From the IMG/VR virus record IMGVR_UViG_3300017963_000188, positions 62,001 to 126,000 of that record: a stretch of DNA of 64,000 nucleotides; one strand, written 5' to 3'. This document shows, in pieces, positions 1-64,000 of this stretch. A program made the translations under genes and the position numbers. Numbering within the stretch: the first letter of the stretch is position 1; each line of letters opens with the position of its first letter. A model generated the notes under the pieces. That model was not told the origin of the DNA. It saw only the letters and a list, made by a program, of their open reading frames with translations, and did not search any database.

Positions 1-9
1 TTGGTTCTG

Positions 10-324
10 TCATAACACACAGTCTCCACAGTTGCCTTTACGTTCACAGCTTTCGCAGATCATCCGTCTCACAACCGGAATCTCATGAAGAACCCCTGAT
101 AAAAGCTCTCTACCACGTTCCAAGTTACGAAACTCCAAAGCATACTTTGTGACCATGCTCATTGCTAGATCAAAAGCTTTTTTCAGCTCTTCATTTTCTT
201 CATTGACTCGATCTACCTCTCGAAATGCAATGGCCATTTCGTTATGAGTATAAACTCGTTGCACCTTTTGCTTGCAAGCTTTTATGTGGGCTCTCTTGAG
301 AGTTTCATACTGGTTCATTATCAA
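10..324 (-). CDS. hypothetical protein
   Basis: 104-aa ORF downstream of 328..1581; C-terminal CxxC cluster. Confidence 0.6.
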   Translation of the reverse strand: MIMNQYETLKRAHIKACKQKVQRVYTHNEMAIAFREVDRVNEENEELKKAFDLAMSMVTKYALEFRNLERGRELLSGVLHEIPVVRRMICESCERKGNCGDCVL

Positions 325-327
325 TCC

Positions 328-1581
328 TTACTTGAGTACATGTTTCTTTGTTGAGAACACACCGTCTTCTGGACCTTTCCAATAGGGCTGTATCCACTTC
401 CATTTACGAAGAGAAGATTGAGGTCCATAAGCAACCCTTCTCCAGTGACCAGCTACTTTTACTCGTACCATCAAGCTGTTCCCAACACCCGATTCGTCTC
501 TTTGTTCATCTTCACTACGGTCTACAACAATTCTTTCTCCAAGCAAAAATCTCTTACGGAGATCCATGCCTCGGAGTCTATTTTGAAGGTTCTTACGTTT
601 CTTGTTGTTCCTGCCTTTTATCTTGTCAATACGCTTCATGAGATTAGCCGCTTCACGATTCATTATGATTTCACGACCTTTTTCTACATTGGTAGCGTAC
701 AGTATAGCATTCATAGCCCAACGGAATGGGACAGTCCAATACTCAGCCATTTCCCCAAAAGCATTGAAGTTCTTGTTGTCAAGTTTCATCTCAGAATTCA
801 AAGTCTCAATGATGTCATCAAGACTTTGGCCTGGTACAAGAGAGAGCCTGAAGAATGATAAGGCATCATCTTCTACTTCACCATCACCAATTTTTATTGC
901 TCCTTTTTTTGAACCTACAAGCATGAACCTCCAGGTACGGCAAGTAGGTAAATCAGGTTCATCAAGACGTTCTATAGGATCATTGTGTCGAAGCGTGTAA
1001 TGATATTTTGGGTCTTCTACAATATAGAACCCTTCAAGGTCATGCCAACCAGATTCTTGATTCCATACCTTGAGGTCTGCATTTTTTGGTACTTCTATAT
1101 ATACAGCAGGGTATGGGAGATGGAGGTCATCTGAAGTAAGACCTCTCAGCTCGGTATCTTTAAGGGACTGAGCTAGACCAGGGCTGACTTGGTAGACACG
1201 TTTACCTGCCATGCCATGGCAGGCAAGGTGGTAAATGAGATTGCTTCTAAAATAAGTCTCCAGCATGGGTGTCTCTGGAATCCCAATAGTTGCAGTGAAG
1301 AGTCTGATGTAAGTCTCTACCCCAGCTTTTTTGGCAGCATCTGAAAAGCAGAATGGGTTAGGCTCCATCATTTCTTTTGCTACCAATGTACCCATGTAAT
1401 GTAAGGTTTTGTTGAAGATACCCAAATCATAAGGCTTTACTTCAAGCATAGCAGCCGCAGCAGCTTGGCTAGAAGCATACTCTCGACCCTCAAACTCTTT
1501 TTTCCATTTCTTGTAGGAGTTCAAGAGACGGCTCTTAACAGAGCTTGGGATAGAGCCCATGATTTTTTCGGGGTGGATCAT
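328..1581 (-). CDS. hypothetical phage protein (417 aa)
   Basis: long ORF, AGGAGG SD and promoter cassette upstream; C-terminal VAGHWR...WIQPYWKGP motif. Confidence 0.8.
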   Translation of the reverse strand: MIHPEKIMGSIPSSVKSRLLNSYKKWKKEFEGREYASSQAAAAAMLEVKPYDLGIFNKTLHYMGTLVAKEMMEPNPFCFSDAAKKAGVETYIRLFTATIGIPETPMLETYFRSNLIYHLACHGMAGKRVYQVSPGLAQSLKDTELRGLTSDDLHLPYPAVYIEVPKNADLKVWNQESGWHDLEGFYIVEDPKYHYTLRHNDPIERLDEPDLPTCRTWRFMLVGSKKGAIKIGDGEVEDDALSFFRLSLVPGQSLDDIIETLNSEMKLDNKNFNAFGEMAEYWTVPFRWAMNAILYATNVEKGREIIMNREAANLMKRIDKIKGRNNKKRKNLQNRLRGMDLRKRFLLGERIVVDRSEDEQRDESGVGNSLMVRVKVAGHWRRVAYGPQSSLRKWKWIQPYWKGPEDGVFSTKKHVLK

Positions 1582-1595
1582 TCGTACCTCCTACA

Positions 1596-1623
1596 ATTCT
1601 ATACCGAGAAATTTGATTTTTTT
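1596..1623 (-). promoter_or_regulatory. class A promoter cassette (A-tract-N11-CGGTATAGAAT-AGGAGG)
   Basis: same layout as copies at 18609, 39604, 40248, 41672, 42389. Confidence 0.65.
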
Positions 1624-1660
1624 GTAGAAAAAATATATAAATCTGTAATGTCAGTAGGAG

Positions 1661-1912
1661 GTGACTATGTGGGGCAAGCCAGTAGTGAAACAAATAAAGA
1701 CTGAAGGTTGTGAAATTTCAGTCACTTTCATGATCCAACCACATGACCATGACATTGTGATACCAAAAGGTACTGAGCTACAATCCACCCAATATGACAT
1801 GGCCTATGTACTACCTGAAGATATCGTGATACGATGTGAGCCAGAAACTTTACCTTGGTACAAACGTATTTGGTATCACCTCAAAAAGATATGGAGCTGG
1901 ATATGGGACTAG
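1661..1912 (+). CDS. hypothetical protein
   Basis: 83 aa, GGAGG SD; DIVIPKGT resembles a baseplate-J-type motif (weak). Confidence 0.6.
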   Translation: MTMWGKPVVKQIKTEGCEISVTFMIQPHDHDIVIPKGTELQSTQYDMAYVLPEDIVIRCEPETLPWYKRIWYHLKKIWSWIWD

Positions 1913-2274
1913 AGCCTGGTAAAGAACTCAACATAATGATCGCAAAAGAAGTGCTAAAACAAACTCCATGTGATCAATGGTATGTCCAGCATCATTACCC
2001 AGCCGTGTATATGTCAGACTGTGGTCATAACGGTACTTGTTACCCAGCCAAATATGGCCCTCCAGAATATTCTACCAATCACAATGCTGCTTTCTATATC
2101 TTGGAGCACCTGAATAAACAGGGTATCTTTGTCAACATTAGGCAAGAATTTGAAGATGGTTCTTTTAAGGAATGGGTCATCACCAGACTTGGAGAACCAA
2201 AGATCGACATCACAGTGACAGCATCTTCTCTTCCATATGCAATTTGTCTTTTTGCTCTAGAGATGTGCCTGTAA
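1903..2274 (+). CDS. phage ABA-sandwich-like small protein
   Basis: LNIMIAKEV...PPEYSTNHNAA...LPYAICLFAL pattern; start moved to ATG 1903. Confidence 0.55.
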   Translation: MGLEPGKELNIMIAKEVLKQTPCDQWYVQHHYPAVYMSDCGHNGTCYPAKYGPPEYSTNHNAAFYILEHLNKQGIFVNIRQEFEDGSFKEWVITRLGEPKIDITVTASSLPYAICLFALEMCL

Positions 2275-2295
2275 TCTATTTATATTCCATCTAGA
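2273..2295 (+). promoter_or_regulatory. class B upstream motif (AATCTATTTATATT...CTAGA)
   Basis: 14-mer identical to minus-strand 13611..13624. Confidence 0.5.
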
Positions 2296-2324
2296 TTAGT
2301 GAACTTTAATTCTGAGGTGGAATC

Positions 2325-3200
2325 ATGCCTAGTCCTGAAATAGCAGAACAAAATAAAGAAATAGCAGAACTTTCAAAACTCACTGGTATCAAACATAATA
2401 CAGGTACTGGTCAGGGAAATGAAGTTCTCTATGTTGATTTTGAAAAACCAGAAAGGATCGGATTCATTGAATTTGGTTTTGATCTCAAAACAGGAGCTTT
2501 TGGTGGTGCCGTGATCTACTACTCAGAAGACAAAGCCTTAGTGATTGAAGACATGCCAGAAGGTGCTTCAACTAAAGAAAAGGCTAGGTGGATTAAGGAT
2601 AAAGTCAACGAATGGACTAGTCAATATTTCGAAGGTTTAAAGTCTTCTTCACAGCTCAGGAAACTGGCTAGAAGCATTATTGGATATCGTATCAAAGACC
2701 TCCCTGACAATGCTTTTGAAGGTCATTACATTGGTTACAAGGGTGAAGATTTCATCAATTTTGATGACACATACCAGTTAGGTCTTGGTCATCCAGCTTT
2801 TGGTGGAGAGCATGAAGAGGATTGGACTGTCAGTGAAGAACTTGAAGAGATTGGAGCTGACACCACTAAACTAAATGCTATCTGGGAAAAACATCTCGGT
2901 AAACTCCATGATGCTTTTATTAAAGATTCTCTATACGATGGGACTACATATCAGGTTGTTCCAAATTTTGATGTATCAGGTTTTGACTATGCTTCACAGG
3001 ATGGTGGGTATTGGGTAGCAAACATTTCTGTTGATTTTGATGCAAAACCAAATCTTGAATCTACTGACATTGACCAAATCACACATCATCTAGATGATGT
3101 GGGATCAAGACTTGTGAGCAGAATGAAAGATTTGGCTACGGAACTTAATAGAGAATTTGACAGGCTTGGTGTGGAATTCAGATCTGAGGTTTGGTCTTAA
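2325..3200 (+). CDS. two-domain hypothetical protein with internal SSQLRKLARSI motif
   Basis: 291-aa ORF, GAGG SD. Confidence 0.8.
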   Translation: MPSPEIAEQNKEIAELSKLTGIKHNTGTGQGNEVLYVDFEKPERIGFIEFGFDLKTGAFGGAVIYYSEDKALVIEDMPEGASTKEKARWIKDKVNEWTSQYFEGLKSSSQLRKLARSIIGYRIKDLPDNAFEGHYIGYKGEDFINFDDTYQLGLGHPAFGGEHEEDWTVSEELEEIGADTTKLNAIWEKHLGKLHDAFIKDSLYDGTTYQVVPNFDVSGFDYASQDGGYWVANISVDFDAKPNLESTDIDQITHHLDDVGSRLVSRMKDLATELNREFDRLGVEFRSEVWS

Positions 3201-3607
3201 TGTATCGTTACGCTGATGAACATGACGATTTCGAGAAGATTTGGGGAGATTGGGATCGTGAACTAAAATCAAGAGGTTTTAGTCTAGCTAAACCCTGGAG
3301 TGGCGAGTGGGAGGTCGAAGGTAGACCTTGGGTGAAGGAACGTGGGAACATCCAGATTTGGGTCTATGTTGTGCCTCAGTGGGATCAGCAAGAAGTCATG
3401 GGTCGTGTGAAGAAACATCATTCAATCTATGGTCACATACAACTAAGACGAGTTCTAGATAGATTTGAACTCAAACCTAGATCACTTAGCAGTCTTCGTA
3501 ATATGAAAAGTAAGGGTCTTGAAAAGGTAGATTACTATCTAGAACAAATGGAAACAGGACTCCCCGATCTTAAAAAGTCCTCTCAGTCTTTTTCTTGGTA
3601 TTTCTGA
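3200..3607 (+). CDS. hypothetical protein with MYRY N-terminus
   Basis: TAATG coupling to upstream gene gives start 3200. Confidence 0.75.
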   Translation: MYRYADEHDDFEKIWGDWDRELKSRGFSLAKPWSGEWEVEGRPWVKERGNIQIWVYVVPQWDQQEVMGRVKKHHSIYGHIQLRRVLDRFELKPRSLSSLRNMKSKGLEKVDYYLEQMETGLPDLKKSSQSFSWYF

Positions 3608-3780
3608 AACACTGTTCTAATATCATTCCCTATAGCTTCCCAGTCACTATGCAGAGCCTCAGCATCTTTCTCCCACCACGGTCTGTTATCTATATTATGG
3701 GAACTGAGGGTGCTACCAAGATCAAGAGTGTGTGCCATTCCTTGCAGAAAGCTTTTCAACATGTTCTTTATATAACGCAT
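3583..3780 (-). CDS. small hypothetical protein
   Basis: 65-aa ORF at end of minus-strand run. Confidence 0.55.
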   Translation of the reverse strand: MRYIKNMLKSFLQGMAHTLDLGSTLSSHNIDNRPWWEKDAEALHSDWEAIGNDIRTVFQKYQEKD

Positions 3781-4057
3781 CTAATCTCTCATTTGCTTTT
3801 CGCATCATTTGGTCTCGTTCATGAGTAGCATCTTCTCTGTAATAGTTTACATCCCATCCACGACTAGTGCAAATCCAGAACTTACCTCCAAATCCAAGTA
3901 GTCCCTGAAATCTCCATTCTGAAACCCCACCCCACAGACAATCATCTTTGATATGATGACTTACAAACATGTCTCTCCACATGTCAGAATCATTTGCACC
4001 ACATTCCTCCACCAACACATCATAAACCTTGTTGGCCATTTCCTTGGTCATTGTCAT
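3722..4057 (-). CDS. hypothetical protein
   Basis: 111 aa, ATGA-coupled; EWRFQGLLGFGGKFW motif. Confidence 0.7.
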   Translation of the reverse strand: MTMTKEMANKVYDVLVEECGANDSDMWRDMFVSHHIKDDCLWGGVSEWRFQGLLGFGGKFWICTSRGWDVNYYREDATHERDQMMRKANERLDALYKEHVEKLSARNGTHS

Positions 4058-4353
4058 GTCACATTCCTTAGTATTTTAACAGGAGTCTTAGAACATATTG
4101 TCCAACCTGGAAGACCTGATTCTACGATCTCTTTTATCGTAGCAAATCTATTATTGGTGTCTACAGGCCAAGGGATGATACCTTCTCTATTTGAATTCTC
4201 ATCCCAAGAGTCTAGATATTCTACTGCTTCTTTCTCTGAAGGGAATGTGCAAGCAGCCGGTTGGCCTACAGAATCAAGTAGTGACCAAAACCCCAATCCC
4301 AAAGCCCCTCCAAGATATACTCCCATCTCTTTATGGTAGAGTACATATCTCAT
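4054..4353 (-). CDS. hypothetical protein
   Basis: 99 aa, coupled to both neighbours. Confidence 0.7.
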   Translation of the reverse strand: MRYVLYHKEMGVYLGGALGLGFWSLLDSVGQPAACTFPSEKEAVEYLDSWDENSNREGIIPWPVDTNNRFATIKEIVESGLPGWTICSKTPVKILRNVT

Positions 4354-4790
4354 GATTCGAGTTCGTTCCTATCCAGTTTGGACATCACTTTGAGGGATGA
4401 TATTATGAAGTTTGTTTCCTCATCTTCTGTTTCTGGCTCAATGATATGACATACTGCTTTTGTATTCTTGATTCTGGTTTGGATGTGTTTTGGAAGTTCT
4501 TTCCATTTCTGACCTTCAAGAGTTGTGAGAAGTTTCAATCCAGTAAGTGGGTATTCTCCTGCAACAAAATCCTTTACGGCACACAAACGTTCAGTCCCCA
4601 TAAGCATTACCATGGGTTCACTCTGACTCATCCTTCTGGCATAAAATGGTGGGAGGGGAATTCTGAGTAAAATGCATTCGATGACTCTGGATCGAATTTG
4701 ATCCAACATGGGAGTCTCATCTGGCAATTTGACATTCTTAATCACAGACCAAACTGTGGTATCTTTACTGGGCATCTTTATATATGGCAT
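4350..4790 (-). CDS. degenerate DUF262 (GmrSD/ParB-like) domain protein
   Basis: SRVIECILLRIPLPPFY and YPLTGLKLL...GQKWKELP; DGxQR replaced by MGTER. Confidence 0.6.
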   Translation of the reverse strand: MPYIKMPSKDTTVWSVIKNVKLPDETPMLDQIRSRVIECILLRIPLPPFYARRMSQSEPMVMLMGTERLCAVKDFVAGEYPLTGLKLLTTLEGQKWKELPKHIQTRIKNTKAVCHIIEPETEDEETNFIISSLKVMSKLDRNELES

Positions 4791-4800
4791 ACATAACTCC

Positions 4801-5073
4801 TTACTTTAGTTTCTTCTTGATCTTACCAAGGTGAGAAACTTTTATGACACTCAACACATAAATTCCATGAGCAAGAACTACTGCTAACCCCTCAAGCTCT
4901 TGGATATCAACCCCTTTCTCTTCTGCTTTCTTCACTGATTTCTTTCCGACATGGTATACAACTTTACCCCCTCGTTGTCGATATGCTTTTCCCCAATCCA
5001 TTGCAAGGAAGATACTCTTAGGATCAACCCCTCGTTGCTGGCACCTCCTTAACGCATGATTTGTCCAAATCAT
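4801..5073 (-). CDS. DUF4258-like protein
   Basis: N-terminal TNHALRRCQQRGV motif. Confidence 0.55.
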   Translation of the reverse strand: MIWTNHALRRCQQRGVDPKSIFLAMDWGKAYRQRGGKVVYHVGKKSVKKAEEKGVDIQELEGLAVVLAHGIYVLSVIKVSHLGKIKKKLK

Positions 5074-5539
5074 TTTTCACCTCCAGGTTCATTTTTAGAC
5101 TTCTCCTCCAAAGTTTACGATCATGTTGGGTCTTGAATATCACGAAATGATTTTCAATATCCCACCATCCAATTATCTCACCATCCCATTCATGTTGAGG
5201 ATGGTAAGAAGACCTAATTTCAGTTCTGTCCTTTGTATGACATTCTTGTGTGTTACCACTATAATGAGATTTAAAGAGATGCTCTGCCACAGAAAACATC
5301 TTTTCAGGACCAAAGAAATAAGCCTTGGCTCCATCATCAGTTGTGATAGGAAGGCTAATTCCTTCTAGATTTTTCATTGCTTTCAGAGCTTTGGGTAGTG
5401 CTCCCCATTCAAATTCAGCACTGCCCATATAATCAAATTCAAAGTATTGATCTACACCCTTTTTACCCTTCTTTGATGACCTTTTTTTGATTCGTTGGAC
5501 AAGAAATGATTTCATTTGACCCTCAATTCTGAACATCAA
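5024..5539 (-). CDS. hypothetical protein
   Basis: 171 aa; FDYMGSAEFEWGALP motif. Confidence 0.7.
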   Translation of the reverse strand: MMFRIEGQMKSFLVQRIKKRSSKKGKKGVDQYFEFDYMGSAEFEWGALPKALKAMKNLEGISLPITTDDGAKAYFFGPEKMFSVAEHLFKSHYSGNTQECHTKDRTEIRSSYHPQHEWDGEIIGWWDIENHFVIFKTQHDRKLWRRSLKMNLEVKNDLDKSCVKEVPATRG

Positions 5540-5981
5540 TTACTTCTGGTTCAACATCAAAAACATCCCTGACGTACTGGATACCTTTTCCTTTCTGCAC
5601 CTCAAATTTCATAGTCATAGGATCTTCAGAAACCGAGGGAGGGAATGGACATGGGCAAGTAGTGTGGATAAAGACTGTATCAGTACCATGACTAATGAGA
5701 ACTGAAATCTTCCTGACTCCAATCAGAAGTTTGAAGCCACGTTTCTCTTTCACCTTCTCATAGACCTTATCCTGAATGTCATGAGGCCACAGATTCTCAG
5801 GCCAACCTGCATCTTCAGGGAAGTCAACAGTGCTGCTATGCATGAAGGTTTCGATGTTGTGCTTACAGATATAGTCAGCCATACCCTCAACATCATTGGC
5901 ATGGAAGGTTGTAGTAGCATCACCATTTTTGAAGAGAAAGACAGGTTCACCATCTTGTAGGTCTATGGTCATAAAGTACAT
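5523..5981 (-). CDS. hypothetical protein
   Basis: 152 aa, GAGGAGG SD. Confidence 0.7.
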   Translation of the reverse strand: MYFMTIDLQDGEPVFLFKNGDATTTFHANDVEGMADYICKHNIETFMHSSTVDFPEDAGWPENLWPHDIQDKVYEKVKEKRGFKLLIGVRKISVLISHGTDTVFIHTTCPCPFPPSVSEDPMTMKFEVQKGKGIQYVRDVFDVEPEVIDVQN

Positions 5982-6016
5982 GAATCCTCCTCAACCTTCA
6001 CAAAAAGGTTCTATTT

Positions 6017-6043
6017 ACTTATACCGAGAGAATCTGTGTTTTT
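6017..6043 (-). promoter_or_regulatory. class A promoter
   Basis: AAAAAC-N11-CGGTATAAGT upstream of 5981. Confidence 0.55.
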
Positions 6044-6231
6044 AAAGTAAAGATTTTTTAAAATGGGTGAGGACCATTTCTAGTTTTTTTCCATCTATAT
6101 CCCGACATAGATTTCCCATATTTAGCATAATAGGTTCGGTCTATTAGATACAGAATGGTATAGGCTTCCTGATCGGAAATGGAGTGTGGTGAAAAGTAAT
6201 GTATAAGGTCAAGGATGGTTTTGATAGATAG

Positions 6232-6510
6232 TCAGCTCAACTTGTCCTTCAAAGTATTGCTGGCCTTGAATGCGATACTCTTACTGGCTTTCACCTTGAT
6301 AGTTTCACCAGTCTTGGGGTTACGAGCCTTACGAGCATTACGTTGTCGAAGTCTGAATGTTCCGAACCCACTTACAGTGAACTTACCATCTTTCACTGTC
6401 TGCTCTGTCAGCAGCTCAAAAGTCTTGTTGAAGATTTCCTCCATGTCTTTCTTGGTCACTTCCAGCCCGGTCTTCTCCAGTAGCTGCTCGACGAATTCCT
6501 TTTTGGTCAT
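6232..6510 (-). CDS. hup: HU family DNA-binding protein
   Basis: MTKKEFVE...GFGTF...RKARNPKTGETIKV...AFKAS; SD GAGG before ATG 6510. Confidence 0.92.
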   Translation of the reverse strand: MTKKEFVEQLLEKTGLEVTKKDMEEIFNKTFELLTEQTVKDGKFTVSGFGTFRLRQRNARKARNPKTGETIKVKASKSIAFKASNTLKDKLS

Positions 6511-6621
6511 TTCTTTCCTCCTTTGTGGTTTCGTCACATCACATAGCTACAACACATAACCATACTACTCTACAAAATGTTTAGAAAAAGTAAAGATATT
6601 TTTTTAATACTGTGAGTAGAT

Positions 6622-6807
6622 ATGAAAGTTCTAGAACACATAGCTATGCTACCCCATCAATGTGATACCTGTGAAGACTCAATCAAAATATTTTCTAAAT
6701 ACTATAAAGTTATCAGTGAGATACGTAATGGTGTGTTCTTTATCTTATGCCCTAAATGTTGGGAAAAGGCTTTAGAAAGTCTATATAAACGTCATCAGAA
6801 GTCTTAA
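6622..6807 (+). CDS. small Cys-rich protein
   Basis: 61 aa, two CxxC. Confidence 0.5.
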   Translation: MKVLEHIAMLPHQCDTCEDSIKIFSKYYKVISEIRNGVFFILCPKCWEKALESLYKRHQKS

Positions 6808-7040
6808 CTTTTTGCCCATGTTTCTGCAAAATGTTGAGCATGGTCATGCAACCCATTCCTCAGATATTCAGAGATTTGACGAGCATCTTTCAATCTCCAT
6901 CGGTTCACTTTTTGATAGCTGATGATCTCTACAGGTTGATCACTGCACTTTGGGCATTTGATTTTATGCCCCCACCATTTGGACAGGAAATAGTGATTGC
7001 AAGAAGAGCAATAGAGTACATGACGTGTATTATCACTCAT
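6804..7040 (-). CDS. zinc-ribbon hypothetical protein
   Basis: 78 aa, two CxxC, GGAG SD. Confidence 0.6.
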   Translation of the reverse strand: MSDNTRHVLYCSSCNHYFLSKWWGHKIKCPKCSDQPVEIISYQKVNRWRLKDARQISEYLRNGLHDHAQHFAETWAKS

Positions 7041-7160
7041 ACCCTCTCCATCGTCTATATTTTATCACTAGCCATTGTAATCCCAAACAAACAGCTAACC
7101 AGATAATCATAATCCAAAAAGGGACTATGATGTAATTGAATAACCATTTTAATGTTTCCA

Positions 7161-7385
7161 TCACTTCTCCAATCGTTCAAACATCTTTTTATATTCTTCC
7201 CTTACCTCCTTTGTGTAAGGCCAACAAGGACCATCTTCTGGGTGGTCTTTTTCCCAGGCACGAGCACATACGGGACATGGTATTTCCCAGTACCCATAAT
7301 CATCAAGCTCACCTCTACCAAAGGTAAGACTATCATCCATAGCTGAAGAGATTCTGCAATCATGATGTCCGCATTTGCTCATCAT
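7161..7385 (-). CDS. small hypothetical protein
   Basis: 74 aa, Cys/His-rich. Confidence 0.6.
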   Translation of the reverse strand: MMSKCGHHDCRISSAMDDSLTFGRGELDDYGYWEIPCPVCARAWEKDHPEDGPCWPYTKEVREEYKKMFERLEK

Positions 7386-7440
7386 ATATCTCCTTACACT
7401 TGGGACAGCAATGACTCAAATGATCGTGGGCAACGATACA

Positions 7441-7755
7441 TTATTCCTCCCACTCTAGAAGAACCCAAACCGCACCATCTACAACTCGACTGGAATAGTC
7501 AAAAAACTGCTCTGAACCTCTTTCTCTGATTATCCAGTCATGCATCCGATCTTCCATGAACGCATTGCGAAGATGCATGGGATTATATGGGAGTATTGGT
7601 GGTGTATCTGGATCAGTCTCTGTATAAAGTGTCCATATCCGAAGAGGCCATGTCTCAAATGGGTAAGGCACTAGTGGAACTTTGTTCACCATCCCACCTT
7701 GATCTTCACCAGGGGGCATCCACATCAGTTCTTGTCGCATCACAACCTCCTCCAT
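7441..7755 (-). CDS. hypothetical protein
   Basis: 104-aa ORF. Confidence 0.55.
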   Translation of the reverse strand: MEEVVMRQELMWMPPGEDQGGMVNKVPLVPYPFETWPLRIWTLYTETDPDTPPILPYNPMHLRNAFMEDRMHDWIIRERGSEQFFDYSSRVVDGAVWVLLEWEE

Positions 7756-7766
7756 GATCTATACCG

Positions 7767-8213
7767 ATGATTTCCAATTTTTTAAACAAGATTATTTCCT
7801 GGTACAATTTAAAGAGGAGGTTAGTCATGAGAGGATTAGAATTTTGCAAAGAAGGTGGGAGTTACCAAGTCTATCTTGATGGGGACCTATTTTATGAAGC
7901 TGATGAAATAGCCATAGCTGTTGATTTTGACCCAGAGTACAAGACAAGTGTAGCTCATAAGCATGGGTCTGAAAAAGACGTTTCCCAATGGATCAGCAAG
8001 ACCAGAGAAGCATTTAGGTCAAAAGGATTCAATGATTATGCAGATCGTCTCATCATGATCAGTAGTGACAATTGGGATCTGGAAACATTGAATAGAATAT
8101 GGAATTGTACCGGATCTATCAACCAGTTCTTGAAGGAAAGTGGGATTACAACCGAGGACCTAAACCATTGTGGAGAGGCTGTGCCTGGATTTCAGGGTGT
8201 TCCTCTAATTTAG
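7767..8213 (+). CDS. hypothetical protein
   Basis: 148-aa ORF; probable start at internal MRGLEF after GAGGAGG. Confidence 0.6.
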   Translation: MISNFLNKIISWYNLKRRLVMRGLEFCKEGGSYQVYLDGDLFYEADEIAIAVDFDPEYKTSVAHKHGSEKDVSQWISKTREAFRSKGFNDYADRLIMISSDNWDLETLNRIWNCTGSINQFLKESGITTEDLNHCGEAVPGFQGVPLI

Positions 8214-8376
8214 TATAGATCCTATCAGCAGCACTTTGAATCTGGTCGAATGGACCAGCATAGCCTTTCCTCACCAGCTCTTGCATCAAGAACTGGCTAT
8301 CAACCAGAAAGTCCTGCCGACGTTCAGCCATCCCAATGAACATTCTATATATTTCCGTCTCTATGTCTTTAACCAT
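8146..8376 (-). CDS. hypothetical protein
   Basis: 76 aa, GGAGG SD. Confidence 0.5.
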   Translation of the reverse strand: MVKDIETEIYRMFIGMAERRQDFLVDSQFLMQELVRKGYAGPFDQIQSAADRIYTKLEEHPEIQAQPLHNGLGPRL

Positions 8377-8477
8377 GGCAAACCTCCATAGTTCTATACT
8401 CTAAGTATACACTATACTTATCATCTAATCTAGAACTTTGGTTAAGATTTGCAATAATTTTTTTTAATTAGCTGAGA

Positions 8478-8765
8478 TTATTCAGAAATCTGTACCCAAC
8501 TTTCCCCCTTTTCAAGCCTCCATTTCTCACCATCTTTCTCCAAAGTGACGGTATCAGGACTCAAAAGGTTAGGTGGTTCAAGACCATTACAGAATTCTAG
8601 AAATACTCCTGGGACAATTTCTTGAGTTCCTTCTGGACAGGTGACAAGTTCTCCCAGCATCTTTTCTGCTGTTTCCATTGCCTCTTCCACCCCAAGGGAC
8701 TCTTTGATCTTCACCGACTCTGTTATCTTAGCAGCCAGTTTCCTTAAATGCTCTGATGGTTTCAT
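8478..8765 (-). CDS. hypothetical protein with SEHLRKLAAKI leader
   Basis: 95 aa, GAGGTG SD. Confidence 0.7.
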   Translation of the reverse strand: MKPSEHLRKLAAKITESVKIKESLGVEEAMETAEKMLGELVTCPEGTQEIVPGVFLEFCNGLEPPNLLSPDTVTLEKDGEKWRLEKGESWVQISE

Positions 8766-8859
8766 TAGTCACCTCTCATTTCTATTATACTCAAGATACA
8801 AAATTTTTATCTACAAATTTCTGGTTTTGTCCGGTATATATGGTTTGAGGAGGTGTGAC

Positions 8860-10293
8860 ATGTGGTTTGACGTAGATAAAGATGGGCTGTCAAAGTTGCT
8901 TGCCAAACGGGGTAAAGAGTTCGTCCTGTTTGAACTGATCCAAAATGCCTGGGATACTGACACCAAAGAAGTATACATTTATCTCAAGAAGCTTACAGGT
9001 AGACCTCTAGCAGAACTTGAGGTTGAAGATGAAGACCCTGAAGGTTTTGCAGACTTGGCTCACAGCTACACCTTATTTGCTGAGAGTCTGAAGAAAGGAG
9101 ACCCTTCTAAAAGAGGTCGATTCAATCTGGGTGAGAAGCTCGTTTTGGCTCTCTGCAAATCAGCAGAAGTGTCAAGCACCAAAGGGACAGTCATCTTTCT
9201 AGAAGACGGAACTCGGAAACGATCTCGTCGTAAGTTGGAAGCTGGTAGTATTTTCAAAGCCCAAATCAAAATGACTCAAGAGGAGTATGAGAAGGTCTGT
9301 GAAGAGGTCCAGAAGCTCATCCCTCCCCCAGGTATCAAGACTCATTTTAATGGTCATATGTTGGAACGTCGTAAGCCTGTGACCACTTTCCAAGCCCCTC
9401 TACAGACCGTGAAATCAGATGATGAAGGGAACCTGACCAGGACGGTCAGGAAATGTGATGTATCTGTCTATGAACCAAAGGAAGGTGAGGTAGCCCATAT
9501 ATACGAAATGGGCATTCCTGTAGTTGAAACGGGAGACTTCTATCATATCGATGTTGGACAGAAAGTCCCATTAAACATGGACCGTGATAATGTGCCCCCT
9601 TCATTCCGTAAAACCCTCAGAACTTTGGTGCTGAATGAGACCTACAATCTTGTTCCTGAAGAAGAGGCTTCCAAGCCTTGGGTCAATGAAGCTTTAGAAC
9701 ATGAACAAGTGAGTAAGGAAGCTGTAAACACCACTCTCACCAAACGGTTTGGAGAGAAACGAGCCATTTACGACATGAAAGACAAGGAGGCTAATAACCG
9801 TCTCACTTCTGAAGGTTACCAGGTTATGTATGGTGGTTCCTTCTCTAAACCAGCATGGGAAAATATCAAGAAGCATGAAGCTGCTCTTCCATCTGGTGTG
9901 ATTCGGCCCACTCCCAAACCTTACGGTGATGGTCCCGATACAGTAGAGATTATCCCAGAGCACAAATGGACTCCAGGGATGAAACGAGTTGTGAAGCTGG
10001 CAAAAGAACTAGCCATGTCTCTAATGGAAGTTGAGCTAACAGTCAGGATCGTTAGAGCTAAGAATAGTTTTGGAGCCTGTTACGGTGATGACCGTCTTGA
10101 TCTAAATCTTGATGCTCTGGGGCATCGTTGGTTTAACAGCTATAATCTAGAGGAAATTCTAGATTTATTGATCCATGAATTTGGGCATCATTACGAAAGT
10201 AATCATCTGAGTGATAGATATTACAATGCCTTATCCAGCCTTGCTGCTCAGCTAGCCGTCCTGGCTCTAGAATGCCCAGATCTCTTTGATTGA
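8860..10293 (+). CDS. GHKL (HSP90-like) ATPase with C-terminal HExxH motif
   Basis: ELIQNAWD (N box), EDEDPEG, RGRFNLGEK; LLIHEFGHH; start at ATG 8860 after GAGGAGG. Confidence 0.75.
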   Translation: MWFDVDKDGLSKLLAKRGKEFVLFELIQNAWDTDTKEVYIYLKKLTGRPLAELEVEDEDPEGFADLAHSYTLFAESLKKGDPSKRGRFNLGEKLVLALCKSAEVSSTKGTVIFLEDGTRKRSRRKLEAGSIFKAQIKMTQEEYEKVCEEVQKLIPPPGIKTHFNGHMLERRKPVTTFQAPLQTVKSDDEGNLTRTVRKCDVSVYEPKEGEVAHIYEMGIPVVETGDFYHIDVGQKVPLNMDRDNVPPSFRKTLRTLVLNETYNLVPEEEASKPWVNEALEHEQVSKEAVNTTLTKRFGEKRAIYDMKDKEANNRLTSEGYQVMYGGSFSKPAWENIKKHEAALPSGVIRPTPKPYGDGPDTVEIIPEHKWTPGMKRVVKLAKELAMSLMEVELTVRIVRAKNSFGACYGDDRLDLNLDALGHRWFNSYNLEEILDLLIHEFGHHYESNHLSDRYYNALSSLAAQLAVLALECPDLFD

Positions 10294-10352
10294 TTTTTTA
10301 TTTATATAGAACTAAAGTAGCATTGAAACCAAGCTCTTTGTAGGAGATAGGA

Positions 10353-10766
10353 ATGTTAAGTAAAGAACTGAAAAAGATTGCAAAGAACATTAATAACCCC
10401 CCGAAGACTTCTGCCTTCATGGAGCCTGAAATCATCTTGGATGATTGGGTTTCTGTCGATGGTCCTATGGGTGGGGAGTCTACCCCTGCTGAATATATAG
10501 ATCTTGATGAAGTAGCTGAACTTCAGAAAGAGATTGATGAAAAGGGTGAAGTCTCTCTGGAAGGAACTTCATTGAATGACTACTTCGAGAACCGTTCAGC
10601 CTATGAGATTGAAGTCTCCAAGGGATATGGTGCTCGTCTTTCAGCTCCTGGATATATGGATGCCACAGGTTGGTCTGTTTTTGACACTGAGGCAGAGGCC
10701 CGAGAATATCTGATGGAGACATATGACCTAGATGAAAATCTTGAAGAGATTGAAGAAGATTGGTAG
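10353..10766 (+). CDS. acidic hypothetical protein with SKELKKIAKNI leader
   Basis: 137 aa; GARLSAPGYMDATGW motif. Confidence 0.75.
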   Translation: MLSKELKKIAKNINNPPKTSAFMEPEIILDDWVSVDGPMGGESTPAEYIDLDEVAELQKEIDEKGEVSLEGTSLNDYFENRSAYEIEVSKGYGARLSAPGYMDATGWSVFDTEAEAREYLMETYDLDENLEEIEEDW

Positions 10767-11027
10767 TTAATCTATAGTCGCACCACTCGTAGCATGTGTT
10801 GACCAATAGATACCCCCATCTACAACTATTGTTCTACAATTGCATTGCTTGATTTCTGGACTCCAGATGGTTTTACATCTAGGACATTCCCATCCCTGAT
10901 TTATTTGCACAGATTCAAATGTGACCTTAATCTTGTTTGGATTGTTGGGACAGTTCCAAGCATGATTACCTGCCGTATCCATTTCACAACATGGACACCC
11001 ACCTGGTCTGTTTGCATAATCATCCAT
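10767..11027 (-). CDS. Cys-rich hypothetical protein
   Basis: 86 aa; GWECPRCKTIWSP. Confidence 0.6.
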   Translation of the reverse strand: MDDYANRPGGCPCCEMDTAGNHAWNCPNNPNKIKVTFESVQINQGWECPRCKTIWSPEIKQCNCRTIVVDGGIYWSTHATSGATID

Positions 11028-11073
11028 TTTACACCTCCAAAATAATTATTCTCTGGTAATATATTAAAAGGAG

Positions 11074-11268
11074 GTGATTATTATGTCCACAATTTTAATT
11101 GAATACGATGAAGAAATAGTGGTTGAGGATCGGGATGCTAAACTCTTTGTGATCCAAGGTGAAGAGATGTGGGTTCCAGAGTCTTTGATTGACCATCAAG
11201 ATGAAGATGACCAAACTATAGAAATTCCTCGATGGAAAGCAAAAGACCTGGGACTCATAGAAGATTGA
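11074..11268 (+). CDS. small beta-rich hypothetical protein
   Basis: AGGAGG SD; EEMWVPESLI motif. Confidence 0.65.
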   Translation: MIIMSTILIEYDEEIVVEDRDAKLFVIQGEEMWVPESLIDHQDEDDQTIEIPRWKAKDLGLIED

Positions 11269-11326
11269 TATCCTTTTTATATTCTCTAGAAATGAGTTAG
11301 ATTTCTACTTTCAAGGAGATATAAAA

Positions 11327-12004
11327 ATGAAAACAGCAACCATGGAAGAACTTGTTGAAGAATATAGTCTTGATGATTCCCAATCCAAAATCATCAATGA
11401 ATTCCTCGAAGAGCTAGACTTTGAACCTGATGATGTAGATGCTATCGAGGAAGGAGAAGGATATACCAGAGCCGGTATGAGAGTGGAGATTGGGAGTCAA
11501 GAATTCCTGATCTTTGAAGACTATGATGATGCTGAAGAAGAGGCCAAACAAGATGTCCTCAATCTGATTGAAGAGATTGGTCTTGGGGACATGAACTACT
11601 GGCAGCAATTTGTTGATGAAGACAAAGCAGAAAGTTTCTTCCGTGACGTATATATGGAATGGAATTATGGCTATGCTAATGACATCGAGAGTGAGTCTGC
11701 TAGTGATAGTGACTATGACAACCGTCTCGAAGAGGAAATGGCTGAACGTGGTGCCGATGACATGGATGAGTTTGTCGAGATGATGACTGATGAACAAATC
11801 GATGAAGGTGATGGTGGATTTGAATATTACAAAAACAATTTTGGTGAAGAAGAAGCTCAAAAACTTCTCATTGACCAAAACTTGGTTGATATCGATGCCT
11901 ATGCAGAATACTGTGTCAACACCGATGGTGTAGCTCACTTCCTGGGTCGTTACGATGGTAATGAATACGGTGGGTACAGTTGGTATGCTTATCGGCAGAA
12001 CTAG
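11327..12004 (+). CDS. highly acidic hypothetical protein
   Basis: 225 aa, D/E-rich, AGGAG SD, begins MKTA. Confidence 0.8.
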   Translation: MKTATMEELVEEYSLDDSQSKIINEFLEELDFEPDDVDAIEEGEGYTRAGMRVEIGSQEFLIFEDYDDAEEEAKQDVLNLIEEIGLGDMNYWQQFVDEDKAESFFRDVYMEWNYGYANDIESESASDSDYDNRLEEEMAERGADDMDEFVEMMTDEQIDEGDGGFEYYKNNFGEEEAQKLLIDQNLVDIDAYAEYCVNTDGVAHFLGRYDGNEYGGYSWYAYRQN

Positions 12005-12228
12005 AGAACCCCAGCTTTAACATCCTCACGTCTCTTTTTGGTACGTTTCAATAATTCATTAGGTTCCCAAGTACGTCCCGTTTTAAATGTGCTGCATGGG
12101 AAAGGTCTATCATACACAAGGTTGTAGTCTACAGATAACTGCCCTGTATGCCTAGCCTCTTGGTCATAAGGAAAGCATGGGAAATGTTTGCAGGTAATGC
12201 AAATTATTTCTTCTTTTCTGAATTCCAT
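12001..12228 (-). CDS. hypothetical protein
   Basis: 75-aa ORF following phosphoesterase. Confidence 0.5.
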   Translation of the reverse strand: MEFRKEEIICITCKHFPCFPYDQEARHTGQLSVDYNLVYDRPFPCSTFKTGRTWEPNELLKRTKKRREDVKAGVL

Positions 12229-12231
12229 AAT

Positions 12232-12954
12232 TCATATAGTGACTATTAATTGATCATTGAAACCTTGGTTCTCATCCATCTTGACATATCCAAACGGATT
12301 ACAAATAACCCTGGTTTCATCTATCATGTAATCCTTTGAATCGTGCATATGACCATGAATCCAAATTTTTGGTTTTTGTTTCATAATCATCTTCTCTACA
12401 TCACATACAAAAAATGGATTCAATGTGGATGCTTTATATTCATCTCCCACACTTTGATAACTAGGGGCATGATGAGTGATCACTACATCTCCTGGTCTCA
12501 TATTGTTACGTAGAAATTCAAGACCTTTGCTATTTTTACGATACACATGTTTCCTGAAATCTTTAATTTGATTGAAATCATTAAGGTTATGTTCATACCC
12601 CACGGCTCGATAATCAAATGGAAACCACATGGTAGTGCCAAGAAATCTCTGACCTCCACACACCACCAGACCAGGGTTGAGCACCTTGAATTTATCAGTG
12701 GAACATGATTCTAATATAGCATCAACAACTTCAAATGATGTGGTGTAATACTCATGGTTACCTGGTACATACAAGATGTCCACAGGATATTTATCACATA
12801 ACAGTTCTATGACCTTGACCAAACGACCTCCCACAGAGAGATCCCCAGCAATGATCAGCAAGTCAACTCCTTCAGGATTCAGTGAATCAATGAAAGACCG
12901 TCCTTGATCCTGATGGAATTCAAGATGTAGATCTGACAAAATTTGTATATTCAT
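12232..12954 (-). CDS. calcineurin-like metallophosphoesterase
   Basis: SDLH, AGD, GNHE, THH, GHMH motifs. Confidence 0.92.
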   Translation of the reverse strand: MNIQILSDLHLEFHQDQGRSFIDSLNPEGVDLLIIAGDLSVGGRLVKVIELLCDKYPVDILYVPGNHEYYTTSFEVVDAILESCSTDKFKVLNPGLVVCGGQRFLGTTMWFPFDYRAVGYEHNLNDFNQIKDFRKHVYRKNSKGLEFLRNNMRPGDVVITHHAPSYQSVGDEYKASTLNPFFVCDVEKMIMKQKPKIWIHGHMHDSKDYMIDETRVICNPFGYVKMDENQGFNDQLIVTI

Positions 12955-13018
12955 ATCCCTCTCCTACACAGAGCCTCAAATATAGAATACCAATGATGTT
13001 TGATTTTACAGCAGATGC

Positions 13019-13585
13019 TTATTTGATCAAAGACCAAAATTCTTCTGGGTCTTTAAGGGATTTAGATTCTAGAATCATCACTGATTTTAGTAGATTAACA
13101 GCTTTCTTTTTACCATCCCATTTAAGTGTGATGAGATTAGTATCTGTGAATTCATAATCTATCGGGTCATCTACATCTAGATTTATAGTGTCTAGGGCAT
13201 CATCAAACCGTAGTTCTAGATCAGTCAGTAACTTCTCCAACTGTTTTCGTGGTACTCCCCAGACAGGATCAGAACCCCAATTTTGTTCTGTAGAAGAAGC
13301 CGATTCAAGCTCTTCCATTGCAGTGTTGAGGTCATCTTTCTTGAGAGCCTTGATTGCAGCATCACCATATTTGGATGCTGATTTAGCATCTTCCTGAACT
13401 CTTCTTGAATACAGCTCAGCTTCTTCTTGCACTTCTTGTGGCATCTCTTCAGTGGCACTTCCTGACCCCTCAAGAAAATATGTCTCTCCATCATGGTCTT
13501 GAAAAGCATTAGCCCAATCCCAATCGGTCCAATCATTTTGTGCTTTTTCTATAGCTGAAATTATTCTATCTACTTCTGGTAGCAT
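13019..13585 (-). CDS. hypothetical protein with EVDRIISAIEKAQ leader
   Basis: 188 aa, AAGGAG SD. Confidence 0.75.
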   Translation of the reverse strand: MLPEVDRIISAIEKAQNDWTDWDWANAFQDHDGETYFLEGSGSATEEMPQEVQEEAELYSRRVQEDAKSASKYGDAAIKALKKDDLNTAMEELESASSTEQNWGSDPVWGVPRKQLEKLLTDLELRFDDALDTINLDVDDPIDYEFTDTNLITLKWDGKKKAVNLLKSVMILESKSLKDPEEFWSLIK

Positions 13586-13612
13586 GGCTCACTCCTTTAT
13601 AGATAATACCAA

Positions 13613-13628
13613 TATAAATAGATTTATA
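13613..13628. promoter_or_regulatory. palindromic class B site between divergent genes
   Basis: TATAAAT-AG-ATTTATA; analogous site at 35610..35626. Confidence 0.5.
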
Positions 13629-13669
13629 ATCCTTCTTTATGATTCAATATATAGAACTGGAGGTACAAT

Positions 13670-14680
13670 ATGGGTAATGAAAAATACCAGGATGGAAGCA
13701 GCATCTGTGTTGTGGCAAAAGTACCTGAACATATCGCTTGTCAATTCCCAAAAGATGCTGATGAAGATGCTGATGATCCACATATCACAGTGCTTTATAT
13801 TGGTGATATGCCTAGAGAGAAGACAGGCACATTAATCAATACCTGCAAAAACATTTTTGGTCAGATACCATTTTTACGAGCAAGGTTAGATTCGAAGGTC
13901 TCATACTTTGACCCCTCAGATAGCTCAGAGGGTCGTAGAGTAGCTAAACTAGATGTTAAATGCCCTGACCTTCATTATTTCCACAAGCGTCTCTGGGACG
14001 AATTAGAAGGTGCTGGTGTGGATGTAGCTCATTCATTCCCTGAATACCATCCTCATGTCACTTTGGATTACATAGAACCAGACACTGAATATGAAGGTCC
14101 AGTACCTAATGGTGAATGGGATATTGATGGTATTGAGATTTGGGGGTGGGAAGATCATATCAGAATCCCGTTTATCAGCATTGAAATCATAGCTGATAAT
14201 GTTGTAGCTAGGGTCTTAGCAAACCGTGTAGTTTCTAGAGTTATGCAAGCACAATGGTCACGTCTAAAAAATCACTTCAATGTCAGAAACCCTCTGTTCC
14301 ATGCCACTACTGGACCCCGTGCTATGAAAGTCATTGAAGAAGGATTCAAATCAGATAGTGGATATTCTGATTACGGGATGGGAAATGTTTTGGGAGTCTC
14401 TTTCTCAAGAAGCCTCGAATATCTATTAGGAGGTCACTTCGGGAATGCTATCTTTGTGGTAGATAAAGATGAACTTGGGAGCAAGTTCAAAGTAGATCAT
14501 GTAGAGTCTTATCCAGAAGAACGAGAAGAGAGGGTAGTCACCAAACACCTTCCACCCAAATACATCAAGGGATTAATCTTCAATGGTAAGCTATTGAAAG
14601 GAGACTTCCCATACTTTTCATCACTACCTTTTCCAGTTGTGCATCGACCAAAAAGTGACTGGGTATTGATTGGAGAATGA
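13670..14680 (+). CDS. 2H phosphoesterase (Acb1-like) fused to ADP-ribosyltransferase-like domain
   Basis: HITV and HVTL motifs; C-terminal LFHAT...GVSFSRS...EREERV. Confidence 0.75.
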   Translation: MGNEKYQDGSSICVVAKVPEHIACQFPKDADEDADDPHITVLYIGDMPREKTGTLINTCKNIFGQIPFLRARLDSKVSYFDPSDSSEGRRVAKLDVKCPDLHYFHKRLWDELEGAGVDVAHSFPEYHPHVTLDYIEPDTEYEGPVPNGEWDIDGIEIWGWEDHIRIPFISIEIIADNVVARVLANRVVSRVMQAQWSRLKNHFNVRNPLFHATTGPRAMKVIEEGFKSDSGYSDYGMGNVLGVSFSRSLEYLLGGHFGNAIFVVDKDELGSKFKVDHVESYPEEREERVVTKHLPPKYIKGLIFNGKLLKGDFPYFSSLPFPVVHRPKSDWVLIGE

Positions 14681-15164
14681 CATGAAATATGTATTACACA
14701 TCTGGGGTACTATCATTTGGTTACCAATTTCACTTCTCTTCTATCTGTTCTATATTGGCCCCTGCCTTATATTCAAGCAACTATATTGGGATGGCTGGGC
14801 AGATTTCTTAATACCCAAGTTTGTGGTTAAAGAAGATACAGCAGCAGCCTGGTTTCTTTCTCTATGGGGTGGTTGGTGGGGTCATGCATTACCAACATTT
14901 ATTGTGACAAGACATGATACAGATGATGAAAGACAGAAAAAAACTTTAGTCCATGAATGCCGTCATGTTTGGCAACTCTTTGTATTCTGGATCTTCCAAC
15001 CAATTATCTATGCTTGCCATACCCTATACCTATACATCTTCACAAAACGACATGCTTACTACGATAATTGGTTTGAACGGGATGCTCGTAGAGCTGCGGG
15101 TCAACTTGTAGACATCCCCCCTGAGATGTGGCGTGATCCTAACGATAGGTGGCCTTGGTGGTAG
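14670..15164 (+). CDS. membrane protein with HExxH motif
   Basis: hydrophobic segments; LVHECRHVWQ...YYDNWFERDA. Confidence 0.7.
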   Translation: MENDMKYVLHIWGTIIWLPISLLFYLFYIGPCLIFKQLYWDGWADFLIPKFVVKEDTAAAWFLSLWGGWWGHALPTFIVTRHDTDDERQKKTLVHECRHVWQLFVFWIFQPIIYACHTLYLYIFTKRHAYYDNWFERDARRAAGQLVDIPPEMWRDPNDRWPWW

Positions 15165-15461
15165 GTGAAGCGTAGCCCACTCAAATATGGCATACTCGTC
15201 AAGATCAAACAAGCCAAACCATGGTTCTGGAAAACGTGTGATAAATGTGGGGATCAGTACAAGAAAGAACAGATTTGGAAACTAATAATTGAATGGGAGG
15301 GGCCGATAGTTCCTCTACCTAACCCACATACCACATATCTTTGTTCACATTGCTGCCCTTCAAAAGATGTTGTGATATCTTTTCTAAAAACACAAATTCA
15401 AATACTGTATCGTTGGACAGAAGAGCGTTGGGGGAAAGAACCGAAGCTGATTATTCTCTAG
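15165..15461 (+). CDS. Cys-rich hypothetical protein
   Basis: 98 aa, CxxC pairs, GTG start abutting upstream stop. Confidence 0.55.
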   Translation: MKRSPLKYGILVKIKQAKPWFWKTCDKCGDQYKKEQIWKLIIEWEGPIVPLPNPHTTYLCSHCCPSKDVVISFLKTQIQILYRWTEERWGKEPKLIIL

Positions 15462-15701
15462 TTATTTCCCTTGAAATATAGGTTTTGAATCTGTAAATTC
15501 TTGGTCATAGAGAGCTAGTTCAGGTACATAATCTTTTCGTTCTCTAGTTAAATCTGCTACTCGATGGAACCTATCGATATGGAATTTGAGATGCTCTTTG
15601 CACAACGTAAATCCAAAAGCTGAATTGAAGGTTCCTAGCTTGCCACATTTAATCTTTGTTCCATTCTCCTTATAACCAATCGTTTGGTCACATCTTGTCA
15701 T
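15462..15701 (-). CDS. hypothetical protein
   Basis: 79 aa, overlaps phosphatase stop. Confidence 0.55.
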   Translation of the reverse strand: MTRCDQTIGYKENGTKIKCGKLGTFNSAFGFTLCKEHLKFHIDRFHRVADLTRERKDYVPELALYDQEFTDSKPIFQGK

Positions 15702-16209
15702 CCTCAGATCCTTTAGCTATATCTTCGTAACCCCAATAGTTACTGACCTCTCTTAAAGATCTGAGTACAAAAGAGTTAGGGCGTATCTGTGGGTTGTCCC
15801 TTTTAAACCTTGAATAGTCTAGGTTTAATATATCGTTTATGAATGTGGCAACCGCTCCAGACCTAGCAATTCCAGCCATACAATGAACAACTAGCACTTC
15901 TCTAGAATCTCGTTTTTGTAGAGTATTGACAAACTCAATAATTTGTTTTGCCTGTTCTTTATTGAATAAAAAATCCTTAGATATAGAGCTGTCTTTTGAA
16001 ATTTCTTCAGGAGTGAGATCTCCAAATTGAAGTTGCAAAATATCTTTGCAACCGAGCATTGTTTTGAGACGTAGCTTTTCACTATTGGTGAGAGATTCTT
16101 CTATAGTGGTGGTGATGGAAATGAGATTCCAAGAATAGAAAGGTTCAATGCTCTTCGAAATCCAATGATAGATTTCTTGAATCGGGTATACTTTGATTTT
16201 CTGAATCAT
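15688..16209 (-). CDS. protein tyrosine/dual-specificity phosphatase-like protein
   Basis: VVHCMAGIARS (CX5R). Confidence 0.85.
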   Translation of the reverse strand: MIQKIKVYPIQEIYHWISKSIEPFYSWNLISITTTIEESLTNSEKLRLKTMLGCKDILQLQFGDLTPEEISKDSSISKDFLFNKEQAKQIIEFVNTLQKRDSREVLVVHCMAGIARSGAVATFINDILNLDYSRFKRDNPQIRPNSFVLRSLREVSNYWGYEDIAKGSEDDKM

Positions 16210-16468
16210 CTTCTTTCTCTATTACAAAATCAGGATTATATCCTTCGTTGTAGTCATGTTGAGATGTACCTTCAACTTCCCAACATAATTCACTGTCATC
16301 AATATCAGATCTATCAACATCTAATTGACCTCTAGATTCTCGAAGTTCATTCCTTACTTTTTCATAAGCTATCTTACGAGCTTCTTTCACATCCATATCA
16401 CCTTCAATCTTCACTACAGCATCGTAAAATACCCTAGCACTGCATTCAATCCCAATGTAATGTGTCAT
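16145..16468 (-). CDS. acidic hypothetical protein
   Basis: 107 aa in operon. Confidence 0.6.
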   Translation of the reverse strand: MTHYIGIECSARVFYDAVVKIEGDMDVKEARKIAYEKVRNELRESRGQLDVDRSDIDDSELCWEVEGTSQHDYNEGYNPDFVIEKEDDSENQSIPDSRNLSLDFEEH

Positions 16469-17140
16469 CTACCATCTCCAAGAATAGCGTTTATGGTCAC
16501 GATCTTCTTTTTTCTTTTTACTACGAAGCATGTTCTCTACCCAAGCCCCCCTCCATGAATCGTAGTTATCTCGATTTAAGCACCGAGCAAATTTCCTATT
16601 GAGCTTTGAGATGCTCTTTAGATTATCGGTACACATATTGTACCAGATGTCAAAATAAATGGTGTCATATTTCACACCTTTATCAGGTTTCCATTCAAAG
16701 ATATCAGCCTGGACTATCTTCAACTTGTGGGGGTCCCACATAGCATTTCTGAGATGTGGTTCCACCAACTCAATGACTTCAGATGATTTTTCAATCACAG
16801 TGATAGAACTCACTTCTTCTTTCTCGGCAATGGGGAGTATGATCATTCCAATACCAAGACCTGCAATTAGAACATTACCATTAGATTTCCACACTACATC
16901 AAGATTGGATCTGCGTTCATGACCAGTATCAGACATGATAATGTCCCAACCATTATTGAGCTGGCAATATTTACCAGGAGATACGAAGGAATTACCACCT
17001 CGAAGTGCTGTGAACATACTGTCTTCTTCTGAAACAGTAATGTGTTCGATTTTATAATTCCCCACCTTCCCTTCGGGAATTACATGTATCATCTGGTAAT
17101 AGGTCCTGTCGTGCTTGGGAATCTCCATCTGTCTCCTCAT
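16469..17140 (-). CDS. spermidine-synthase-like SAM methyltransferase
   Basis: VLIAGLGIG, TVIEKS, ADIFEW, YDTIYFDIW. Confidence 0.8.
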   Translation of the reverse strand: MRRQMEIPKHDRTYYQMIHVIPEGKVGNYKIEHITVSEEDSMFTALRGGNSFVSPGKYCQLNNGWDIIMSDTGHERRSNLDVVWKSNGNVLIAGLGIGMIILPIAEKEEVSSITVIEKSSEVIELVEPHLRNAMWDPHKLKIVQADIFEWKPDKGVKYDTIYFDIWYNMCTDNLKSISKLNRKFARCLNRDNYDSWRGAWVENMLRSKKKKEDRDHKRYSWRW

Positions 17141-17270
17141 CTTCCTCAGACATAGCTACAGTTTTGCCTGTTTTCAAATTTACATAATGAGAACCTATTA
17201 CGGACCATCCATCATCATCTATTTTATATTCTCCTTCAAGCATCTTGTTCTTTCCGATGTTGAAACACAA
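17052..17270 (-). CDS. small hypothetical protein
   Basis: 72-aa ORF between cca and methyltransferase; start uncertain. Confidence 0.4.
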   Translation of the reverse strand: MCFNIGKNKMLEGEYKIDDDGWSVIGSHYVNLKTGKTVAMSEEDEETDGDSQARQDLLPDDTCNSRREGGEL

Positions 17271-18594
17271 TCTGCATCAGAGCTTCCATGTTGTTGTCTT
17301 CTGGCACATCCAGGACATGCTCCATCAAAGCATTCAACACTACACCCACTTGAGGACCAGGCTTGACACCCAGAGCCTGCATCACATCATGCCCATCCAC
17401 AGCCAAGTTACGTGGACTATTGGGGGTGAAGTCTTTTTGCTCATCACATCGTTTCTTGAAGGTCACGAAATCTTCGTGGTCCTTCTCAGACATCCCAGCA
17501 GAACGACTCCCAGCTTTGTCTGCAAAGCTCAAGATGAAAAAGTCTTTCAGACGTTCTTTCCCAATCTTGTTGATAAACCTTCTCACACCAGGATCTTTCA
17601 TCCTCCTGTTGCTTTGATCTGCCATATGGTGAAACACCAAATGCTTTACGAATTCTCGTTCTTCATTGGAGAACTTCATTCGACGCATGAAGTCTTCAGT
17701 GATACGAGCTGATTCTTTTTGATGATCTATGAATGCAAATTCACCTCGACGTTCGTCAAATTCCCTGACCACAGGCTTTCCAATATCATGTAGGAAAGCA
17801 GCCAGACGGATCAAGGGCCTATCAGCAGGGACATTCTTGATCACTGCTACGGTATGTCCCCACACATCAAAGTCATGGTAATGGTTCTGCTTGCAATCAA
17901 ACATAGCCTCTGCTTCTGGGCAGAAGTGTTCAAACAGACCACAGATTCTCAACTGTCTTAGGCCAGTTTCCACATGTTCTGAAGACAGAATCTTCATGAA
18001 CTCATCCCTGATTCGTTCTGGTGATACCTTAGTCAAGACCTTTGAACAGTCCTTCATTGCTTGCAAAGTAAATGGTTCGATCTGAAATCCTAACCGAGAT
18101 GCAAATCTGATTGCTCTCATCACTCTCAGACCGTCTTCCAAAAACCGATCCTTAGCTTTCCCTACTGCTTGGATCAACCCTGCCTTCAGGTCTTTCTCTC
18201 CACCAAAAGGATCTACCAAGACATCATCAATAGGATCAAAAGCCATTGCATTGATAGTGAAGTCACGACGGCTCAGGTCCTCATTAATGTCACTGATAAA
18301 ATCCACAGAATCAGGACGACGACCATCACTGTAGTTTCCATCACCCCTTAGGGTAGTGGCTTCAAAACCCTCACCATCAATCATGACTGTAACGGTACCA
18401 TACTCGATTCCCGTGGGTACAACTTTGGGGAACATGGCTACTACTTGATCTGGAAGAGCAGAAGTACAGATGTCCCAGTCTTTTGGATCTAGACCTAGAA
18501 TTGCATCTCGAACAGACCCACCTACGATGTGGGCAGAGAAGCCTTTTTCCTTCAGGCTCTTGATGATTTCTACAACTGGCTCTGGAACTCTCAT
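17236..18594 (-). CDS. cca: CCA tRNA nucleotidyltransferase with HD domain
   Basis: VGGSVRD, DWD, DLSRRDFTINAMA, EDGLRVMRAIRF, FLHDIGK. Confidence 0.93.
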   Translation of the reverse strand: MRVPEPVVEIIKSLKEKGFSAHIVGGSVRDAILGLDPKDWDICTSALPDQVVAMFPKVVPTGIEYGTVTVMIDGEGFEATTLRGDGNYSDGRRPDSVDFISDINEDLSRRDFTINAMAFDPIDDVLVDPFGGEKDLKAGLIQAVGKAKDRFLEDGLRVMRAIRFASRLGFQIEPFTLQAMKDCSKVLTKVSPERIRDEFMKILSSEHVETGLRQLRICGLFEHFCPEAEAMFDCKQNHYHDFDVWGHTVAVIKNVPADRPLIRLAAFLHDIGKPVVREFDERRGEFAFIDHQKESARITEDFMRRMKFSNEEREFVKHLVFHHMADQSNRRMKDPGVRRFINKIGKERLKDFFILSFADKAGSRSAGMSEKDHEDFVTFKKRCDEQKDFTPNSPRNLAVDGHDVMQALGVKPGPQVGVVLNALMEHVLDVPEDNNMEALMQIVFQHRKEQDA

Positions 18595-18608
18595 ACCATA
18601 CCTCCTAT

Positions 18609-18636
18609 ATTCTATACCGACCTGAACTCTTTTTTT
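18609..18636 (-). promoter_or_regulatory. class A promoter cassette
   Basis: A-tract-N11-CGGTATAGAAT then AGGAGGT before cca. Confidence 0.65.
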
Positions 18637-18727
18637 AAAGAGAATTCTAGACCTAAAATAAATAGAAAAACAATTGGTATAATAATCTGTTTTTGTTAGT
18701 CTAATTCAAACTAGGGTGGAGACAAGT

Positions 18728-19078
18728 ATGGACACACAAAGATTTTTCGATGTAGCTTTACCCACAATGATCCTAAAACAGTGGGATCTTTTCAGAACTT
18801 TGAAAGGTTCTATCTCAGTTCAAATAGATGGGGTTGGTTCTTGGACCGTACAACTGGGTAACATACAAGAGCCCATAGGACCTCCTAAGGAAGGTTCTGA
18901 CCTGAGGCTATGGTTTACCCCTAATGCCTTCCAAGAATTCATTGACGGGCAGCTAGACGTTGTTTCAGCGGCACGTTTGGGTTCTGTCAAAGGTGATGGG
19001 AATTTTGGCCTGTTGGAGAGGCTGGCAGGTCTTTTACAACCCCCAACTTCAGCGTTGGGGCTAATGCTAACACGATAG
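18728..19078 (+). CDS. SCP2 sterol-binding-like protein
   Basis: GVGSWTVQL...F..GQLDVVSAARLGSVKGDGNFGLLERL; GGAG SD before ATG 18728. Confidence 0.7.
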   Translation: MDTQRFFDVALPTMILKQWDLFRTLKGSISVQIDGVGSWTVQLGNIQEPIGPPKEGSDLRLWFTPNAFQEFIDGQLDVVSAARLGSVKGDGNFGLLERLAGLLQPPTSALGLMLTR

Positions 19079-19087
19079 GAGAAAGAC

Positions 19088-19507
19088 ATGGCACGAGTCG
19101 CAAAGGGAGATGTTCACCGAGTATTGGAAAACATGGGCCAGACGTTGATCGATGCAGGTGGTAAAGATGGTAGAGTTAGCAGAGCTGATGTTGATGAGAA
19201 GGTGAAGGGCCTGAAAGGAGCAGAGAAAGGTCTAGCAGCAACCTTCTTCAGTTTTGTAGATCATCGTGATCATGCTCCAGGAGCTACAGTCACAGCAAAG
19301 GATATCAACAAGGCTGTGGAATATGCAAAGACTCACCTGGTAGATAAGTATGATCTCAATCAGAATGGGCTGTCTCAGGATGAGATTTCTAAGATGAGCA
19401 AAATTGGTAAGCTGGCAGTGCATCTTGCAAAGGAACTCAAGGCAGCTACTTTTGAGAGTGTTGAATCAGCTTCTCAGATGGTGCAGTCAGCTCAGCAATC
19501 AGAATAA
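19088..19507 (+). CDS. myxobacterial-type helical protein with EF-hand-like loops
   Basis: DAGGKDGRVSRAD and KYDLNQNGLSQDEI; similarity recalled, not searched. Confidence 0.6.
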   Translation: MARVAKGDVHRVLENMGQTLIDAGGKDGRVSRADVDEKVKGLKGAEKGLAATFFSFVDHRDHAPGATVTAKDINKAVEYAKTHLVDKYDLNQNGLSQDEISKMSKIGKLAVHLAKELKAATFESVESASQMVQSAQQSE

Positions 19508-20212
19508 TCATTTCACTCTAAGATTCTTCAAATCATTGTACCGCTTCATTATGTTTTCAGCATAATTGTTGGCTGTGACTGGATCTTTCTTTTTGATGAT
19601 GTCCCAATCAACCATACCAGGACCTCTATTATAGACAGCTAAAGCAAGTTCAAGGTCAGGATAAAGGTCTTGATAGGCTTTAAGTATTTGGATTCCATAT
19701 CTGATACTCACGTCAGGATCAAACAATGAACCTTTGATATTCCAAATCTTAGCCCAATGGTCCATAATCTGCATAAGTCCCTTAGCTCCCACTTTTGACT
19801 CAGCTTTTGGATCAAACCCTGATTCTACAGATATCATGGCTAGGATAAGATCAGAATCCATTCTATATTCTTTACTGTACCGATACACCTTGACAGCTAT
19901 ATCACGAGCCAGTTCACGATTCACCTCAGGTTTTAGATAAATAATTTTGAGAAAGATAACATTTTCATGGTGACTGGACATTATTGTGGTACGGAGTTTT
20001 ACCAGCTCTTCGTCTACAGATTTGGATTTATGGTCAAGAACTTTATTCTGTTCTGAAATGGTTTCTAATTCAAACCGAGATGTTATCATCTCCATAATAT
20101 TGAAACCACATACTGCTATATTTAGGATGCAAATGGCGATAGTTAAATAATGCATCTTTGTTGGTTTCTGTGGTGGTGGTGCAGGAGGTAATGGTGTTTG
20201 TATATCAGTCAC
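19508..20212 (-). CDS. membrane-anchored lytic transglycosylase (SLT)
   Basis: N-terminal TM; AMISVESGFD, GAKGLMQI, AVYNRG. Confidence 0.9.
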   Translation of the reverse strand: MTDIQTPLPPAPPPQKPTKMHYLTIAICILNIAVCGFNIMEMITSRFELETISEQNKVLDHKSKSVDEELVKLRTTIMSSHHENVIFLKIIYLKPEVNRELARDIAVKVYRYSKEYRMDSDLILAMISVESGFDPKAESKVGAKGLMQIMDHWAKIWNIKGSLFDPDVSIRYGIQILKAYQDLYPDLELALAVYNRGPGMVDWDIIKKKDPVTANNYAENIMKRYNDLKNLRVK

Positions 20213-20224
20213 GGTTAAAACCTT

Positions 20225-21127
20225 TCACTTCCAGATTCTGTTCCAAATAAATTTCAACCTTTGACCAATTCTTTTGAGCAATGATGCTCTTTTCAGGAAT
20301 GGTAAATCACCATATATCTGAAATCCTGCTGCCCCTTTGTGACCTCCACCATCATAACGTATTGCTATGGCACTCACATCAACATCTTCCTTGGTGCTAT
20401 ACAACGAGACTTTCCAGAAACCTTTTTTTGACCAATGGAAAACAATCATCAAATCATAGATTTCAGGGTCCCATTTAGAGTCAAAAATTTTTGAACTGGC
20501 AAAGCCCTTATTGAGAGCTATAGCTTTCTTACCATCAATTTCGGTTTCAAAGCTGTACCCTCTGCAATATTTTGTCTCTTGTACCTTTTCATACTCAATA
20601 ATGAATTCCCCATCCTTCAAGGTTTTGTTAAGGAATTCTTTGTCATCACTAAGCATCTTTTCCCAGATATCAGATTGAGGGAATGTGTTAGGATAGATTC
20701 TCATACCATATTGAAACACCAAAGTATCAGGATCTTCATGATCCCATACATCATATCGTCCCAATAGATACACAGCTCTTGGCATCTCAACGTCAGGATA
20801 GATATACTCCCAAGTCAACTCACACCCAGCAGTACCATTTCTACTATTACCTTCAGCAGAGAAATCATTTTTCTCAGCATTATCTAGAGCCGATTTATGA
20901 TGATCAATCCAGATCAGGTTACAAGATTCTTTGAGACGAATCATATCACTGAACGGTTGCAGAGAGAAATCTACCATGTAAACGGTATCATCCTTTCCAA
21001 TCTCATCCCATGGGAATGGGTCTCCATAATTAATCCCATGTAGTTTGCAATCTGGGTGTTTCCGATGCACGATTGCGCCAGAGCAATGACCATCAAGGTC
21101 TACGGAATGAAAGAAACAGTGAATCAT
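20225..21127 (-). CDS. DHH/DHHA1 phosphoesterase
   Basis: DLDG, MVDF, WIDHH, GGGHKGAAG. Confidence 0.9.
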   Translation of the reverse strand: MIHCFFHSVDLDGHCSGAIVHRKHPDCKLHGINYGDPFPWDEIGKDDTVYMVDFSLQPFSDMIRLKESCNLIWIDHHKSALDNAEKNDFSAEGNSRNGTAGCELTWEYIYPDVEMPRAVYLLGRYDVWDHEDPDTLVFQYGMRIYPNTFPQSDIWEKMLSDDKEFLNKTLKDGEFIIEYEKVQETKYCRGYSFETEIDGKKAIALNKGFASSKIFDSKWDPEIYDLMIVFHWSKKGFWKVSLYSTKEDVDVSAIAIRYDGGGHKGAAGFQIYGDLPFLKRASLLKRIGQRLKFIWNRIWK

Positions 21128-21129
21128 AT

Positions 21130-21369
21130 CTACTCCTCAGTATCTATTTTCTTGATTAGTTCATCAATCTGAATGCAGAGTTTCATCTGATCAGTATCTA
21201 AAGCTTTTATTTCAGGTCCACCAAGTTTAGGACGACCAAGCAAATTTTTCTGAGAACCCATCCTTTTCACGTCTTGAGCTGAGACGTTTGGATCTCCAGT
21301 TTGAATGATATTGGATCTCATTTGAAGTCCATAAATGATGAGATTTCGTTCTTCTCTAGTCAATTCCAT
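21130..21369 (-). CDS. hypothetical protein
   Basis: 79 aa in operon. Confidence 0.6.
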   Translation of the reverse strand: MELTREERNLIIYGLQMRSNIIQTGDPNVSAQDVKRMGSQKNLLGRPKLGGPEIKALDTDQMKLCIQIDELIKKIDTEE

Positions 21370-21372
21370 GTT

Positions 21373-21720
21373 TTACTCAAAAATGTCTTGGACAAGTTCT
21401 TCTACCACAATATCTAGATATTCAGGACTCTTGTCATCAAGAACTCCATTGAGTCCTGCTTTCAATTTCTCTGTCAGCCATTCCCTAGACATAATTTCAA
21501 TGGGAGCTTCTTTGAAATCTCGATCATTGAATTTTAGGTCTGGGACAACATCAACACAAAACATCTCCTGGTCTTCAGTGTTGAGTTGTGAAATCACTAC
21601 TCCTTTGGGGACTTCTTCACAATATCGGCACCCATTGATTACTTCGAGGGTATAGACAGTATCACCAGGACCTTCAAATTTATACTGGGGTACAAAATCC
21701 CCACATCCACAAGCACCCAT
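21373..21720 (-). CDS. hypothetical protein
   Basis: 115 aa, begins MGACGC. Confidence 0.65.
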   Translation of the reverse strand: MGACGCGDFVPQYKFEGPGDTVYTLEVINGCRYCEEVPKGVVISQLNTEDQEMFCVDVVPDLKFNDRDFKEAPIEIMSREWLTEKLKAGLNGVLDDKSPEYLDIVVEELVQDIFE

Positions 21721-21722
21721 AT

Positions 21723-21971
21723 CTACTCCTCATATTCAATTATTGGGAATTGTTTACCTGATATGGTTTCTTCTCTCCCACATTCTTCACATCTATGGGG
21801 GTATTTTATTGGGTAGGTAGGGTAATACGTGTCCATTGGTACCATCTCTCCACCACAGTCACAAAACAGTTTAGTCTCGAAAACTTTAACTTCTCTTTTG
21901 ACTTTTTTCATGGCTCCATCCGAATGACAAGATTTGAGGTAATACTCATCAATATTTCTATCATACCTCAT
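21723..21971 (-). CDS. zinc-ribbon hypothetical protein
   Basis: CDCGGEM...YPHRCEECG. Confidence 0.65.
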   Translation of the reverse strand: MRYDRNIDEYYLKSCHSDGAMKKVKREVKVFETKLFCDCGGEMVPMDTYYPTYPIKYPHRCEECGREETISGKQFPIIEYEE

Positions 21972-23049
21972 CCCACTTAATGGCCTGAATCACTACGTCA
22001 GGATAAAGTTCTCGACTCATGATTTCAATGCACATCTCATTGATTCGTTTTCTATTTGGCTCACGAGGCAATGAGGTTGTCTTCTTCAACTCCAAGAATA
22101 GACGTTCTTTTTCAAGAGCCCATTCTTCTAGCTGTTCAAATGACCAGGCCCCTTGACCAATAGTCATGAGTTCTTTTGCGTCAGGACGACGTACAATGAC
22201 CCCTTTACCAGTAAGGATTTCTTCACCCATCCTGATGAGCCTTACTAGATTTGTAGCGTGTTTACAATCATATCCAAACTTAGCTTCTAGTTCAGCTCGT
22301 TTTGGGTTCCTATTTTTCTTCCAGTTCTGGTAGCTATTCCACTCATTAATAGCATTCTGATATTGACGTTCCCTGGACATGGCCTCAATGAAGTTGTCAG
22401 AACAACCTGTTAGCTTCTGAATCTCAGCCCAGTTTTGTTCGTCCCCAGGATCAAAACTCTGCAAAAGACCAACTGTATTTACTTCTCGAAGTTCCTCCAG
22501 AGTCTCATCACTGAGTCTAGCTTCCTCAATAGATCCTTTCAGAATGTGGTTCAGCACATAGAAGAAAGCTCCCATATGGTCACGGCTCACAAGCTTGTGA
22601 GTCTCAGGAAGACCATAGGTTCCACGTTCTGGCTTTGTCTTTGGTGGGTTCAAAAGCCAGTTTCGGTGCCTTCTGATACGTTTAAGCTGTGAGAAGGCAT
22701 AGCCCAAATAGCTGCTACCCATCTTTGAGGAAAGGAACAAATCCCTGTGGTCTCTGATCAGCTTTCCTGTGTCTGTCATGGTCACGACATCAGAGTCTTC
22801 ACAGTACAGAATCTCAAAGCTAGAGGGGTTAGCTGCAAGAGCCATGTTACAGAATTTCTTCAGATCCCACAACACTCGGTCAGGTTCCTTGATTTCTTTC
22901 TGCTCAAATCTCTGGAGACATCCAAGATAATATTGAATTGGAGCCAGAGCAATACCCCTGAAATCCTCATCAGAGTCTGGTCTGCTGGTCCCATAAGCAT
23001 GGGACCCAAACCATGTTTCGTATATAATTTTCAAGTCTTTTAGATCCAT
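21961..23049 (-). CDS. Pol-beta superfamily nucleotidyltransferase (RlaP/YcgL-like)
   Basis: GSHAYGTSRPDSDEDFRG, YDCKHATNLVRL. Confidence 0.88.
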   Translation of the reverse strand: MDLKDLKIIYETWFGSHAYGTSRPDSDEDFRGIALAPIQYYLGCLQRFEQKEIKEPDRVLWDLKKFCNMALAANPSSFEILYCEDSDVVTMTDTGKLIRDHRDLFLSSKMGSSYLGYAFSQLKRIRRHRNWLLNPPKTKPERGTYGLPETHKLVSRDHMGAFFYVLNHILKGSIEEARLSDETLEELREVNTVGLLQSFDPGDEQNWAEIQKLTGCSDNFIEAMSRERQYQNAINEWNSYQNWKKNRNPKRAELEAKFGYDCKHATNLVRLIRMGEEILTGKGVIVRRPDAKELMTIGQGAWSFEQLEEWALEKERLFLELKKTTSLPREPNRKRINEMCIEIMSRELYPDVVIQAIKWDEV

Positions 23050-23142
23050 TTTTCAATTCCTCCATATAGAGTACACATAAATAATTTTTTTGTACTCTCT
23101 AGCTATATACTGATCTTCAGTAGAAATTTAAAGGAGAAATCC

Positions 23143-23628
23143 ATGGCTGAAAATGCACGAGACGAAATCCAAAGATACATTGGAGACCTAGAGGACAGAA
23201 CCTCAAACATCAAGAAATTGATTGATAAGTTCACAGAACATCAATCTGATATAGAACATTATTCTAGCAGTGTTGATGAATTGATCTCAGGTGAATTCTC
23301 CTCTTCTCTAGAAGTACCTCCTGTGGTTGACAAGCAACTTCAAGATCTCATCAATGAACATGGAGATCTTCTCTTGGCTATTGATACAGAATCAGATTCT
23401 GAGCATTCAGAAATGACCTGGGGTGTTTTGGATGCTGTCAATGATTATCTCTCACATTATGACGACATCGAAGCTGACCTAGAGACTCTCAATGCTGGGC
23501 TGAAAGAAGTGGTATCCAACATAGAAGACGTATTACATGCTTGGAACAGGAAAGATGTTCAGAAACTAGACAAGCTAAGTGACCAACTTACTGATGCAAT
23601 CACTGGTTTGAAAAGACTCCTTAAGTAA
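23143..23628 (+). CDS. acidic helical-bundle hypothetical protein
   Basis: 161 aa, AAGGAG SD, against local strand. Confidence 0.75.
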   Translation: MAENARDEIQRYIGDLEDRTSNIKKLIDKFTEHQSDIEHYSSSVDELISGEFSSSLEVPPVVDKQLQDLINEHGDLLLAIDTESDSEHSEMTWGVLDAVNDYLSHYDDIEADLETLNAGLKEVVSNIEDVLHAWNRKDVQKLDKLSDQLTDAITGLKRLLK

Positions 23629-24213
23629 CTCTATACAATCTTCAAAAACCTTTTCTTTACTTTGTTCTCCATTTACAAATTTGACATTTGGGAGACGTTT
23701 ATAGAGTAGATTGTATTCTTGGGCTATTTTATCCAGGAAGTCATTGTTTTCAAACCTATCAGCATATTGACCAGTCTCAGCCCACCTCTTTTCCAATCTA
23801 TTAAGAGCTGTATTTGTAGCTATCTTAATGACGATAGTGAGGTCAGGGGTTTTTGCTTTTTGATTGACACTCTGAGTGAAATCCATGCCGCATGTGATAC
23901 TCTGATAGACTAGGGAAGAACCTAACCCACGATCTCCTATTACCCATTTCCCAGACCTCAGCCAACCATTAACTTCTCGATCATGCACTAAACGGTCTGC
24001 TGCAAATAATAAAGCATGTACCTCTTCTATTGGATCTGATTCCTTCAGATATTTGCGAGCTATCTTTCCTATCTCACCGTCTGTTGGTTCTTTAGTAGAT
24101 ACAATATCAATATCATGGTTGTTAAAAGAACTCTCAATTAATTCACATTGAGTAGTAGAACCACATCCATCAATACCTTCTAGAACTACATATTTTGGTT
24201 CATCAATAACCAT
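23575..24213 (-). CDS. tmk: thymidylate kinase
   Basis: LEGIDGCGSTT, KEPT, LLFAADR, DRG..S.LVYQ, PDL. Confidence 0.92.
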   Translation of the reverse strand: MVIDEPKYVVLEGIDGCGSTTQCELIESSFNNHDIDIVSTKEPTDGEIGKIARKYLKESDPIEEVHALLFAADRLVHDREVNGWLRSGKWVIGDRGLGSSLVYQSITCGMDFTQSVNQKAKTPDLTIVIKIATNTALNRLEKRWAETGQYADRFENNDFLDKIAQEYNLLYKRLPNVKFVNGEQSKEKVFEDCIELLKESFQTSDCISKLVT

Positions 24214-24430
24214 ATTTCAACCTTCTACTTTCAAAATAGGCTCGTGCTCTATCTGGTTTAGGTAAGCACTTAGCACAAGCTGTTTCAATTATTGTAAGAT
24301 CACCGTTAGATTTTCTGATAGGTCCTAGAGTCATCTGCCAACACCATTGTAACCGAATCGATGTTTGACATTCCATACACCATTCAGTCTTTATGATAGG
24401 GAAAATCTTTTTTATTGTAAACATTACCAT
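24203..24430 (-). CDS. Cys-rich hypothetical protein
   Basis: 75 aa. Confidence 0.55.
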   Translation of the reverse strand: MVMFTIKKIFPIIKTEWCMECQTSIRLQWCWQMTLGPIRKSNGDLTIIETACAKCLPKPDRARAYFESRRLKYGY

Positions 24431-24584
24431 TGCAAGCCAATAGTTCCGTAAGAGTGACCCATTTTTTGCAGTATGGACACATATCTTTTGGTAACCTTAC
24501 CTTATAACTGAAATGCTTACCACAATCGCAAAGAACTATGAATAAAGCACCTCTTGATGTTTCTCTTGTCTCTTTAATTTCCAT
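24384..24584 (-). CDS. zinc-ribbon hypothetical protein
   Basis: 66 aa; CDCG...CPYC. Confidence 0.55.
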   Translation of the reverse strand: MEIKETRETSRGALFIVLCDCGKHFSYKVRLPKDMCPYCKKWVTLTELLACNGNVYNKKDFPYHKD

Positions 24585-24591
24585 ATTTATT

Positions 24592-24687
24592 GAGGGGGGT
24601 CATATCCATGAGTGAATCAGGAGGTGACATACCCAAACAGACATGACCCCCCTCCTCAAGCAGGTTATGGCTAACCAACAACCCGCA
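24592..24687 (-). other. GC-rich structured 5' region (two hairpins)
   Basis: 12-bp perfect stem 24592..24603/24643..24654 plus upstream GCGGGTT/AACCTGC stem. Confidence 0.45.
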
Positions 24688-24734
24688 TAATCATTATACC
24701 AATTATGTGGATTATTAAAAGATCAACATATATC

Positions 24735-25250
24735 TTAGGATTTTCCAGTAAATAATGATTTATATACATCAAGGATTGATATTCTATAAGTTTTATTTTC
24801 TAACATGTCTCTAAACACATCATCTAACCAGATACCTAAAGGACACAATAAAGCCCACACAGGTAGATAAATTAATGTGATCTGACCCATAATGTTGAGA
24901 GGCCATGTGCTGTAATCCCACAGATGAAGACCTAACCAGACATTAAAGAAGAGTCCTGTCACAAACTCTATACTGAATACGGTAAGAGTCCCCAATATAA
25001 CCTGAGACCATATAGGTAGTTTCTTCTTTTCATTTAGGTATCCAATAATAAAGATACAACTCCCTCCAATCGGGAACATCCATATTGAAGTCCATCCAGC
25101 AAATGAAGGATAAGTTAACCCATGTATCCCTACCATTTCTCCTCGAAACATCCGCATAAACACTTCCAGGACAATATAGATACATCCGAACATTATAAAT
25201 AAGATTATGTTTTTCTTCACTCTGCTCATACCAACCTCCAAGCATTTCAA
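24735..25250 (-). CDS. multi-pass membrane protein (DUF1113/CmpB-like)
   Basis: GCIYIVLEV, IEFVTG, WDYS..PLNIMGQI. Confidence 0.8.
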   Translation of the reverse strand: MKCLEVGMSRVKKNIILFIMFGCIYIVLEVFMRMFRGEMVGIHGLTYPSFAGWTSIWMFPIGGSCIFIIGYLNEKKKLPIWSQVILGTLTVFSIEFVTGLFFNVWLGLHLWDYSTWPLNIMGQITLIYLPVWALLCPLGIWLDDVFRDMLENKTYRISILDVYKSLFTGKS

Positions 25251-25297
25251 TATATGTAACCTATTAAAGGATTGTAATTTTTTTATATATTTCTATA

Positions 25298-25588
25298 TTG
25301 AATATTTTGGAGATCAAAATGCCTAATTGCATGGGTATTATGTACGACAATGATGTGCCTGATGGTGATTCATGCTGGGTAGTTGTTCAAGGCATTGCTG
25401 AAGTTCTATTGCAAGATTGGGCTAAGGTATCGGACACACAAAATGGTAGAGCCGATATCACGAATCTATTACCTCCAGGGGGTACTATTGTAGCTTTAGA
25501 AGATCATCTATCTGAGATAGGGCATTGTCTTGAATCAAAAACGGCAGGGGTCGATGTTTTGGCTAAATGTATGATTCACTTCCTCTAG
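25298..25588 (+). CDS. hypothetical protein, possibly truncated structural-protein fragment
   Basis: CWVVVQGIAEVLL...EIGHCLES motif; start uncertain. Confidence 0.45.
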   Translation: MNILEIKMPNCMGIMYDNDVPDGDSCWVVVQGIAEVLLQDWAKVSDTQNGRADITNLLPPGGTIVALEDHLSEIGHCLESKTAGVDVLAKCMIHFL

Positions 25589-27780
25589 AGATTGACAGTT
25601 TCTTCACCTAGATCGAATGTGAATGATATACCATCAACTTCTAGAGTAGTTTCATCTCTGGACTCAAATTCATCAAACCATTTTTTGCCCAAGATAACAG
25701 CAAACTTTGTCTCCTGGATCTGTGACCTGATCCCCAACATGGTCTTCTGTAGACCCTTAATGGTTTCATCAAACCATTTAGTCTTAGTTTCAGTGGAGCT
25801 GAGCTTGCTCTTTGAAGCATCGTACAGATTGATACCCTCTTCAACTAGGTACTCTACTGGAGTTCGGCTCTTCCCTACTGCAATCTTGTCCATCACCTTT
25901 TTCACAGTGGGGAGGCTCGACATCTTGGCAATCTTGATCTTGAATGCCTTGGCAATATATTGGTCAGATGCTTCAGCAGTCTCCATAGGAGGTTGATACA
26001 ATCCACCCTTCTTGAGATTGATACCATTTGCTTCCAGAAAAGCAATCTGGTCATCATTGTACTCTGTAGTTTCAACCTTCTGTTCTCCGATCTCTTCATT
26101 CTTAAGCCATTTCAGAGCCTTGATCTGACCTTTCAATTTCTGCTCTTCCATAGACAACTTGCAAAGATCTGTTGCTGAGGTTCGACCAGTAGCAATCTTT
26201 CTGTTAATTGCTGGGAGACCAGAGACATCAATAGCGTAAACTCCAGAGTTCTTGAAATCATCATCAGTTACGATACCTTTGTTCTTTAGCTCTAGATAGG
26301 TCTTCTCAGAAGTCTTTACATAGAACTTCTTGATGTGAACCCTCCCATCTTTGATGAAGGTGTAATTTCTGAACACAAAAGTATTGAAGTATTCTGGAAG
26401 TTCAAGATCAGAACCTGTCTTTCCCTCTACTTCTTTGAGATGTACCACACCCTTGATACGTGTCTGGACATTGAGATTCAATCGACTTGAATGCCATACC
26501 AATTGGTTGAATGGACATTGAATATCCTTGTCAGCCATGAACTTGGGATAATCACCCTTGGTCTTAGTAGGAACTCCAATCTTCTCATAATGGAAATTCT
26601 CATGGTATGGATAGAATGAAGCCTCATCATCATTGACTAGGATACCAAGAAGATCAAAAGCACAAAAAGCATCATCAGGGGGTAGATAATTGGCATCTCG
26701 ACCTTCAATGAATCTTTCACTGATATCCTGAAGTCCTTTATTGATGACATCTTCAGCTTGACCATACTCTTCAATTGTGAAAGCATTGGTCAAAGAATCT
26801 ACTACCTTCTTATCTCCAACCTTACCAATAAACTCAAGAGCAAGGTCAGTCTTTGCTTGTTGAGTCAGAACGAGAGCAGCAGCATAAAGTCCTTTACCAT
26901 ACTTGTTGCCAGTATCTGCAAAGTCGATATCATCAATGTTGACACGCTTCCAGCTCTTCTTGTTGGGCTTCTCATTTGACACATAAAATACAGAAGTGCC
27001 TCGACCTTTTTGTGGACTAATATACAACTTACCATCATCATCTAGTCCATAGAGCATCACACCTTGATCTGAAACAGTGAATACTGCCAGTGGATTTTCT
27101 ACCAAAGATTCCACTTCCTGTTTCGGTTCCTGTATTTCAGAGAGCTTCACAAGTCGTGTAATACTATCTGAGTATTCATTGACCATTGTGCTATGGATAA
27201 GAAGAGCACCAAGTTTCTCAGCCATTTGAGCCATGAGTTCCTTGTTGTAGTAGTACCCATAACCGATGAACATAGCACTGTGAATCTTGCCCTTGATCTT
27301 ATTGATAGCTTCAAAGATACTCTCAATCTCTCTTCTATAATTCCTGACAACTGGATATCCATCTGTAAAAAAATGAAGAGAAAAAGTATCAGACATGATT
27401 GAGAGATCTTCAATGACAGTGCTACTATTGTGAAGAATCTCTGAAAAACAGGTTGTATTCCTAACTGAACTATTCTTTCTGATAGCCCGTTCCAAGGTAT
27501 CGTAATCAGCTTCATCACTGATTTTGAATCCCTTGATGATGAAATTGAAATCCCCCTCCCCACTAAACCACCCAAGACTGAGAGTATCCCCCTTTGGCAG
27601 TTTCTTGGAAAGAATCATAAGTTGTTCACATAGGCCAGAAAGAGTGTAATACATGGAACCTGACCTGTCATAGATCCAAATATGATTGACAGGCTCTCTC
27701 TTTTCAACTGTTGTGACCTTGGACTTTACTTCTTGATGGACTAAACACATCTCGTCTGTGATTGGTACATAACTCGGCAT
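25585..27780 (-). CDS. vWA domain protein
   Basis: YDRSGSM MIDAS, FFTDG; 731 aa. Confidence 0.85.
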   Translation of the reverse strand: MPSYVPITDEMCLVHQEVKSKVTTVEKREPVNHIWIYDRSGSMYYTLSGLCEQLMILSKKLPKGDTLSLGWFSGEGDFNFIIKGFKISDEADYDTLERAIRKNSSVRNTTCFSEILHNSSTVIEDLSIMSDTFSLHFFTDGYPVVRNYRREIESIFEAINKIKGKIHSAMFIGYGYYYNKELMAQMAEKLGALLIHSTMVNEYSDSITRLVKLSEIQEPKQEVESLVENPLAVFTVSDQGVMLYGLDDDGKLYISPQKGRGTSVFYVSNEKPNKKSWKRVNIDDIDFADTGNKYGKGLYAAALVLTQQAKTDLALEFIGKVGDKKVVDSLTNAFTIEEYGQAEDVINKGLQDISERFIEGRDANYLPPDDAFCAFDLLGILVNDDEASFYPYHENFHYEKIGVPTKTKGDYPKFMADKDIQCPFNQLVWHSSRLNLNVQTRIKGVVHLKEVEGKTGSDLELPEYFNTFVFRNYTFIKDGRVHIKKFYVKTSEKTYLELKNKGIVTDDDFKNSGVYAIDVSGLPAINRKIATGRTSATDLCKLSMEEQKLKGQIKALKWLKNEEIGEQKVETTEYNDDQIAFLEANGINLKKGGLYQPPMETAEASDQYIAKAFKIKIAKMSSLPTVKKVMDKIAVGKSRTPVEYLVEEGINLYDASKSKLSSTETKTKWFDETIKGLQKTMLGIRSQIQETKFAVILGKKWFDEFESRDETTLEVDGISFTFDLGEETVNL

Positions 27781-27801
27781 TGGTTTCTCCTTTAGCTACA
27801 T

Positions 27802-28011
27802 TTATGCTTGACAAGCAATGGCTGCATTTGCAGTCATCACCGCTTCTCGAATCTTGCGGATCGCTACATCCTGATCCTCACCTGGAGGGGTGAGCCGATG
27901 AACAGTTAGGGCAAATGTCTTGGCTGCTTCTCTCAGTTCGTTGTATTTTGGGATTTGGTCTTTGCTCGGTGGGTGATAGGTGAATAGATGTTCTACAGTC
28001 TTCTCGTCCAT
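27802..28011 (-). CDS. Acb2/Tad1-like hairpin (nucleotide-signal sponge) protein
   Basis: FTYHPP...Y..LRE.A...AIRKIREAVMTANAAIA; AGGAG SD before ATG 28011. Confidence 0.75.
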   Translation of the reverse strand: MDEKTVEHLFTYHPPSKDQIPKYNELREAAKTFALTVHRLTPPGEDQDVAIRKIREAVMTANAAIACQA

Positions 28012-28206
28012 GTGTTTCTCCTTGTTCCCAATCTTGTATCCATTTATCAAAGAATCTATCTTCTGGAAAGATATGATTCAAAAAATATGGTTCTTGTTCC
28101 CTCAGTTCTCGTTCATTATGTGTAGTCATATGTGATCCCTCCAGGCAGACTATACCAGTTTTAATTTTTTTACCAAAAATCTTGACTTGAGTATAGAAAT
28201 ATAGTT

Positions 28207-28881
28207 ATGATTCTGAACATGGAATTGTCAAAAGAACATATGCTAGCTACATTTGGTCGAAATGATTCAAAGCTATTTTTTGAATCTGGTCAGAAATCTC
28301 TAGATCAAATCAAATCACTAGTTAAAGATAAAGAGATAAAGGATGTTCTAGATTGGGGCTGTGGCTTGGGGAGAGTTCTGAAATTTTGGGGTCCTGAAGT
28401 ACATAGACATGGTTGTGATATAAACAAAGAGTATCTGAAACTGGCTCGTAAGAATTGTGATAACAGAGGTGATTTCTACGCTTGCAATTCCATGCCCCCC
28501 ACGAAGTACGATGATAAATCGTTTGACCTTATTTATGGATGCTCTGTGCTGACACATCTCGACTTTGAATCTCAGAAAATTTGGTCTAAAGAACTCAAGA
28601 GAATATTGAAGCCAGATGGTATGGCTATACTCACGTTTGATTCAAGGAATTTTAATCGTGCTATGTTCCGTGGAAAAGAAGACCTGATCAAAGACAGATA
28701 CCAGACAGTACACTTATTTGAAGATGACTTTTTCTTATCCCATAAACGAGATGGTATATTATGGGTGATCCAGTCCCCAGGTACTATTGTATTAAACTTC
28801 CCACAATTTAAAATTGAATTCCATCATGGTTTGAAGATTTTCCACGGTCAGCAAACAGCAGTATTCACACTACCTAAATGA
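28207..28881 (+). CDS. class I SAM-dependent methyltransferase
   Basis: VLDWGCGLGR, GCDIN, FDLIYGCSVLTHL. Confidence 0.88.
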   Translation: MILNMELSKEHMLATFGRNDSKLFFESGQKSLDQIKSLVKDKEIKDVLDWGCGLGRVLKFWGPEVHRHGCDINKEYLKLARKNCDNRGDFYACNSMPPTKYDDKSFDLIYGCSVLTHLDFESQKIWSKELKRILKPDGMAILTFDSRNFNRAMFRGKEDLIKDRYQTVHLFEDDFFLSHKRDGILWVIQSPGTIVLNFPQFKIEFHHGLKIFHGQQTAVFTLPK

Positions 28882-29083
28882 TGTCTAAGCCTATAGCTTC
28901 TAGAACTTTCTGATCTGCATCAACAGGCTTAGCTATTAATTCTCCAGGCTCCAACCCATCAGCTTTGGAGATCATCTCAATCCTTTCATAGGCCACTTTT
29001 TCTTCTAGATAAGCAGCCATTCCTTTTCCAGTTCCTATGCTATATCTAGAACCATTACGATACACAATCACATATACTTTCAT
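28874..29083 (-). CDS. small hypothetical protein
   Basis: 69 aa, ATGA-coupled. Confidence 0.55.
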   Translation of the reverse strand: MKVYVIVYRNGSRYSIGTGKGMAAYLEEKVAYERIEMISKADGLEPGELIAKPVDADQKVLEAIGLDII

Positions 29084-29793
29084 TTCTTGACAGCTTTCTT
29101 AGCAGCAGGCTTTGCCCGTGCCCTTTTTTTACGTTTCGTTTTTGGTTCTTGCTTTCTATTTTCATCTAGGGATGACATTGGACCTGGTTGTCTCATTTCT
29201 TCTATGAATGCATTAGCTTCTACATATTCTTTCTTTTTGAGATCATACACTGTACCAATCTCCTGCATGATGAAAGGATGATGGACAGAGGCTATGATCT
29301 GGATATTTTTCTCAAAAGGATACAGCAAGAAAAGTCTTGATAAAGCCATTGCAACTCGTATAGAAGCTGCCTGATCAGGTTCGTCGAGAAGATACACATC
29401 ATACTCTTTTGACATGATTGCATCGATAGCATAGATAGCTGATTCACCATGAGACATCCACATAGAGTGCATATGGTGGCCAACATCCATGTCTTTGTCA
29501 TCCCAATCAAAATAGTTCAGTGTTCTTTTGTTATCTTTTTCAAAATCATAATGCTTGATTTTACAACCTTCATCCATATCAATATTGATGATATCTTTGG
29601 CTTTTTTATGATCATGGCTTTTCCAGACATTGGTAGAAGTGTAATCTCCAATTAACTGTAGGAGTGTCGATTTACCAGATCCATTGAGACCAACTATGAG
29701 ATTTGTGCGACCTCGAAACTCGATAACATCACCAGATTTAAAGCATCTGTGGTCTTGTTTGAAAGTAACTTTTCTGAATTTTGGTTCAAACAT
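29080..29793 (-). CDS. ABC/AAA_21-type ATPase
   Basis: GLNGSGKST, SHGES, YLLDEPD, H-loop SVHH; start uncertain (track 29865). Confidence 0.85.
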   Translation of the reverse strand: MFEPKFRKVTFKQDHRCFKSGDVIEFRGRTNLIVGLNGSGKSTLLQLIGDYTSTNVWKSHDHKKAKDIINIDMDEGCKIKHYDFEKDNKRTLNYFDWDDKDMDVGHHMHSMWMSHGESAIYAIDAIMSKEYDVYLLDEPDQAASIRVAMALSRLFLLYPFEKNIQIIASVHHPFIMQEIGTVYDLKKKEYVEANAFIEEMRQPGPMSSLDENRKQEPKTKRKKRARAKPAAKKAVKK

Positions 29794-29795
29794 TT

Positions 29796-30224
29796 TCAGT
29801 GTCCAATATAACTCAGTCGGGGTATCTGAGAGTATTTCTTCCTCCAATCTTTGGTGTATTTCCATTGGAGGTCATCAAGTTGTGGGAAGAACCCTTCATC
29901 ATCCATACTGTCTGGAGAGAAAGCATCTTCAGCATCATGAACCCATGCCATGACTATCTTCTTGTTCTTATCACTAGGATCTACCAACTCTATGAATCTA
30001 TTTTCTTGTGGTGGGCATGTGGGAAGAATTCCTAGCATGAATCTGATGACACCCCCCATACCAAGAGCAAGGTGAGGTTTGTCATCACAGGAACCAGCAC
30101 TTGTATCATATGTGATGCCATTCTCATACATAGCATCTACACATTCTCGTATCGAGAGCTTTCCTTTAGCATAGAGCCGACGCATAAAGAATTCACATAT
30201 TGGTCTGAGATGTGCCACTCCCAT
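29796..30224 (-). CDS. hypothetical protein
   Basis: 142 aa, AAGGAG SD. Confidence 0.65.
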   Translation of the reverse strand: MGVAHLRPICEFFMRRLYAKGKLSIRECVDAMYENGITYDTSAGSCDDKPHLALGMGGVIRFMLGILPTCPPQENRFIELVDPSDKNKKIVMAWVHDAEDAFSPDSMDDEGFFPQLDDLQWKYTKDWRKKYSQIPRLSYIGH

Positions 30225-30240
30225 AATAGCTCCTTTATGT

Positions 30241-30326
30241 TGGTGGGTGAGGAGGGACTCGAACCCTCAAGCCCGAAGGCACAGGAACCTAAATCCTGCG
30301 TGTCTACCAAGTTCCACCACTCACCC
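30241..30326 (-). tRNA. trnL: tRNA-Leu(UAG)
   Basis: cloverleaf, loop TTTAGGT, long variable arm, CCA. Confidence 0.95.
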
Positions 30327-30373
30327 AGCTTGCATCTCACCCAGCTTGCATCTCATCCAGCTTGCATCTCACC
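30320..30373. repeat. 16-bp tandem repeat (3.4 copies) overlapping tRNA-Leu 5' end
   Basis: CTCACCCAGCTTGCAT at 30320, 30336, 30352 (1 mismatch), partial 30368. Confidence 0.9.
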
Positions 30374-30531
30374 ACATCTGCCCGTTTCTTTGCAGCCTCT
30401 CTTTTTGCTTTTTCCTCTGCTTCTTTTTTCCTAACCATCTCCTTATGAGCATCACTTTCAAGATGGTCCTTAAGAGCTGATTCTCTCTTGAAACGTCTCA
30501 TACAAAGACTGCAAACAAACTTTGGAGGCAT
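30337..30531 (-). CDS. C2H2 zinc-finger small protein
   Basis: FVCSLCMRRF...LKDHLESDAH. Confidence 0.7.
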   Translation of the reverse strand: MPPKFVCSLCMRRFKRESALKDHLESDAHKEMVRKKEAEEKAKREAAKKRADVVRCKLDEMQAG

Positions 30532-30556
30532 CTTATCTCCTTCCTATGTTCTAAGG

Positions 30557-30583
30557 TTGTATACTGGACAGATTTGAATTTTT
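30557..30583 (-). promoter_or_regulatory. class A promoter
   Basis: AAAAAT-N11-CAGTATACAA. Confidence 0.55.
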
Positions 30584-30605
30584 GAAGGGATTTTTTGAAA
30601 GGTCA

Positions 30606-31433
30606 TTAGTCGATCCAGCTAACACCTTCCATTCGACCTTGATTGGATTCAGTGTTAGCAATGACTTTACGCCATTGTCTGATCTTAAGGGTTTTATGGT
30701 CCACATGCCTGATATTGCCCCTGACAAACACTTCTGGACGCTGACGCATGGGAAAGCCGTGACTCAAGGGGGTCCCTCCAAGCACTACCAGTTCCTCAGC
30801 AATGTGAGGGTTTCCACCAGCACGACCCGCATGGGCTCCAATGCTTTCCTTACGTTTCATCAGACCCATTTCCACAGCCTTTTCGATTTCTTTCTTCTCA
30901 GTATCTGTGGTGTTGAGGAAGAACCACTCCCCTTGCCTGAAGGTCCTCCCTTTTTGCTTCCCTTCTGCTGTCCATACAGTGGGGGCTTTGAGGCAGTTGT
31001 GTGCATCCCTGACCGTACTCACAGCTTTGGGGAGCTGAGCAATGAAGAGCTGTCGTTCATCCACTCCCATCAAGAAATGACGTTTGTTTTCTGGGGTGTA
31101 TTCCCGAACAACCCAATGCTTTTTGGTTTCCCGGATCGTATTCTTGGGTCTATCAGGGATACGAGACTTGTAGATCAGAGTCTCAAAGGGCCTACGTTTT
31201 TCATGGACCATCAACACAAGTTGACCCTTCTCTGCATCAGTACCCTGGACCAAGACCCGATTGGAATCATGGCCAGGATAAATCCTGAAGATTTCGGTAC
31301 GACGATTGCCCTTGATACGACGGTCAATATCCATACCGAAAACATCCTCTCCACCCGTACCACGAGTGAAAGGAGTGTTGGTAACTTCCACTTTGAGTCC
31401 TGCTCTCTCGAAACCTTTGACCAAATTTTCCAT
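30606..31433 (-). CDS. hypothetical protein (RQGEWFF motif)
   Basis: 275 aa; visibly higher GC than flanks. Confidence 0.8.
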   Translation of the reverse strand: MENLVKGFERAGLKVEVTNTPFTRGTGGEDVFGMDIDRRIKGNRRTEIFRIYPGHDSNRVLVQGTDAEKGQLVLMVHEKRRPFETLIYKSRIPDRPKNTIRETKKHWVVREYTPENKRHFLMGVDERQLFIAQLPKAVSTVRDAHNCLKAPTVWTAEGKQKGRTFRQGEWFFLNTTDTEKKEIEKAVEMGLMKRKESIGAHAGRAGGNPHIAEELVVLGGTPLSHGFPMRQRPEVFVRGNIRHVDHKTLKIRQWRKVIANTESNQGRMEGVSWID

Positions 31434-31494
31434 GGTACCATCTCCATTCTAGAAGTAACCACTCTAGAATTATACCAAGGGGTTATTTTTTTGG

Positions 31495-33450
31495 TTATTG
31501 ATCTAGAACAGACCTGATCTTTTTTGAGATTTCACTGAGACTGAAAGGCTTTTGAATAAATCCATCACAACCTTTTTCCAACACATATGAAGCTTTCCCA
31601 TTGATGTTGTATCCACTCATCAAGACAACTTTCACTTTTGGGTTTATCTTCTTCAGAGTGTCATATATCTCTGGACCCCCAATTCCTGGCAGCACCATAT
31701 CTAACAATATCAAGTCGATACTGTCTTGATGGTTCTTATAGAAATCAATAGCTTTTAAACCATCTTTTTCAGGATAAACCGTATATCCTATAGTACTGAG
31801 AAGTCTAGTAGCTGTTTTTATGATAATATCTTCATCATCTATCAACAATATACATTCTGATCCTATCTCTAACTGATCATCCTCTATTTTATTTTCAAAT
31901 AAGATCTCTTCAGCTCTGGGGAGATACACATTTACGGTAGTCCCTTCTCCTTCAACACTATGTAGAGAAATATCCCCCTCATGATTTTTGATGATACCAT
32001 ATGCTGAAGATAAGCCAAGACCAGAACCACGTCCTACTTCTTTGGTTGTGTAGAACGGATCAAAGGCTCGTTCTATTGTTTTATTACTCATCCCACACCC
32101 AGTATCTGTCACAGATAACTTGATATAATCACCAGGTTTTAAATGAAGAGATCCTATTTCAGATACTGATATATTTGAAGTAGTAATATAAAGATCACCT
32201 CCTGTTGGCATAGCTTGACTAGCATTGACAAACAGGTTCATAAGAACTTGTTCTATCTGGCCGGGATCTGCACTGACACTCCAAATATCACTCTTCAGAC
32301 TTTTATGCACAACAATATCTTTCCTAGTTCTGCTAAATATACCAATGCTATTGTTGACTAATACATTTATGTTTGAGGTTATGATATTTGAGGTGTCTAT
32401 GCCACGACGGGCAAAGCTAAGAAGTTGTGCAGTCAGATCAGCAGCTCTCTTACCACAAATCTCTATATCTATAAGTTCTTGGCTAGTCTTCCCTTCTTTC
32501 AAACGAAGTAAAGTAGCATTTGATAGTATACCCATCAAAAGGTTGTTGAAATCATGTGCTATTCCACCAGCCAAGGTTCCAATAGCTTCCATTTTCTGAG
32601 CATGGTAAAATTGAGTTTCAAGAGCTTTTCGATCTGTGATGTCCTCTCCATAACCAATACTATATTTTATATTACCCTCGTGATCATACAACACTGAATT
32701 GTGCCAAGCTATGAGTCTTTCTTCTCCAGTCTTTGTCAGTACAGGATTTTCATAGTATTCAGATAATTGTATTTCACCATTTATCAGATTATTAAAGACT
32801 TGTTTTACTTGAGGCACATATCTTTTTGGTAAGAAGTTTTCAAACCAGTTTTTACCAATTATATGCCTACAATCATCAGAATTATAACCTAATATCTGAC
32901 ATCCTTTCTTGTTTATAAGAGCAACATTTTGATTAGAATCAATTGTTACAAAAATCACATTAGCTACATTAAGGAACTCTTTCACTGTATTTTTTTCCAT
33001 CTTTAATTCTTTTTCTACTTCATATTGTTTAGTCACATCTACGATCTGTATTATTAGACCACCTTTAAAAAATGATGTGTGAAAAGAAGCTACTTTCTCA
33101 GCACCATCTTTACACGTTATTCTGAATACAGTGCAATCCTGTCCCTCACCCTTAAGAGCTTGTGTCACATTTTTCCAAACAAAATCTCTATATTCTCCAT
33201 CAGGATATAACCTTTCTACCCATTCTCCTACATTTTTGATTTCATCAGTAGTGTACCCAATGAATTTCTCTAGAGCTTTATTGAAAAGTACAATAGAACC
33301 ATCCGACCGTCCTATAGCCGTTGGTATTGGACTTTGAAGCACAATTAACGGAAAGCATAATTCAGAGTCTAGGATATCAACATCATATTCTGGAGATCCC
33401 CTAATATCTGCTAGAGCTTTCGCTTCTTTGTCCGACATTCCTTTGATCAT
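31495..33450 (-). CDS. PAS-PAS hybrid sensor histidine kinase/response regulator
   Basis: two PAS; AHDFNN H box, N/G1/F/G2 boxes; receiver LLIDDE...LLDMVLP...KPF. Confidence 0.95.
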   Translation of the reverse strand: MIKGMSDKEAKALADIRGSPEYDVDILDSELCFPLIVLQSPIPTAIGRSDGSIVLFNKALEKFIGYTTDEIKNVGEWVERLYPDGEYRDFVWKNVTQALKGEGQDCTVFRITCKDGAEKVASFHTSFFKGGLIIQIVDVTKQYEVEKELKMEKNTVKEFLNVANVIFVTIDSNQNVALINKKGCQILGYNSDDCRHIIGKNWFENFLPKRYVPQVKQVFNNLINGEIQLSEYYENPVLTKTGEERLIAWHNSVLYDHEGNIKYSIGYGEDITDRKALETQFYHAQKMEAIGTLAGGIAHDFNNLLMGILSNATLLRLKEGKTSQELIDIEICGKRAADLTAQLLSFARRGIDTSNIITSNINVLVNNSIGIFSRTRKDIVVHKSLKSDIWSVSADPGQIEQVLMNLFVNASQAMPTGGDLYITTSNISVSEIGSLHLKPGDYIKLSVTDTGCGMSNKTIERAFDPFYTTKEVGRGSGLGLSSAYGIIKNHEGDISLHSVEGEGTTVNVYLPRAEEILFENKIEDDQLEIGSECILLIDDEDIIIKTATRLLSTIGYTVYPEKDGLKAIDFYKNHQDSIDLILLDMVLPGIGGPEIYDTLKKINPKVKVVLMSGYNINGKASYVLEKGCDGFIQKPFSLSEISKKIRSVLDQ

Positions 33451-33514
33451 AAGAGCCCCTGATCTTTTTCGTACTATACAACTTATTTTTAGATTATATA
33501 ATAAAATAATTGAT

Positions 33515-33602
33515 TGGTGCCGGGGGAGGGAATCGAACCCTCACGAGATTTCTCTCATCGGATTTTGAATCCGACGTGTCTACCTAGTTCCACCACCCCG
33601 GC
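33515..33602 (-). tRNA. trnL: tRNA-Leu(CAA)
   Basis: stem TCGGA/TCCGA, loop TTCAAAA, CCA. Confidence 0.95.
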
Positions 33603-33606
33603 TATA

Positions 33607-33692
33607 TGGTGCTGGAGGAGGGATTTGAACCCTCAATCCCTTACGGGCATAGCGTCCTGAACGCTACGTGTATACCGTTCCACCACTCCAGC
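33607..33692 (-). tRNA. trnL: tRNA-Leu(CAG)
   Basis: loop TTCAGGA, CCA. Confidence 0.95.
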
Positions 33693-33700
33693 AAATTGTT

Positions 33701-33788
33701 TGGTGCCGGAAGAGGGAATCGAACCCCCACGGGACAAGTCCCACTAGGACCTAAACCTAGCGTGTCTGCCTAGTTCCACCATTCCGGC
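33701..33788 (-). tRNA. trnL: tRNA-Leu(UAG)
   Basis: loop TTTAGGT, CCA. Confidence 0.95.
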
Positions 33789-33789
33789 C

Positions 33790-33875
33790 TGGTGTCTGGG
33801 GAGGGGATCGAACCCTCAAGCCTTTCGGCACAGCGACCTCAACGCTGCGTGTCTACCTAATTTCACCACCCAGAC
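33790..33875 (-). tRNA. trnL: tRNA-Leu(GAG)
   Basis: loop TTGAGGT, CCA. Confidence 0.95.
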
Positions 33876-33877
33876 TT

Positions 33878-33962
33878 TGGTGCTCAGGGAGGGATTCGAA
33901 CCCTCAAGCCTTTCGGCACAGGATTCTTAGTCCTGCGTGTATACCAGTTCCACCACCCGAGC
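33878..33962 (-). tRNA. trnL: tRNA-Leu(AAG)
   Basis: stem CAGGA/TCCTG, loop CTAAGAA, CCA. Confidence 0.93.
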
Positions 33963-33969
33963 ATATTTT

Positions 33970-34056
33970 TGGTGCTGGGGGAGGGAATCGAACCCTCACG
34001 ACACAAGGCCAGGGGATTTTAAGTCCCCAGTGTCTACCTAATTCCACCACCCCAGC
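33970..34056 (-). tRNA. trnL: tRNA-Leu(UAA)
   Basis: loop CTTAAAA, CCA. Confidence 0.95.
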
Positions 34057-34076
34057 ACAACACCTAAAATTTCAAA

Positions 34077-34244
34077 GATCAAACCTATCCCCTGCACACA
34101 GTACAGTAGTCTAGATCTGTACTGTGAGGATTATTAAATTACAAGAGTAACAGGGAAAGGGATAGATCGGTGGAAACGATTTCGGTTTTGGCAACGATGT
34201 CAATTCCCGTTTTCATCTCTCACCTCACCGTGTCGATTCACGGT
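34077..34244 (-). ncRNA. candidate structured leader/ncRNA upstream of Leu array
   Basis: nested stems 34085-91/34159-65 and 34097-106/34117-126; hairpin 34227-44; class-A-like promoter near 34250. Confidence 0.4.
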
Positions 34245-34297
34245 ACACTTAATATACAGTAGAGAAATCTTTTTGGCTAGTCTTTTTTTGATCTAGG

Positions 34298-35224
34298 CTA
34301 AAAAATACTTCCGTCTTCATTAAATTCATATTCATTGACCATGATATTTTCATCTACATTCTCATCAGCCATCAACCAATCATATTCTTTTTCAAGAGCT
34401 TGGTAGTAATCTTGAGCATAGTATCGAGCTTGTTCAAGACCCCATTCATTGAGTTCTTCTACTTCTCTTTCAAGAGCCTCATCAAACTTGTCTACTTCAT
34501 CTTCTGACCAGTCATCAGCATCTTCATAATTATCTACAGATGGAGCACGGATGTCGTCACCGTGCATTGTATTTGAATGATAGTAATGCCCAGAATGAGT
34601 GATGTTGAGGTGATAATCCTCATAGTCTTCACCACCCATTTCTTCCATGAGCTTTACAAAAGAAGGGAATTGCTTTTCAGCACCTTCACTATGAATGAGC
34701 TTGAGAAGGTCTACAGAACCTTCCCAGCTTGCACCGTCACCCTGACTAGCAAAACCAGAAAAGTACATCTTGTCAATGTCAAAACCCTTTTTCTCACCAT
34801 CTTCCTTGAACTGCTCTTCAAGAAAATCCCACCACTCGTAATCAAGGGCTCCATCACGCCACCATTCACGAGCCTTATCTTTAGCTTGATCGTCAAGTTC
34901 GTCAAACTTGTAGACCTCTTTTTCAACGGTTCTTGGGAGAGCTACTTTTCTTTGTGACTGATATCTATACATGTTCGACCTCTTTGCTGCCTTGTTGAAA
35001 TACTTTACTGCCTCATCTTCTTTCTTGAAGTAATGACCCCAATAGAAACCATTGCCTTTAGACCATCTCCAGACACCCCAAGGTGATGCTGAAGAGTCAG
35101 AAAAACCTAAGGCATACCATTCCTGACCATCCTTACGTTTCACATTCCTGATATCGTATGCTCCAGCACTGGTTTCCATTCCTGGGGGTAACTGCACTCC
35201 TGCTGCTTTTTTATATCTATACAT
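34298..35224 (-). CDS. two-module hypothetical protein, each module beginning MYRY
   Basis: 308 aa; second module VYKFDELDDQAKDKAREW...NEYEFNEDG; internal SD+ATG at 34972. Confidence 0.85.
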   Translation of the reverse strand: MYRYKKAAGVQLPPGMETSAGAYDIRNVKRKDGQEWYALGFSDSSASPWGVWRWSKGNGFYWGHYFKKEDEAVKYFNKAAKRSNMYRYQSQRKVALPRTVEKEVYKFDELDDQAKDKAREWWRDGALDYEWWDFLEEQFKEDGEKKGFDIDKMYFSGFASQGDGASWEGSVDLLKLIHSEGAEKQFPSFVKLMEEMGGEDYEDYHLNITHSGHYYHSNTMHGDDIRAPSVDNYEDADDWSEDEVDKFDEALEREVEELNEWGLEQARYYAQDYYQALEKEYDWLMADENVDENIMVNEYEFNEDGSIF

Positions 35225-35233
35225 TTCAATCTC

Positions 35234-35590
35234 CTAGAAAGCACCTGGTTGAAACCAATTTCCAAAATCATGCTTATCAGTGACTTTAAGATGATCTCCC
35301 TCACTTACCTTAGGGAGCTTTTTACGAAGCCTGATACTCTTCATCTCTGACCTTTTACGAGCATTCTGCATCACAATATCAGCTTCTTCTTGATTATCCA
35401 CAGCAATAGCTATATAGCTTCGACCAGGAGCTTTACCCCACCCACTCATAAAGCTGTCGATCATGATGACGTAATTCCAAGGTTGGGTCTTTTTCTTACG
35501 AACATCTTCAATTTCCTGTCCTCTGATTGATCTCCAGGCAACATTCTCTGCTATTTTACTGAAATCCATGATATGTCTCCTATGTACCAA
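35234..35590 (-). CDS. hypothetical protein (FSKIAENVAWRSI leader)
   Basis: 118 aa; MIDSFMSGWG motif. Confidence 0.75.
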   Translation of the reverse strand: MVHRRHIMDFSKIAENVAWRSIRGQEIEDVRKKKTQPWNYVIMIDSFMSGWGKAPGRSYIAIAVDNQEEADIVMQNARKRSEMKSIRLRKKLPKVSEGDHLKVTDKHDFGNWFQPGAF

Positions 35591-35609
35591 ACAATCTACT
35601 CTAGATAGA

Positions 35610-35626
35610 TTATAAATGATTTATAA
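35610..35626. promoter_or_regulatory. palindromic class B site between divergent genes
   Basis: TTATAAAT-G-ATTTATAA. Confidence 0.5.
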
Positions 35627-35650
35627 TTATATCAAATAAGGAGATATGTC

Positions 35651-35941
35651 ATGCAAATCAGTGCTCAATTAAGAAGACTAGCCAAAGAAATATATCAAGT
35701 GCGGTTAAGCCAAGATCTGATAGATCGTTTAGAAGATTGGGTTTTTGGAACCACAGGTTATGTATCTATAATTTTCAATAATTCTAGAAATTACAAAGAC
35801 GTACCTCTGCAATTAGTTCTAGATACAATATCTGAACTTGAGGGGCCTCTTTATCTAAAGAGCCCCACCCTATCTCTATACGAAAAAGATGAGATAAAAG
35901 ATTTGATCCGTCGATTGAAGAGCTATGTACCTATGCAGTAG
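35651..35941 (+). CDS. hypothetical protein with SAQLRRLAKEI leader
   Basis: 96 aa, AAGGAG SD. Confidence 0.7.
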   Translation: MQISAQLRRLAKEIYQVRLSQDLIDRLEDWVFGTTGYVSIIFNNSRNYKDVPLQLVLDTISELEGPLYLKSPTLSLYEKDEIKDLIRRLKSYVPMQ

Positions 35942-36113
35942 GTTGTGATTTCCTTTTATCCACCACAATCTCTTCTTGACCTTCTTTGACATCCCAGTTA
36001 GCTTGCTTAGCCAAGTTCATCAAAGTTTCTTTTGAGATCCGAATCCCATTACCAAGCTGACCTTCTTTCCAGGTAGTTTGAGATTCTCTTCTTTTCTTTT
36101 TGTCCTTACCCAT
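35931..36113 (-). CDS. small basic protein
   Basis: 60 aa, AAGGAG SD. Confidence 0.55.
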   Translation of the reverse strand: MGKDKKKRRESQTTWKEGQLGNGIRISKETLMNLAKQANWDVKEGQEEIVVDKRKSQPTA

Positions 36114-36353
36114 CTATATCTCCTTAATAGCTTTAACTCCTGGGAAAAGTCGGACATTGCTAGACCCAAGAATCCTTGCAGAACCGAGAAGGACCCATTC
36201 CCTTCTCAAATCGTGGCATTTCTTAATCAACGGTCTGAATCGATAGAATTTGGGGGATCGATAATAACACATTTCATGGGACAATTCTTGAACCAGATAT
36301 TCATATTGTTCCACGAGAGTCTCAAGGGAAGTGATGCACTCAGCATCTTTCAT
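36114..36353 (-). CDS. hypothetical protein
   Basis: 79 aa, TAATG-coupled. Confidence 0.55.
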   Translation of the reverse strand: MKDAECITSLETLVEQYEYLVQELSHEMCYYRSPKFYRFRPLIKKCHDLRREWVLLGSARILGSSNVRLFPGVKAIKEI

Positions 36354-36931
36354 TAGATACTTTTCCCACCGTGACGATATGACCGACCTTTGTTGTATTC
36401 TTTTTTAGCTTCGAGAGCTTCTGCGATACGTAAACCTTTGGCAAGAGCCATATCCATCATTCTAATGATAGTATCGGCAAACTCTACTTCCTGGTAACTA
36501 AATTTTGGAAGTTGATCATTGGGAGGGTCACCCTTCCTAAGACCTTCAAGAGCTTCTGACAATTCACTATGCATCAGAGCAATCATCTCAGCATCATTCC
36601 TAGTTGTAGCTACATTCCAGAGTGTGTGGATGATTTCTTTCTGGTTGTCAATGGTATGACCACATTTTCTGCATTTGAGTTGTAAAAAATCTTCAAGGTA
36701 AGTCCCATCTGGATTTTGTTCTAGAACATATTCATGTGGTTTTCCATCTTTTTCACACCTACCAAACCGAATAGTCTTTTCCCACCAGCCTTTTTCCACT
36801 GCGGTATCATGTACTTCTTTAGCCGTTTCATTCCATGCATCTACAAAACTCATATCTATTCCTTTCTCTAGGGTTGATTTTTTAAGTCCATGTGGATTGT
36901 AAAAAGCAATCCCTATCTCAGGATGTGCCAT
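36353..36931 (-). CDS. MazG-like NTP pyrophosphatase with Cys/His insertion
   Basis: ALMHSELSEALE, EFADTIIRMMD, YNKGRSYRHGGK; start may be MSF at 36853. Confidence 0.8.
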   Translation of the reverse strand: MAHPEIGIAFYNPHGLKKSTLEKGIDMSFVDAWNETAKEVHDTAVEKGWWEKTIRFGRCEKDGKPHEYVLEQNPDGTYLEDFLQLKCRKCGHTIDNQKEIIHTLWNVATTRNDAEMIALMHSELSEALEGLRKGDPPNDQLPKFSYQEVEFADTIIRMMDMALAKGLRIAEALEAKKEYNKGRSYRHGGKSI

Positions 36932-37277
36932 ATTTCTTATCCAGGAATTTGTTGATATTTTCAGCAGAATACCCTAACAATAGACCCATCAAGGCATCAC
37001 CTTCTAAATCCCCTATTGCCACAGTCTCTTCAAATAGATTTTTCACCCATGGGTATCTAGCCACATAAACTCCTGCTGCGGTACCAAAATCATCAGTTAT
37101 GAATTTGTCACGGAATATTTGGACCTCATGTGTGGATTCAAGATTATTTTTGGATTGCTCTATTTGAGCCCATCCTTCAGGACTTACTTCACTTGGATTT
37201 GATAGTAGGGATACACCTCTAGAGACTCGGTAACAGGCTTCTTCTAACCACCACATCCATTCATCTTCGTAACTCAT
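36918..37277 (-). CDS. hypothetical protein
   Basis: 119 aa; GLLLGYS motif. Confidence 0.65.
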   Translation of the reverse strand: MSYEDEWMWWLEEACYRVSRGVSLLSNPSEVSPEGWAQIEQSKNNLESTHEVQIFRDKFITDDFGTAAGVYVARYPWVKNLFEETVAIGDLEGDALMGLLLGYSAENINKFLDKKYGTS

Positions 37278-37552
37278 ATGTCTACTGCCTCAAACTCGAT
37301 ATGGTACGTCTCACTAACCTTGAAATGAGGACATCGTTTACACCCTATATGATATTCTTGTCTGTGCCCATCTGGACCTATCCCACCCCATCGTTGTCTC
37401 ACCATATCATGCCCAATGAAAAAACATCTGACCCTTCTGAAGAAATCTCCTAGTCTTCTTTTCAATGGGAATTTCCCATGCTGGATCGCATACATAAGTG
37501 TTTCAACATCTTCAGACATGGATCGTTTTGCAAAATATGTTTTTGCTTTCAT
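37274..37552 (-). CDS. hypothetical protein
   Basis: 92 aa; CFFIGHD...CKRC. Confidence 0.6.
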   Translation of the reverse strand: MKAKTYFAKRSMSEDVETLMYAIQHGKFPLKRRLGDFFRRVRCFFIGHDMVRQRWGGIGPDGHRQEYHIGCKRCPHFKVSETYHIEFEAVDI

Positions 37553-37568
37553 ATCTTCATGTCTCCCA

Positions 37569-37805
37569 TCAAATATTTACATCTTCTCGACGATGAACCT
37601 CAACAAGTTCAGCTTCGAGTTTACCACCATAAAATGACATGTTAGATCCTACAGAGGAATTCTTATTGGCTTCAGCTACGTTACCCCATTCTTTCATAGC
37701 TTTTTTCCATGCAGCTTTGGGTGATTTCGCCTCGAATTCTTGACCATTCCAAATGGTCTTGATGCTTTCCCCACCACTCGTAAACTTGATTCGATACATA
37801 CCCAT
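37569..37805 (-). CDS. hypothetical protein
   Basis: 78 aa, GGAGG SD. Confidence 0.6.
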   Translation of the reverse strand: MGMYRIKFTSGGESIKTIWNGQEFEAKSPKAAWKKAMKEWGNVAEANKNSSVGSNMSFYGGKLEAELVEVHRREDVNI

Positions 37806-37815
37806 TGGAGTCCTC

Positions 37816-38538
37816 CTAAAATAGTTCCAGTTGCACTGGTATTCTAGGTTCCTTTCCTTTGATATATAATCTCTTATATCGACCAGAAGGAACCATCACA
37901 ATGTTGTCGATCACAATACCCTCTTGGATATATTTTGACAAACATAGACGTGCCGTACTGGTCGTTCTATAATGATGCTTGATATTATCTATAGCCTCTT
38001 TGAGATGGCAGCCTGGATGTAGGCTTACAAATCTAACAAGGTCTGAAACAGTTAATTGGAAGGGAGTAAAATACTTGTTCTGGTCATTACCTGCTTCTGC
38101 CCATGTCTTATGTTCTTCTCGTAAATTTTTCTTGAGCAACCAATGGACCTTTCTACGAAACTTTGGTTCCATAGATTCTATAACTTGATTATTTTTTCTA
38201 ACGTTTATTTCTATAAGTCCAATTCCAAAATGTTTACATAACGATGCTTCAAAGTCTCTTCGACCTGAGCTGTAAGACCTCCATTGGCCTTTTTTCTTTG
38301 GGACTGCTATTGAAACTCTATGGGCATATCTTGTCCAGAACATGGCTTGCTCAAGCACTTTGAGACTGAAACTGGTCTTCACCTCAATGACCCATAATAC
38401 AGGGTTCATCTTGGCTACAATGTCAGCTCTTGAACTGGTTCTGCTAGGATCAATCTCTACTTCTTGGTAAACTTCCCAATGGTGGTCCTGAAGCCAGTCC
38501 ACAACTGACTTTGCAATGTCAGATTCTTTTATTTTCAT
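37816..38538 (-). CDS. PD-(D/E)xK nuclease-like (MmcB-like) protein
   Basis: VYQEV...RADIVA...VIEVKTS. Confidence 0.7.
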   Translation of the reverse strand: MKIKESDIAKSVVDWLQDHHWEVYQEVEIDPSRTSSRADIVAKMNPVLWVIEVKTSFSLKVLEQAMFWTRYAHRVSIAVPKKKGQWRSYSSGRRDFEASLCKHFGIGLIEINVRKNNQVIESMEPKFRRKVHWLLKKNLREEHKTWAEAGNDQNKYFTPFQLTVSDLVRFVSLHPGCHLKEAIDNIKHHYRTTSTARLCLSKYIQEGIVIDNIVMVPSGRYKRLYIKGKEPRIPVQLELF

Positions 38539-39551
38539 TACTTGAGTTTGTTAGGAACGATCTGGGAATGCATCCAATGAGTAGAGGTTTGCACATGACC
38601 TTTTCTTACATATTTGGCAGTTGATTTTCTGAAATCCCGGTATCGAAATTCATCAACCACTCTGATTACATATCCTTCACATTCATCGTTGTCATAAGTT
38701 TCCTGGTACAAATTCTTAATGGTCTCTTCATCCCATATCCCTCTATAAAGAACCGGTACTGTTTCAAGACCTAAGAGTTGACACCATTCTACTGTGTCAT
38801 CCCAGGATAGGCAACGATTATTTTCATCCCAGATCGAGAATGTCATGAAATAACTGGGAAGATTCTCGTAGCTTATGGAATGAGCTGCATATAAATTCTC
38901 TCCACAAATTCTCCAATCTCTGGGGATCTCATAAGCCACTGAAGCATGGAGTGACTTCACCCAATGCCTCGATTCATGGTCCTTCGAGGTGATAGAACGA
39001 GCATGGATGTGACCTTGGTACATGGTAGTATTCTCACCATCCATCTTAATGGTCACTACAACTTCTTTACCTTCAAATTGGGAAGTATCCTGAAGGATCT
39101 TATCATCATCAGAAGCTCCAGGACTCCATGGTAAATGATAGGTCCTTGGATATTTATAGAACCCTATGAACGTGATCAGAGGATTTGCAGATCGAATCAT
39201 TTTCTCAGATTCAGAATATAATTCACCATGAAACCTGACCTTATGAGTCTTATCAGTACAGGGATTACCCCACTTGTCATACTCACCTTTTTTAAGATGA
39301 GGGGGTAGTAAGATAGTCTCGATACCAGCAGCTTCCCTAACCTCATTGGTGCTGACCGAAGTATCCTCAGCTTTGATGTGACAATCAGAACAAAGGGCAG
39401 CACCATTATCTAGATAGTATCCACCATCATCCCAAAGTTTACGTTCCATGATGTGGTGAGCATCTGAGGCAGGAGCCTGACAGATCACGCACTTGTGACC
39501 ATCTCGGTCCATTACGTTCTGTCTGAACTGGTCTCTAGTAAGCAGCATCAC
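38538..39551 (-). CDS. HNH domain fused to RNA ligase family domain
   Basis: RDGHKCVIC..DAHH..LCSDCH; KYPRTYHL, KMDGEN, GENL, EGYVIR, AKYVR. Confidence 0.85.
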   Translation of the reverse strand: MMLLTRDQFRQNVMDRDGHKCVICQAPASDAHHIMERKLWDDGGYYLDNGAALCSDCHIKAEDTSVSTNEVREAAGIETILLPPHLKKGEYDKWGNPCTDKTHKVRFHGELYSESEKMIRSANPLITFIGFYKYPRTYHLPWSPGASDDDKILQDTSQFEGKEVVVTIKMDGENTTMYQGHIHARSITSKDHESRHWVKSLHASVAYEIPRDWRICGENLYAAHSISYENLPSYFMTFSIWDENNRCLSWDDTVEWCQLLGLETVPVLYRGIWDEETIKNLYQETYDNDECEGYVIRVVDEFRYRDFRKSTAKYVRKGHVQTSTHWMHSQIVPNKLK

Positions 39552-39603
39552 ATCCTCCTGTACCTATATACTGAAAAAGTTTGATTCTCTAAAGTATATA
39601 TTT

Positions 39604-39631
39604 AAAAATCTGTTTTGTTTCGGTATATGAT
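39604..39631 (+). promoter_or_regulatory. class A promoter cassette
   Basis: AAAAATCTG-N8-CGGTATA-N7-AGGAGGTG. Confidence 0.7.
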
Positions 39632-39646
39632 AGTAGGAGGTGAGAT

Positions 39647-39811
39647 ATGAAAGCATGGGGAATTGAACATCTAGAAGAATTGAAGCAGGCCCAACAGGTC
39701 CAACCACAGCAACTCCAATTGGAACTTGATGTGCCTACCTATCCTGAGTACGATAATTCTGAAGAGAAATTTGATTCAGAAGTGAGTTTTGAGGTTGATT
39801 TCTCGATCTAA
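39647..39811 (+). CDS. 54-aa acidic protein (below ORF-track cutoff)
   Basis: MKAWGIEHLEELKQ...; cassette and AGGAGG SD. Confidence 0.6.
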   Translation: MKAWGIEHLEELKQAQQVQPQQLQLELDVPTYPEYDNSEEKFDSEVSFEVDFSI

Positions 39812-40143
39812 CGTCTACGAGTCCTACGAACCCTATTTTGCCTAGCCTTACGAGCCTTACGTTTTTTAGCACCCATGATAGCTCTTTGAGCTTCTTGGAC
39901 AGCTTTAGATAGATCTTCAACCTTTCTCAGTTCCTGATCGCTAAGGTCTTGAATCTTGACATCACCCCAACCTTTGAATAGCTCTTCTAGATCTTCACCA
40001 AGATCCTTGAACATTTCAACGTCTTGAGCTTTCTTATTTCTAGCAGTCCTAACTACTTCTGTTGGGATCACCCATTCATTGTCGTGGGACTTGTGAATTT
40101 TACGAGCCCTACGGGGGCTTCGATTATCATTGTAACGGTACAT
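39808..40143 (-). CDS. basic protein with MYRY N-terminus and Arg/Lys tail
   Basis: 111 aa, AAGGAG SD; RNKKAQ; ends RRTRRR. Confidence 0.75.
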   Translation of the reverse strand: MYRYNDNRSPRRARKIHKSHDNEWVIPTEVVRTARNKKAQDVEMFKDLGEDLEELFKGWGDVKIQDLSDQELRKVEDLSKAVQEAQRAIMGAKKRKARKARQNRVRRTRRR

Positions 40144-40247
40144 TTGTATCTCCTTATTCAGGTTTGGTCCTCTCTAGACAAAAGTTAAAAAAAGATAACA
40201 AATCTAGATCTTCTATGAAAAAGTCACTTTTCTAGATTTTTTAATTC

Positions 40248-40276
40248 AAAAATCTGGATCATTTCAGTATAGAACT
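40248..40276 (+). promoter_or_regulatory. class A promoter cassette
   Basis: AAAAATCTG-N8-CAGTATA-N7-AGGAGGTG. Confidence 0.7.
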
Positions 40277-40291
40277 ATAGGAGGTGACGAG

Positions 40292-40816
40292 ATGTCATAC
40301 CAAGATTCCAAAGCATGTGAGATGGTCGCAACCCACTGCTGCTGCTGCTCCCGTCCATTGGTCGATGCCAAGTCGGTTGAGATCGGTATTGGCCCTATCT
40401 GTCGTAGCAAGTACGGCTTCGATATCGATGTGGATGAAGAGAGTCGTGAGAAAGCTAACAAGCTGGTCTACAAGGTTGCCTGTGATCCTTCTCATCCCGA
40501 AGCTGTTGACCATTGCAAGGAACTCCATGACCTGGGATTCCATGTTCTGGCCAGCAAGGTCATGTCTGCTGTGGCTGCCATCCAGATTACCATGACCGAT
40601 GCAGAGCATCCTCACGGTCCTGGTCGTCTCTCGGTCAAGACCCCCTACAGCCCCGATGTGGTCGAAGCGATGCGTTGCATCCGTGGTCGTAGGTGGGACA
40701 AGGAAGGGAAGGTCAACACTTTCCCGATCAGCTCCAAGGCTGACCTGTGGAAGATGATGCAGACTTTTTACAAGGGTCGTGTTGTTGTGGGTCCGAAAGG
40801 CCCCTTCACTATCTGA
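40292..40816 (+). CDS. DUF6011-like zinc-binding protein with HARP-like C-terminus
   Basis: CCCSRPLVD.KS...GIGPIC; PYSPDVVEAMRCIRGRRWD. Confidence 0.65.
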   Translation: MSYQDSKACEMVATHCCCCSRPLVDAKSVEIGIGPICRSKYGFDIDVDEESREKANKLVYKVACDPSHPEAVDHCKELHDLGFHVLASKVMSAVAAIQITMTDAEHPHGPGRLSVKTPYSPDVVEAMRCIRGRRWDKEGKVNTFPISSKADLWKMMQTFYKGRVVVGPKGPFTI

Positions 40817-40858
40817 GTAGTATAACTGTAGGAGTGGTAACAACCATAGGAGAACGTT

Positions 40859-41665
40859 ATGGCTACCAATCACGAGGCAATCGTCAAGCGGACCAACCTG
40901 TACTACATTGATCCCCAACAGATCAAGGTGATTGAGGGGTGGAACAAGCGAAAGGACTTTGGAGATCTGGAGGCTCTCTGTCAGTCCATCATCAATCACC
41001 CTGGGGTCAAGGTCCCTCTCCGAGTCAAGAAGGATTCCGAGGGGAACATCACCCTGATCGATGGTGAGCGTAGGCTCAAAGCCACCATGATGGCTATTGA
41101 GCGTGGTCACGATATCAAGGCTGTTCCTGCCATCATTGAGGATCGGAAGATGTCTCAGGTCGAGATGATGTACCTCCAGATCCTGGCCAATGACGGTAAG
41201 AATTTCGATCCGGTGGAAGAGGCTCATGCCTTCAATCAGCTCCTTCAGTGGGGCTCCACCATCGACGAGATTGCCACGAAGCTGGGCAAATCTTCGGTCC
41301 ATGTCAGGGAACGTCTGGTCCTGATCAATGCTGTCCCTGAGGTTCAGAAGGCTGTTGCTGATCAGACCATTCCCATCGGTGAGGGTAAGCGAATCGTGAA
41401 GGAATCCGATGGTGATGTGGAGAAGCAGCGTCAGGCTCTCAAGGCTGAGGTGAGCAAGCGAGCTACCAAGAAGGCCAACAAGGAAGCTGGGGTGAAGACG
41501 GAAAAGACCCCAGACTTGGAGCGTGTCCTGAAGGTCTTGAAGATTGAGATGAAGAAGGGCACTCCCAAGGAAGATCAGATGGTCTTTGCCTCTGAGATTC
41601 GTGGTATCGTTTCCATGGTCATGGAAAACATCGAGACTATGGGAAATCTCAAGCCCACCAAGTAG
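40859..41665 (+). CDS. ParB/Spo0J-like protein
   Basis: PLRV...LIDGERRLKA; FDPVEEAHAF..L; EIATKLGKS HTH. Confidence 0.88.
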   Translation: MATNHEAIVKRTNLYYIDPQQIKVIEGWNKRKDFGDLEALCQSIINHPGVKVPLRVKKDSEGNITLIDGERRLKATMMAIERGHDIKAVPAIIEDRKMSQVEMMYLQILANDGKNFDPVEEAHAFNQLLQWGSTIDEIATKLGKSSVHVRERLVLINAVPEVQKAVADQTIPIGEGKRIVKESDGDVEKQRQALKAEVSKRATKKANKEAGVKTEKTPDLERVLKVLKIEMKKGTPKEDQMVFASEIRGIVSMVMENIETMGNLKPTK

Positions 41666-41671
41666 TTCTTC

Positions 41672-41699
41672 AAAAATCTGAAAACCCTCAGTATATAAT
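41672..41699 (+). promoter_or_regulatory. class A promoter cassette
   Basis: AAAAATCTG-N8-CAGTATATAAT-AGGAGGTG. Confidence 0.7.
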
Positions 41700-41714
41700 C
41701 TTAGGAGGTGCTCC

Positions 41715-42017
41715 ATGAAAGTCACCACTGAGAAAGGTCATCCAGCTCTTATCGATGGAGCTGTCAGAATCACTTTCAAAGACCATACCGGCAAGACCAT
41801 GACCTGGCTTGCCAAAAAGATTGGTACATGCACCTGGAAGAGACTTGATCTAGAAGGTGGTTGGTGGCAAAAAAGCACCACCGAGAATGGCACTGAAATT
41901 GTAAAGGAAGAGGTGCTTGTAGCCAATCCTGACGAATTTCTCAAACACATCTTGATGCGAATGAATCTTCATTATGGTAAATATGAACCCATCACAGGCG
42001 AAGAAAAGGAGCGTTAA
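41715..42017 (+). CDS. hypothetical protein
   Basis: 100 aa, cassette upstream. Confidence 0.7.
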   Translation: MKVTTEKGHPALIDGAVRITFKDHTGKTMTWLAKKIGTCTWKRLDLEGGWWQKSTTENGTEIVKEEVLVANPDEFLKHILMRMNLHYGKYEPITGEEKER

Positions 42018-42021
42018 ATGT

Positions 42022-42099
42022 GGCAAAGAATCCGGCAAAGAATCCGGCAACCATTGCCGGATTCTGGGGATAAGTAAAATATTGAAATGTATCCGGCAA
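42022..42099. repeat. ATCCGGCAA direct and inverted repeat cluster
   Basis: copies at 42030, 42042, 42091 (+) and 42054..42062 (reverse complement). Confidence 0.85.
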
Positions 42100-42109
42100 G
42101 GAGATTAAG

Positions 42110-42349
42110 ATGAAATGTAAATTTTGTGGTGGCACTGCTGGGTCATTGATTGATGGGGCTCATGCTTTGTGTGCGGCTCGTAAGGAACGTAACCTTCCAA
42201 CACCATGTCTAGGATATCGATGTCAGACCTGTAATGGGCATGGTCGAATCCCCAAGACCAAATATGGACCAATAAATCCAAACCAAGCAGCTATTGATGC
42301 CTGGGCTCCACCATGTCCTGATTGTGATGGGAAGGGACATACTTTCTGA
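42110..42349 (+). CDS. Cys-rich small protein
   Basis: 79 aa; DnaJ-like CxxCxGxG repeats. Confidence 0.65.
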   Translation: MKCKFCGGTAGSLIDGAHALCAARKERNLPTPCLGYRCQTCNGHGRIPKTKYGPINPNQAAIDAWAPPCPDCDGKGHTF

Positions 42350-42388
42350 ACCTTTAAATATTTCCTGCATTTTTTCATTTTTTAATTT

Positions 42389-42416
42389 AAAAATCTGAAA
42401 AGTATCAGTATAGAAT
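42389..42416 (+). promoter_or_regulatory. class A promoter cassette
   Basis: AAAAATCTG-N8-CAGTATAGAAT-AGGAGGTG. Confidence 0.7.
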
Positions 42417-42432
42417 AGTAGGAGGTGACGAT

Positions 42433-43005
42433 ATGATGAAAGGCTGCCGACCACTCAATGAGCAAGAAGTAGAAAAAATCATCAGTTTCTTCAGCAAGAA
42501 CCGCTATGGGCTTCGTGACATTGCCTTGGTTCTGTTGGGACTTTACACTGGTCGTCGTATCAGCCAACTTCTGTCCGTCAAGGTTGAGGATGTCTACAAC
42601 TCCAAGACCGATAAGGTAAACGACCGTCTCTGGTTTGCTCGTCAACATGTCAAGGGTAAACGTGAAGGTGAGGTCGTGATACTTCATCCCAAAGTCAAGA
42701 CTGCCATCAAGACTTGGGTGGAGGCTATGCCTACTTCTGACTTCTTGTTCTGTTCCCAGAAAGGTGGGGCTATCTCTCGGATGCAAGCTCATCGAATCCT
42801 CAAAGAGGCTGTAGAAGTCTTAAACCTAGAAGGCAAGGTTGCCACTCATAGCATGAGGAAAACCTTTGCCAAGAAGATGTACGGTGCCCTGGACAATGAT
42901 ATCTATCGTCTCCAAAGGGCTATGGGTCACACTGATATCAAGACCACTGTGAAGTACCTGAGCTTCCAGCAGGAAGATATCGATGATGCTATCCTGGGGA
43001 TGTAA
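42433..43005 (+). CDS. tyrosine recombinase, catalytic domain only
   Basis: GRRISQLL (R), HSMRKTF (HxxR), MGH, TVKYL (Y); 190 aa. Confidence 0.92.
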   Translation: MMKGCRPLNEQEVEKIISFFSKNRYGLRDIALVLLGLYTGRRISQLLSVKVEDVYNSKTDKVNDRLWFARQHVKGKREGEVVILHPKVKTAIKTWVEAMPTSDFLFCSQKGGAISRMQAHRILKEAVEVLNLEGKVATHSMRKTFAKKMYGALDNDIYRLQRAMGHTDIKTTVKYLSFQQEDIDDAILGM

Positions 43006-43006
43006 G

Positions 43007-43381
43007 ATGAAGATTGGAATACAGCAAGCCTCAAAGCTCCAACAGAACATGTCAGCTACACACCATCTTGATCGTTGTATTCACTGCGGTAAGCCAGAAG
43101 GTGATATACGATATCACCAAGATGGAGAATGTGGTAGTTACCAAAGAATATTTATAAAAACCGGAACCACTTTTGAAAACGCTACCTCTCTACAGAGATT
43201 GAAAGAGATAGAACATACTATCCCTTACATGGAGCATGAACTAACCTATGGGTGGGGCTCTCAAGAAGAGCTTGATGAGGCTCGTAAAGAAGCTGCTGAG
43301 TTGAGAAAAAAATTAGGTTTGGGATGGTATGGCTATGAACCTATTGATCAATCCGAGCCAGAATCCGATCCACAACATTAG
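43007..43381 (+). CDS. hypothetical protein
   Basis: ATG right after recombinase stop. Confidence 0.6.
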   Translation: MKIGIQQASKLQQNMSATHHLDRCIHCGKPEGDIRYHQDGECGSYQRIFIKTGTTFENATSLQRLKEIEHTIPYMEHELTYGWGSQEELDEARKEAAELRKKLGLGWYGYEPIDQSEPESDPQH

Positions 43382-43604
43382 CCTCTCTGAATAATTCTAC
43401 CCCAGCTCGTTCCTTCAAAGCATCTCCCAACATTATCATTGTTGAGGTAGCTTCTGAAAGATGATCTGAAACATCCTGAAGAGCATCATCAATATCGATG
43501 CGTTTAAATTCTCGTGGTAGAGGTACAGAGTCTATAAACTCTTTGGTCTTACGTAACTCTTCAAAGACCTCTTCCAACTTATCATAGACTTCTGAAGGTC
43601 TCAT
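43341..43604 (-). CDS. helical hypothetical protein with C-terminal NVVDRILAR motif
   Basis: ATGA coupling at 43601-04. Confidence 0.7.
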   Translation of the reverse strand: MRPSEVYDKLEEVFEELRKTKEFIDSVPLPREFKRIDIDDALQDVSDHLSEATSTMIMLGDALKERAGVELFREANVVDRILARIDQ

Positions 43605-43887
43605 TTCCACCAGTAGTTCCATCTATTTTTGGTTGTGCCCATACCATCGACAACCTGAGTGAGTTTACTTGTCCATGAGAAAAACTCATTCAGTGTATCT
43701 TCAATCTCACCTTCTAGTCCCTGACGACCAGCTTCAGAAAGTTCTTCTAAAAGTTCCTCAAGTGTGTCTTGAGATTCTTCTAGCTGCCCAATTCCTTCTC
43801 TAGCTTTAGTGATAGCATCATTGAGTTTATTGACATATCCAGACATCTCTGGAAGAGCAGCAGATTTTTTGTTCGATACCGGTACAT
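43601..43887 (-). CDS. helical protein; MYRY start (43887) joins body only via -1 frameshift
   Basis: AGGAGG SD before 43887; A AAA AAT run; track ORF 43601..43846 has no SD. Confidence 0.6.
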
Positions 43888-43930
43888 GGTAAGCCTCCTT
43901 TATATCTATAAAAGCAAACTTATAAAATGA

Positions 43931-44584
43931 TTATGATTTCAATTCACAGTGATGTTGGATCATCTCGATGATTTTTTGGGGGTCTTGATTGTCGATGTTC
44001 CATGGGATATCTATGATGTGCATACCTCTTGACCAAGGATGCATTCCTGATCTCATTTCCACCAGTAGGTCTAAATATCCCTTTTGAAGGTCCTTTAGAT
44101 AATCAAGAGTGATGTCTTTTTCCGCTTCACGTCCACGCTTCCCTATTCGTTCTAGAGCAACTTTTGGATCTGTATCAAGCCAAATCATTAGTGAAGGTGG
44201 AATAAGGCTACAAGCCATAATCTCGTAACACTGAGAGTATGTTTCCCACTCTAGCTGAGCTATGTTTTCATACAGCATATGGAGATGGCAGAATACTCTA
44301 TCTCCTGGCATTGAACGGTCAATTACAGCTCCAGACCAAGCACTATCAGGACTCACAACATCATAGGCAGCAGCTTTTTGCATAGCATACCTTCTATATA
44401 GAAGATCAATCTGCATGGGAAAAGCCCAACGCTTTGGCTCCTGATAAAATAGTTCAAGATAAGGATTTGACTTCACAGGTTCCTGAAGGACCCGGAATCC
44501 AAGAACCTCACCAATTTTCTTAGCTAGGGTGCTCTTGCCACATCCAATGATACCTTCAAGAACAACCAATGGTTTTTTCTTCAT
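43931..44584 (-). CDS. deoxynucleoside kinase
   Basis: LEGIIGCGKST, QEPV, IDRSMPGDRVF, RIGKRGREAE. Confidence 0.92.
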   Translation of the reverse strand: MKKKPLVVLEGIIGCGKSTLAKKIGEVLGFRVLQEPVKSNPYLELFYQEPKRWAFPMQIDLLYRRYAMQKAAAYDVVSPDSAWSGAVIDRSMPGDRVFCHLHMLYENIAQLEWETYSQCYEIMACSLIPPSLMIWLDTDPKVALERIGKRGREAEKDITLDYLKDLQKGYLDLLVEMRSGMHPWSRGMHIIDIPWNIDNQDPQKIIEMIQHHCELKS

Positions 44585-45504
44585 GACTCCTCCTTCTTTT
44601 TCTTGGGTGGTTTACTATTTGGGTTGTTGTTCCAATACTCCAAACCTCTAAATTCTCCCCTGTATTCAAAATCATCAAATACAGCAGGCCAACGCTGGAT
44701 ACATTCTTTCAGTAGATTCACCATGGTACGACGGATCTCCCAGTGTGCAGGCCAATCACATCGCATCTTGAAGACATGTCTCCACTCCCTGAAATTAGCT
44801 GACATGACTATTTTTGAAGTTATACCAATTGGGAGGAACTGTCTAGCATTCTCAGGTTTGTGTTTATTTTTTCTGAGATTTCGATAGACTTGTTCATTCA
44901 AAGCTATCCAATCTTCTATAGATATTTGAATCTTGTTTCTATCTAACAAAGGTTCTAAAGATTTTGTGATGTCAGATAGTAAACCCAATTGAATACCGAG
45001 CTGACCGGATATAAAATTATCATCTATCTGAATATTTGAGAGTTTATAAGATACAGATTCAATTGATTTCTTCAACGTCAACAAATCACTGTGAACCAAT
45101 GATATTACCTGGTTAGTTGCAGCTTTACCCATCTTCTTTTGATACTCGTTAATATCCAGTTCTAAGACGATTTCCATACGATCCATTGTAGGTGGAAGTA
45201 CAAATTGAAAATCGGATTCATCTACATATCGAGTTGATTCTTGACCAAATGCGGCAAGTCTATGTCTAACCAACTCATGGGTGAAACCTCTAGAATGATC
45301 ATTAAATTCCACTGTCATGAAACTATGTTCAATCATAGCTTCATGCCCACGTCTACGAAGCATTCTCACAAATGTATCTGCTGATTCTTCTGTGATTTTC
45401 TCTTCAGATCTATAACAAGTTCTTCCCGCATCTTCAATAGTTCTAAGAGGTGTGTCATAGACCGCTATGATTCGATAATTACCAGCGTCTTGAAAGATTT
45501 CCAT
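44581..45504 (-). CDS. thyX: FAD-dependent thymidylate synthase with internal insertion
   Basis: GHEAMIEH, SRGFTHELVRHR...QESTRY, ARQFLP, AHWEIR. Confidence 0.93.
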   Translation of the reverse strand: MEIFQDAGNYRIIAVYDTPLRTIEDAGRTCYRSEEKITEESADTFVRMLRRRGHEAMIEHSFMTVEFNDHSRGFTHELVRHRLAAFGQESTRYVDESDFQFVLPPTMDRMEIVLELDINEYQKKMGKAATNQVISLVHSDLLTLKKSIESVSYKLSNIQIDDNFISGQLGIQLGLLSDITKSLEPLLDRNKIQISIEDWIALNEQVYRNLRKNKHKPENARQFLPIGITSKIVMSANFREWRHVFKMRCDWPAHWEIRRTMVNLLKECIQRWPAVFDDFEYRGEFRGLEYWNNNPNSKPPKKKKEES

Positions 45505-45559
45505 GATGTGTCCTTTGTTAGGGGGTCCAGATTTTTGATATTATACTAGCAGAAAAAAT

Positions 45560-45597
45560 TAATGGGAGAGCATCGAAGGGGGGATGCTCTCCCATTA
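45560..45597 (-). terminator. rho-independent terminator
   Basis: 15-bp perfect stem 45560-74/45583-97 then T-run on minus strand. Confidence 0.75.
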
Positions 45598-45672
45598 GAG
45601 AGTTTTGCAAAGAGCCTCCTCTAAAGGGAGTTCCCAGGATTGGGACTAGAGGTGAAGACCCCTTGCGGTCTA
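45560..45672 (-). ncRNA. candidate ~115-nt small RNA
   Basis: stems 45656-60/45667-71, 45618-23/45647-52, 45632-36/45641-45 plus terminator; no ORF. Confidence 0.45.
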
Positions 45673-45693
45673 CTACTATACTATAGAACTATA

Positions 45694-46101
45694 TTAATAG
45701 GTTTTGCGTACAGCAAGACCTTCATTTACAAGGATGTCATTGAGGCAGAACAGGTTTCCTTCGGCATCTATTTTGTAGATCTCTGCTAAGTATCTGCCGT
45801 ATTTTCCTGTTTTATCTTCTATGGTTTTGATCCAAAGGTCAGCATTATAGATATATTCTGAAACTCTAGCAGCAGCTTTCTTCCCTGCTTCATATTCTTC
45901 TGAGCCCTTTTTGACTCCATATGTTTCAGGGGTATCTATCCCATAGAGACGAACTCTTTGTCTAGAAAAAATATTGAGCCCAAGGTCTATCTCTAGATCT
46001 AAGGTGTCTCCATCAACGACACGTACACAGGTAGCTTTGTACCAATAGAGTTTATCTTCATGATTTTCCATAATCATTACTCTTCCATGTATTCTACCCA
46101 C
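45694..46101 (-). CDS. thermonuclease (SNase-like)
   Basis: VVDGDTL, RVRLYGIDTPE, GKYGRYLA, LVNEGLA. Confidence 0.92.
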   Translation of the reverse strand: MGRIHGRVMIMENHEDKLYWYKATCVRVVDGDTLDLEIDLGLNIFSRQRVRLYGIDTPETYGVKKGSEEYEAGKKAAARVSEYIYNADLWIKTIEDKTGKYGRYLAEIYKIDAEGNLFCLNDILVNEGLAVRKTY

Positions 46102-46715
46102 TTCTCTACATCACGCTCCATATCATTGATCTCATGGAGTTCAGCATACTCAAAGACTTGAGCAGCCCTATCTTCAAGATAGGCTTCTTCCCATGCCTGA
46201 TCATAGAATGGGGAGTCATACTGACCAAGCCAGGCAGCCCAGTTCCATTCCTTAGCATCTTCATGCATAGGTGAGTCTGAGAATTGGTAGAAAAGACCTG
46301 AAGGCTCATAGTCTTCAGATTCATCCCCAAGAGATACTGTGACTGTCATTCCCACATAGCCAAGACCAGAATTTACATCCCAAGTCACTTGTACTTCAAC
46401 ATCAGGATGAATGTCTTTAAGGGCATTGAGAACTTCTTCTTTCACTGCTTCAGCAGTCTGGTCAAACTTTTCACTGGTATCCAATTCATAGAAAGTTTCC
46501 ATGCTGCGAGCAAGTTCTTTTTGAACTTCAGGCTTTATGGTGACGAAATCAACCTCATCCTCATCGGTTCTGGTGACTTCAACATCATCCCAAAGGTTGT
46601 ATTCATCCAAGAAAGAGCTATATTCTTCAGTGTCAATCTCTTCACCAAAATCAGGCAAATAGGACTGTGCCTTCTTTGATCGTTCAATAACTCGTGATAT
46701 GAGATCCATTTCCAT
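46077..46715 (-). CDS. acidic hypothetical protein with DLISRVIERSKKAQ leader
   Basis: 212 aa, GAGGAGG SD. Confidence 0.8.
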   Translation of the reverse strand: MEMDLISRVIERSKKAQSYLPDFGEEIDTEEYSSFLDEYNLWDDVEVTRTDEDEVDFVTIKPEVQKELARSMETFYELDTSEKFDQTAEAVKEEVLNALKDIHPDVEVQVTWDVNSGLGYVGMTVTVSLGDESEDYEPSGLFYQFSDSPMHEDAKEWNWAAWLGQYDSPFYDQAWEEAYLEDRAAQVFEYAELHEINDMERDVEKWVEYMEE

Positions 46716-46776
46716 ACCTCCTCAAGGTTTATCTATAGAGGTATAGAAATTAAAGAACTATTATAGAATGTGACTT

Positions 46777-47346
46777 TTAATCATCTAGATCAGGAGGGTC
46801 TTGCAGACCGGTTCTACCTTGATTAAGGTCTAGGCTGTAGAAATATTTGAAGATACTATCCAAATCCTCTACCTTGGCATACCCAGCCAACTTATCCTTA
46901 CGTACCCAGATAGTCCCATAATTCTTGGAGTGATCCGGCTTTGGTGTTACTTCTTTGAAGATGTTAGCCTTGGGTTTGATAGCTCCTTCAGCCCAGGTGT
47001 TGATCTTTCTCTGAACCTCCCAAGCTCGTCCAGCCGCTGTCTCACGTCCAACTTCTTTCTTAGGGTTGTCCATAATGATATTACAACGACCAATACCCCA
47101 ATAGGCCATAGTTTCATTTAGGAAAACTACCAGGGTCTTTACAGGCTCACCCTTTCGTGGGGGGAACTTATCTTTCAGGCTGGTAGCACCTATCTCTTGG
47201 AGCTTATCTTCATCAAGACCCAATTCTTGGAGCTTCTCAACCATCTGATTCAGCTCTTCTCCAAGACTATGGAGTTGTACTTCAGCTTCTGGGATTTTTG
47301 CTCGTGCATACCTGATAATCGTCTTCATGGCATTCTCCTTTACCAA
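46777..47346 (-). CDS. hypothetical protein
   Basis: 189 aa; GIGRC...D...GRETAAGRA motif. Confidence 0.7.
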   Translation of the reverse strand: MVKENAMKTIIRYARAKIPEAEVQLHSLGEELNQMVEKLQELGLDEDKLQEIGATSLKDKFPPRKGEPVKTLVVFLNETMAYWGIGRCNIIMDNPKKEVGRETAAGRAWEVQRKINTWAEGAIKPKANIFKEVTPKPDHSKNYGTIWVRKDKLAGYAKVEDLDSIFKYFYSLDLNQGRTGLQDPPDLDD

Positions 47347-47373
47347 TGTGCCATGTTAGGATACAAGACATCT

Positions 47374-48003
47374 TTATGAATTTATATTTATAGAACTTTC
47401 ACTGACACTGAAACCAAAGCTACAATCAGGGCATAGATAGGTGAAATATTCCTCATCATATTCGTACCGAGATTCACCTGTCTTAGCAGCATGTGGATGC
47501 CGATACATTAAGGCATGACGTATTAATTTCTCTACTTCATCCTGATGTCTATTGTAACCTTCACTATTATACCCATCATTTTGGGAAATTTTTAGTTTTT
47601 CACTAGCAACCGTTAGCCAAGAGTAGTAGTCTCGAACATCTGAATGGGTACATACCTTTCTAGATTCTTTAACTATCCCCATTCCCTTGTTTACATATTT
47701 TATTTGATCAGGACATTGACCCACAAATCCATCTAGATCTATAAGACCTGAAGGATGGACACTGGCTAAAAGACTTCCATCAGGAGTATAAGCCCATACC
47801 GTGACATCATCCAAAAGATGAGGTCGGTCAATTTTCACTGTGATAGTTCTCATGAGGTCAGGATGTTGGGCTACAACCACACCACTGAGACTATTCAAAT
47901 CAGACCACACACCACCGAGTTGAGCAAAGATAACTTTTGTGCCTACAGGGAATTGCTCTTTCCCCTCAGCAGCCGATTCTTTGAGTTCTTGAAGTGTGAT
48001 CAT
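47374..48003 (-). CDS. hypothetical protein
   Basis: 209 aa, ATGA-coupled. Confidence 0.7.
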   Translation of the reverse strand: MITLQELKESAAEGKEQFPVGTKVIFAQLGGVWSDLNSLSGVVVAQHPDLMRTITVKIDRPHLLDDVTVWAYTPDGSLLASVHPSGLIDLDGFVGQCPDQIKYVNKGMGIVKESRKVCTHSDVRDYYSWLTVASEKLKISQNDGYNSEGYNRHQDEVEKLIRHALMYRHPHAAKTGESRYEYDEEYFTYLCPDCSFGFSVSESSININS

Positions 48004-48251
48004 AATTGAATCAGGAAGTCTTGTTGTTGTTTTAAGATACCTCTGAGTTCATCATCGGTACGATGTTGTTGGCTGCTGAGGATTTGTTTGAGTAAGATCC
48101 ATATTCCTTCTTTTTGAATTTCAGACATTCGCATCCCCTGGTCATCATAACCCCATTGGACCTTTACATCTACAGTACCATCTTCTTCCCAAACCATTGA
48201 GATACGTCTCTTTGATTTAGACATAACCTCTCTCCCTGACTCTGTTGGCAA
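48000..48251 (-). CDS. hypothetical protein
   Basis: 83 aa in operon. Confidence 0.55.
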   Translation of the reverse strand: MPTESGREVMSKSKRRISMVWEEDGTVDVKVQWGYDDQGMRMSEIQKEGIWILLKQILSSQQHRTDDELRGILKQQQDFLIQL

Positions 48252-48492
48252 TGGTGTCTATACGCTCAATATCAGATCGATAAGCTGCAATTCTAAGAGA
48301 TATTACAATAGCCATAGGTAAAAGAACACCTATGATAGATGAGATAACAGATTCTTGATGTGGGTAAGCCAGAGCTGTAATAGCACTACAAACGATGAGT
48401 ACAAAAAAGATCGTACCAAAACATTGACGATACGCTTTCTTTTTTGATTCTCTAATGATAGATTCAAACTTCTCCACTTCTATACGATGCAT
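48217..48492 (-). CDS. two-TM membrane protein
   Basis: two hydrophobic helices. Confidence 0.65.
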   Translation of the reverse strand: MHRIEVEKFESIIRESKKKAYRQCFGTIFFVLIVCSAITALAYPHQESVISSIIGVLLPMAIVISLRIAAYRSDIERIDTIANRVRERGYV

Positions 48493-48658
48493 CTGTTTTC
48501 CAATGTCCTGGGTCTTCTAGTTTATGTTCCTTCAACCATTTAAGAGAAACCTCTGTATACCCCATACCTACTGGAGCGTTGCAAGGATATTCTCCTTGCC
48601 AGCACTTTGCTTTGAAACAGGATGCACAAACTTTGACCATAATTTTACTTTCGTCCAT
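48464..48658 (-). CDS. small Cys-rich protein
   Basis: VCASCFKAKCWQGEYPC. Confidence 0.6.
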   Translation of the reverse strand: MDESKIMVKVCASCFKAKCWQGEYPCNAPVGMGYTEVSLKWLKEHKLEDPGHWKTDASYRSGEV

Positions 48659-48710
48659 ATCCTAGCTCCTATGAAAAGTTCATAGGGAACAGGTATAAAA
48701 GAAACATTGG

Positions 48711-48974
48711 TCATATATCACTTGCTTCCCTTTGATGTTTGTAGTCTTGGGAACGTTCTCTTACCTCATCCTCAAGAACTCTTCTAGATCCTACCTGATC
48801 TACTTTCCACCCATTATCCCACACTCCATCATTTTTTAGTTTCAAAACTTTGCCTTGTTTAGCAAACTTTTCAGGAAGCCATGATGTAGTTGTGACGCTC
48901 TGTTTCTTCAAAACACATTGTCGATAATATATCTGTTTCTTCATTATCTCATCTTCTGGATAGTAAAGTGTCAT
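48711..48974 (-). CDS. hypothetical protein
   Basis: TSWLPEKFAKQGKVLKLK motif. Confidence 0.65.
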   Translation of the reverse strand: MTLYYPEDEIMKKQIYYRQCVLKKQSVTTTSWLPEKFAKQGKVLKLKNDGVWDNGWKVDQVGSRRVLEDEVRERSQDYKHQREASDI

Positions 48975-48979
48975 TGTTT

Positions 48980-49067
48980 TGGCAGAGGGTGAGGGAGTCG
49001 AACCCCCGCTAGTGTTACCTAGACCTTGGCTTTCGAAACCAGTGCCTTACCACTCGGCCAACCCTCT
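48980..49067 (-). tRNA. trnS: tRNA-Ser(CGA)
   Basis: loop TTCGAAA, long variable arm, A1:U72, G73, CCA. Confidence 0.9.
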
Positions 49068-49306
49068 AGTTCCTTCCCACATTGTTCACATGTATCAACC
49101 ACTTCATGTTGAGGTAGTTTACATCTTGAACACAACATCAAGATGGGCCTAATTTCAGTGGTGATCAGTTCATCCTTTTCATCCTTTACCATAGCTATAT
49201 CTTTAAATCCTATTACAGGATGTTTTTTCAAAGTCTCTGCTATACTTTTTGGTTCAGTGCCATACATATATGCAAAGGCAACTATTGACCAATTTTCCCT
49301 ACCCAT
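49019..49306 (-). CDS. zinc-ribbon hypothetical protein ending inside tRNA-Ser
   Basis: 95 aa, coupled start; stop in tRNA variable arm. Confidence 0.55.
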   Translation of the reverse strand: MGRENWSIVAFAYMYGTEPKSIAETLKKHPVIGFKDIAMVKDEKDELITTEIRPILMLCSRCKLPQHEVVDTCEQCGKELEGWPSGKALVSKAKV

Positions 49307-49532
49307 CTAAATTACCTTCAATTTCATTAGCATGTTTAATGAGCATCATACCCAGGTCTTTTGCTTCCTTTGGTGGGAGCCCAAGCCATGCTACTGGAGT
49401 ACCAAAATCCAAAATCACATTACCATCCTTATGACCAATAGCTAATTGAAGCTCTCCTTCGTCATGAGCATTCAGTTTACCACGAGGATATTTTCCCGTT
49501 TTCCCAGTCTTTGGTTTGATCTTGGTAACCAT
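49299..49532 (-). CDS. small conserved-looking phage protein
   Basis: GKLNAHDEGELQLAIG...DFGTPVAWLGL. Confidence 0.7.
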   Translation of the reverse strand: MVTKIKPKTGKTGKYPRGKLNAHDEGELQLAIGHKDGNVILDFGTPVAWLGLPPKEAKDLGMMLIKHANEIEGNLDG

Positions 49533-49710
49533 GTTGTGCCTTTCTATATTCTATATATTCAGGTCTTTCTAGGTGACCTTCTTTACATTTGCAGTCTGTT
49601 ATATGCAAACCACATCTATAACAACAACGATGCTTCTCACAGTATCCATGTGTTACGGTCATAACACCATGAAAGGTAACAGCATCTTTGTCACATTTTT
49701 CACATTTCAT
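49477..49710 (-). CDS. Cys-rich small protein
   Basis: 77 aa, ATGA-coupled. Confidence 0.55.
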   Translation of the reverse strand: MKCEKCDKDAVTFHGVMTVTHGYCEKHRCCYRCGLHITDCKCKEGHLERPEYIEYRKAQHGYQDQTKDWENGKISSW

Positions 49711-50318
49711 TTCAAAGCCTCGAACATTTTCTGATCATCTCCACAATGCTCTTTGAGCCGTTGCATCCAAGCATCAGTCTTGATTTTGAACATATGGGGA
49801 GGATAACCTTTCTTTAGAGGGGCTCCTTTACATACCACTCCTTCAGCACTTATTCCTTCGAGAGTCCCATCTCTTACCATTTGTATGAAGATGTCATTGA
49901 TGTTACCTCGATACAGCAACGGTGCTATCTCTACTCCTTCTGTAAGGTCAAGAAAATCTCGTGGTCCAAGAATACCTTTGCGATGCACATTGATGTCAAA
50001 CAAAAGAACATCATGACATTCTTCTTGGTGGAAACCAGCAAAAGAATTAGGACCAAAGAATTCAAAAAAACAAATGACACGTTCTAACCGTTTCTTCTTG
50101 AACCGATCTGTAATGGGACCTTCATATTTGGATTTCACAAGATCTTCAGCCTCAGCTAAAACTCCTTGATCAGTTCCGAGGAGTCGTTTACGAGAACCAA
50201 ATTTATAGAAACCACGCTTACGATTCCATTCAGCTCTGATATTAGACCCATCAATCTTATTGAAGGCATAATAAGAACCATTAAGAATGTCTCGTGATAT
50301 GGTAGGATACTGTTTCAT
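49707..50318 (-). CDS. RNA ligase-like (Rnl2-type nucleotidyltransferase domain)
   Basis: KIDGSN, FEFFG, LFDI, EGVVCK, FKIKT. Confidence 0.78.
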   Translation of the reverse strand: MKQYPTISRDILNGSYYAFNKIDGSNIRAEWNRKRGFYKFGSRKRLLGTDQGVLAEAEDLVKSKYEGPITDRFKKKRLERVICFFEFFGPNSFAGFHQEECHDVLLFDINVHRKGILGPRDFLDLTEGVEIAPLLYRGNINDIFIQMVRDGTLEGISAEGVVCKGAPLKKGYPPHMFKIKTDAWMQRLKEHCGDDQKMFEALK

Positions 50319-50569
50319 TGTTTTTCTTTCAAATGACCTTGAAGTAAATGTTTTTCTTGACCTGTAACTCTTTTACAGGGTGGTTCTTTGTTTCTACCTA
50401 TTAATCTACCTCCAGAATCAATATCCATTTCTCCAGGCATCATATATTCAATATCATCTATCTCATAGATAACTTTGAGAACACCACAGATACAACACCA
50501 TTCGTAAGTCATATCTGAAGGGGGTCCTCCTGGGAATGTTTGCCAGTTATGTTTCATCGTAATATCCAA
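50315..50569 (-). CDS. hypothetical protein
   Basis: 84 aa in operon. Confidence 0.55.
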   Translation of the reverse strand: MDITMKHNWQTFPGGPPSDMTYEWCCICGVLKVIYEIDDIEYMMPGEMDIDSGGRLIGRNKEPPCKRVTGQEKHLLQGHLKEKQ

Positions 50570-50867
50570 AAAGAGTTTCCCTCAACCCCCTTCCAATTAG
50601 AAGAGGGCCTCCTTCCCAACTACCTTTAAATTCATTATTCCATTTCACTCTTTGTTCTTCTCTATCATATTCAACAACTCCGATTATCACAAGGTCACTG
50701 AGTAACATGTCGTAGAGTTTTCTCCCAACTAAATTCTCAGAAGCAAAGATATGTTTAGCATCTGTAGCAAAACTGGTTTCTGTATTCATTAGACCTAGAC
50801 ACTGTGCTAATTTAAAAGCAGCGAAATCAATATCTACCCAGTCTTGCAACTCATCTTTAAGGGTCAT
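50547..50867 (-). CDS. hypothetical protein
   Basis: 106 aa; DWVDIDFAAFKLAQCLGL. Confidence 0.65.
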   Translation of the reverse strand: MTLKDELQDWVDIDFAAFKLAQCLGLMNTETSFATDAKHIFASENLVGRKLYDMLLSDLVIIGVVEYDREEQRVKWNNEFKGSWEGGPLLIGRGLRETLFGYYDET

Positions 50868-51064
50868 TTCTTTACACCTATATATGTCAACTCTACCCCA
50901 GTTTTTTCTTTAATGTATTTTATGAAATAGTCCACACTTTCACCATAAGGACTGTTTTTAAGAGCTGAAACAATGTAAGCTGCTGCTACTTGTTCTGCAA
51001 ATTTGATAGCAGCAGCTTCTCCATCCCTAGCCTCAATAAAGGCTATCCGATCTTCTTCCTTCAT
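50864..51064 (-). CDS. hypothetical protein
   Basis: EDRIAFIEARDG motif, ATGA-coupled. Confidence 0.65.
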   Translation of the reverse strand: MKEEDRIAFIEARDGEAAAIKFAEQVAAAYIVSALKNSPYGESVDYFIKYIKEKTGVELTYIGVKK

Positions 51065-51300
51065 TTCTCGGCCTTATTTTTCTGGACGCACTTTGGACAC
51101 ATATACCCACAATGTTCCCCACTTTTGGAATCTTTGAGTTGTATCCAGCCTTCATTTCTCACTGAGATTGCAGCAACCATTGGTGAAGTCCCAAGAGGAA
51201 ATGTGTATTCAATTTCTTTTTCACATGTACGGCATTTCATCTTGAGTTTATGTGTGTCCATCTTAACCTTCTTTGGATTGGAATATTTTTTGTGGTCCAA
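51061..51300 (-). CDS. zinc-ribbon protein
   Basis: CRTC...MCPKC. Confidence 0.6.
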   Translation of the reverse strand: MDHKKYSNPKKVKMDTHKLKMKCRTCEKEIEYTFPLGTSPMVAAISVRNEGWIQLKDSKSGEHCGYMCPKCVQKNKAEK

Positions 51301-51523
51301 ATTCTTTTATTGCCCCTTCTTCTGCCACGAACTTTTTAAATTTTTCTGGTCTATTTTCAGATAACCAAAGAGCATATTGAGCAGCCATTCCCAAACAGAT
51401 GTTACCCTTCAGCTCATCGATAGTGAGATCACCATCTAACACATCTTCAAACATGTCAATGGCATCTCGAAGAGCTTCTTCTGCAATCTGTTTCCTTTTC
51501 TCAAGGTCTTCAATATCATCCAT
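51263..51523 (-). CDS. hypothetical protein
   Basis: 86 aa. Confidence 0.6.
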   Translation of the reverse strand: MDDIEDLEKRKQIAEEALRDAIDMFEDVLDGDLTIDELKGNICLGMAAQYALWLSENRPEKFKKFVAEEGAIKEFGPQKIFQSKEG

Positions 51524-51540
51524 AAGGTTCTCTTTGAATT

Positions 51541-51625
51541 TGGCAGAGGGGAGGGGACTCGAACCCCTAAGGCTTTTACACCCACGACGTTCCAGGCCGT
51601 TGCCTTACCATTAGGCTACCCCTCT
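51541..51625 (-). tRNA. trnS: tRNA-Ser(GGA)
   Basis: loop CTGGAAC, A1:U72, G73, CCA. Confidence 0.93.
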
Positions 51626-51933
51626 GTATAGTTTATATATTCCTCCCTGTTCCCATCACAGAAAAATACATCTGGATTATAATAGAACAAGTCTTTTCGT
51701 CTAAAACTTTTGGTTCCCTCATTGGCATATTCTACACTGTGGATACCATCCTCTTCAGAAGGCACAAACTCTAGAAGAGGGACTATGTTATTATGTTTCA
51801 TGTCATTTTCAGCACACCATATCACAAGATCAACAATCAGCTCTGATGCTGAACAGAATCCTTGTTCTCTGATTATTTCACGAGCTTTCTCTATGATCTT
51901 GTCTTCTGCATCCATGATCCTCTCCAAAGTCAT
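51616..51933 (-). CDS. hypothetical protein ending inside tRNA-Ser
   Basis: 105 aa; stop is tRNA nt 8-10. Confidence 0.6.
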   Translation of the reverse strand: MTLERIMDAEDKIIEKAREIIREQGFCSASELIVDLVIWCAENDMKHNNIVPLLEFVPSEEDGIHSVEYANEGTKSFRRKDLFYYNPDVFFCDGNREEYINYTEG

Positions 51934-52223
51934 TTTTTTGACTTAGCCATCAAACCCATTATCTTCTGAGCTTCTTGTGTGATTTGGCACATTGTTTCTT
52001 CGCACACATCACAATCAAAGTTTTCATCAATATCTATCATGTCCTTTTTCAACTGGCACGTCTCAGGATCTCCATCCCATTCTCGTGTCATCTCATGGTA
52101 AAAGAAGCACATCTTTTCATATGCTTGGTCATAGAGAGCTGGTTCATTTGGGTCACGTTTCTTCAACTCATCTATAAGTTCTTTTACTGTCATATACTTG
52201 TCATACTCACCAATAGGCATCAA
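51930..52223 (-). CDS. hypothetical protein
   Basis: 97 aa, AGGAG SD. Confidence 0.6.
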   Translation of the reverse strand: MMPIGEYDKYMTVKELIDELKKRDPNEPALYDQAYEKMCFFYHEMTREWDGDPETCQLKKDMIDIDENFDCDVCEETMCQITQEAQKIMGLMAKSKK

Positions 52224-52300
52224 AATCTCCTGGTTCCTAGTTTGGCATAGACATCCTCATGGTACTCCTGTTCCCAATAAGGAATCTTTTCTAACCATAG

Positions 52301-52327
52301 ACTATACCGGAGAAATCTCTTTATTTT
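52301..52327 (-). promoter_or_regulatory. class A promoter
   Basis: A-rich-N11-CGGTATAGT. Confidence 0.5.
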
Positions 52328-52346
52328 CCAAGTCAACTTTTTCATT

Positions 52347-52841
52347 TTAAACTCCTAAAATTTCAATAGCTTTATCAGCTTGTTGTTCCGTCAGGCCAGT
52401 AGCCATCCCATTTTCTATATGCACTAGATGATTTTTCAAATGAGACATGTCGGAATCATCATCTAGAATCACAAATGATTCAATTTGATCTCCATGCAAA
52501 AAATGATACTGCTCTAACCATTTTTGTATTTCATCACCTCTGGTTTTTGCTAACCAGATACCATTTACACATTTATTGAGATCTGGGGTGACTCCAATAA
52601 CTTTTGCCTTCACTCCCTCTTTTTGTAAATGCTGAAATAGATCCTCATTGTCGATTCGAGACACAGATCTCCAAGAGCTAGAGATTACAATTTCAGCCCC
52701 TGTCTTAGTAGTGATTCTATTTAGGTTCTCTACAGCTTCAGGTTTGAATTTTTGAAACCTACTCTTCCTGATACGTACCCATGTCTTGGCCTGATCCCAA
52801 GTCATGAGCACACCATCTATGTCCAAAAAAACAACTTTCAT
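52347..52841 (-). CDS. HAD domain protein (Swiss-army-knife RNA repair type)
   Basis: VFLDIDGVL, VISSSWR, RGDEI..WL, FVILDD. Confidence 0.88.
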   Translation of the reverse strand: MKVVFLDIDGVLMTWDQAKTWVRIRKSRFQKFKPEAVENLNRITTKTGAEIVISSSWRSVSRIDNEDLFQHLQKEGVKAKVIGVTPDLNKCVNGIWLAKTRGDEIQKWLEQYHFLHGDQIESFVILDDDSDMSHLKNHLVHIENGMATGLTEQQADKAIEILGV

Positions 52842-53464
52842 GTCCCACCATTAGGGGGATCAAACCCCACTCCTAGTATTTCAGCAACACGTCTGTCTTC
52901 AGCATCACCCAGATCCTTCAGAGCTTTTGCTTTAGCTTCATTGAGTTTATCAACAGGTAGATCTTTTCGTACAGGAATTTTTCCCACTTCTTCTGGTTCA
53001 TCCATAAAGAAAACAAGAGCATCATCCTTAGGTACAGGAATTTCTTGTATCGGAAACAGCAAATTCATCCGATGAGAACTGGGATGAGCTTTGTAACCAC
53101 ATTCACATTTATATGCAGAATCTACCATTGAATACTGTTCGAACTTCAATGTTTTTTTACATTCTGGGCAAGGACCACCATCACGAGATACTGCTGCTAC
53201 CTTAGGCTCCTGAAGGAGTTTTACAGTTTTCTCAATCAGATGTGCTTTCTGTGATATTGATAAAGATTTTTGAACATCTCTGATGTCTCGAATGATTTGT
53301 CTAGCTTCACAACAACCAGTAATTCCACCTTTGTTACAAGGGTTAATGGTTTTACAATCACAAACCTTACCATCTCCTTCTTCAGTACCATAACCACAAA
53401 GATGTACTTGAAGTTCACGAGCTGTATGTTCTATCCTGCTTAGAATTTCTCCTATATTTTTCAT
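52838..53464 (-). CDS. Cys-rich hypothetical protein
   Basis: 208 aa. Confidence 0.65.
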   Translation of the reverse strand: MKNIGEILSRIEHTARELQVHLCGYGTEEGDGKVCDCKTINPCNKGGITGCCEARQIIRDIRDVQKSLSISQKAHLIEKTVKLLQEPKVAAVSRDGGPCPECKKTLKFEQYSMVDSAYKCECGYKAHPSSHRMNLLFPIQEIPVPKDDALVFFMDEPEEVGKIPVRKDLPVDKLNEAKAKALKDLGDAEDRRVAEILGVGFDPPNGGT

Positions 53465-53482
53465 GTAGGGTCTCCAAAGTTA

Positions 53483-53569
53483 TGGCAGAGGGGAGGGGAC
53501 TCGAACCCCTAAGGCTTTTACACCCACCCGATTAGCAGTCGGGCCTCTTACCAATTAGAGTACCCCTCT
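53483..53569 (-). tRNA. trnS: tRNA-Ser(GCU)
   Basis: loop CTGCTAA, A1:U72, CCA. Confidence 0.95.
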
Positions 53570-53580
53570 GTAAAAATTAT

Positions 53581-53671
53581 TGGCAGAGGGGGTGGGATTC
53601 GAACCCACGGGGGCTTTGACACCCCACCGGTTTTCAAGACCGGCACCATAGACCAGCTCGGACACCCCTCT
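53581..53671 (-). tRNA. trnS: tRNA-Ser(UGA)
   Basis: loop CTTGAAA, A1:U72, CCA. Confidence 0.95.
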
Positions 53672-53691
53672 GTATTTAACAACCTCCTTAT

Positions 53692-53766
53692 TGGCAGGGG
53701 TGCTGGGATTCGAACCCAGAGTCCAGGTTTTGGAGACCTGTGGTTTAGCCATTAACCGACACCCCT
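53692..53766 (-). tRNA. trnW: tRNA-Trp(CCA)
   Basis: loop CTCCAAA, CCA end. Confidence 0.95.
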
Positions 53767-53772
53767 GTATTT

Positions 53773-53848
53773 TGGTGGGTCCAGAGGGATTTGAACCCCC
53801 GACCTTCTGATTAAGAATCAGCAGCTCTACCAACTGAGCTATGGACCC
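53773..53848 (-). tRNA. trnK: tRNA-Lys(CUU)
   Basis: loop TTCTTAA, CCA. Confidence 0.93.
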
Positions 53849-53860
53849 TTCATTGCTCCT

Positions 53861-53937
53861 TGGTGGGATGGGAGGGACTTGAACCCCCGACGCTTGGAAC
53901 TTCAACCCAACGCTCTACCAATCTGAGCTACCATCCC
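53861..53937 (-). tRNA. trnF: tRNA-Phe(GAA)
   Basis: loop TTGAAGT, CCA. Confidence 0.93.
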
Positions 53938-53942
53938 ACAAA

Positions 53943-54029
53943 TGGTGGGCCGGGGAGGATTTGAACCTCCGTAGCCTTGCAGCGGCAGATTTACAGTCTG
54001 CTCCCTTTGACCAACTCGGGCACCGACCC
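53943..54029 (-). tRNA. trnY: tRNA-Tyr(GUA)
   Basis: loop CTGTAAA, long variable arm, CCA. Confidence 0.95.
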
Positions 54030-54037
54030 ATAATTTT

Positions 54038-54114
54038 TGGCGAGCCAGGTGGGACTCGAACCCACAACACTCGGATTAAAAGTCCGATACGCTACCAAAT
54101 TGCGTCACTGGCTC
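54038..54114 (-). tRNA. trnK: tRNA-Lys(UUU)
   Basis: loop CTTTTAA, G73, CCA. Confidence 0.95.
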
Positions 54115-54146
54115 ACTATTTAATGCCTCCTATCGAGACTTATCAT

Positions 54147-54221
54147 TGGCGGGAACGGAGGGATTCGAACCCCCAACCTAGCGGTTAACAGCCGCTAGCT
54201 CTACCATTGAGCTACGTTCCC
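54147..54221 (-). tRNA. trnN: tRNA-Asn(GUU)
   Basis: loop CTGTTAA, CCA. Confidence 0.95.
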
Positions 54222-54228
54222 AGTTATT

Positions 54229-54316
54229 TGGTGGGCAGGGAAGGATTCGAACCTCCGTACCCCCGAAGGGGATCGGGTCTACAGCCCGACGCCATTAACC
54301 ACTCGGCCACCTGCCC
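54229..54316 (-). tRNA. trnY: tRNA-Tyr(GUA), second copy
   Basis: loop CTGTAGA, long variable arm, CCA. Confidence 0.93.
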
Positions 54317-54317
54317 T

Positions 54318-54902
54318 TTATGTCCAGAGATGCCTCCATTGTCTAGACTCATCTCCAAAACATCTTCGTCCTTTCTCGTATTCTTCAACGACCTGCTTGA
54401 TAGTCAGGATTTCTCCTTCTCGAAAAGCAGGTTTCCCTTCTGCTAAAGCCTTCTCACATGCCTCACATCTATGATGTGTATTCCACACATCAGTTGGTAT
54501 TATCCCATGGACCACTACCACCCAATGATCTCGTGGGAGGTAGTAGCTACAGATGTGATCCATCCGTATCAGACTCACCCTGTGTTTTCTGATGCTGCCC
54601 TGGTAGTGACAACCACATGTGCCTTGACAGACACATTCGTCTGCTTTCCAGGTGGAGCAAAAGTGTTGTTCCCGTGGAAGTTCACCTTTCTCCTTCAGCA
54701 TCCTTCGGTTCCACTCCTTCTCTGTTACCTGTCGTGGTGACAGTTTATCATCCTCTACTTTCCATCCCAGTTCCCAAGCTCTCTTGCTGGGACAATCCTT
54801 TTTGAAAGGACAATTGGTGATGGGTTTCCCATCTTTTCGAGCACACCGTCCGTCCCAGAATTTCCACTTGGTCTTTGGATCGTCCCGGTATCCCATCACC
54901 AA
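54318..54902 (-). CDS. Cys-rich hypothetical protein
   Basis: 194 aa, stop adjacent to tRNA-Tyr. Confidence 0.65.
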   Translation of the reverse strand: MVMGYRDDPKTKWKFWDGRCARKDGKPITNCPFKKDCPSKRAWELGWKVEDDKLSPRQVTEKEWNRRMLKEKGELPREQHFCSTWKADECVCQGTCGCHYQGSIRKHRVSLIRMDHICSYYLPRDHWVVVVHGIIPTDVWNTHHRCEACEKALAEGKPAFREGEILTIKQVVEEYEKGRRCFGDESRQWRHLWT

Positions 54903-55078
54903 TTCTCCTTCTTCATCTCTTGCTTCTCGTTCCGTCGCTTCAAACGACGAGACAGGGCCTTCATGTTACGGGGATAGCAATGATAAGGGTTACAACATTG
55001 ACAACCCAAGCCACCCGGCCCCGTCTTCAGCTTCTTGTGCTTCTGATATTCCTTGCTTCCCATCTCATCACCTCCCAA
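54896..55078 (-). CDS. small basic protein
   Basis: GPGGLGCQCC...RRLKRR; class A promoter at 55081..55107. Confidence 0.6.
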   Translation of the reverse strand: MGGDEMGSKEYQKHKKLKTGPGGLGCQCCNPYHCYPRNMKALSRRLKRRNEKQEMKKENW

Positions 55079-55119
55079 GGTTCTATACTGAAGAGATCCG
55101 AGATTTTAAATTACTATTT

Positions 55120-55195
<76 letters not shown>

Positions 55196-55324
55196 TTTTA
55201 TTTTCTCCCTTCAAATGCACACACACAGAGATCTCTCCTAGACTCTCTTTCAGCACCAAGATGTAAAGGTACTGGTAGAGTCTTAGCTCTTACTAAACCA
55301 ATATGAGGATTTATTCTTGGGGGA

Positions 55325-55398
55325 GGAGGAAACCACACCAGTGCCTGGCTGAATCTCAGTGGCTACGATGGTAATTGTGTGGTCCATAACGGTCCTCC
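55325..55398 (-). ncRNA. candidate structured RNA
   Basis: nested stems 55325-30/55393-98 and 55332-38/55377-83 in GC-rich intergenic patch. Confidence 0.35.
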
Positions 55399-55492
55399 AT
55401 ATGATGACCTACACTTGACTATACACATAAGGATATTTTTTTGCAAGCAGAAAATAGATTATTTATATTTCTATAGTCTAGAGAGGTGATTC

Positions 55493-56356
55493 ATGATAAT
55501 AAGACCGAAAGATTGGGAAGCTACAAGTGATGAAGCTGTAGATTTCTTGAACTCTATACAAAGACCAAAACACTATTATAGAGGTATGACCGATCAAGAA
55601 TATAAAGCTACGGTCGGTAAAGGTGATCCAGTCCAATCCACAGGAGCTTTCTCTCACAGTTCTGAAGGGACAAATTTCTCAGAATATCCTGCTGATGCTG
55701 AGAGCTATGTAAACTTTGGTCGTGATGACCCAAGAAGAACTGGGAAATCAAATTGGCTTGTAGAAGTAGCAGAAACCCCAACCATGTATCGAGACACTGA
55801 TGGGTACTACAAAGATAAAGAACCTGTAGATACCGTGACAAGGATATGGGAATTTTACCCCGAAGATGGAGCTATCAAGACTAGGAAAGTGAAGGGTAGT
55901 GATATGAGACTAGTGAATCGAGTTGCTCTTAGACATTTGTTTGCTAGATATGCTGATGAAGTTAAAAAAGAGCTGAAATACGATGTCAAGAATATGAAAG
56001 GTGTAGAAACAGTCAAAGAGTACCACAAGGAATTCACCCCTGGGTCACAGAAGGGTGGAGCTTTCCCTGATATGGACTTAATAGAAATGGTATGGGTCGT
56101 TGGTGATGGAGAACAAGGGAACTACACAGTGATGTGTGAACTCTATGTAGAAAAGGGTGGGATCTTACTTCGAGATGAAGGGCCTCAAGAAACCTTTGCA
56201 GGTTCAGTTCGAGGTGAAGCTGCTCTTGGACCTAAGGGAGGGCTTCAATCTGTAAGACAGATCCAAGGTGAAAAGTTCACTGGTAAGCTGGATGAAGTGG
56301 TTGGTAAGTTCGACAAAGCCATTGGTAAAATGATTCAACAACTTGAAGCTATGTAA
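55493..56356 (+). CDS. ART-like N-terminal domain, RLVNRVALR linker, C-terminal domain
   Basis: YYRGM...TNFSEYPADAESY; internal ATG at 55904. Confidence 0.65.
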   Translation: MIIRPKDWEATSDEAVDFLNSIQRPKHYYRGMTDQEYKATVGKGDPVQSTGAFSHSSEGTNFSEYPADAESYVNFGRDDPRRTGKSNWLVEVAETPTMYRDTDGYYKDKEPVDTVTRIWEFYPEDGAIKTRKVKGSDMRLVNRVALRHLFARYADEVKKELKYDVKNMKGVETVKEYHKEFTPGSQKGGAFPDMDLIEMVWVVGDGEQGNYTVMCELYVEKGGILLRDEGPQETFAGSVRGEAALGPKGGLQSVRQIQGEKFTGKLDEVVGKFDKAIGKMIQQLEAM

Positions 56357-56601
56357 TCTTTAGCTTTACTTAATTCTTTTTCCACCACAGGAACCCTCTT
56401 TTTCAATTGATCTATGATTTTATCTTCAGCTTCTTCTATAGATCCCACTGTTTGATCAAAACAATGATGTATACTTGGAACTATTTGTCTTAGATTCCAT
56501 AACTTATGTCCCAGGTCATACTCTATACGGTAAGTCAAATCTAGAAGATTGAATTCATAGCATTGATGCTCTACCGAAACATTTTCCCAATCTAACTTCA
56601 T
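56335..56601 (-). CDS. hypothetical protein
   Basis: 88 aa. Confidence 0.55.
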   Translation of the reverse strand: MKLDWENVSVEHQCYEFNLLDLTYRIEYDLGHKLWNLRQIVPSIHHCFDQTVGSIEEAEDKIIDQLKKRVPVVEKELSKAKDYIASSC

Positions 56602-57492
56602 CTATTCCTCCAACATAATTGTCACATTCTTTGGTTTCACATAATATTTAGGGTTGTATTCTTCACAAGCACCATCATCACAGAATCTCAATGTGTTCAC
56701 TTCTTTGAAACCATCGTCTATGACTTTGTAATGCTCCTCTGAAGCCTTAATCCATTTGAAAGCCTCATCAGCAAATTCTTTGTTCTCTACAGCTTCCACA
56801 TCGTTATGGAAATTGGCTCGTCTCTTTAGCTCATCCATCCCAGCATGGTCATAAACACATCCCCGTCCGGTCTGATACATCCAGAACTTCCAAGCCATGA
56901 TATATTTCATGACCCATCCTTTGATACCACGGCTGTAATACTGTGTCTCTTCATCATAAAGACTATCTGCTAGAAGCATGAAGGCACATTTTACAAACTC
57001 TATAGCAGGTCGTAAGCATTGTTCTCTGATATTGGTATCAAATCCCCTTGAGATATTCCATTCCATAAGAGCTGCCTGGCTCATACGTTTAATTTCTCTC
57101 ATATACTCATGGGAAATGATGAACTTGGCTTCTCGTATCTTTTGTTCGTATTCTGGTGGGAGTGCTGGGACCCAAGGTATGGGTTGTTCAGGATGATATT
57201 GTTTTGCCCATGCTTCATGTTTCTCTTTGAGTTTAGCATCAAAGCCATCCCAATGAAGACGATAGGCAGTAACCTTTTTCCTTTTTATTAGTTCTGATTT
57301 GCTTTCAGGGTCTCCATCCATTTCAAAATCATAGACTACTGGTTCTTGGAGTTCTGGATCTTGAGCTTTTGGATACAGATGTTTCACCAAATATACATCT
57401 GATACTCTTAGGATTTGAGGGAAAAATAGAGACTTCTTGAGACTTAACATGACGTTCCTCCGTCGTTTAATTGTTATGCCATGACCCTTCAT
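56602..57492 (-). CDS. hypothetical protein
   Basis: 296 aa. Confidence 0.75.
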   Translation of the reverse strand: MKGHGITIKRRRNVMLSLKKSLFFPQILRVSDVYLVKHLYPKAQDPELQEPVVYDFEMDGDPESKSELIKRKKVTAYRLHWDGFDAKLKEKHEAWAKQYHPEQPIPWVPALPPEYEQKIREAKFIISHEYMREIKRMSQAALMEWNISRGFDTNIREQCLRPAIEFVKCAFMLLADSLYDEETQYYSRGIKGWVMKYIMAWKFWMYQTGRGCVYDHAGMDELKRRANFHNDVEAVENKEFADEAFKWIKASEEHYKVIDDGFKEVNTLRFCDDGACEEYNPKYYVKPKNVTIMLEE

Positions 57493-57511
57493 GGCTTTCC
57501 AATCTCAGATA

Positions 57512-57778
57512 CTAAAGAGGTGTGTCAGTTTTGTCAATATTTTCTTTAAGGTGCTTGATTTCTTTACGTTGCTTATCAATTATGGAAATAAGTTCCATGA
57601 GAATATCTCTCATGTATACTCCACCACGACCTGTTACTAGATATATCTTTGCAACATCCCAGCTACTGGCAAATTCACGTAGCTCTTCGATTCGTTTATT
57701 CCTCTTCCCACTCTTCTTGGGCTTTGCTGAGTAGTTCAACGATCCAGAAGAACCTGTCTCTTCTTTCTTTGCAACCAT
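57512..57778 (-). CDS. hypothetical protein
   Basis: 88 aa, overlaps GH19 end; start uncertain. Confidence 0.45.
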   Translation of the reverse strand: MVAKKEETGSSGSLNYSAKPKKSGKRNKRIEELREFASSWDVAKIYLVTGRGGVYMRDILMELISIIDKQRKEIKHLKENIDKTDTPL

Positions 57779-58352
57779 GCATTTTCCCCAGTGCTACTTG
57801 ACGTTGCTTTTGACTCTGATCATACCCTTCACGCCACGGACCAGCGTTAATTATATAGCTGATTTTATCAAAAGCTAAGTAATCAGCATGGCCATTGAGA
57901 TCATGGTCATCCCAATATAGAAGACTAGCAAAGAACCCATGCTCAGGTTGTTCTAGAAGTTCTGGATTCTTTACATAAGCATCAGGGCTATCTACAATCC
58001 CAGCCTCATATGCAGCTTCACTAGCTCTGGTATAATTCTTCAAGCCAGTTGTTTGGATCGGACCCCTACCACAATATTTAGCCCCCATACCACGGGCATT
58101 GTGGCCAAGATCTCCTCTGAAATCGTATTCTTGATAATTGTCATTTCCTGAGTCCCATTCCTTCCACCACCTCAAATCACCAGATTCAAGAGCAAGCTGA
58201 GCCAGAAGACAAGCCATGCGATTGACTGTATTGACTTCAATCCTGAGCATCCCCTCATGAAGATATTTATGATATTCATAGAGTTTATCATCAGGAAGTT
58301 TAGGCATCATTTTTTTAAGTAATTCACTACTGAAATAGGGTGTTAGTTCCAT
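57696..58352 (-). CDS. glycoside hydrolase family 19 (endolysin candidate)
   Basis: LAQLALESG, KYCGRGPIQTTGLKNY, SYIINAG. Confidence 0.88.
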   Translation of the reverse strand: MELTPYFSSELLKKMMPKLPDDKLYEYHKYLHEGMLRIEVNTVNRMACLLAQLALESGDLRWWKEWDSGNDNYQEYDFRGDLGHNARGMGAKYCGRGPIQTTGLKNYTRASEAAYEAGIVDSPDAYVKNPELLEQPEHGFFASLLYWDDHDLNGHADYLAFDKISYIINAGPWREGYDQSQKQRQVALGKMHGCKERRDRFFWIVELLSKAQEEWEEE

Positions 58353-58390
58353 CTTGGACCTCCATTGGTTATTTGTCCTAGATGGATAGC

Positions 58391-58927
58391 TTACTGTGTA
58401 GTATATAATTTTGCAAGGTCAAATGTGGTTCGAGTCACACCATAAACTTCTATATCTGTCCCCATAACAGCAAAAGGTAGGTCTATAATTTCATTTGATC
58501 TATATATTTTCATAGATACTTTCTCTAGACTCAAAAGTTCTATGTTACCATCAAAAAATTCTTCCTGGAAATCATCAATGAAGTATCGGATCTGGTCTCC
58601 TTTATGAAGGGTACGAAGTCTCATCTTTTTTATCTGCACATCCATCTTCTTCCTGAATGGTTCATAATGATACGTATATGGACTCCAGGGTTCATCTAAC
58701 ATTTGACATTCAGAGACATGACAGAGAGGGAATTGATCCTTATTCTCATTTGGTTCTGTGAAGAGGTTAGGCCATTCGATACATTCAGGATCATCACATA
58801 GGAGGCATTGGGCACGGTCTGATTCTGGGGTTGGTTGTATCTCTGCTCTATACTTATTAGACTCCCCTACAAACCCGCTCATAGGTTTCAACCATACCTT
58901 ATCCCCAGGTTTACGTCTCTTGCTCAT
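58391..58927 (-). CDS. hypothetical protein
   Basis: start placed at MSKRRK downstream of tRNA-Gly. Confidence 0.6.
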   Translation of the reverse strand: MSKRRKPGDKVWLKPMSGFVGESNKYRAEIQPTPESDRAQCLLCDDPECIEWPNLFTEPNENKDQFPLCHVSECQMLDEPWSPYTYHYEPFRKKMDVQIKKMRLRTLHKGDQIRYFIDDFQEEFFDGNIELLSLEKVSMKIYRSNEIIDLPFAVMGTDIEVYGVTRTTFDLAKLYTTQ

Positions 58928-58949
58928 ATTGAATCCAAAATAGATGAGT

Positions 58950-59025
58950 TGGAGCGGGGTAGGGGACTCGAACCCCCAACCTGATGCATGGCAAGCACCT
59001 GCTCTACCAATTGAGCTAACCCCGC
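58950..59025 (-). tRNA. trnG: tRNA-Gly(GCC)
   Basis: loop TTGCCAT, U73, CCA. Confidence 0.93.
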
Positions 59026-59243
59026 TGAAAACATTCCTCACATTTGTAGATATGAGGATGTGCAAATTTATGGTTCACCACAGATTTATATTTCATACAC
59101 CAATGACGACCTTTTCTTTTCAATGTGTCCTGCTCATGTTCTGTGGGTGACAAATGATGACAATTTGGAGGACACAGTTTTTTCAAGATATCTGGGTCCA
59201 TCTTTTCAAGTTCTGTGATTGGTATTGAATACATCAGCACCAC
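59016..59243 (-). CDS. Cys-rich protein ending inside tRNA-Gly
   Basis: 75 aa; stop is tRNA nt 8-10. Confidence 0.55.
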   Translation of the reverse strand: MVLMYSIPITELEKMDPDILKKLCPPNCHHLSPTEHEQDTLKRKGRHWCMKYKSVVNHKFAHPHIYKCEECFQRG

Positions 59244-59246
59244 CTC

Positions 59247-59504
59247 TCATGTCTTTTTCCTGAACATAACAAGGTTCCCTATCTCATCTTTAGGGACTCC
59301 TTCATAGTACCCTTCTACAAATTCTTCTAGATCATGTCCCATCATTTCTGCAACTAAAAGTTGTAGAGAAGCTACTTTTTGTAACAAAAATCCAACAGCA
59401 ATAGAATCTCTATTGGTTGGTCCTACTTGTCTCCACACAGCTTCACAATGGTCATCGAGTTCTTTCACCAAGTTTTCAGATTGTTGTCGTATCAAATCTA
59501 TCAT
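59247..59504 (-). CDS. hypothetical protein
   Basis: 85 aa. Confidence 0.55.
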   Translation of the reverse strand: MIDLIRQQSENLVKELDDHCEAVWRQVGPTNRDSIAVGFLLQKVASLQLLVAEMMGHDLEEFVEGYYEGVPKDEIGNLVMFRKKT

Positions 59505-59522
59505 CTCAACACCTTATGTATT

Positions 59523-59598
59523 TGGAGCGGGTGACGGGACTCGAACCCGTAACAACTAGCTTGGAAGGCTAGCGTCCTACCAATTGGACGACACCCGC
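59523..59598 (-). tRNA. trnG: tRNA-Gly(UCC)
   Basis: loop CTTCCAA, CCA. Confidence 0.95.
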
Positions 59599-59763
59599 TT
59601 ATTTATATATACAAAAACCCAATACTTATGGTTTATCTTCCTTCACTTTTTTATATACCGTTGGCTTCCCACACTTCTCACATCTAAGCAGTTTTCCATA
59701 TTCTACTTCAGTGGTATATCTATGAGTACACCACGGACAAGTGACAGAAACCTTGGTTTTCAT

Positions 59764-60219
59764 TCATCTTCCCTTAATATACTCTTCGAACACAATCAAA
59801 TCAATATCAGTTTTTGATCCTATTCCATCTAGAACTTCTTTCACTTTATCCCAATCCAAACCTCCAAGTCCAGCACCTATTCTTGGAAGACCAATAGTCT
59901 TGAGATTTATTTGCTCAGAAGCTCCTACCATCCGTCTCACAGATGCTCTAATTGCATCAAGACGAGCCTTTGTTCTCCACGATACCTGTGTGCCCAAGTT
60001 GAATATGATCGTCCCTTCAGGACTCCTCCAGGCAAATACAGAGCCTAGTTTAAACTCCCTTGCTTTACATCTTCTCCGATACTCCTGATACATCTCAGGA
60101 TATCGTGATCTGAATTCAAGAGCTATGCCTTTCCCCATAGCACCTTCACAATTACATCCATGAGCAATAGCATCTAGGGAGTGATGGAAAAGATCACCAG
60201 AAATGTATTTGACTGACAT
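59764..60219 (-). CDS. macro domain protein (ADP-ribose hydrolase, DarG-like)
   Basis: GDLF, IAHGCNCEGAMGKGIALEF, LPRIGAGLGGLDW; start moved below tRNA-Thr. Confidence 0.92.
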   Translation of the reverse strand: MSVKYISGDLFHHSLDAIAHGCNCEGAMGKGIALEFRSRYPEMYQEYRRRCKAREFKLGSVFAWRSPEGTIIFNLGTQVSWRTKARLDAIRASVRRMVGASEQINLKTIGLPRIGAGLGGLDWDKVKEVLDGIGSKTDIDLIVFEEYIKGR

Positions 60220-60231
60220 CTGCAATCCATT

Positions 60232-60306
60232 TGGAGCCGGTGAGTGGAATTGAACCACCAACCTACTGTTTACGAGACAGTTGCTCTACCGTTGAGCTAC
60301 ACCGGC
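60232..60306 (-). tRNA. trnT: tRNA-Thr(CGU)
   Basis: loop CTCGTAA, CCA. Confidence 0.95.
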
Positions 60307-60599
60307 TATCGATTCTTTTTACGAGACTTCTTAGCTATCTTGTTTTTAGCCCTTCGTTTACGAATCGAGTTTTGATATTGAAGTTCCTTCTGATCTAATC
60401 TAGAAAGCTTCCTGGCAGGTTTTGCCATAGTATCTAGACCTTCTTGGGCTCTTTTGATTTGATTCTCCAACTCTTTTCTAGCCGTCTCAAATTTGGCTTT
60501 TGCAGTCGGATCTTCCAGCTTCTCAATTTCAGCATCCAAATTTTCAATGGCTGCCATGAGTTCTTTCTTCTTCTTTTCTGCAAATTCTCTTCTGTCCAT
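60306..60599 (-). CDS. coiled-coil protein with basic tail
   Basis: ends RRAKNKIAKKSRKKNR; stop G is tRNA G1. Confidence 0.7.
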   Translation of the reverse strand: MDRREFAEKKKKELMAAIENLDAEIEKLEDPTAKAKFETARKELENQIKRAQEGLDTMAKPARKLSRLDQKELQYQNSIRKRRAKNKIAKKSRKKNR

Positions 60600-60666
60600 G
60601 TGCTACCTCCTAACCTATAGTACCCCAGTTATGTTTTTATATACATCATTTTTGTAAGGAGATCCC

Positions 60667-61194
60667 ATGGATATTGTCAGTAGAGTAATCCAACGCTATC
60701 TCAGAGCGTCTAGATACGATACAGATAGTCTTGAGCCTGGTTACATTGGAAAGTACGTGATACATGACCACAGGGCTCAGAACAGGCATTTTGATTTACG
60801 TTTAGAGTTCCCTACCAGCAAGGGAAAAGTTTTCCGTTCCTGGACCATTCCCAAACACACTATTCCCAAAAGTGTAGGTGATAAAGTCCTTGCCACAGAG
60901 ACAGAAGACCACCCAATGAGTTGGGGTGATGTTGTAGATTTTGATGAGACACATGAAATCCCTGAAGGTGAGTATGGTGCTGGTACTGTCAAACTCTATG
61001 ACAAAGGTAAATTTGCTCTCATAGATATGGACTATGATAGTAAGTATGTCTTCAAAATGATTGGTGAGAAACTTGATGGAGTCTGGTCTTTAGTCAAAAC
61101 TGATGGTAAGAACTTCCTTTTGGTACGTTCAAGTGCTGATCAACCAGAACTTGAAGAACCTGAAGTACAAAAAGCGATCAAAAAGTTGGAATAG
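60667..61194 (+). CDS. stand-alone LigD 3'-phosphoesterase domain with DIVSRVIQRYLRA leader
   Basis: HDHRAQNRHFDLRLE, SWTIPK, TEDHP, GEYGAGTV. Confidence 0.88.
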   Translation: MDIVSRVIQRYLRASRYDTDSLEPGYIGKYVIHDHRAQNRHFDLRLEFPTSKGKVFRSWTIPKHTIPKSVGDKVLATETEDHPMSWGDVVDFDETHEIPEGEYGAGTVKLYDKGKFALIDMDYDSKYVFKMIGEKLDGVWSLVKTDGKNFLLVRSSADQPELEEPEVQKAIKKLE

Positions 61195-61218
61195 TCCCAT
61201 AATCTACATTATAGATTA

Positions 61219-61294
61219 TGGAGCTGGCACCCGGATTCGAACCGGGGACCTCATCCTTACCAAGGATGTGCTCTACCTACTGAGCTATGCCAGC
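61219..61294 (-). tRNA. trnT: tRNA-Thr(GGU)
   Basis: loop TTGGTAA, CCA. Confidence 0.95.
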
Positions 61295-61297
61295 TAA

Positions 61298-61374
61298 TGG
61301 AGCCGGTGAAGGGACTTGAACCCCCAACAACCTGATTACAAATCAGGTGCTCTACCAAATTGAGCTACACCGGC
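61298..61374 (-). tRNA. trnT: tRNA-Thr(UGU)
   Basis: loop TTTGTAA, CCA. Confidence 0.95.
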
Positions 61375-61613
61375 TAATACTCTATATTATAGAGTTCCAT
61401 GAACTCTTTGAATTGCAATCGTCTCCAACCTTCATCAACTATGTCTGGCATCCATCGAGCATTAGCAAACATAGGTCCACAATAGATATTGTCTTCACCA
61501 CCATTAAAAAATGGTTTGTGACATCCTATGAAGATGTTATCACCAGCAGGATCAAATACAGCTAGGAATGGTTTGAGCTTCAAATATATCTCACTAGCTT
61601 TTTCATGATCCAT
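61374..61613 (-). CDS. hypothetical protein
   Basis: 79 aa, GGAGG SD; stop G is tRNA G1. Confidence 0.6.
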   Translation of the reverse strand: MDHEKASEIYLKLKPFLAVFDPAGDNIFIGCHKPFFNGGEDNIYCGPMFANARWMPDIVDEGWRRLQFKEFMELYNIEY

Positions 61614-61666
61614 GGCTTACCTCCAACATAACAATACCAAGATATAAACTTTATCTCAATATAGAA

Positions 61667-61741
61667 TGGCACCCCCAACCGGACTCGAACCGGTATTACT
61701 GGCGTGACAGGCCAGCGTCCTAACCATTGAACGATGAGGGT
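61667..61741 (-). tRNA. trnD: tRNA-Asp(GUC)
   Basis: loop CTGTCAC, A1:U72, G73, CCA. Confidence 0.93.
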
Positions 61742-61744
61742 GTC

Positions 61745-61823
61745 TGGCAGTGGTGACGGGACTTGAACCCGCAACCTCCGACGTGACAGGCCGGTGCTCT
61801 AAACCAAATTGAGCTACACCACT
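61745..61823 (-). tRNA. trnD: tRNA-Asp(GUC), second copy
   Basis: loop CTGTCAC, A1:U72, G73, CCA. Confidence 0.93.
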
Positions 61824-61853
61824 GTACCTATATAGAATACCATAGAAATCAGA

Positions 61854-62147
61854 TTATTGGTTAAACTGATCTGGGAGTTCTTCTTCACTTTGAGTGAAAC
61901 CTCTATTTTCTGGGACGTGTTCCCAGTAAAAAGCGTCTTCTTTCAAACCACCATCTGTACGCATAGGTTCTGAAATGCCAGGCTTGATTCTTGGATGATA
62001 TGTTTTCATTTCACTACGATCCGTATCAATAGCAACCAAGACATTTCCTTCTACAACTCTGGTATCAATTTTTAGAATCCCATTTTGATCGAAATGAAAA
62101 TCAGGATCTTCTCTTAAAAGCACACCATCAAAAAAAAGTAACTTCAT
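61854..62147 (-). CDS. hypothetical protein
   Basis: 97 aa, ATGA-coupled. Confidence 0.55.
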   Translation of the reverse strand: MKLLFFDGVLLREDPDFHFDQNGILKIDTRVVEGNVLVAIDTDRSEMKTYHPRIKPGISEPMRTDGGLKEDAFYWEHVPENRGFTQSEEELPDQFNQ

Positions 62148-62914
62148 GAATCTCTCCCTGTAAGTTCAGCAAATCGTCTCGTGAAAATCTTATATGCTTG
62201 GAGTGGTTCCCAACATACAATTTCTATATTATATGGGTCAAATCTTTTTTCTAGGTCCCATTCATAATAATGATCAAAGAGAACTTTTTTCTCTGTTATC
62301 AATAGCCGTACATCTGCAATTTTCACTTCATCTGGAAGTTCAGAGAGACCATACTTTTCTAGAATTACTTTCAAAATCTTATCTTCTAGAAGTTTGTAAC
62401 CTTGAAGTTCAGGGAGTTCTTTTGCAGGGGCTGGGATATCATTTATGTATGCCTCAGCAGCATCATGGAGAAGACCATATAAAGCATACTGTGGTGGCAC
62501 AAGTTGCGACACCAAAACACTATGTTGAGCTACTGAATAAAACTTGTTGGGATGCCCTGCGTATCGACACGTATTTGATAGGGCATGAGCAATATCAAAT
62601 ATTGAAACCTGATCTGGATGTGGTTCAGAAAATGAAAACTGTAGTCCAGTGAAGGTCTGTATCCAATCAAGTCCTGGAAGGATACTTTCTTTTACAGTGG
62701 GAGTAATCACCTCAATCACTTTTCGTAACATACCATCCATTGCTGGGTAATCACCAACCCCTGTTTTGAGATTCTTACCTCCACATTCTTTACAGATAGT
62801 CTCATTATCTCTCATCTGTTGAAGTTGAGCTTCAGTTTTACCTATCCCAGTTTTATACCCTGCCCATTGATATTTTGCACCACAGTCGGGACAGCTCGAA
62901 CAATATACTTCCAT
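62144..62914 (-). CDS. HD phosphohydrolase (YfbR/5'-deoxynucleotidase-like) with N-terminal zinc ribbon
   Basis: DIAHALSNTCRYAGH, YSVAQHSV, LLHDAAEAY; two CxxC. Confidence 0.88.
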   Translation of the reverse strand: MEVYCSSCPDCGAKYQWAGYKTGIGKTEAQLQQMRDNETICKECGGKNLKTGVGDYPAMDGMLRKVIEVITPTVKESILPGLDWIQTFTGLQFSFSEPHPDQVSIFDIAHALSNTCRYAGHPNKFYSVAQHSVLVSQLVPPQYALYGLLHDAAEAYINDIPAPAKELPELQGYKLLEDKILKVILEKYGLSELPDEVKIADVRLLITEKKVLFDHYYEWDLEKRFDPYNIEIVCWEPLQAYKIFTRRFAELTGRDS

Positions 62915-62929
62915 GCATCACCTTTAGAT

Positions 62930-63004
62930 TGGAGAGCCGGGTGGGAGTCGAACCCACGATCCTGGGGTTGCAGCCCAGAGCTTTAGCCACTTAGCTACCG
63001 GCTC
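62930..63004 (-). tRNA. trnC: tRNA-Cys(GCA)
   Basis: loop CTGCAAC, U73, CCA. Confidence 0.95.
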
Positions 63005-63497
63005 TTATTAACTCTTCTCTCCCAATAGGGGAGATACCTTTCTTTACCAATTTCATAGCAGCTTGGACAGCATAACATTCCTTACTGCTATGTGTAGTTT
63101 CATATAGACTCAAAAGATGTCCTGGTTCAACAACCTTAAATTCATCCAATTGAATCCAAGGAACTTCTTCAACAAAAATATCAAATAGAACTTTGACATG
63201 ATATGGCTTATCTATATCTTGTCTCACAGTTGTTAAACCATATCTATAGAAGTCTTTTGATAGACCGTCATATTTTGTCCAGTATTTTTCAAAACCTCGA
63301 TTCTTCAATGTTTTGATAACAACTGGAAACATTGAAGGAAACACAAACAGGTCTACATCTTTATGGTCATGTGTCAGTTTATGTTCTTCATGGGGTGGAG
63401 ACATGAGATGCCAAGCCAACCCACCACTGATGACCACATGATCTTTAATGGCTTCAACTTCCCTCAGTTGAGCTTTGACTTTCTCTTGCTTCCACAT
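62991..63497 (-). CDS. Pol-beta-fold nucleotidyltransferase-like protein
   Basis: VVISGGLAW...HKDVDLFV; stop in tRNA-Cys D arm. Confidence 0.7.
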   Translation of the reverse strand: MWKQEKVKAQLREVEAIKDHVVISGGLAWHLMSPPHEEHKLTHDHKDVDLFVFPSMFPVVIKTLKNRGFEKYWTKYDGLSKDFYRYGLTTVRQDIDKPYHVKVLFDIFVEEVPWIQLDEFKVVEPGHLLSLYETTHSSKECYAVQAAMKLVKKGISPIGREELIRAGS

Positions 63498-63714
63498 TTT
63501 CTACTCTTTGTGGTTCAATTAGTTCAACTTCTTCTTCAGATGCTAAAGACCATTCATGACAACCAATTTCATAGATGAAATCTGTGTCATCTCTCCTATC
63601 TCTAATGCAAATATAGTCCTCTTTTCTATACATTACTGTAGCTTCATGACCTTGTTTGTTTGTTAACCTGTCTCCAGGAACAAGGTTTCTAAATTCTGGT
63701 ACATTCATAATCAT
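63454..63714 (-). CDS. hypothetical protein
   Basis: 86 aa. Confidence 0.5.
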   Translation of the reverse strand: MIMNVPEFRNLVPGDRLTNKQGHEATVMYRKEDYICIRDRRDDTDFIYEIGCHEWSLASEEEVELIEPQRVENVEARESQSSTEGS

Positions 63715-63726
63715 TACCTTTCAAAT

Positions 63727-63801
63727 TGGTGGGCCTCCCCGGACTCGAACCGGGAACCATTCGGTTATGAGCCGAAAGCTCTACCATTGCGCTAGAGGCC
63801 C
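63727..63801 (-). tRNA. tRNA with CAU anticodon, probably Ile2 (lysidine) rather than Met
   Basis: loop CTCATAA; acceptor GGGCCTC has C4:G69 and C5:G68 (TilS determinants); identity inferred. Confidence 0.85.
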
Positions 63802-64000
63802 ATTAAAGTATTGTACCAGAAATGATTTTTTATGGAACTATATTTACAGCACCGCAACAAATGGCAAGTTCCATTGTCTTACACCATAATTCTGAAGGTA
63901 CTTTAAAACGAAGTGGCTTTTTACCTGTAGGTACAAAAGCAAACTTTCCTTTATGATGAAGTAAACTGAGTTCTAGATCTTGTGCAATAAGATGATCCCA

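Follow-up and report, generated by a model that had tools for sequence, protein, structure and literature searches.

Both 2H phosphoesterase and ADP-ribosyltransferase (ART) domains are already known as weapons of phage-host conflict. Polyvalent proteins are single phage polypeptides that combine at least two domains of disparate biochemistry, and the repertoire of injected polyvalent proteins lists both 2H and ART domains (PMC5512222). The phage 2H enzyme Acb1 has nucleobase-stacking aromatics (Y12, W74, F107 and W147), E141 and a C-terminal lid formed by residues 145-152 (PMC9117128). For ARTs, roles have been assigned to the H, STS-like and E-x-E motifs, with definitions of the latter two, and HX[S/T] in strand 1 is the NAD-ribose contact motif of the H-type enzymes (PMC8120803). 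Tpt1/KptA proteins (PF01885), which carry the signature H-H-h (PMC8120803), are built of two lobes, with a winged-helix N-lobe and an Arg-His...Arg...Arg tetrad; Arg16, His17 and Arg64 are essential residues of the N-lobe (PMC6097658).

Here we describe a gene of an uncultured giant phage, in a viral sequence from IMG/VR (positions 62,001 to 126,000 of record IMGVR_UViG_3300017963_000188; this whole stretch of 64,000 nucleotides is called the window below). Structure prediction supports its product, P0001, as a catalytically equipped 2H phosphoesterase joined to an ART-fold domain (Table 1). An earlier note on this DNA had proposed a fusion of this kind in a single reading frame, and this was borne out: the frame is intact, and Pfam scores, predicted folds and Foldseek searches with each domain identify the two halves. 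The motifs quoted in that note are all present, as read directly from the codons, with H38-I-T-V starting at nt 13781, H129-V-T-L at nt 14054, F-H211-A-T213 spanning 14297-14308, G-V-S244-F-S246-R247-S spanning 14393-14413 and E284-R-E286-E-R288-V spanning 14519-14536. A protein identical to P0001 is already recorded for a contig of 358,038 bp. A single-sequence search of PDB sequences with the full-length protein gave no match. In a full-length alignment, MAFFT matched the second H-x-T half of 2H homologs with the H-A-T region of the ART half; this alignment was dropped, and the two halves were therefore modelled separately.

Table 1. Features of the fusion gene and its surroundings, in window coordinates.
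Feature	Position	Strand	Basis
Fusion gene P0001 (2H-linker-ART-like)	13670..14680	+	ORF listing; 336 aa, ATG start, intact
2H phosphoesterase domain, LigT/ThpR-like, residues ~10-168	13697..14173	+	Pfam, AF2, Foldseek
First catalytic H-x-T, H38-I-T40	13781..13789	+	Invariant in 31 homologs
Second catalytic H-x-T, H129-V-T131	14054..14062	+	Invariant in 31 homologs
Segment without DNA homology to L001, the swapped C-terminal cassette	14161..14668	+	blastn
Helical linker, residues ~168-192	14180..14245 (residues ~171-192)	+	AF2; part of a single helix, 171-199
ART-fold module, residues ~193-334	14246..14671	+	AF2, Foldseek; no Pfam model matches
Strand-1 H211-A-T213	14300..14308	+	H in 72/72 and T in 69/72 members; model strand E19-24
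Strand-2 S244-F-S246-R247, STS-like	14399..14410	+	S 68/72, S/T 67/72, R 58/72; model strand E54-57
Strand-5 E284-R-E286-E-R288, E-x-E and conserved Arg	14519..14533	+	E284 67/72, E286 69/72, R288 66/72
Gene for 160-aa hydrophobic HExxH protein	14682..15164	+	Start 1 nt after the fusion-gene stop

On its profile scores and predicted fold, the N-terminal domain is a genuine 2H phosphoesterase, LigT/ThpR-like rather than specifically Acb1-like. It scores 33.2 bits against PF13563 (cutoff 27) and 24.4 bits against PF02834 (cutoff 23.3), and its two H-x-T/S motifs lie on duplicated beta-alpha-beta lobes, as in the 2H superfamily; because this half passes Pfam gathering scores, its motifs are not chance resemblances. 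The AF2 model (pLDDT 91.8) has drCPDase (5h7e, E 1e-7), 1iuh and E. coli LigT as its best Foldseek matches, and the top matches are 2H enzymes throughout. The label "Acb1-like" in the earlier note was too specific. Against the Pfam Acb1 model (PF23474, cutoff 27), P0001 reaches 20.3 bits over its full length, and its 2H domain by itself reaches 22.3 bits. A profile of the 2H family matches LigT/ThpR-type cyclic phosphodiesterases at 2e-15 to 9e-14 and Acb1 chains at 6e-8 to 2e-5, and Acb1 structures rank 16th to 31st in Foldseek, with TM scores of 0.38-0.44 versus 0.63 for 5h7e, so that by neither measure is Acb1 the nearest relative among characterised 2H enzymes. What follows the last 2H strand in the AF2 model is a long linker helix, not a free C-terminal lid. 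Relatives of this 2H domain bear at least five unrelated C-terminal extensions.

For the C-terminal half, Pfam returned only noise (Toprim_2, E 0.17). The earlier note had staked its ART assignment on the prediction of such a fold, and AF2 predicts this split-beta-sheet fold with confidence (pLDDT 89.8, pTM 0.86). All PDB matches of the module at E <= 0.1 that carry a family annotation belong to the ART superfamily, among them Tpt1/KptA, DarT, PltA, scabin, pertussis S1, cholera toxin and CC0527. Its neighbours in the ESM Atlas are PARP, Tox-ART-HYD1, Arr, ExoA, Tpt1 and scabin, and its viral structure matches include phage ARTs, PARP-like, DarT and MuF ("head morphogenesis") proteins. The elements that had been picked out as strand 1, strand 2 and the catalytic glutamate were chosen correctly, being conserved in the family and placed on predicted strands, with model strand E97-101 starting at E286. 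They cannot be put down to chance because they fall on invariant columns of a 47-sequence family alignment and on predicted strands 1, 2 and 5, where H211, S244 and E286 take the H/R, Y/S and E/D positions of the ART triad (conservation in Table 1). The resulting family signature is near-invariant, with H-x-T in strand 1, S-x-S/T-R in strand 2 and E-x-E-x-R in strand 5, and it mixes features of the two classical ART clades. The retention of H, S-x-S and E-x-E in 67-72 of the 72 members argues for an active enzyme.

The family to which this module belongs comprises approximately 98 representative clusters at 50% identity, and the module also occurs alone, with many members of 150-170 aa. Among 47 members scanned with Pfam, no model covered the module and four gave weak PARP matches (best E 0.021); the family profile found only a spurious dehydrogenase match among PDB sequences (E 0.076), and no source offers a functional name for the family. 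A well-populated ART family without a Pfam model or a sequence-detectable solved relative is new, as is the fusion of its module to a LigT-type 2H domain, which P0001 alone shows among the 98 representatives. The fusions of the module are otherwise promiscuous, with MuF (twice), ART-PolyVal, TopoIB, GNAT, PAP2, HNH, SprT, SWIM and NUDIX as partners, the last in loci L015 and L016. A tighter 14-sequence alignment of the module retrieved just 2 viral and 9 metagenome related loci. Some relatives of the module are linked to virion delivery by fusion to MuF or by a position near capsid genes (P0037, P0051 and L018), and in a phage contig of 314 kb the gene for a giant protein with TopoIB and the ART-like module is 5 kb away from a capsid gene. 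In P0001 itself, a Pfam scan found no MuF or portal domain that would make the polyvalent link to virion delivery, and no recognisable packaging signal was found.

The segment between the two halves had been called a leader-type, or motif II, linker. This label is unsupported, since the linker is predicted as one helix and has no second copy in the window: a two-sequence profile searched against the six-frame translation found nothing else (best non-self E 0.47), blastn-short found no repeat of its DNA longer than 14 nt, and a blastp search for repeats was negative. The linker is common only to P0001 and a syntenic homolog (P0002, locus L001), and the BLASTP identity between these proteins stops at residue 192, so that the cassette junction coincides with the C-terminal end of the linker. 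At the DNA level, the window is homologous to L001 over 13199-14160 (70.6%) and again over 14669-15164 (80.3%), with a gap in between. In L001 the genes on both sides are retained, as are the 2H domain and the linker, and the C-terminus of its protein is an HExxH zincin-like domain. The helical linker of this sister phage is thus followed by a zincin-like cassette that has taken the place of the ART cassette. The C-terminal position of the fusion protein behaves as an exchangeable effector slot, and the exchange, which is likewise new, is a clean natural experiment on how such slots evolve. Kinship of the zincin-like C-terminus of P0002 with the HExxH protein encoded downstream of the fusion gene was considered and rejected (E 0.43).

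The downstream HExxH protein has a weak match to DUF6782, a putative metallopeptidase, and is 90% identical to its L001 homolog, the gene for which stays beside the 2H-fusion gene there. In the window this gene is probably co-transcribed with the fusion gene; a scan for promoters and terminators gave signals at background level. The neighbours of P0001 are nucleotide-metabolism and RNA-repair-type genes, not structural ones, and the window encodes 28 tRNAs together with an Rnl2-type RNA ligase, an RlaP nucleotidyltransferase and a CCA-adding enzyme. A megablast comparison of 20 kb with phage records gave no match, and a 731-aa neighbour protein is ~27% identical to its best relatives at the protein level. 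In locus L020, a stand-alone 2H protein of the same subfamily as that of P0001 is encoded less than 5 kb from an RlaP homolog; the ORF downstream of it was compared with the HExxH gene and rejected as the same gene. In locus L017, genes for a 2H protein and for a PNKP-type phosphatase that scores near the threshold lie upstream of an ART-like gene. In seven other loci, neither a 2H gene nor an RNA ligase gene occurs at up to 10 kb from the module.

We lean, with moderate confidence, toward P0001 being a small polyvalent-type protein of two enzymes, in which independent catalytic modules are joined by a rigid helix. It holds disparate domains in one phage polypeptide, as in the definition of polyvalent proteins, and the fusion partners of its ART-like module are those of the injected polyvalent repertoire (PMC5512222), which counts in favour of this reading. 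The 2H domain, as a LigT/ThpR-type enzyme, would use metal-independent His-Thr acid-base catalysis to open terminal 2',3'-cyclic phosphates or to cleave (oligo)nucleotides at 2'-5'/3'-5' linkages. The C-terminal module would be an NAD+-dependent mono-ADP-ribosyltransferase of a family outside Pfam, with His211 and Thr213 holding the NAD+ ribose, the Ser244-x-Ser246 strand shaping the nicotinamide pocket and Glu286 of E-x-E activating ribosyl transfer onto a host macromolecule. Its most likely time of action would be early infection, with a role in host takeover or counter-defence. The analysis shows the folds, the conservation of the catalytic residues, the cassette exchange and the wide fusion range of the family, MuF included; we infer that the protein is enzymatically active, its acceptor, when it acts and any delivery by the virion. 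The lack of a MuF domain, portal domain or packaging signal in P0001 and the non-structural genes around it count against this reading. The E-x-E motif points to arginine on a protein as the acceptor, but the motif alone is no proof of arginine specificity, and the best structural matches of the module, Tpt1/KptA, target RNA phosphates, which counts against a protein acceptor. The NUDIX and PAP2 fusions could point instead to a nucleotide or phosphate acceptor. It is conceivable, though unlikely, that the module defines a new clade of ARTs whose hybrid active site pairs a diphtheria/Tpt1-type His-x-Thr with cholera-toxin-type STS-like and E-x-E motifs, and that it attaches ADP-ribose to the terminal phosphates or the bases of nucleic acids, not to proteins. 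Large phages would then possess a previously unrecognised, KptA-independent system that processes or caps the ends of nucleic acids with the use of NAD+, marked by the module's recurrent fusion or adjacency to 2H, NUDIX and PAP2 phosphoesterases, to topoisomerase IB and to CCA/poly(A)-polymerase-type nucleotidyltransferases.

A serious rival, if on balance a rather improbable one, is that the 2H domain and a KptA-like step are coupled in NAD+-dependent healing of RNA ends. The 2H domain would open the 2',3'-cyclic phosphate made by a host anticodon nuclease to a 2'-phosphate, and the phage RNA ligase, RlaP and CCA-adding enzyme would finish the repair of the tRNA. A KptA and 2H pathway is established and has been reported in jumbo phages (PMC9503650), the 2H domain is nearest to RNA 2',3'-cyclic phosphodiesterases, and Tpt1/KptA are the top Foldseek matches of the ART module (E 2.7e-4, 19-24% identity). 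The tRNA and RNA-repair genes of the window, the 2H genes near RlaP in L020 and near the PNKP-type phosphatase in L017, and the NUDIX fusions of L015 and L016 also fit this scheme. However, the module is without the winged-helix N-lobe of Tpt1, the seat of three of its four essential residues, has no Pfam PTS_2-RNA match, retrieves no Tpt1 PDB chain by family profile and carries H-S-E with E-x-E where Tpt1 has H-H-h. As the sister phage has a zincin-like module where P0001 has the ART, the 2H domain does not rely on the ART module. Neither the seven loci without a nearby 2H or RNA ligase gene nor the carriers of the module, most of which are MuF, TopoIB or GNAT giants, favour RNA repair.

The earlier note had favoured an Acb1-type 2H domain that destroys CBASS cyclic oligonucleotides, joined to an Alt-like ART and packaged in the capsid for injection with the DNA, a combination that we consider quite unlikely. 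The Acb1 part draws on the Pfam Acb1 model, which 29 of the 31 members of the 2H subfamily match to some extent (best 1e-11), on Acb1 structures as significant though lower-ranked matches and on the proposal of Iyer et al. that polyvalent 2H domains degrade defence nucleotides (PMC5512222), and injection would be in keeping with the MuF fusions of the module's relatives. P0001 nevertheless falls under the Acb1 gathering score, LigT/ThpR enzymes are ahead of Acb1 in both sequence profile and structure, and the site of the Acb1 lid (residues 145-152, PMC9117128) appears to be filled by the linker helix. The Alt-like ART did not hold up, as strand 1 has His where the Alt/VIP2 clade has Arg, and none of the R-S-E families in Pfam is matched; P0001 also showed neither a packaging domain nor a repeated leader. 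It is very doubtful that the C-terminal module is instead an NAD+ glycohydrolase, or an NAD+/ADP-ribose-binding regulator of the attached enzyme, with no transfer to a macromolecule. ART-fold domains can be NADases (PMC9503650), the NUDIX fusion would suit free ADP-ribose as the product, and the module is joined to many unrelated enzymes, like a regulatory domain, but a near-invariant E-x-E and Arg within a full catalytic-type signature exceed the needs of binding, and the many stand-alone members have no target in cis to regulate.

Under the preferred reading of P0001 as a two-enzyme protein, identifying the acceptor would give a function to a module of many giant virion-associated phage proteins, and could reveal a new host-takeover or anti-defence reaction. 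Among known systems, LigT/ThpR-type enzymes (drCPDase 5h7e, E. coli LigT 5ldm) give the best profile and structure matches for residues 10-168 and share the fold, the two H-x-T motifs and a similar size. They are 16-19% identical to the 2H domain of P0001, which differs from them in being phage-encoded and in carrying a helical linker and a second, C-terminal enzyme domain. Phage Acb1 (7t26/7t27, 9q2g/9q2y) shares the 2H fold, the HxT/HxT tetrad, a phage origin and a core of ~150 residues, but has its C-terminal lid where P0001 appears to have the linker helix.

The closest solved structures to the ART module are the NAD-binding C-lobes of Tpt1/KptA (E ~3e-4), which also have HX[S/T] in strand 1. 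The module differs in being a single lobe of ~145 aa behind a 2H domain and a helix, with the RH-R-R tetrad absent; none of the 47 family members matches PF01885 at E <= 1, and the family profile finds no Tpt1 PDB chain at E <= 10. R-S-E ARTs (cholera-toxin-type, T4 Alt/ModA/ModB) share the STS-like strand 2, the strand-5 E-x-E and the phage deployment of ARTs in host takeover, but their strand-1 Arg is an invariant His (72/72) in the P0001 family; CT, PT and scabin are weak structural matches (E 4e-3 to 6e-2), and no R-S-E Pfam family is among the matches of the 47 members. ART-PolyVal (PF18760) is an H-Y-D family distinct from the P0001 module, its model matching none of the 47 members and hhalign against the ART-PolyVal region of P0037 giving a probability of 0.4%. 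The two adjoin each other in P0037, and giant multi-enzyme phage proteins with MuF, TopoIB and GNAT also carry the P0001-type module. Compared with the polyvalent proteins of Iyer et al. 2017, P0001 has two domains only and no MuF or portal domain, and it shares with them the 2H domain, one of their known components (PMC5512222).

The N-terminal half of the fusion protein (P0001) belongs to the 2H superfamily: Pfam matches cover residues 33-158, and both models score above their curated cutoffs (PF13563, 33.2 bits against 27; PF02834, 24.4 bits against 23.3); PHROGs assigns the protein to phrog_755, "RNA ligase". Only five positions are invariant in a profile of 31 2H homologs (H38, T40, L101, H129, and T131), namely both H-x-T motifs and one leucine. 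The best matches to this profile are LigT/ThpR-type RNA 2',3'-cyclic phosphodiesterases (5h7e, 2.1e-15; 2fyh, 5e-14; 1vdx, 9e-14), with Acb1 chains ranking lower (9q2g, 5.7e-8; 7t26, 2.2e-5). Structural comparison of the AlphaFold model of residues 1-200 (pLDDT 91.8) also places LigT-type enzymes before Acb1: drCPDase 5h7e comes first (E 1e-7, TM 0.63/0.68), with 1iuh, E. coli LigT, and the rotavirus VP3 2'-5' phosphodiesterase next in order, and Acb1 structures occupy ranks 16-31 (TM 0.38-0.44). Judged by these rankings and the H-x-T motifs, the domain is a predicted 2H enzyme of the LigT-like kind with its catalytic residues in place. The earlier note had called it Acb1-like; the ranks, and a score of 20.3 bits against the Acb1 model PF23474 (cutoff 27), argue against membership in that family, though an Acb1-type function may still hold.

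The C-terminal half matched no Pfam model, and neither the single sequence nor the family profile found a match among PDB sequences. An exhaustive HMMER search with residues 190-336 against 1.84 billion representatives recovered a module family of 98 clusters at E <= 1e-3, including 52 at E <= 1e-10; some members consist of the module alone (130-175 aa), and others embed it in proteins of up to 1752 aa. In a 47-sequence alignment, P208, H211, T213, S244, G258, E286, and R288 (P0001 numbering) are invariant. Counted over 72 full-length members, H211 is conserved in all, D265 in 70, T213 and E286 in 69 each, S244 in 68, S/T246 and E284 in 67 each, R288 in 66, and R247 in 58. The AlphaFold model built from this 47-sequence alignment (pLDDT 89.8, pTM 0.86) puts H211 and S244 in strands 1 and 2, respectively, and has strand 5 begin at E286. 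In Foldseek searches of the PDB, the significant, annotated matches all belong to the ADP-ribosyltransferase (ART) superfamily, beginning with Tpt1/KptA (8tg3, E 2.7e-4, 23% identity) and continuing with DarT1, PltA, SCO5461, scabin, pertussis S1, cholera toxin A, CC0527, the SdeA mART, and PARPs. ESM Atlas neighbors agree, and the matches from a viral structure library are uncharacterized proteins of jumbo phages, Tpt1 and PARP-like or DarT-like proteins of phages, and fusions named "head morphogenesis" or "minor capsid". The confident fold, these matches, and the conserved strand residues therefore confirm the ART call made from sequence alone, including its three ART elements; all five motifs read in the two domains were found in the DNA as written. 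One MAFFT alignment (A4) matched the second H-x-T half of 2H homologs to the F-H-A-T strand of the module, an artefact of the shared tripeptide and not homology.

Between the two domains, the 2H core stops near residue 168, and residues 171-199 are predicted by AlphaFold to form one long helix that continues into the first helix of the module. The conserved part of the module starts about 20 residues N-terminal to the invariant His, so the true linker is limited to residues ~168-192, a segment common only to P0001 and its close homolog P0002. A "leader-type" or "motif II" linker had been proposed, a description that is not supported, as we found nothing similar elsewhere in the window: blastp against all window ORFs gave no significant match (best non-self E 7.9), a profile built from two sequences reached a best non-self E of 0.47 in the six-frame translation, and no DNA match exceeded 14 nt.

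P0002 is encoded in a 12.9-kb sister-phage locus (L001) that is syntenic with the window, in the common order metallophosphoesterase, small ORF, 2H-fusion gene, and 160-aa membrane-type ORF with an HExxH motif. DNA homology spans 13199-14160 (70.6%), is then lost, and restarts exactly at 14669 (80.3%). The proteins are 69% identical up to residue 192, where the linker ends; beyond it, P0002 carries about 150 aa unrelated to the ART module, which contain an HExxH motif and weakly match Pfam models of the zincin type (Peptidase_M78/M56). Across 2H relatives there are at least five unrelated C-terminal extensions. Since unrelated C-termini follow the same 2H domain and linker, the position behind the 2H domain is an exchangeable slot, which argues that the 2H and C-terminal modules are independent of each other. 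Ten 2H relatives of ~290-317 aa (P0119-P0125, P0129, P0132, P0133, P0141), whose Pfam domains on record are 2H families only, share another extension, in which a conserved ~100-aa segment comes after a Gly-rich stretch; this is a further recurrent "2H + module" architecture. The HExxH ORF downstream of the fusion gene is 90% identical to its L001 counterpart, above the 69% of the 2H domain.

Features of the window at and around the fusion gene
Feature	Position (nt)	Strand	Remarks
Calcineurin-type metallophosphoesterase	12232-12954	-	conserved in L001
2H-ART fusion gene	13670-14680	+	single intact ORF, 336 aa, no internal stop (ORF listing, DNA read)
H38-I-T-V	13781	+	DNA read
H129-V-T-L	14054	+	DNA read
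F-H211-A-T	14297-14308	+	DNA read
G-V-S244-F-S-R-S	14393-14413	+	DNA read
E284-R-E286-E-R-V	14519-14536	+	DNA read
Small hydrophobic HExxH protein	14682-15164	+	H-E-C-R-H; weak DUF6782 metallopeptidase match; starts 1 nt past fusion-gene stop
Cys-phosphatase-like, dual-specificity/PTP-like	15688-16209	-	HCxxGxxRS motif
CCA-adding/poly(A)-polymerase enzyme with HD domain	17236-18594	-	
SLT transglycosylase	19508-20212	-	
DHH/DHHA1-like protein	20225-21127	-	
RlaP nucleotidyltransferase	21961-23049	-	PF10127; "RNA ligase-associated"/"RNA repair pathway"
Thymidylate kinase	23575-24213	-	
HNH + Rnl2-type RNA ligase	38538-39551	-	PF09414 5.5e-36; phrog_24030 2.5e-124; HNH endonuclease motif fused at N-terminus
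28 tRNA genes	30241-63801	-	
Tight array of six tRNA-Leu genes	33515-34056		different anticodons
Nine-tRNA block	53483-54316		

The window belongs to a 358,038-bp contig (IMGVR_UViG_3300017963_000188, Ga0180437_10000024) with no close relatives among deposited phages, and the metallophosphoesterase and Cys-phosphatase sit on either side of the fusion locus. On an unrelated 64-kb contig (L020), a stand-alone 2H protein of the same subfamily lies less than 5 kb (4.6 kb) from an RlaP homolog (2323-3423) that is 41% identical to the window RlaP, which suggests that 2H and RlaP are loosely linked. Upstream of an ART-like gene in L017 lie genes for a 2H protein (578 aa) and a PNKP-type phosphatase, the latter matched near threshold. 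Genes with a PolyA_pol head (CCA-adding type) occur ~2.5-4 kb from module genes at three independent loci (L010:5102-6817, L013:870-3410, and the window), which may be coincidental. Giant intein-containing genes (LAGLIDADG and intein-splicing domains) adjoin module genes on two large phage contigs (L017:9075-13829, L018:2616-5681).

Among the 98 module representatives, P0001 alone has a 2H domain. Other carriers join the module to ART-PolyVal and MuF (P0037), MuF (P0051), topoisomerase IB (P0014, P0033, L007, and L010, the last with PAP2 as well), GNAT (P0009, P0029, P0046), PAP2 (P0016), HNH (P0032), SprT (P0046), SWIM (P0005, P0018), or NUDIX (L015/L016). In databases these carriers are termed "hypothetical", and the MuF part is named "SPP1 gp7 family head morphogenesis protein". 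On a 314-kb contig, a TopoIB-module protein is encoded 5 kb from a capsid gene. The SWIM zinc finger also occurs in the gene directly upstream of P0010, and a PAP2 phosphatase neighbors the module in L003.

P0001 may be a polyvalent-type effector of two modules whose 2H and ART activities would be independent, a reading to which we give roughly even chances. We show how the modules fold, which residues they conserve, how they are distributed, and that the C-terminal cassette is swapped; catalysis, acceptor, timing, and delivery are inferred. A pathway joining 2H and KptA is established (PMC9503650), and the two halves might instead perform coupled steps of RNA healing, as the LigT-like 2H domain, the first structural rank of Tpt1, and the RNA-repair genes in the window would suggest. 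However, the module lacks the winged-helix N-lobe and RH-R-R tetrad of Tpt1, does not match PF01885, and has an invariant E-x-E that is absent from Tpt1. The 2H-module fusion is also unique, the orthologous gene has been swapped to a zincin-like module, no 2H or RNA ligase gene lies within 10 kb of the module at seven other loci, and the carriers are mostly MuF, TopoIB, and GNAT giants. On this evidence, independent modules are favored, and coupled RNA healing appears unlikely.

Less probable still is the original proposal of an injected protein combining Acb1 with an Alt-like ART; besides the LigT-like ranking, strand 1 of the module has His, not Arg. A non-transferase module, with an NADase or sensor role, seems the most improbable reading.

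That conflict proteins of phages use ART and 2H enzymes is already known. New here are an ART family with a hybrid signature, the 2H-ART architecture, and a documented cassette swap, none of which is annotated in the sources searched. In H-type ARTs, strand 1 bears HX[S/T], and the cholera-toxin family has [STS] in strand 2 and [EXE] in strand 5, EXE being typical of arginine-modifying enzymes (PMC8120803). The module family joins both patterns, having the signature H-S-E together with an E-x-E motif. The family is neither Tpt1 nor Alt-like, and it is also distinct from ART-PolyVal, whose signature is H-Y-D (hhalign probability 0.4%). The fusion partners of the module are of the kind found in the polyvalent proteins described by Iyer et al. 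2017, which that paper predicts to be packaged and injected and whose component list has both ART and 2H (PMC5512222).

What the first reader, a model, noticed from the sequence alone, without database searches (positions are those of the whole stretch)
27802..28011. Acb2/Tad1-like signal-sponge protein
The 69-aa helical hairpin matches my recollection of the Acb2/Tad1 family, which sequesters CBASS/Thoeris signals. With the Acb1-like enzyme, the phage may both degrade and sequester signals.
Basis: partly seen in the sequence, partly recalled or inferred. Interest (0 to 1): 0.6.

Follow-up and report, generated by a model that had tools for sequence, protein, structure and literature searches.

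The report
Short Acb2-family immune-signal sponge gene
A 69-residue gene in a 358-kb environmental jumbo phage is an unannotated member of the known Acb2 family of phage "sponge" proteins, which soak up the nucleotide alarm signals of bacterial CBASS and Thoeris immunity; it is a sound annotation, not a new kind of system.

Summary
The ORF is real: window 27802..28011, minus strand, 69 aa, with AAGGAG 6 nt before its ATG. It evolves under purifying selection (dN/dS 0.12 against a 75%-identical ortholog in a sister phage).

It matches Pfam PF24729 (Acb2/Tad1 hairpin) end to end at 61 bits (cut-off 27). The solved sponge T4 Vs.4 scores 71 bits on the same model.

The AF2 model (pLDDT 94) has a short N-terminal helix, a loop and a two-helix hairpin. 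Its best PDB match is Vs.4 bound to cGAMP, though this is not statistically separable from generic hairpins. Its best viral matches are Acb2/Tad1-hairpin proteins (TM up to 0.92).

Two alignment methods place Y12 and R27 on the Tyr and Lys that bind cyclic dinucleotides in PaMx33 Acb2 (Y11, K26). The cyclic-trinucleotide residues are not conserved. A dimer co-fold passes its controls (0.58 vs 0.00).

The same subfamily is listed as Acb2 in Hadary et al. 2025. Its closest tested member (Acb2_27, about 55% identical by my manual count) inhibited type I Thoeris and a 3'3'-cUA CBASS.

It is Acb2-type, not Tad1-type. The "Acb1-like" companion is only a sub-threshold 2H phosphoesterase 14 kb away. 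Ligand specificity is untested.

Verdict: a new member of a known kind, of low to moderate interest.

The parts
27802..28011 (-). acb2-family CDS, 69 aa plus stop (P0001)
   Evidence: ORF and translation. PF24729 at 61.1 bits, profile 1-58/58. phrog_1454 at 63.8 bits. dN/dS 0.12 against the L085 ortholog.
28018..28023 (-). Shine-Dalgarno AAGGAG, 6 nt before the ATG at 28011
   Evidence: Read directly from the sequence. Upstream of the ATG, the substitution pattern against L085 fits the ORF A frame rather than the acb2 frame, so the alternative TTG start at 28050 is unlikely.
27967..27984 (-). Codons F10-T11-Y12-H13-P14-P15, the conserved N-terminal segment predicted to line the ligand pocket
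   Evidence: F10, H13 and P15 are invariant and Y12 is at least 90% conserved in 54 homologs. Y12 aligns with Y8 of T4 Vs.4, which corresponds to Y11 of PaMx33 Acb2, the base-stacking Tyr. My manual alignment places H13 on H5 of Acb2_43, which contacts 3'cADPR; that step is inference.
27931..27933 (-). Codon R27, an invariant basic residue at the position of the phosphate-binding Lys of Acb2
   Evidence: R27 is invariant. It aligns with K23 of T4 Vs.4, which corresponds to K26 of PaMx33, by both hhalign and MAFFT. The role of K26 comes from Cao et al., PMC10312549.
27814..27954 (-). The two antiparallel helices of the hairpin (residues 20-40 and 45-66) with the TPPGED turn
   Evidence: AF2 model with pLDDT 97-99 in this part. 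The predicted homodimer interface runs along residues 22-68.
27878..28129 (-). Upstream ORF A (83 aa; GGAGGG at 28137-28142, 7 nt before its ATG). Its 3' 134 nt overlap acb2 out of frame. It may be a leader or a translationally coupled small gene; its function is unknown.
   Evidence: The first ~37 codons are conserved in L085 with mostly synonymous or conservative changes (dN/dS 0.19). The overlapping tail shows dN/dS of about 6, so it is not selected in this frame. No Pfam or PHROG family matches.

Best explanation
The gene encodes a minimal Acb2-family sponge. By analogy with solved Acb2 proteins, the 69-aa protomer (N-terminal segment plus helical hairpin) assembles into a homo-oligomer, most likely a hexamer. 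Pockets formed where the N-terminal segments of two protomers meet (F10, Y12, H13, R27) would bind and sequester host immune second messengers. The likely ligands are 3'3' cyclic dinucleotides made by CBASS CD-NTases and/or 3'cADPR made by Thoeris TIR proteins. Sequestration keeps the effectors inactive, so the phage escapes abortive infection. Shown here: the gene, its selection, family membership, the fold, positional conservation of the dinucleotide-binding Tyr and basic residue, and model-level support for self-association. Inferred: the hexameric state, which ligand(s) it binds, and the in vivo effect. A PaMx33-type cyclic-trinucleotide pocket is not expected.
For: PF24729 matches at 61.1 bits (cut-off 27) over the whole profile. 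The positive control T4 Vs.4 scores 71.4 bits on the same model. In Foldseek against the PDB, rank 1 is 7uq2 (Vs.4 with cGAMP), and 8h2j and 8h2x (PaMx33 Acb2) are also listed. VIA-align ranks 7uq2_D first at Z 6.5 with 25% identity over 65 residues. In BFVD, 14 of the top 15 hits are Acb2/Tad1-hairpin proteins, with TM up to 0.92 and E down to 2.7e-5. hhalign and MAFFT independently map Y12 to Vs.4 Y8 and R27 to Vs.4 K23. These correspond to PaMx33 Y11 and K26, which are essential for cyclic-dinucleotide binding. The dimer co-fold scores 0.58 against a best control of 0.00. That mark was reached by 20 of 30 solved homodimers and 1 of 23 monomers. The runs agree in at least 98% of contacts and partner pLDDT is at least 90. 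Hadary et al. 2025 list this motif class among 4,204 Acb2 homologs. By my count, 6 of 9 tested members with the F-T/S-Y/H-H N-terminal motif inhibited at least one system. Acb2_27, of the same REAVMTANAAIA subclass, was plaque-assay positive against type I Thoeris and Yersinia 3'3'-cUA CBASS. The gene is an accessory gene: none of its neighbours recurs beside the homologs in 80 other viral loci.
Against: Neither phmmer nor a subfamily profile finds any Acb2 or Tad1 chain in the PDB by sequence. hhalign to Vs.4 alone gives only 4.6% probability. The monomer fold match to Acb2 (Z 6.5) is tied with unrelated helical hairpins (Z 6.4). The hexamer could not be modelled, and the reported dimer interface does not include residues 10-15. 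Three of the nine tested motif-class homologs were inactive against all seven systems. The Trp of the common Acb2 'MW' motif is Thr here (T60). The residues at the PaMx33 cA3 site (R67, T74) map to D46 and R52. The host and its defence systems are unknown.
Confidence: 0.8

Rival explanations
1. It is a true family member but does not act on CBASS or type I Thoeris. It either binds another signal (for example cyclic tri- or oligoadenylates, or a still unknown messenger) or is inactive.
For: 19 of 84 sponges tested by Hadary et al. had no activity. These include three of the nine with the same N-terminal motif class (rows 17, 37, 38). The subclass has its own invariant residues (H13, P15, R55, N62) of unknown role. 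The nearest ortholog varies at R52, T60 and A64.
Against: The closest tested relative, Acb2_27, is active on two systems. The cyclic-dinucleotide Tyr and basic residue are conserved.
Confidence: 0.12
2. It is a generic two-helix hairpin protein with an unrelated role (structural, regulatory or protein-binding), and the Pfam label misleads.
For: Monomer fold scores do not separate Acb2 from ESCRT-I, IcmR or EsxEF hairpins. There is no direct sequence hit to solved sponges.
Against: The profile match is full length at 61 bits and shares the model with Vs.4. Vs.4 also cross-hits the query's PHROG 1454. BFVD hits are family-specific. Functional residues are conserved in position.
Confidence: 0.04
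3. It is a Tad1-type sponge that binds gcADPR through a Tad1 N-terminal domain.
For: The Pfam domain is shared by Acb2 and Tad1. 7uaw (Tad1) appears at Z 4.1.
Against: The protein is 69 aa with only 10 residues before the domain. The tested Tad1 proteins are about 98-148 aa, with an N-terminal domain ahead of the hairpin. The Tad1 match covers only the hairpin.
Confidence: 0.01
4. The real product is longer: a +1 frameshift fuses the conserved upstream ORF A to the Acb2 frame.
For: The 5' part of ORF A is under selection and runs straight into acb2. The overlap arrangement is kept in the sister phage.
Against: acb2 has its own strong SD and ATG. Most homologs are 68-75 aa and start at the same place. 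No slippery site is evident. The acb2 frame has a stop 22 codons upstream of the ATG.
Confidence: 0.03

Closest known systems
Acb2_27 of Hadary et al. 2025 (bioRxiv 10.1101/2025.08.24.671296, Table S2 row 27; 76 aa, IMG/VR metagenomic phage)
   Same: It has the same subclass signature: FTYH(A/P)P, an invariant Y..(L/I)REAAK, and AIRK(V/I)REAVMTANAAIA. It is of similar length and is hairpin-only. I count about 55% identity by hand over 60 aligned positions.
   Different: It differs in the N- and C-terminal tails and the turn sequence. Acb2_27 has experimental data: plaque-assay positive against type I Thoeris and Yersinia 3'3'-cUA CBASS, not validated against E. albertii cGAMP CBASS. The window protein has none. 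I could not fetch its natural locus, so the identity was not computed with a tool.
T4 Vs.4 (Acb2; PDB 7UQ2)
   Same: It belongs to the same Pfam domain over the full profile. It is the best PDB fold match. Y8 and K23 align with Y12 and R27. An Asp sits at the position of PaMx33 R67 (T4 D61, here D46), and T4 Acb2 does not bind cA3.
   Different: Identity is only 26%. Vs.4 has a 19-residue insertion at the hairpin turn and the 'MW' motif, where this protein has 'MT'.
PaMx33 Acb2 (PDB 8H2J, 8H2X)
   Same: Helical-hairpin protomer. The match to 8h2j_A has TMq 0.67 and rmsd 2.2 A. The Y11/K26 dinucleotide pocket is conserved in position.
   Different: PaMx33 Acb2 is 94 aa, with extra N- and C-terminal elements (P90 contributes to its pocket). 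Its cA3 pocket residues R67 and T74 are not conserved here.
Acb2_43 (Hadary et al. 2025; crystal structure with 3'cADPR)
   Same: It is a short Acb2 whose N-terminal segment lines the pocket. My manual alignment puts its H5 on H13 and its K19 on R27.
   Different: Its K55 aligns with the invariant A63 here. It has N- and C-terminal beta-strands that the AF2 monomer model does not predict here.
Tad1 (PDB 7UAW)
   Same: It shares the C-terminal hairpin domain (PF24729).
   Different: The Tad1 N-terminal domain, which forms the gcADPR site, is absent here.

Membership tests
Acb2 (anti-CBASS 2 sponge family) | Sequence match to the Acb2/Tad1 hairpin profile (PF24729) above the curated cut-off and over the full length | tested here: met
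   61.1 bits against a cut-off of 27, profile 1-58/58, residues 11-67. T4 Vs.4 control: 71.4 bits.
Acb2 (anti-CBASS 2 sponge family) | Small single-domain protomer: an N-terminal segment plus two long antiparallel helices | tested here: met
   AF2 pLDDT 93.8, with helices 3-9, 20-40 and 45-66. BFVD family hits reach TM 0.92.
Acb2 (anti-CBASS 2 sponge family) | Fold similarity to solved Acb2 structures that stands clearly above unrelated folds | tested here: inconclusive
   7uq2 ranks first (Foldseek E 1.5, probability 0.75; VIA Z 6.5), but unrelated hairpins score Z 6.4.
Acb2 (anti-CBASS 2 sponge family) | Homo-hexameric interlocked assembly | tested here: inconclusive
   The dimer co-fold passes: 0.58 against a best control of 0.00, a mark reached by 20 of 30 solved homodimers and 1 of 23 monomers.
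Acb2 (anti-CBASS 2 sponge family) | Cyclic-dinucleotide pocket residues: a stacking Tyr (PaMx33 Y11) and a phosphate-binding Lys (K26) | tested here: met
   Y12 is at least 90% conserved, and R27 is invariant (a Lys-to-Arg change). The positions were mapped through Vs.4 Y8 and K23 by hhalign and MAFFT.
Acb2 (anti-CBASS 2 sponge family) | Cyclic-trinucleotide pocket residues (PaMx33 R67, T74). This is an optional feature that varies among Acb2 homologs. | tested here: not met
   The aligned residues are D46 and R52. T4 Acb2, which has D61 at the first site, does not bind cA3.
Acb2 (anti-CBASS 2 sponge family) | Binds immune nucleotide signals and rescues phage from CBASS or Thoeris | not testable with these tools
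   Only indirect evidence exists: the same-subclass Acb2_27 and other motif-class homologs are active.
Tad1 | An N-terminal domain ahead of the hairpin that forms the gcADPR site; typical length about 100-150 aa | tested here: not met
   The protein is 69 aa with 10 residues before the domain. The 7uaw match (Z 4.1) covers only the hairpin.
Acb1 (the proposed companion enzyme, window 13670..14680) | Match to the Acb1 profile PF23474 above its cut-off | tested here: not met
   20.3-20.6 bits against a cut-off of 27, covering only profile positions 68-119. The better match is to the generic 2H family PF13563 (33.2 bits). It shares PHROG 755 with T4 57B at only 28 bits, against 228 bits for 57B itself.

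The most novel reading that the evidence does not exclude
The FTYHPP...REAVMTANAAIAC subclass may be a distinct dual-specificity Acb2 lineage. It would bind both 3'cADPR and 3'3'-cUA-type dinucleotides through a pocket built around the invariant His-Pro-Pro segment (H13) as well as the canonical Tyr and basic pair. In this jumbo-phage lineage its translation may be coupled to a conserved overlapping upstream small ORF (ORF A) that tunes or partners with the sponge.
Probability: 0.15. Interest if true: 0.5.

Novelty: new member of a known kind. Interest (0 to 1): 0.25.

Why it matters
The result gives a confident functional label to an unannotated gene in a complete 358-kb environmental (sediment and seawater) jumbo phage. 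It also adds a data point on how widely minimal, roughly 70-aa Acb2 sponges are spread outside cultured phages. Members of this family can neutralise CBASS and Thoeris, and hosts can sense them in turn (the Panoptes system, PMC12657218). Their presence therefore hints that the unknown host uses nucleotide-signal immunity. The subclass has only one tested representative and no structure, so this protein or its relatives would be reasonable targets for defining how a 69-residue protomer achieves Thoeris and CBASS specificity. None of this changes current understanding of the family.

Tried and rejected
- phmmer of the protein and hmmsearch with a 54-sequence subfamily profile against all PDB chains found no Acb2 or Tad1 hit. 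The link to solved sponges therefore rests on the broader Pfam profile, fold searches and alignments.
- Megablast of 8 kb around the gene against 50,697 phage records gave no match.
- Two degenerate-pattern scans of IMG/VR for the natural locus of Acb2_27 found nothing. Its identity to the query is therefore a hand count.
Only a dimer with one 3'3'-cGAMP riding along was run, and the ligand is not scored.
- A search for conserved neighbours found none: no flanking gene recurs next to the homologs in 80 IMG/VR loci. Only the sister contig L085 shares synteny.
- The Tad2 profile finds nothing in the genome.
- Sigma-70-like promoter and terminator counts around the gene are no higher than in shuffled sequence, so I make no promoter claim.
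- The alternative TTG start at 28050 (82 aa) was rejected. Upstream of the ATG, substitutions against L085 fit the ORF A frame, not the acb2 frame.
- An assembly indel as the cause of the ORF A/acb2 overlap was rejected. Two runs' contigs are identical there, and the sister phage keeps the same frame relation.
- The large representative-protein search was not used, because the family scans had settled the question.

Full report
**Observation**

The coordinates hold an ORF on the minus strand (27802..28011). It has ATG at 28011, 69 codons and a stop. AAGGAG lies at 28018-28023, 6 nt before the ATG.

The window is bases 62001-126000 of a 358,038-bp IMG/VR virus record that CheckV rates 100% complete, so this is a jumbo phage. 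Contigs from a sediment metagenome run and a seawater metagenome run, in two different studies, reproduce bases 27000-29000 without any difference. One or both may be the source of the record.

**Is it a gene?**

The word search found 490 homologs, mostly 68-100 aa, all carrying PF24729. In an alignment of 54 of them, F10, H13, P15, R27, R55, A57, V58, A61, N62, A63 and A66 are invariant. Y12, Y23, F33, D46, R52 and others are at least 90% conserved.

A sister-phage contig (L085, 8.6 kb, found in a public run) carries a 75%-identical ortholog in conserved synteny. That synteny includes a 730-aa protein immediately downstream, a CmpB-like membrane protein, thymidylate kinase, an ABC-type ATPase and a C2H2 zinc-finger protein. 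Between the two orthologs pS is 0.61 and pN is 0.13, giving dN/dS of 0.12. The ORF is therefore a real gene under purifying selection.

**What family?**

- Pfam PF24729 (Acb2/Tad1 hairpin domain) matches residues 11-67 over the complete 58-position profile at 61.1 bits, against a cut-off of 27 (E 1.2e-16).
- As a positive control I fetched T4 vs.4, the solved Acb2 homolog, from NC_000866. It scores 71.4 bits over the same full profile.
- PHROGs places the query in phrog_1454, of unknown function. Vs.4 weakly cross-hits the same PHROG.
- NCBIfam has no model for either protein.
- Direct sequence searches of the PDB, with the protein and with a subfamily profile, do not reach any Acb2 or Tad1 chain. 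The relationship is therefore at family-profile level, not close homology.

**Structure**

AlphaFold2 gives mean pLDDT 93.8. The model has a short helix (residues 3-9), an extended loop carrying FTYHPP, and two long antiparallel helices (20-40 and 45-66).

- Foldseek against the PDB ranks 7uq2 (Vs.4 with cGAMP) first. It also lists 8h2x and 8h2j (PaMx33 Acb2; TMq 0.67, rmsd 2.2 A), but all E-values are above 1.
- VIA-align also ranks 7uq2_D first (Z 6.5, 25% identity over 65 residues). Unrelated hairpins reach Z 6.4, so the monomer fold is consistent but not discriminating.
- Against predicted viral structures, 14 of the top 15 hits are Acb2/Tad1 hairpin domain proteins, with TM up to 0.92, rmsd about 1 A and E down to 2.7e-5.
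- Tad1 (7uaw) matches only on the hairpin, at Z 4.1. The query has just 10 residues before the domain, so it lacks the Tad1 N-terminal domain. It is Acb2-type.

**Functional residues**

Cao et al. (PMC10312549) report that PaMx33 Acb2 binds cyclic dinucleotides between the N-terminal parts of two protomers. Binding uses stacking by Y11 and salt bridges from K26, both highly conserved and essential. It binds cA3 through R67 and T74, which are variable. T4 Acb2 has D61 and T68 at those positions and does not bind cA3.

hhalign and an independent MAFFT alignment both align Vs.4 Y8 with Y12 and Vs.4 K23 with R27. The Tyr-to-basic spacing of 15 residues is the same in PaMx33, T4 and the query. The trinucleotide positions map to D46 and R52, so a PaMx33-type cA3 pocket is not expected.

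Hadary et al. 2025 solved Acb2_43 with 3'cADPR. The ligand is held by the N-terminal segment (T4, H5, L6, V7) plus K19 and K55. By my manual alignment H5 falls on the invariant H13 and K19 on R27, while K55 falls on the invariant A63. That mapping is inference only.

**Oligomerisation**

A two-copy co-fold, with one 3'3'-cGAMP riding along, scored 0.58 against a best control of 0.00. That mark was reached by 20 of 30 solved homodimers and 1 of 23 monomers. The runs agree in at least 98% of contacts and partner pLDDT is at least 90.

The calibration holds only roughly here, because I used my own alignment and a ligand was present. The pass may also reflect likeness to solved complexes. The interface is an antiparallel packing along residues 22-68. 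The tool does not allow six copies, so the defining hexamer remains untested.

**Experimental precedent for this subclass**

Hadary et al. 2025 (bioRxiv 10.1101/2025.08.24.671296) collected 4,204 non-redundant Acb2 homologs by HHpred to 7UQ2 and 8H39, after selecting clusters with confident homo-oligomer predictions. Their Table S1 contains many sequences with the query's signature. In the stored part, YHPP occurs 77 times and VMTANAAIAC 25 times.

In Table S2 I count nine tested Acb2 proteins with the F-T/S-Y/H-H N-terminal motif (rows 4, 14, 17, 27, 33, 35, 37, 38, 44). Six were validated against at least one system.

Row 27 (Acb2_27, 76 aa) has the same REAVMTANAAIA helix as the query, and I count about 55% identity by hand. 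It was plaque-assay positive against B. cereus type I Thoeris (3'cADPR) and Y. aleksiciae CBASS (3'3'-cUA). It was not validated against E. albertii cGAMP CBASS, and it was negative for type II and IV Thoeris and for Pycsar. It is one of the ten Thoeris-inhibiting Acb2 proteins that the paper mentions.

**Most likely mechanism**

The phage makes a minimal Acb2 sponge that oligomerises and sequesters CBASS dinucleotides and/or Thoeris 3'cADPR. This prevents effector activation and abortive infection.

- Shown here: the gene, its selection, family membership, the fold, the positional conservation of pocket residues, and model-level self-association.
- Inferred: the hexamer, the ligand identity and the in vivo effect.

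I put 0.8 on sponge function. The ligand is open. The subclass precedent favours 3'3'-cUA-type dinucleotides and 3'cADPR.

**Context and the Acb1 claim**

The gene sits in a block of accessory genes. These include a SAM methyltransferase on the opposite strand, an ABC-type ATPase, a C2H2 zinc-finger protein, a PAS/histidine-kinase/receiver hybrid, thymidylate kinase and an RlaP-type nucleotidyltransferase. None of these neighbours accompanies the homologs in 80 other viral loci. This fits a mobile anti-defence gene.

The genome has a single PF24729 copy and no Tad2. The only Acb1-profile match in the whole genome is sub-threshold: 20.3-20.6 bits against a cut-off of 27, covering only profile positions 68-119. 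It lies in a 336-aa 2H phosphoesterase at window 13670..14680.

That protein fits the generic 2',5' RNA ligase/LigT family better (PF13563 at 33.2 bits; TIGR02258 at 31 bits against a cut-off of 65.7). It shares PHROG 755 with T4 Acb1 (57B) at only 28 bits, against 228 bits for 57B itself. A "degrade and sequester" pair is therefore possible but not established.

**Upstream ORF A**

ORF A (27878..28129, minus strand, 83 aa) has GGAGGG 7 nt before its ATG. It overlaps acb2 by 134 nt in another frame.

Its first ~37 codons are conserved in L085, with mostly synonymous or conservative changes (dN/dS 0.19). The overlapping tail is not selected in its own frame (dN/dS about 6).

It has no family match. 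It may be a leader or a translationally coupled small gene. A +1 frameshift fusion seems unlikely, given acb2's own SD and ATG and the short length of most homologs.

**Verdict**

The gene is a new member of a known, already surveyed family, with Acb2-type architecture. Novelty is low. The open points are ligand specificity, the role of the invariant His-Pro-Pro segment, and ORF A.

Noticed in passing
window 27878..28129 (-): ORF A (83 aa) lies upstream of acb2, has its own strong SD, and overlaps acb2 by 134 nt out of frame. Its first ~37 codons are conserved and under selection in the sister phage L085 (3571..3780), while the tail is not. It has no known family. It could be a leader or a translationally coupled gene.
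   Followed up: partly
window 13670..14680 (+): A 336-aa protein carries an N-terminal 2H phosphoesterase domain (PF13563 at 33 bits). It is the only Acb1-profile match in the genome, and that match is sub-threshold (20.3 bits against a cut-off of 27; phrog_755 at 28 bits).
   Followed up: partly
window 25585..27780 (-): A 731-aa protein starts 21 nt downstream of acb2 on the same strand. It matches phrog_2426 (432 bits, unknown function) and gives only faint VWA_2 and KilA-N hints. It is 76% identical and also adjacent to the acb2 ortholog in L085, but it is absent next to homologs in 80 other viral loci.
   Followed up: partly
window 30241..63801 (-): ARAGORN finds 28 tRNA genes in the window, all on the minus strand. 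They include a run of six tRNA-Leu genes (33515-34056) and a cluster at 53483-54316. This is a very large tRNA complement, typical of some jumbo phages.
   Followed up: no
window 31495..33450 (-): The phage encodes a 651-aa hybrid sensor kinase with PAS domains, HisKA, HATPase_c and a response-regulator receiver domain. This is an unusual signalling gene for a phage genome.
   Followed up: no
window 28207..28881 (+): A SAM-dependent methyltransferase (224 aa; Methyltransf_11/25) is inserted on the opposite strand just upstream of ORF A and acb2. It is absent at the corresponding place in the sister contig L085, which suggests a recent insertion.
   Followed up: partly
window 30337..30531 (-) and 21961..23049 (-): A 64-aa C2H2 (JAZ/zf-met type) zinc-finger protein, conserved in L085, and a 362-aa RlaP-family (RNA-repair-pathway) nucleotidyltransferase lie in the same accessory-gene block.
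   Followed up: no

Follow-up and report, generated by a model that had tools for sequence, protein, structure and literature searches.

CckA-type hybrid histidine kinases run their relay in reverse when they are in the phosphatase state, as in the CckA-ChpT-CtrA pathway, and in the Myxococcus hybrid kinases EspA and EspC the relay stops at the receiver of the kinase itself, with no need for an Hpt protein. Genes for metabolism and translation are known from phages; sensory genes of phages, to our knowledge, have hardly been studied. A search of the literature on huge and jumbo phages in combination with histidine kinases found no functional study, and its closest match dealt with a divergent receiver domain outside two-component systems (PMC7824862). 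Among the giant viruses of brown algae, EsV-1 (phaeoviruses) is described in PMC12993054, which cites Delaroque et al. (2000, 2001), as encoding hybrid histidine kinases that are proposed to sense the cue for viral activation. Phage contigs, too, can encode kinases, as is seen from PHROG families and IMG/VR records. The gene considered here lies in such a setting, and the reading we favor, with a probability of roughly 0.6, is that a huge tailed phage captured a soluble hybrid kinase of Thermodesulfobacteriota-like type and retains it in intact form as an auxiliary regulatory gene.

The window, a stretch of 64,000 nucleotides, contains at positions 31495-33450 of its minus strand a complete hybrid histidine kinase gene (P0001) of 1,956 nt and 651 aa, with an ATG start and zero internal stops. 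The first-pass annotation had called this an intact PAS-PAS hybrid kinase, and the single open frame with its Pfam domains in the order PAS-PAS-DHp-CA-REC bears that description out. All domains are encoded on the minus strand. The first PAS domain occupies 33031-33321 (residues about 44-140, with Pfam PAS_3 at 55-118), and the second occupies 32626-32976 (residues 159-275, matched by Pfam PAS_9, PAS_4, and PAS), its C-terminal end forming a "DITDRK" linker into the kinase part. The DHp/HisKA dimerization and phospho-acceptor domain follows at 32404-32598 (Pfam HisKA at residues 291-349), where the score of 24.7 bits is slightly below the Pfam gathering score of 26.9. The catalytic ATP-binding domain, HATPase_c, spans 31912-32268 (residues 395-513, 76.9 bits), and the C-terminal receiver, Response_reg, spans 31513-31851 (residues 534-646, 72.3 bits). 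The protein matches phrog_5982 at 3e-92. No membrane segment was found in it, the peak 19-aa Kyte-Doolittle mean being 1.24 and located inside the receiver domain, and the kinase is predicted to be a soluble, cytoplasmic protein. A place for it in a defense system was considered and rejected, as PADLOC gave no match.

The motifs of the phosphorelay had also been claimed to be complete, and each of them could be assigned to a residue. His299 sits in the H-box "GGIAHDFNNLL" (codon 32554-32556) and is invariant across a 20-sequence alignment, as are the N, G1, F, and G2 boxes for ATP binding (N409, D449-x-G451-x-G453, F463, and G475-x-G477-x-G479) and the receiver residues D538/D539, D584, S612, and K634. 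Asp584, the phospho-acceptor, is encoded at 31699-31701. Comparison with solved structures gave the CckA DHp-CA structure 5idj as the best match to the kinase core (6.5e-37); the receiver is similar to Spo0F and DivK. Judged by these features, the H-box His together with Bergerat-fold ATP-binding boxes would place the protein among the class I (HisKA-type) histidine kinases, and the fused receiver with its acidic pair, Asp, Ser/Thr, and Lys makes it a hybrid one. Every residue for ATP binding, His autophosphorylation, and Asp phospho-acceptance is in place, and catalysis is predicted.

What the tandem PAS module might bind was approached through its predicted fold and its diagnostic residues. 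An AlphaFold model of residues 25-290 reached a pLDDT of 93.7, and its fold is nearest to those of FixL and DosP (TM about 0.75 and 0.68). These tandem-PAS oxygen sensors are the best structural matches to the phage module, yet their identity to it is only 12-17%. In sensors of the FixL/DosP type, the proximal heme-ligand His sits in the PAS F-alpha helix. Heme-PAS oxygen sensing of this type is not supported for the phage kinase because no His is present in the predicted F-alpha helix of either PAS 1 (residues 85-99) or PAS 2 (residues 209-223). LOV-type flavin sensing was likewise rejected since the diagnostic Cys motif ("NCRFL"-like) is absent from the sequence and the Cys residues that the protein does have, at positions 32, 106, 113, 184, and 194, are all in non-LOV contexts. 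PAS 2 carries a subtype motif, "GKNWF.NFLP ... ENPVLTK.GE.R.IAWHN", that is common to the phage kinase and the bacterial homologs P0002 and P0009.

The first-pass annotation took the gene to be phage-borne, and the carrier is indeed a tailed phage of 358,038 bp, 100% complete by CheckV, in which the kinase lies at record positions 93,495-95,450. PHROGs identified hallmark genes for the terminase large subunit, portal, head protease, and tail fibers, and the genome further encodes a DNA polymerase, ribonucleotide reductase, LigA, GroEL, 49 tRNAs, and a tmRNA; the Pfam models Terminase_6N and Phage_sheath_1 had no match in it. An artifact, with host DNA misassembled onto a phage contig or a bacterial contig misclassified as viral, would fit with the closest homologs of the kinase all being cellular and with the many kinase-bearing IMG/VR records that are high in GC and could be host flanks. 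We consider this exceedingly improbable, as PHROG-matching genes and tRNA arrays flank the kinase on both sides, the base composition of the gene is phage-like, and the window is matched at 100% identity for 21,956 bp, both junctions included, by a 350-kb contig of a different assembly. In a third assembly, a 95-kb contig carries 13,012 bp of identical sequence that takes in the kinase and its downstream side, and the identical kinase protein is on record on seven contigs. Samples that contain this phage are represented by the assemblies ERZ27256783 and ERZ27256798 and the run SRR14699966, and a literature search on the sample accession numbers found no paper that mentions them. The chimeric assembly that the annotation had raised as a concern is excluded by the match across both junctions, and together with the phage context this effectively refutes misclassification too. 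As to the host, the phage GroEL is about 50-53% identical to proteins of many phyla and gives no host signal; the best named cellular matches of the phage LigA are in "Deltaproteobacteria" MAGs. LigA and the kinase both lean to the "Deltaproteobacteria"/Thermodesulfobacteriota, a circumstantial hint of the host.

The position of the kinase between Leu tRNA genes, noted at first pass, is confirmed by ARAGORN. Directly upstream on the same strand, six tandem tRNA-Leu genes (caa, cag, tag, gag, aag, and taa; 33515-34056, minus strand) cover all six Leu anticodons, and a seventh, tRNA-Leu(tag), lies 1.2 kb downstream of the kinase (30241-30326, minus strand). Insertion of the kinase as a cassette by recombination at tRNA-Leu was considered and rejected. 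Alignment showed that the downstream tRNA-Leu(tag) has 78% identity to Leu(gag) and does not duplicate the array tRNA-Leu(tag) at 33701-33788, so there is no att-like duplication flanking the kinase, and no direct repeats were found around it. Between tRNA-Leu(caa) and the start codon, an AT-rich spacer of 64 nt (33451-33514, minus strand), read from the sequence, contains a weak ribosome-binding site, AGGGG, 6 nt ahead of the ATG. A consensus scan found no promoter-like site on the minus strand of this spacer, and the kinase gene may therefore be co-transcribed with the tRNA-Leu array. The upstream regions of the phage genes showed no enriched motif except ribosome-binding-site words.

The architecture had been called typical of deltaproteobacterial signaling, and phylogeny agrees in that the kinase core falls within a well-supported clade of 60 rows (SH-aLRT 99), in which Thermodesulfobacteriota make up most of the named rows. 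This clade consists of 59 cellular rows and the phage kinase, and none of 39 kinase cores from virus or phage records joins it. As the clade otherwise stays cellular after these cores are added, the captures are independent of one another. The phage kinase stands apart within its clade: its end branch in the tree of kinase cores is 0.88 versus a median of 0.41, its top identity to any non-identical protein is 55% with nothing between 55% and 100%, and it is the sole member of its 50%-identity cluster. The 36 IMG/VR kinase loci tested have core identities of at most 42% to it, and the kinase as a query of viral records returned distant matches only and no orthologue. When the neighboring genes were used as IMG/VR queries, one gave a single weak match and the other gave zero, and the phage portal protein had no match in five huge kinase-bearing records. 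The ancestry of the kinase is, on this phylogeny, cellular, with a putative donor lineage that is Thermodesulfobacteriota-like. A viral-genome setting and cellular ancestry thus appear together, as in a phage auxiliary regulatory gene.

Base composition bears on how long the gene has been in the phage. The first-pass annotation had described it as AT-richer than its neighbor, and the AT bias is real but moderate: the GC content is 35.6% versus 40.6% for the genome, at the 2.5th percentile of 351 ORFs, and GC3 is 26.8%, at the 10th percentile. The 15 closest cellular genes have a GC content of 42-62% and a GC3 of 41-81%. This phage-like composition relative to the cellular homologs argues against contamination or a very recent transfer and points to a long residence of the kinase in the phage. 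Residence by itself could be passive, with the kinase as neutral cargo that was taken up alongside further accessory DNA in the tRNA-rich region, has no role in infection, and has not yet decayed. Such a reading would account for a singleton gene without an orthologue in the other viral records searched, and also for the long branch, the weak ribosome-binding site, and the missing partner; the long branch could also reflect relaxed constraint. We nevertheless judge the cargo reading improbable. A frame of 1,956 nt has stayed open at 36% GC, where stops arise easily, and the composition has shifted fully from the 42-62% range without decay of the gene. In addition, the protein retains 82 of the 93 columns that are invariant in 19 bacterial homologs, all catalytic ones among them, and the 11 changed columns are non-catalytic. 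Retention as an intact auxiliary regulatory gene is the reading that we carry forward.

Any account of what such a gene would do has to contend with its orphan status. The first-pass annotation saw no cognate regulator nearby, and the absence extends to the whole 358-kb genome, in which no second Response_reg, no second HATPase_c, and no Hpt domain was found. An HPTransfase/ChpT-like gene is missing genome-wide as well, the sole match being weak, sub-threshold, and inside the kinase gene itself. The receiver of the kinase is the only receiver domain of the phage genome, and by its gene content the phage does not encode a complete phosphorelay. In the mechanism we propose, the kinase would dimerize via its DHp helices, and the tandem PAS module would read a cue inside the cell that determines how far kinase or phosphatase activity prevails. 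With ATP as the donor, His299 would be phosphorylated, and the phosphoryl group would then be passed to Asp584 in the protein's own receiver. Since the phage has no Hpt, ChpT-like protein, or response regulator, the output would go through either a host partner or the kinase's own receiver. In the former case, phosphate would be given to, or taken from, a host phosphotransfer protein or regulator. In the latter, the receiver itself would engage in a phosphorylation-dependent interaction, as in kinases for which the receiver is the end point. With either output, host signaling during infection would be linked to the state that the infected cell is in.

The direction of phosphate flow gives rise to one variant of this scheme. 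The kinase might act mainly as a phosphate sink or phosphatase decoy whose receiver takes phosphoryl groups back from a host Hpt protein or regulator, shutting down a stress, motility, development, or defense response instead of activating one. Its core is CckA-like and relays of the CckA type are reversible, and there is no phage-encoded downstream component to accept phosphate. All of the ATP-binding boxes are kept, though, which would be needless for a pure sink, and sequence cannot tell a kinase-biased protein from a phosphatase-biased one; we regard a dedicated sink as unlikely. A second variant, which seems to us quite unlikely, is that the kinase is a host-state sensor owned by the phage, with the PAS module reading a cue (redox, energy, or metabolite) inside an anaerobic host of the sulfate-reducer-like type and the phosphorylated receiver gating a phage decision such as lysis timing, dormancy, or maintenance without an Hpt protein or regulator. 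If this were true, the protein would be a self-contained viral signaling device that does not plug in to a host relay.

The gene next to the kinase invites a further possibility, namely that the kinase steers the phage's own program (late-gene timing, lysis-lysogeny, or maintenance) via an unrecognized phage protein. A 275-aa ORF (P0382; 30606-31433, minus strand) lies 61 nt downstream of the kinase on the same strand, integrase-like and ParB-like genes are found about 8-10 kb away, and the phage kinase has weak NCBIfam similarity to EspA/EspC. P0382 has zero Pfam, PHROG, or PADLOC matches and no recognizable two-component link, and in the Atlas it lies nearest to clusters of hypothetical proteins with many viral (Uroviricota) members, at scores of about 0.8 that are lead-level. 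With empty domain searches and only hypothetical Atlas neighbors, P0382 as a hidden partner of the kinase finds no support. Nor does a conserved pairing of the kinase with a neighboring gene offer a clue, since the kinase is not shared with any related phage. We consider control of the phage's own program very unlikely and return to the captured auxiliary regulator as the preferred account.

For a phage-borne sensor, this is an unusually clean example, with a complete genome, junctions present in a second assembly, a single orphan kinase, all catalytic residues, and a phage-adapted composition. Should the protein prove active, it would be a case of a virus of anaerobic bacteria that can use a PAS sensor to read the interior of its host and can feed phosphate into, or drain it from, a host relay. 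The rewiring of host signaling by a phage kinase that was suggested at first pass is a plausible and reasonable hypothesis, not a finding, and the kinase itself is a well-documented candidate and not a discovery.

Among known systems, the CckA-like PAS hybrid kinases of Thermodesulfobacteriota and others are the closest, sharing with the phage protein the H-box "GGIAHDFNNLL," the N, G1, F, and G2 boxes, and the receiver end "GFIQKPF." These bacterial kinases, auto-annotated as "PAS domain S-box protein" or "CckA," have core identities of 45-55% to the phage kinase. The latter, which has two PAS domains and lacks an N-terminal receiver, is among the shorter members of the family and differs from its relatives in being phage-borne, on a long branch, and much more AT-rich. 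In the nearest full-length homolog, P0002, the N-terminus includes a hydrophobic segment and the gene lies after a dCache ORF, whereas the phage kinase is not membrane-anchored. CckA of Caulobacter and Brucella has the order PAS-PAS-DHp-CA-REC in common with it and provides both the best solved structure and the best NCBIfam model. However, CckA has an N-terminal transmembrane anchor that the phage kinase lacks, and its relay uses ChpT and CtrA, neither of which is in the phage genome. The scores against the NCBIfam CckA equivalogs, 334 bits for NF046020 and 244 for NF046026, are far below the cutoff of 1000 for each, and with the transmembrane N-terminus missing as well, the phage kinase was rejected as a CckA orthologue. 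Two-component kinases, some of the hybrid type, are also known from other virus or phage sources (phrog_5982 and others, IMG/VR records of 250-417 kb, the 735-kb megaphage LR756501, and sasA of Microcystis phage MaAM05), and none is close to this one; some of the other huge kinase-bearing records also carry stand-alone receivers, unlike this phage. EsV-1 is a virus of eukaryotes with several kinases, one of which is in the virion, whereas the phage has one kinase, and the likeness is one of precedent only and is not based on sequence. Taken by its sequence, the protein is of a familiar kind, a predicted CckA-like hybrid kinase that a phage would carry as an auxiliary regulatory gene.

The kinase gene forms one uninterrupted frame of 651 codons with an ATG start (window 31495-33450, - strand). 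Pfam places PAS_3 at residues 55-118, a second PAS (PAS_9, PAS_4, PAS) at 159-275, HisKA at 291-349 (24.7 bits, slightly below the gathering score of 26.9), HATPase_c at 395-513 (76.9 bits), and Response_reg at 534-646 (72.3 bits), so the intact PAS-PAS hybrid histidine kinase described in the first-pass annotation is borne out. The phosphorelay motifs listed there are likewise all found in a 20-sequence alignment with bacterial homologues, where H299 (within GGIAHDFNNLL), the ATP-binding residues N409, D449/G451/G453, F463, and G475/G477/G479, and the receiver residues D538, D539, D584, S612, and K634 are present and invariant. The phage kinase keeps 82 of the 93 columns that are invariant across the 19 bacterial sequences, and the 11 altered columns are all non-catalytic; we doubt that such a gene is neutral cargo. 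No membrane segment was detected (the top 19-residue Kyte-Doolittle mean is 1.24), and the protein is therefore predicted to be soluble. Seven contigs are on record as carrying the identical protein, and the analysis looked at it in three places. One contig of 350,275 bp, from a different assembly, has 100% identity to the window across 21,956 bp and spans both gene ends, which excludes the chimeric assembly raised as a concern with the original annotation; in a third assembly, a 95-kb contig matches without a difference across 13,012 bp. Taken as a sequence feature, the kinase is real, clean, and well supported, and an artefact is extremely improbable.

The family is huge, with more than 1 million 50%-identity representatives matching at E<=1e-3 and 194,499 at 1e-30, and the phage kinase is the sole member of its own 50% cluster. 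At full length it is best matched by cellular proteins (36-51% identity), many of them assigned by name to Thermodesulfobacteriota, Desulfobacterales, or "Deltaproteobacteria". The top match, P0002 (47% identity over 91% of the query), sits on a bacterial contig that carries LpxC, NtrYX, and TonB-ExbBD. On that contig (GCA_043818915.1, 9111-12100), a separate 297-aa dCache_1 ORF overlaps the start codon of P0002, which has an N-terminal hydrophobic segment, an arrangement suggestive of a periplasmic sensor split in two; the phage kinase has neither the overlapping ORF nor the segment. The DHp-CA-REC core was placed in a maximum-likelihood phylogeny of 129 rows, made up of 80 named genome loci, 45 protein matches, three virus/phage-record loci, and the query. 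There the phage kinase belongs to a clade of 60 rows with an SH-aLRT of 99, although the tree does not fix its placement at the clade base. The named rows of this clade are mostly Thermodesulfobacteriota, and the phylogeny thus upholds the proposed deltaproteobacterial type. The end branch of the phage kinase is 0.88 versus a median of 0.41. After 36 IMG/VR kinase cores were added, the clade remained 59 cellular rows plus the query, and the tree called for no fewer than 10 separate origins of the virus-labelled kinases, which argues for an independent, fairly old capture of the kinase gene. Composition agrees with such a capture: the gene, at 35.6% GC and 26.8% GC3, lies far from its 15 closest cellular genes (42-62% and 41-81%). 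Against a genome of 40.6% GC these values fall at the 2.5th and 10th percentiles among 351 ORFs, so that the gene, first suspected to be AT-richer than its neighbour, is AT-richer than its surroundings yet inside the phage's range.

The kinase is carried by a genuine and complete phage: the window corresponds to nucleotides 62001-126000 within an IMG/VR record of 358,038 bp, for which CheckV gives 100% completeness. The phage encodes a terminase large subunit, portal, head maturation protease, and tail fibres; DNA polymerase, helicases, ribonucleotide reductase, and NAD-dependent ligase; GroEL, a Ro60/TROVE protein, and a CCA-adding enzyme; and 49 tRNAs, among which every one of the 20 amino acids is represented, along with a tmRNA. 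Its RNA/tRNA maintenance set is large and comprises the CCA-adding enzyme, RNA ligase, RlaP, and the Ro60/TROVE protein (window 17236-18594, about 38538-39548, and about 21961-23049, all - strand; whole-record 327441-329123). The best named matches of the phage LigA are "Deltaproteobacteria" MAGs (45-48%), followed by Bacteriovoracaceae (about 40%), and kinase and LigA point to the same kind of host. The full-length GroEL (whole-record 176183-177751, - strand; phrog_5725, 3e-142) does not discriminate between hosts: its closest relatives (55-66% identity) are on short contigs, which we would guess may be related phages, and identity to named bacteria does not exceed about 50-53%. These similarities make a Thermodesulfobacteriota-like host a sensible guess, nothing more.

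The position between Leu tRNA genes was also correctly read. Six head-to-tail tRNA-Leu genes, one per Leu anticodon (window 33515-34056, - strand), stop 64 nt ahead of the kinase start codon, and a seventh, tRNA-Leu(tag), lies downstream (30241-30326). Nothing suggests tRNA-targeted insertion, because this downstream gene is not a copy of the array's tRNA-Leu(tag). The window's tRNAs are mostly clustered by amino acid, with all six leucine isoacceptors in the one array. At 30320-30373, a 16-nt unit (CTCACCCAGCTTGCAT...) occurs in three tandem copies, the first overlapping the lone tRNA-Leu(tag) at its 5' acceptor end, and the repeat resembles a tRNA 5' end that has been reiterated. The genes less than 10 kb from the kinase include those for an Acb2/Tad1-hairpin protein, RNA ligase, thymidylate kinase, RlaP, an ABC-type ATPase, and a methyltransferase, together with integrase-like and ParB-like genes; this is an accessory region in which RNA/translation functions abound. 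The small Acb2/Tad1 hairpin ORF (PF24729; about 27802-28011, - strand) is found about 3.5 kb from the kinase on its downstream side, and this domain occurs in anti-CBASS and anti-Thoeris sponge proteins. In PADLOC, the 261-aa ABC/AAA_15/AAA_21-type ATPase (29080-29865, - strand) bears a weak resemblance to ATPases of defence systems (mad3 1.6e-13; AriA, PtuA), chiefly over the P-loop region. A GC-richer patch at about 40000-43000 (45-50% versus 40%), where simple ORF calling chose an antisense ORF, holds the ParB-HTH gene (about 40859-41665, + strand), the short integrase-like gene (about 42433-43005, + strand), and a DUF6011 gene, and may represent a maintenance module or else an element inserted there.

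The absence of a cognate regulator, first noted for the vicinity, extends to the whole phage genome, which has no receiver domain or HATPase_c beyond the kinase's own, no Hpt, and no ChpT-type HPTransfase save a weak sub-threshold match inside the kinase gene itself. For a 275-aa ORF that lies 61 nt downstream, neither Pfam nor PHROGs nor PADLOC gave a match; in the Atlas it comes closest to clusters of hypothetical proteins, many of whose members are viral, with scores good enough for a lead but no more. That the kinase steers the phage's own programme by way of a partner not recognised as such is very unlikely. On the input side, residues 25-290 are predicted (pLDDT 93.7) to form two PAS domains connected by a long helix, best matched by the tandem PAS of DosP and FixL (TM up to about 0.75, identity 12-17%). 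The haem-binding histidine of the DosP/FixL type is absent from both predicted F-alpha helices, and the phage kinase has no LOV-type cysteine motif. PAS2 is a conserved subtype (GKNWF.NFLP ... ENPVLTK.GE.R.IAWHN) common to bacterial homologues.

By analogy with its family, the kinase would dimerise, its PAS module would control autophosphorylation on H299, and the phosphoryl group would pass to D584. Among solved structures, that of CckA (5idj, 6.5e-37) is nearest to the core, and the receiver resembles Spo0F and DivK. Since the phage encodes no acceptor, three outputs are possible: the kinase may feed a host Hpt protein or regulator, may drain one, or may let the signal stop at its own receiver. 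We favour, at roughly 60%, a kinase that is active and either engages host signalling or works via its own receiver. CckA-type kinases drain partners when in the phosphatase state, and a phage kinase serving as such a sink is an unlikely variant. In Myxococcus EspA and EspC the relay ends at the own receiver, although the similarity of the phage kinase to these proteins is weak. We consider it quite unlikely that the kinase works as a viral sensor complete in itself, whose receiver, once phosphorylated, gates a decision of the phage.

Among known kinases, the protein belongs to the broad CckA-like PAS hybrid-kinase family and yet is no CckA orthologue (NCBIfam 334 bits versus a cut-off of 1000) and lacks the membrane anchor. 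No functional study of any phage-encoded histidine kinase was found in the literature searched. Hybrid kinases are described as a recognised feature of the brown-alga virus EsV-1 in PMC12993054. PHROG families of kinases on phage records already exist, and phrog_5982 matches the phage kinase at 3e-92. In GenBank, the 735-kb megaphage LR756501 has a kinase 25% identical to this one, and sasA of Microcystis phage MaAM05 is another on a phage record. Five IMG/VR records of 250-417 kb (CheckV 88-100%; kinase loci L117/L119, L129, L162, L144, and L137) each carry between one and five genes with a receiver domain, hybrid kinases and stand-alone receivers among them. The portal protein of this phage has no match in these five records, and their kinases are unrelated to the phage kinase; it thus seems that huge phage-like records repeatedly carry two-component genes.
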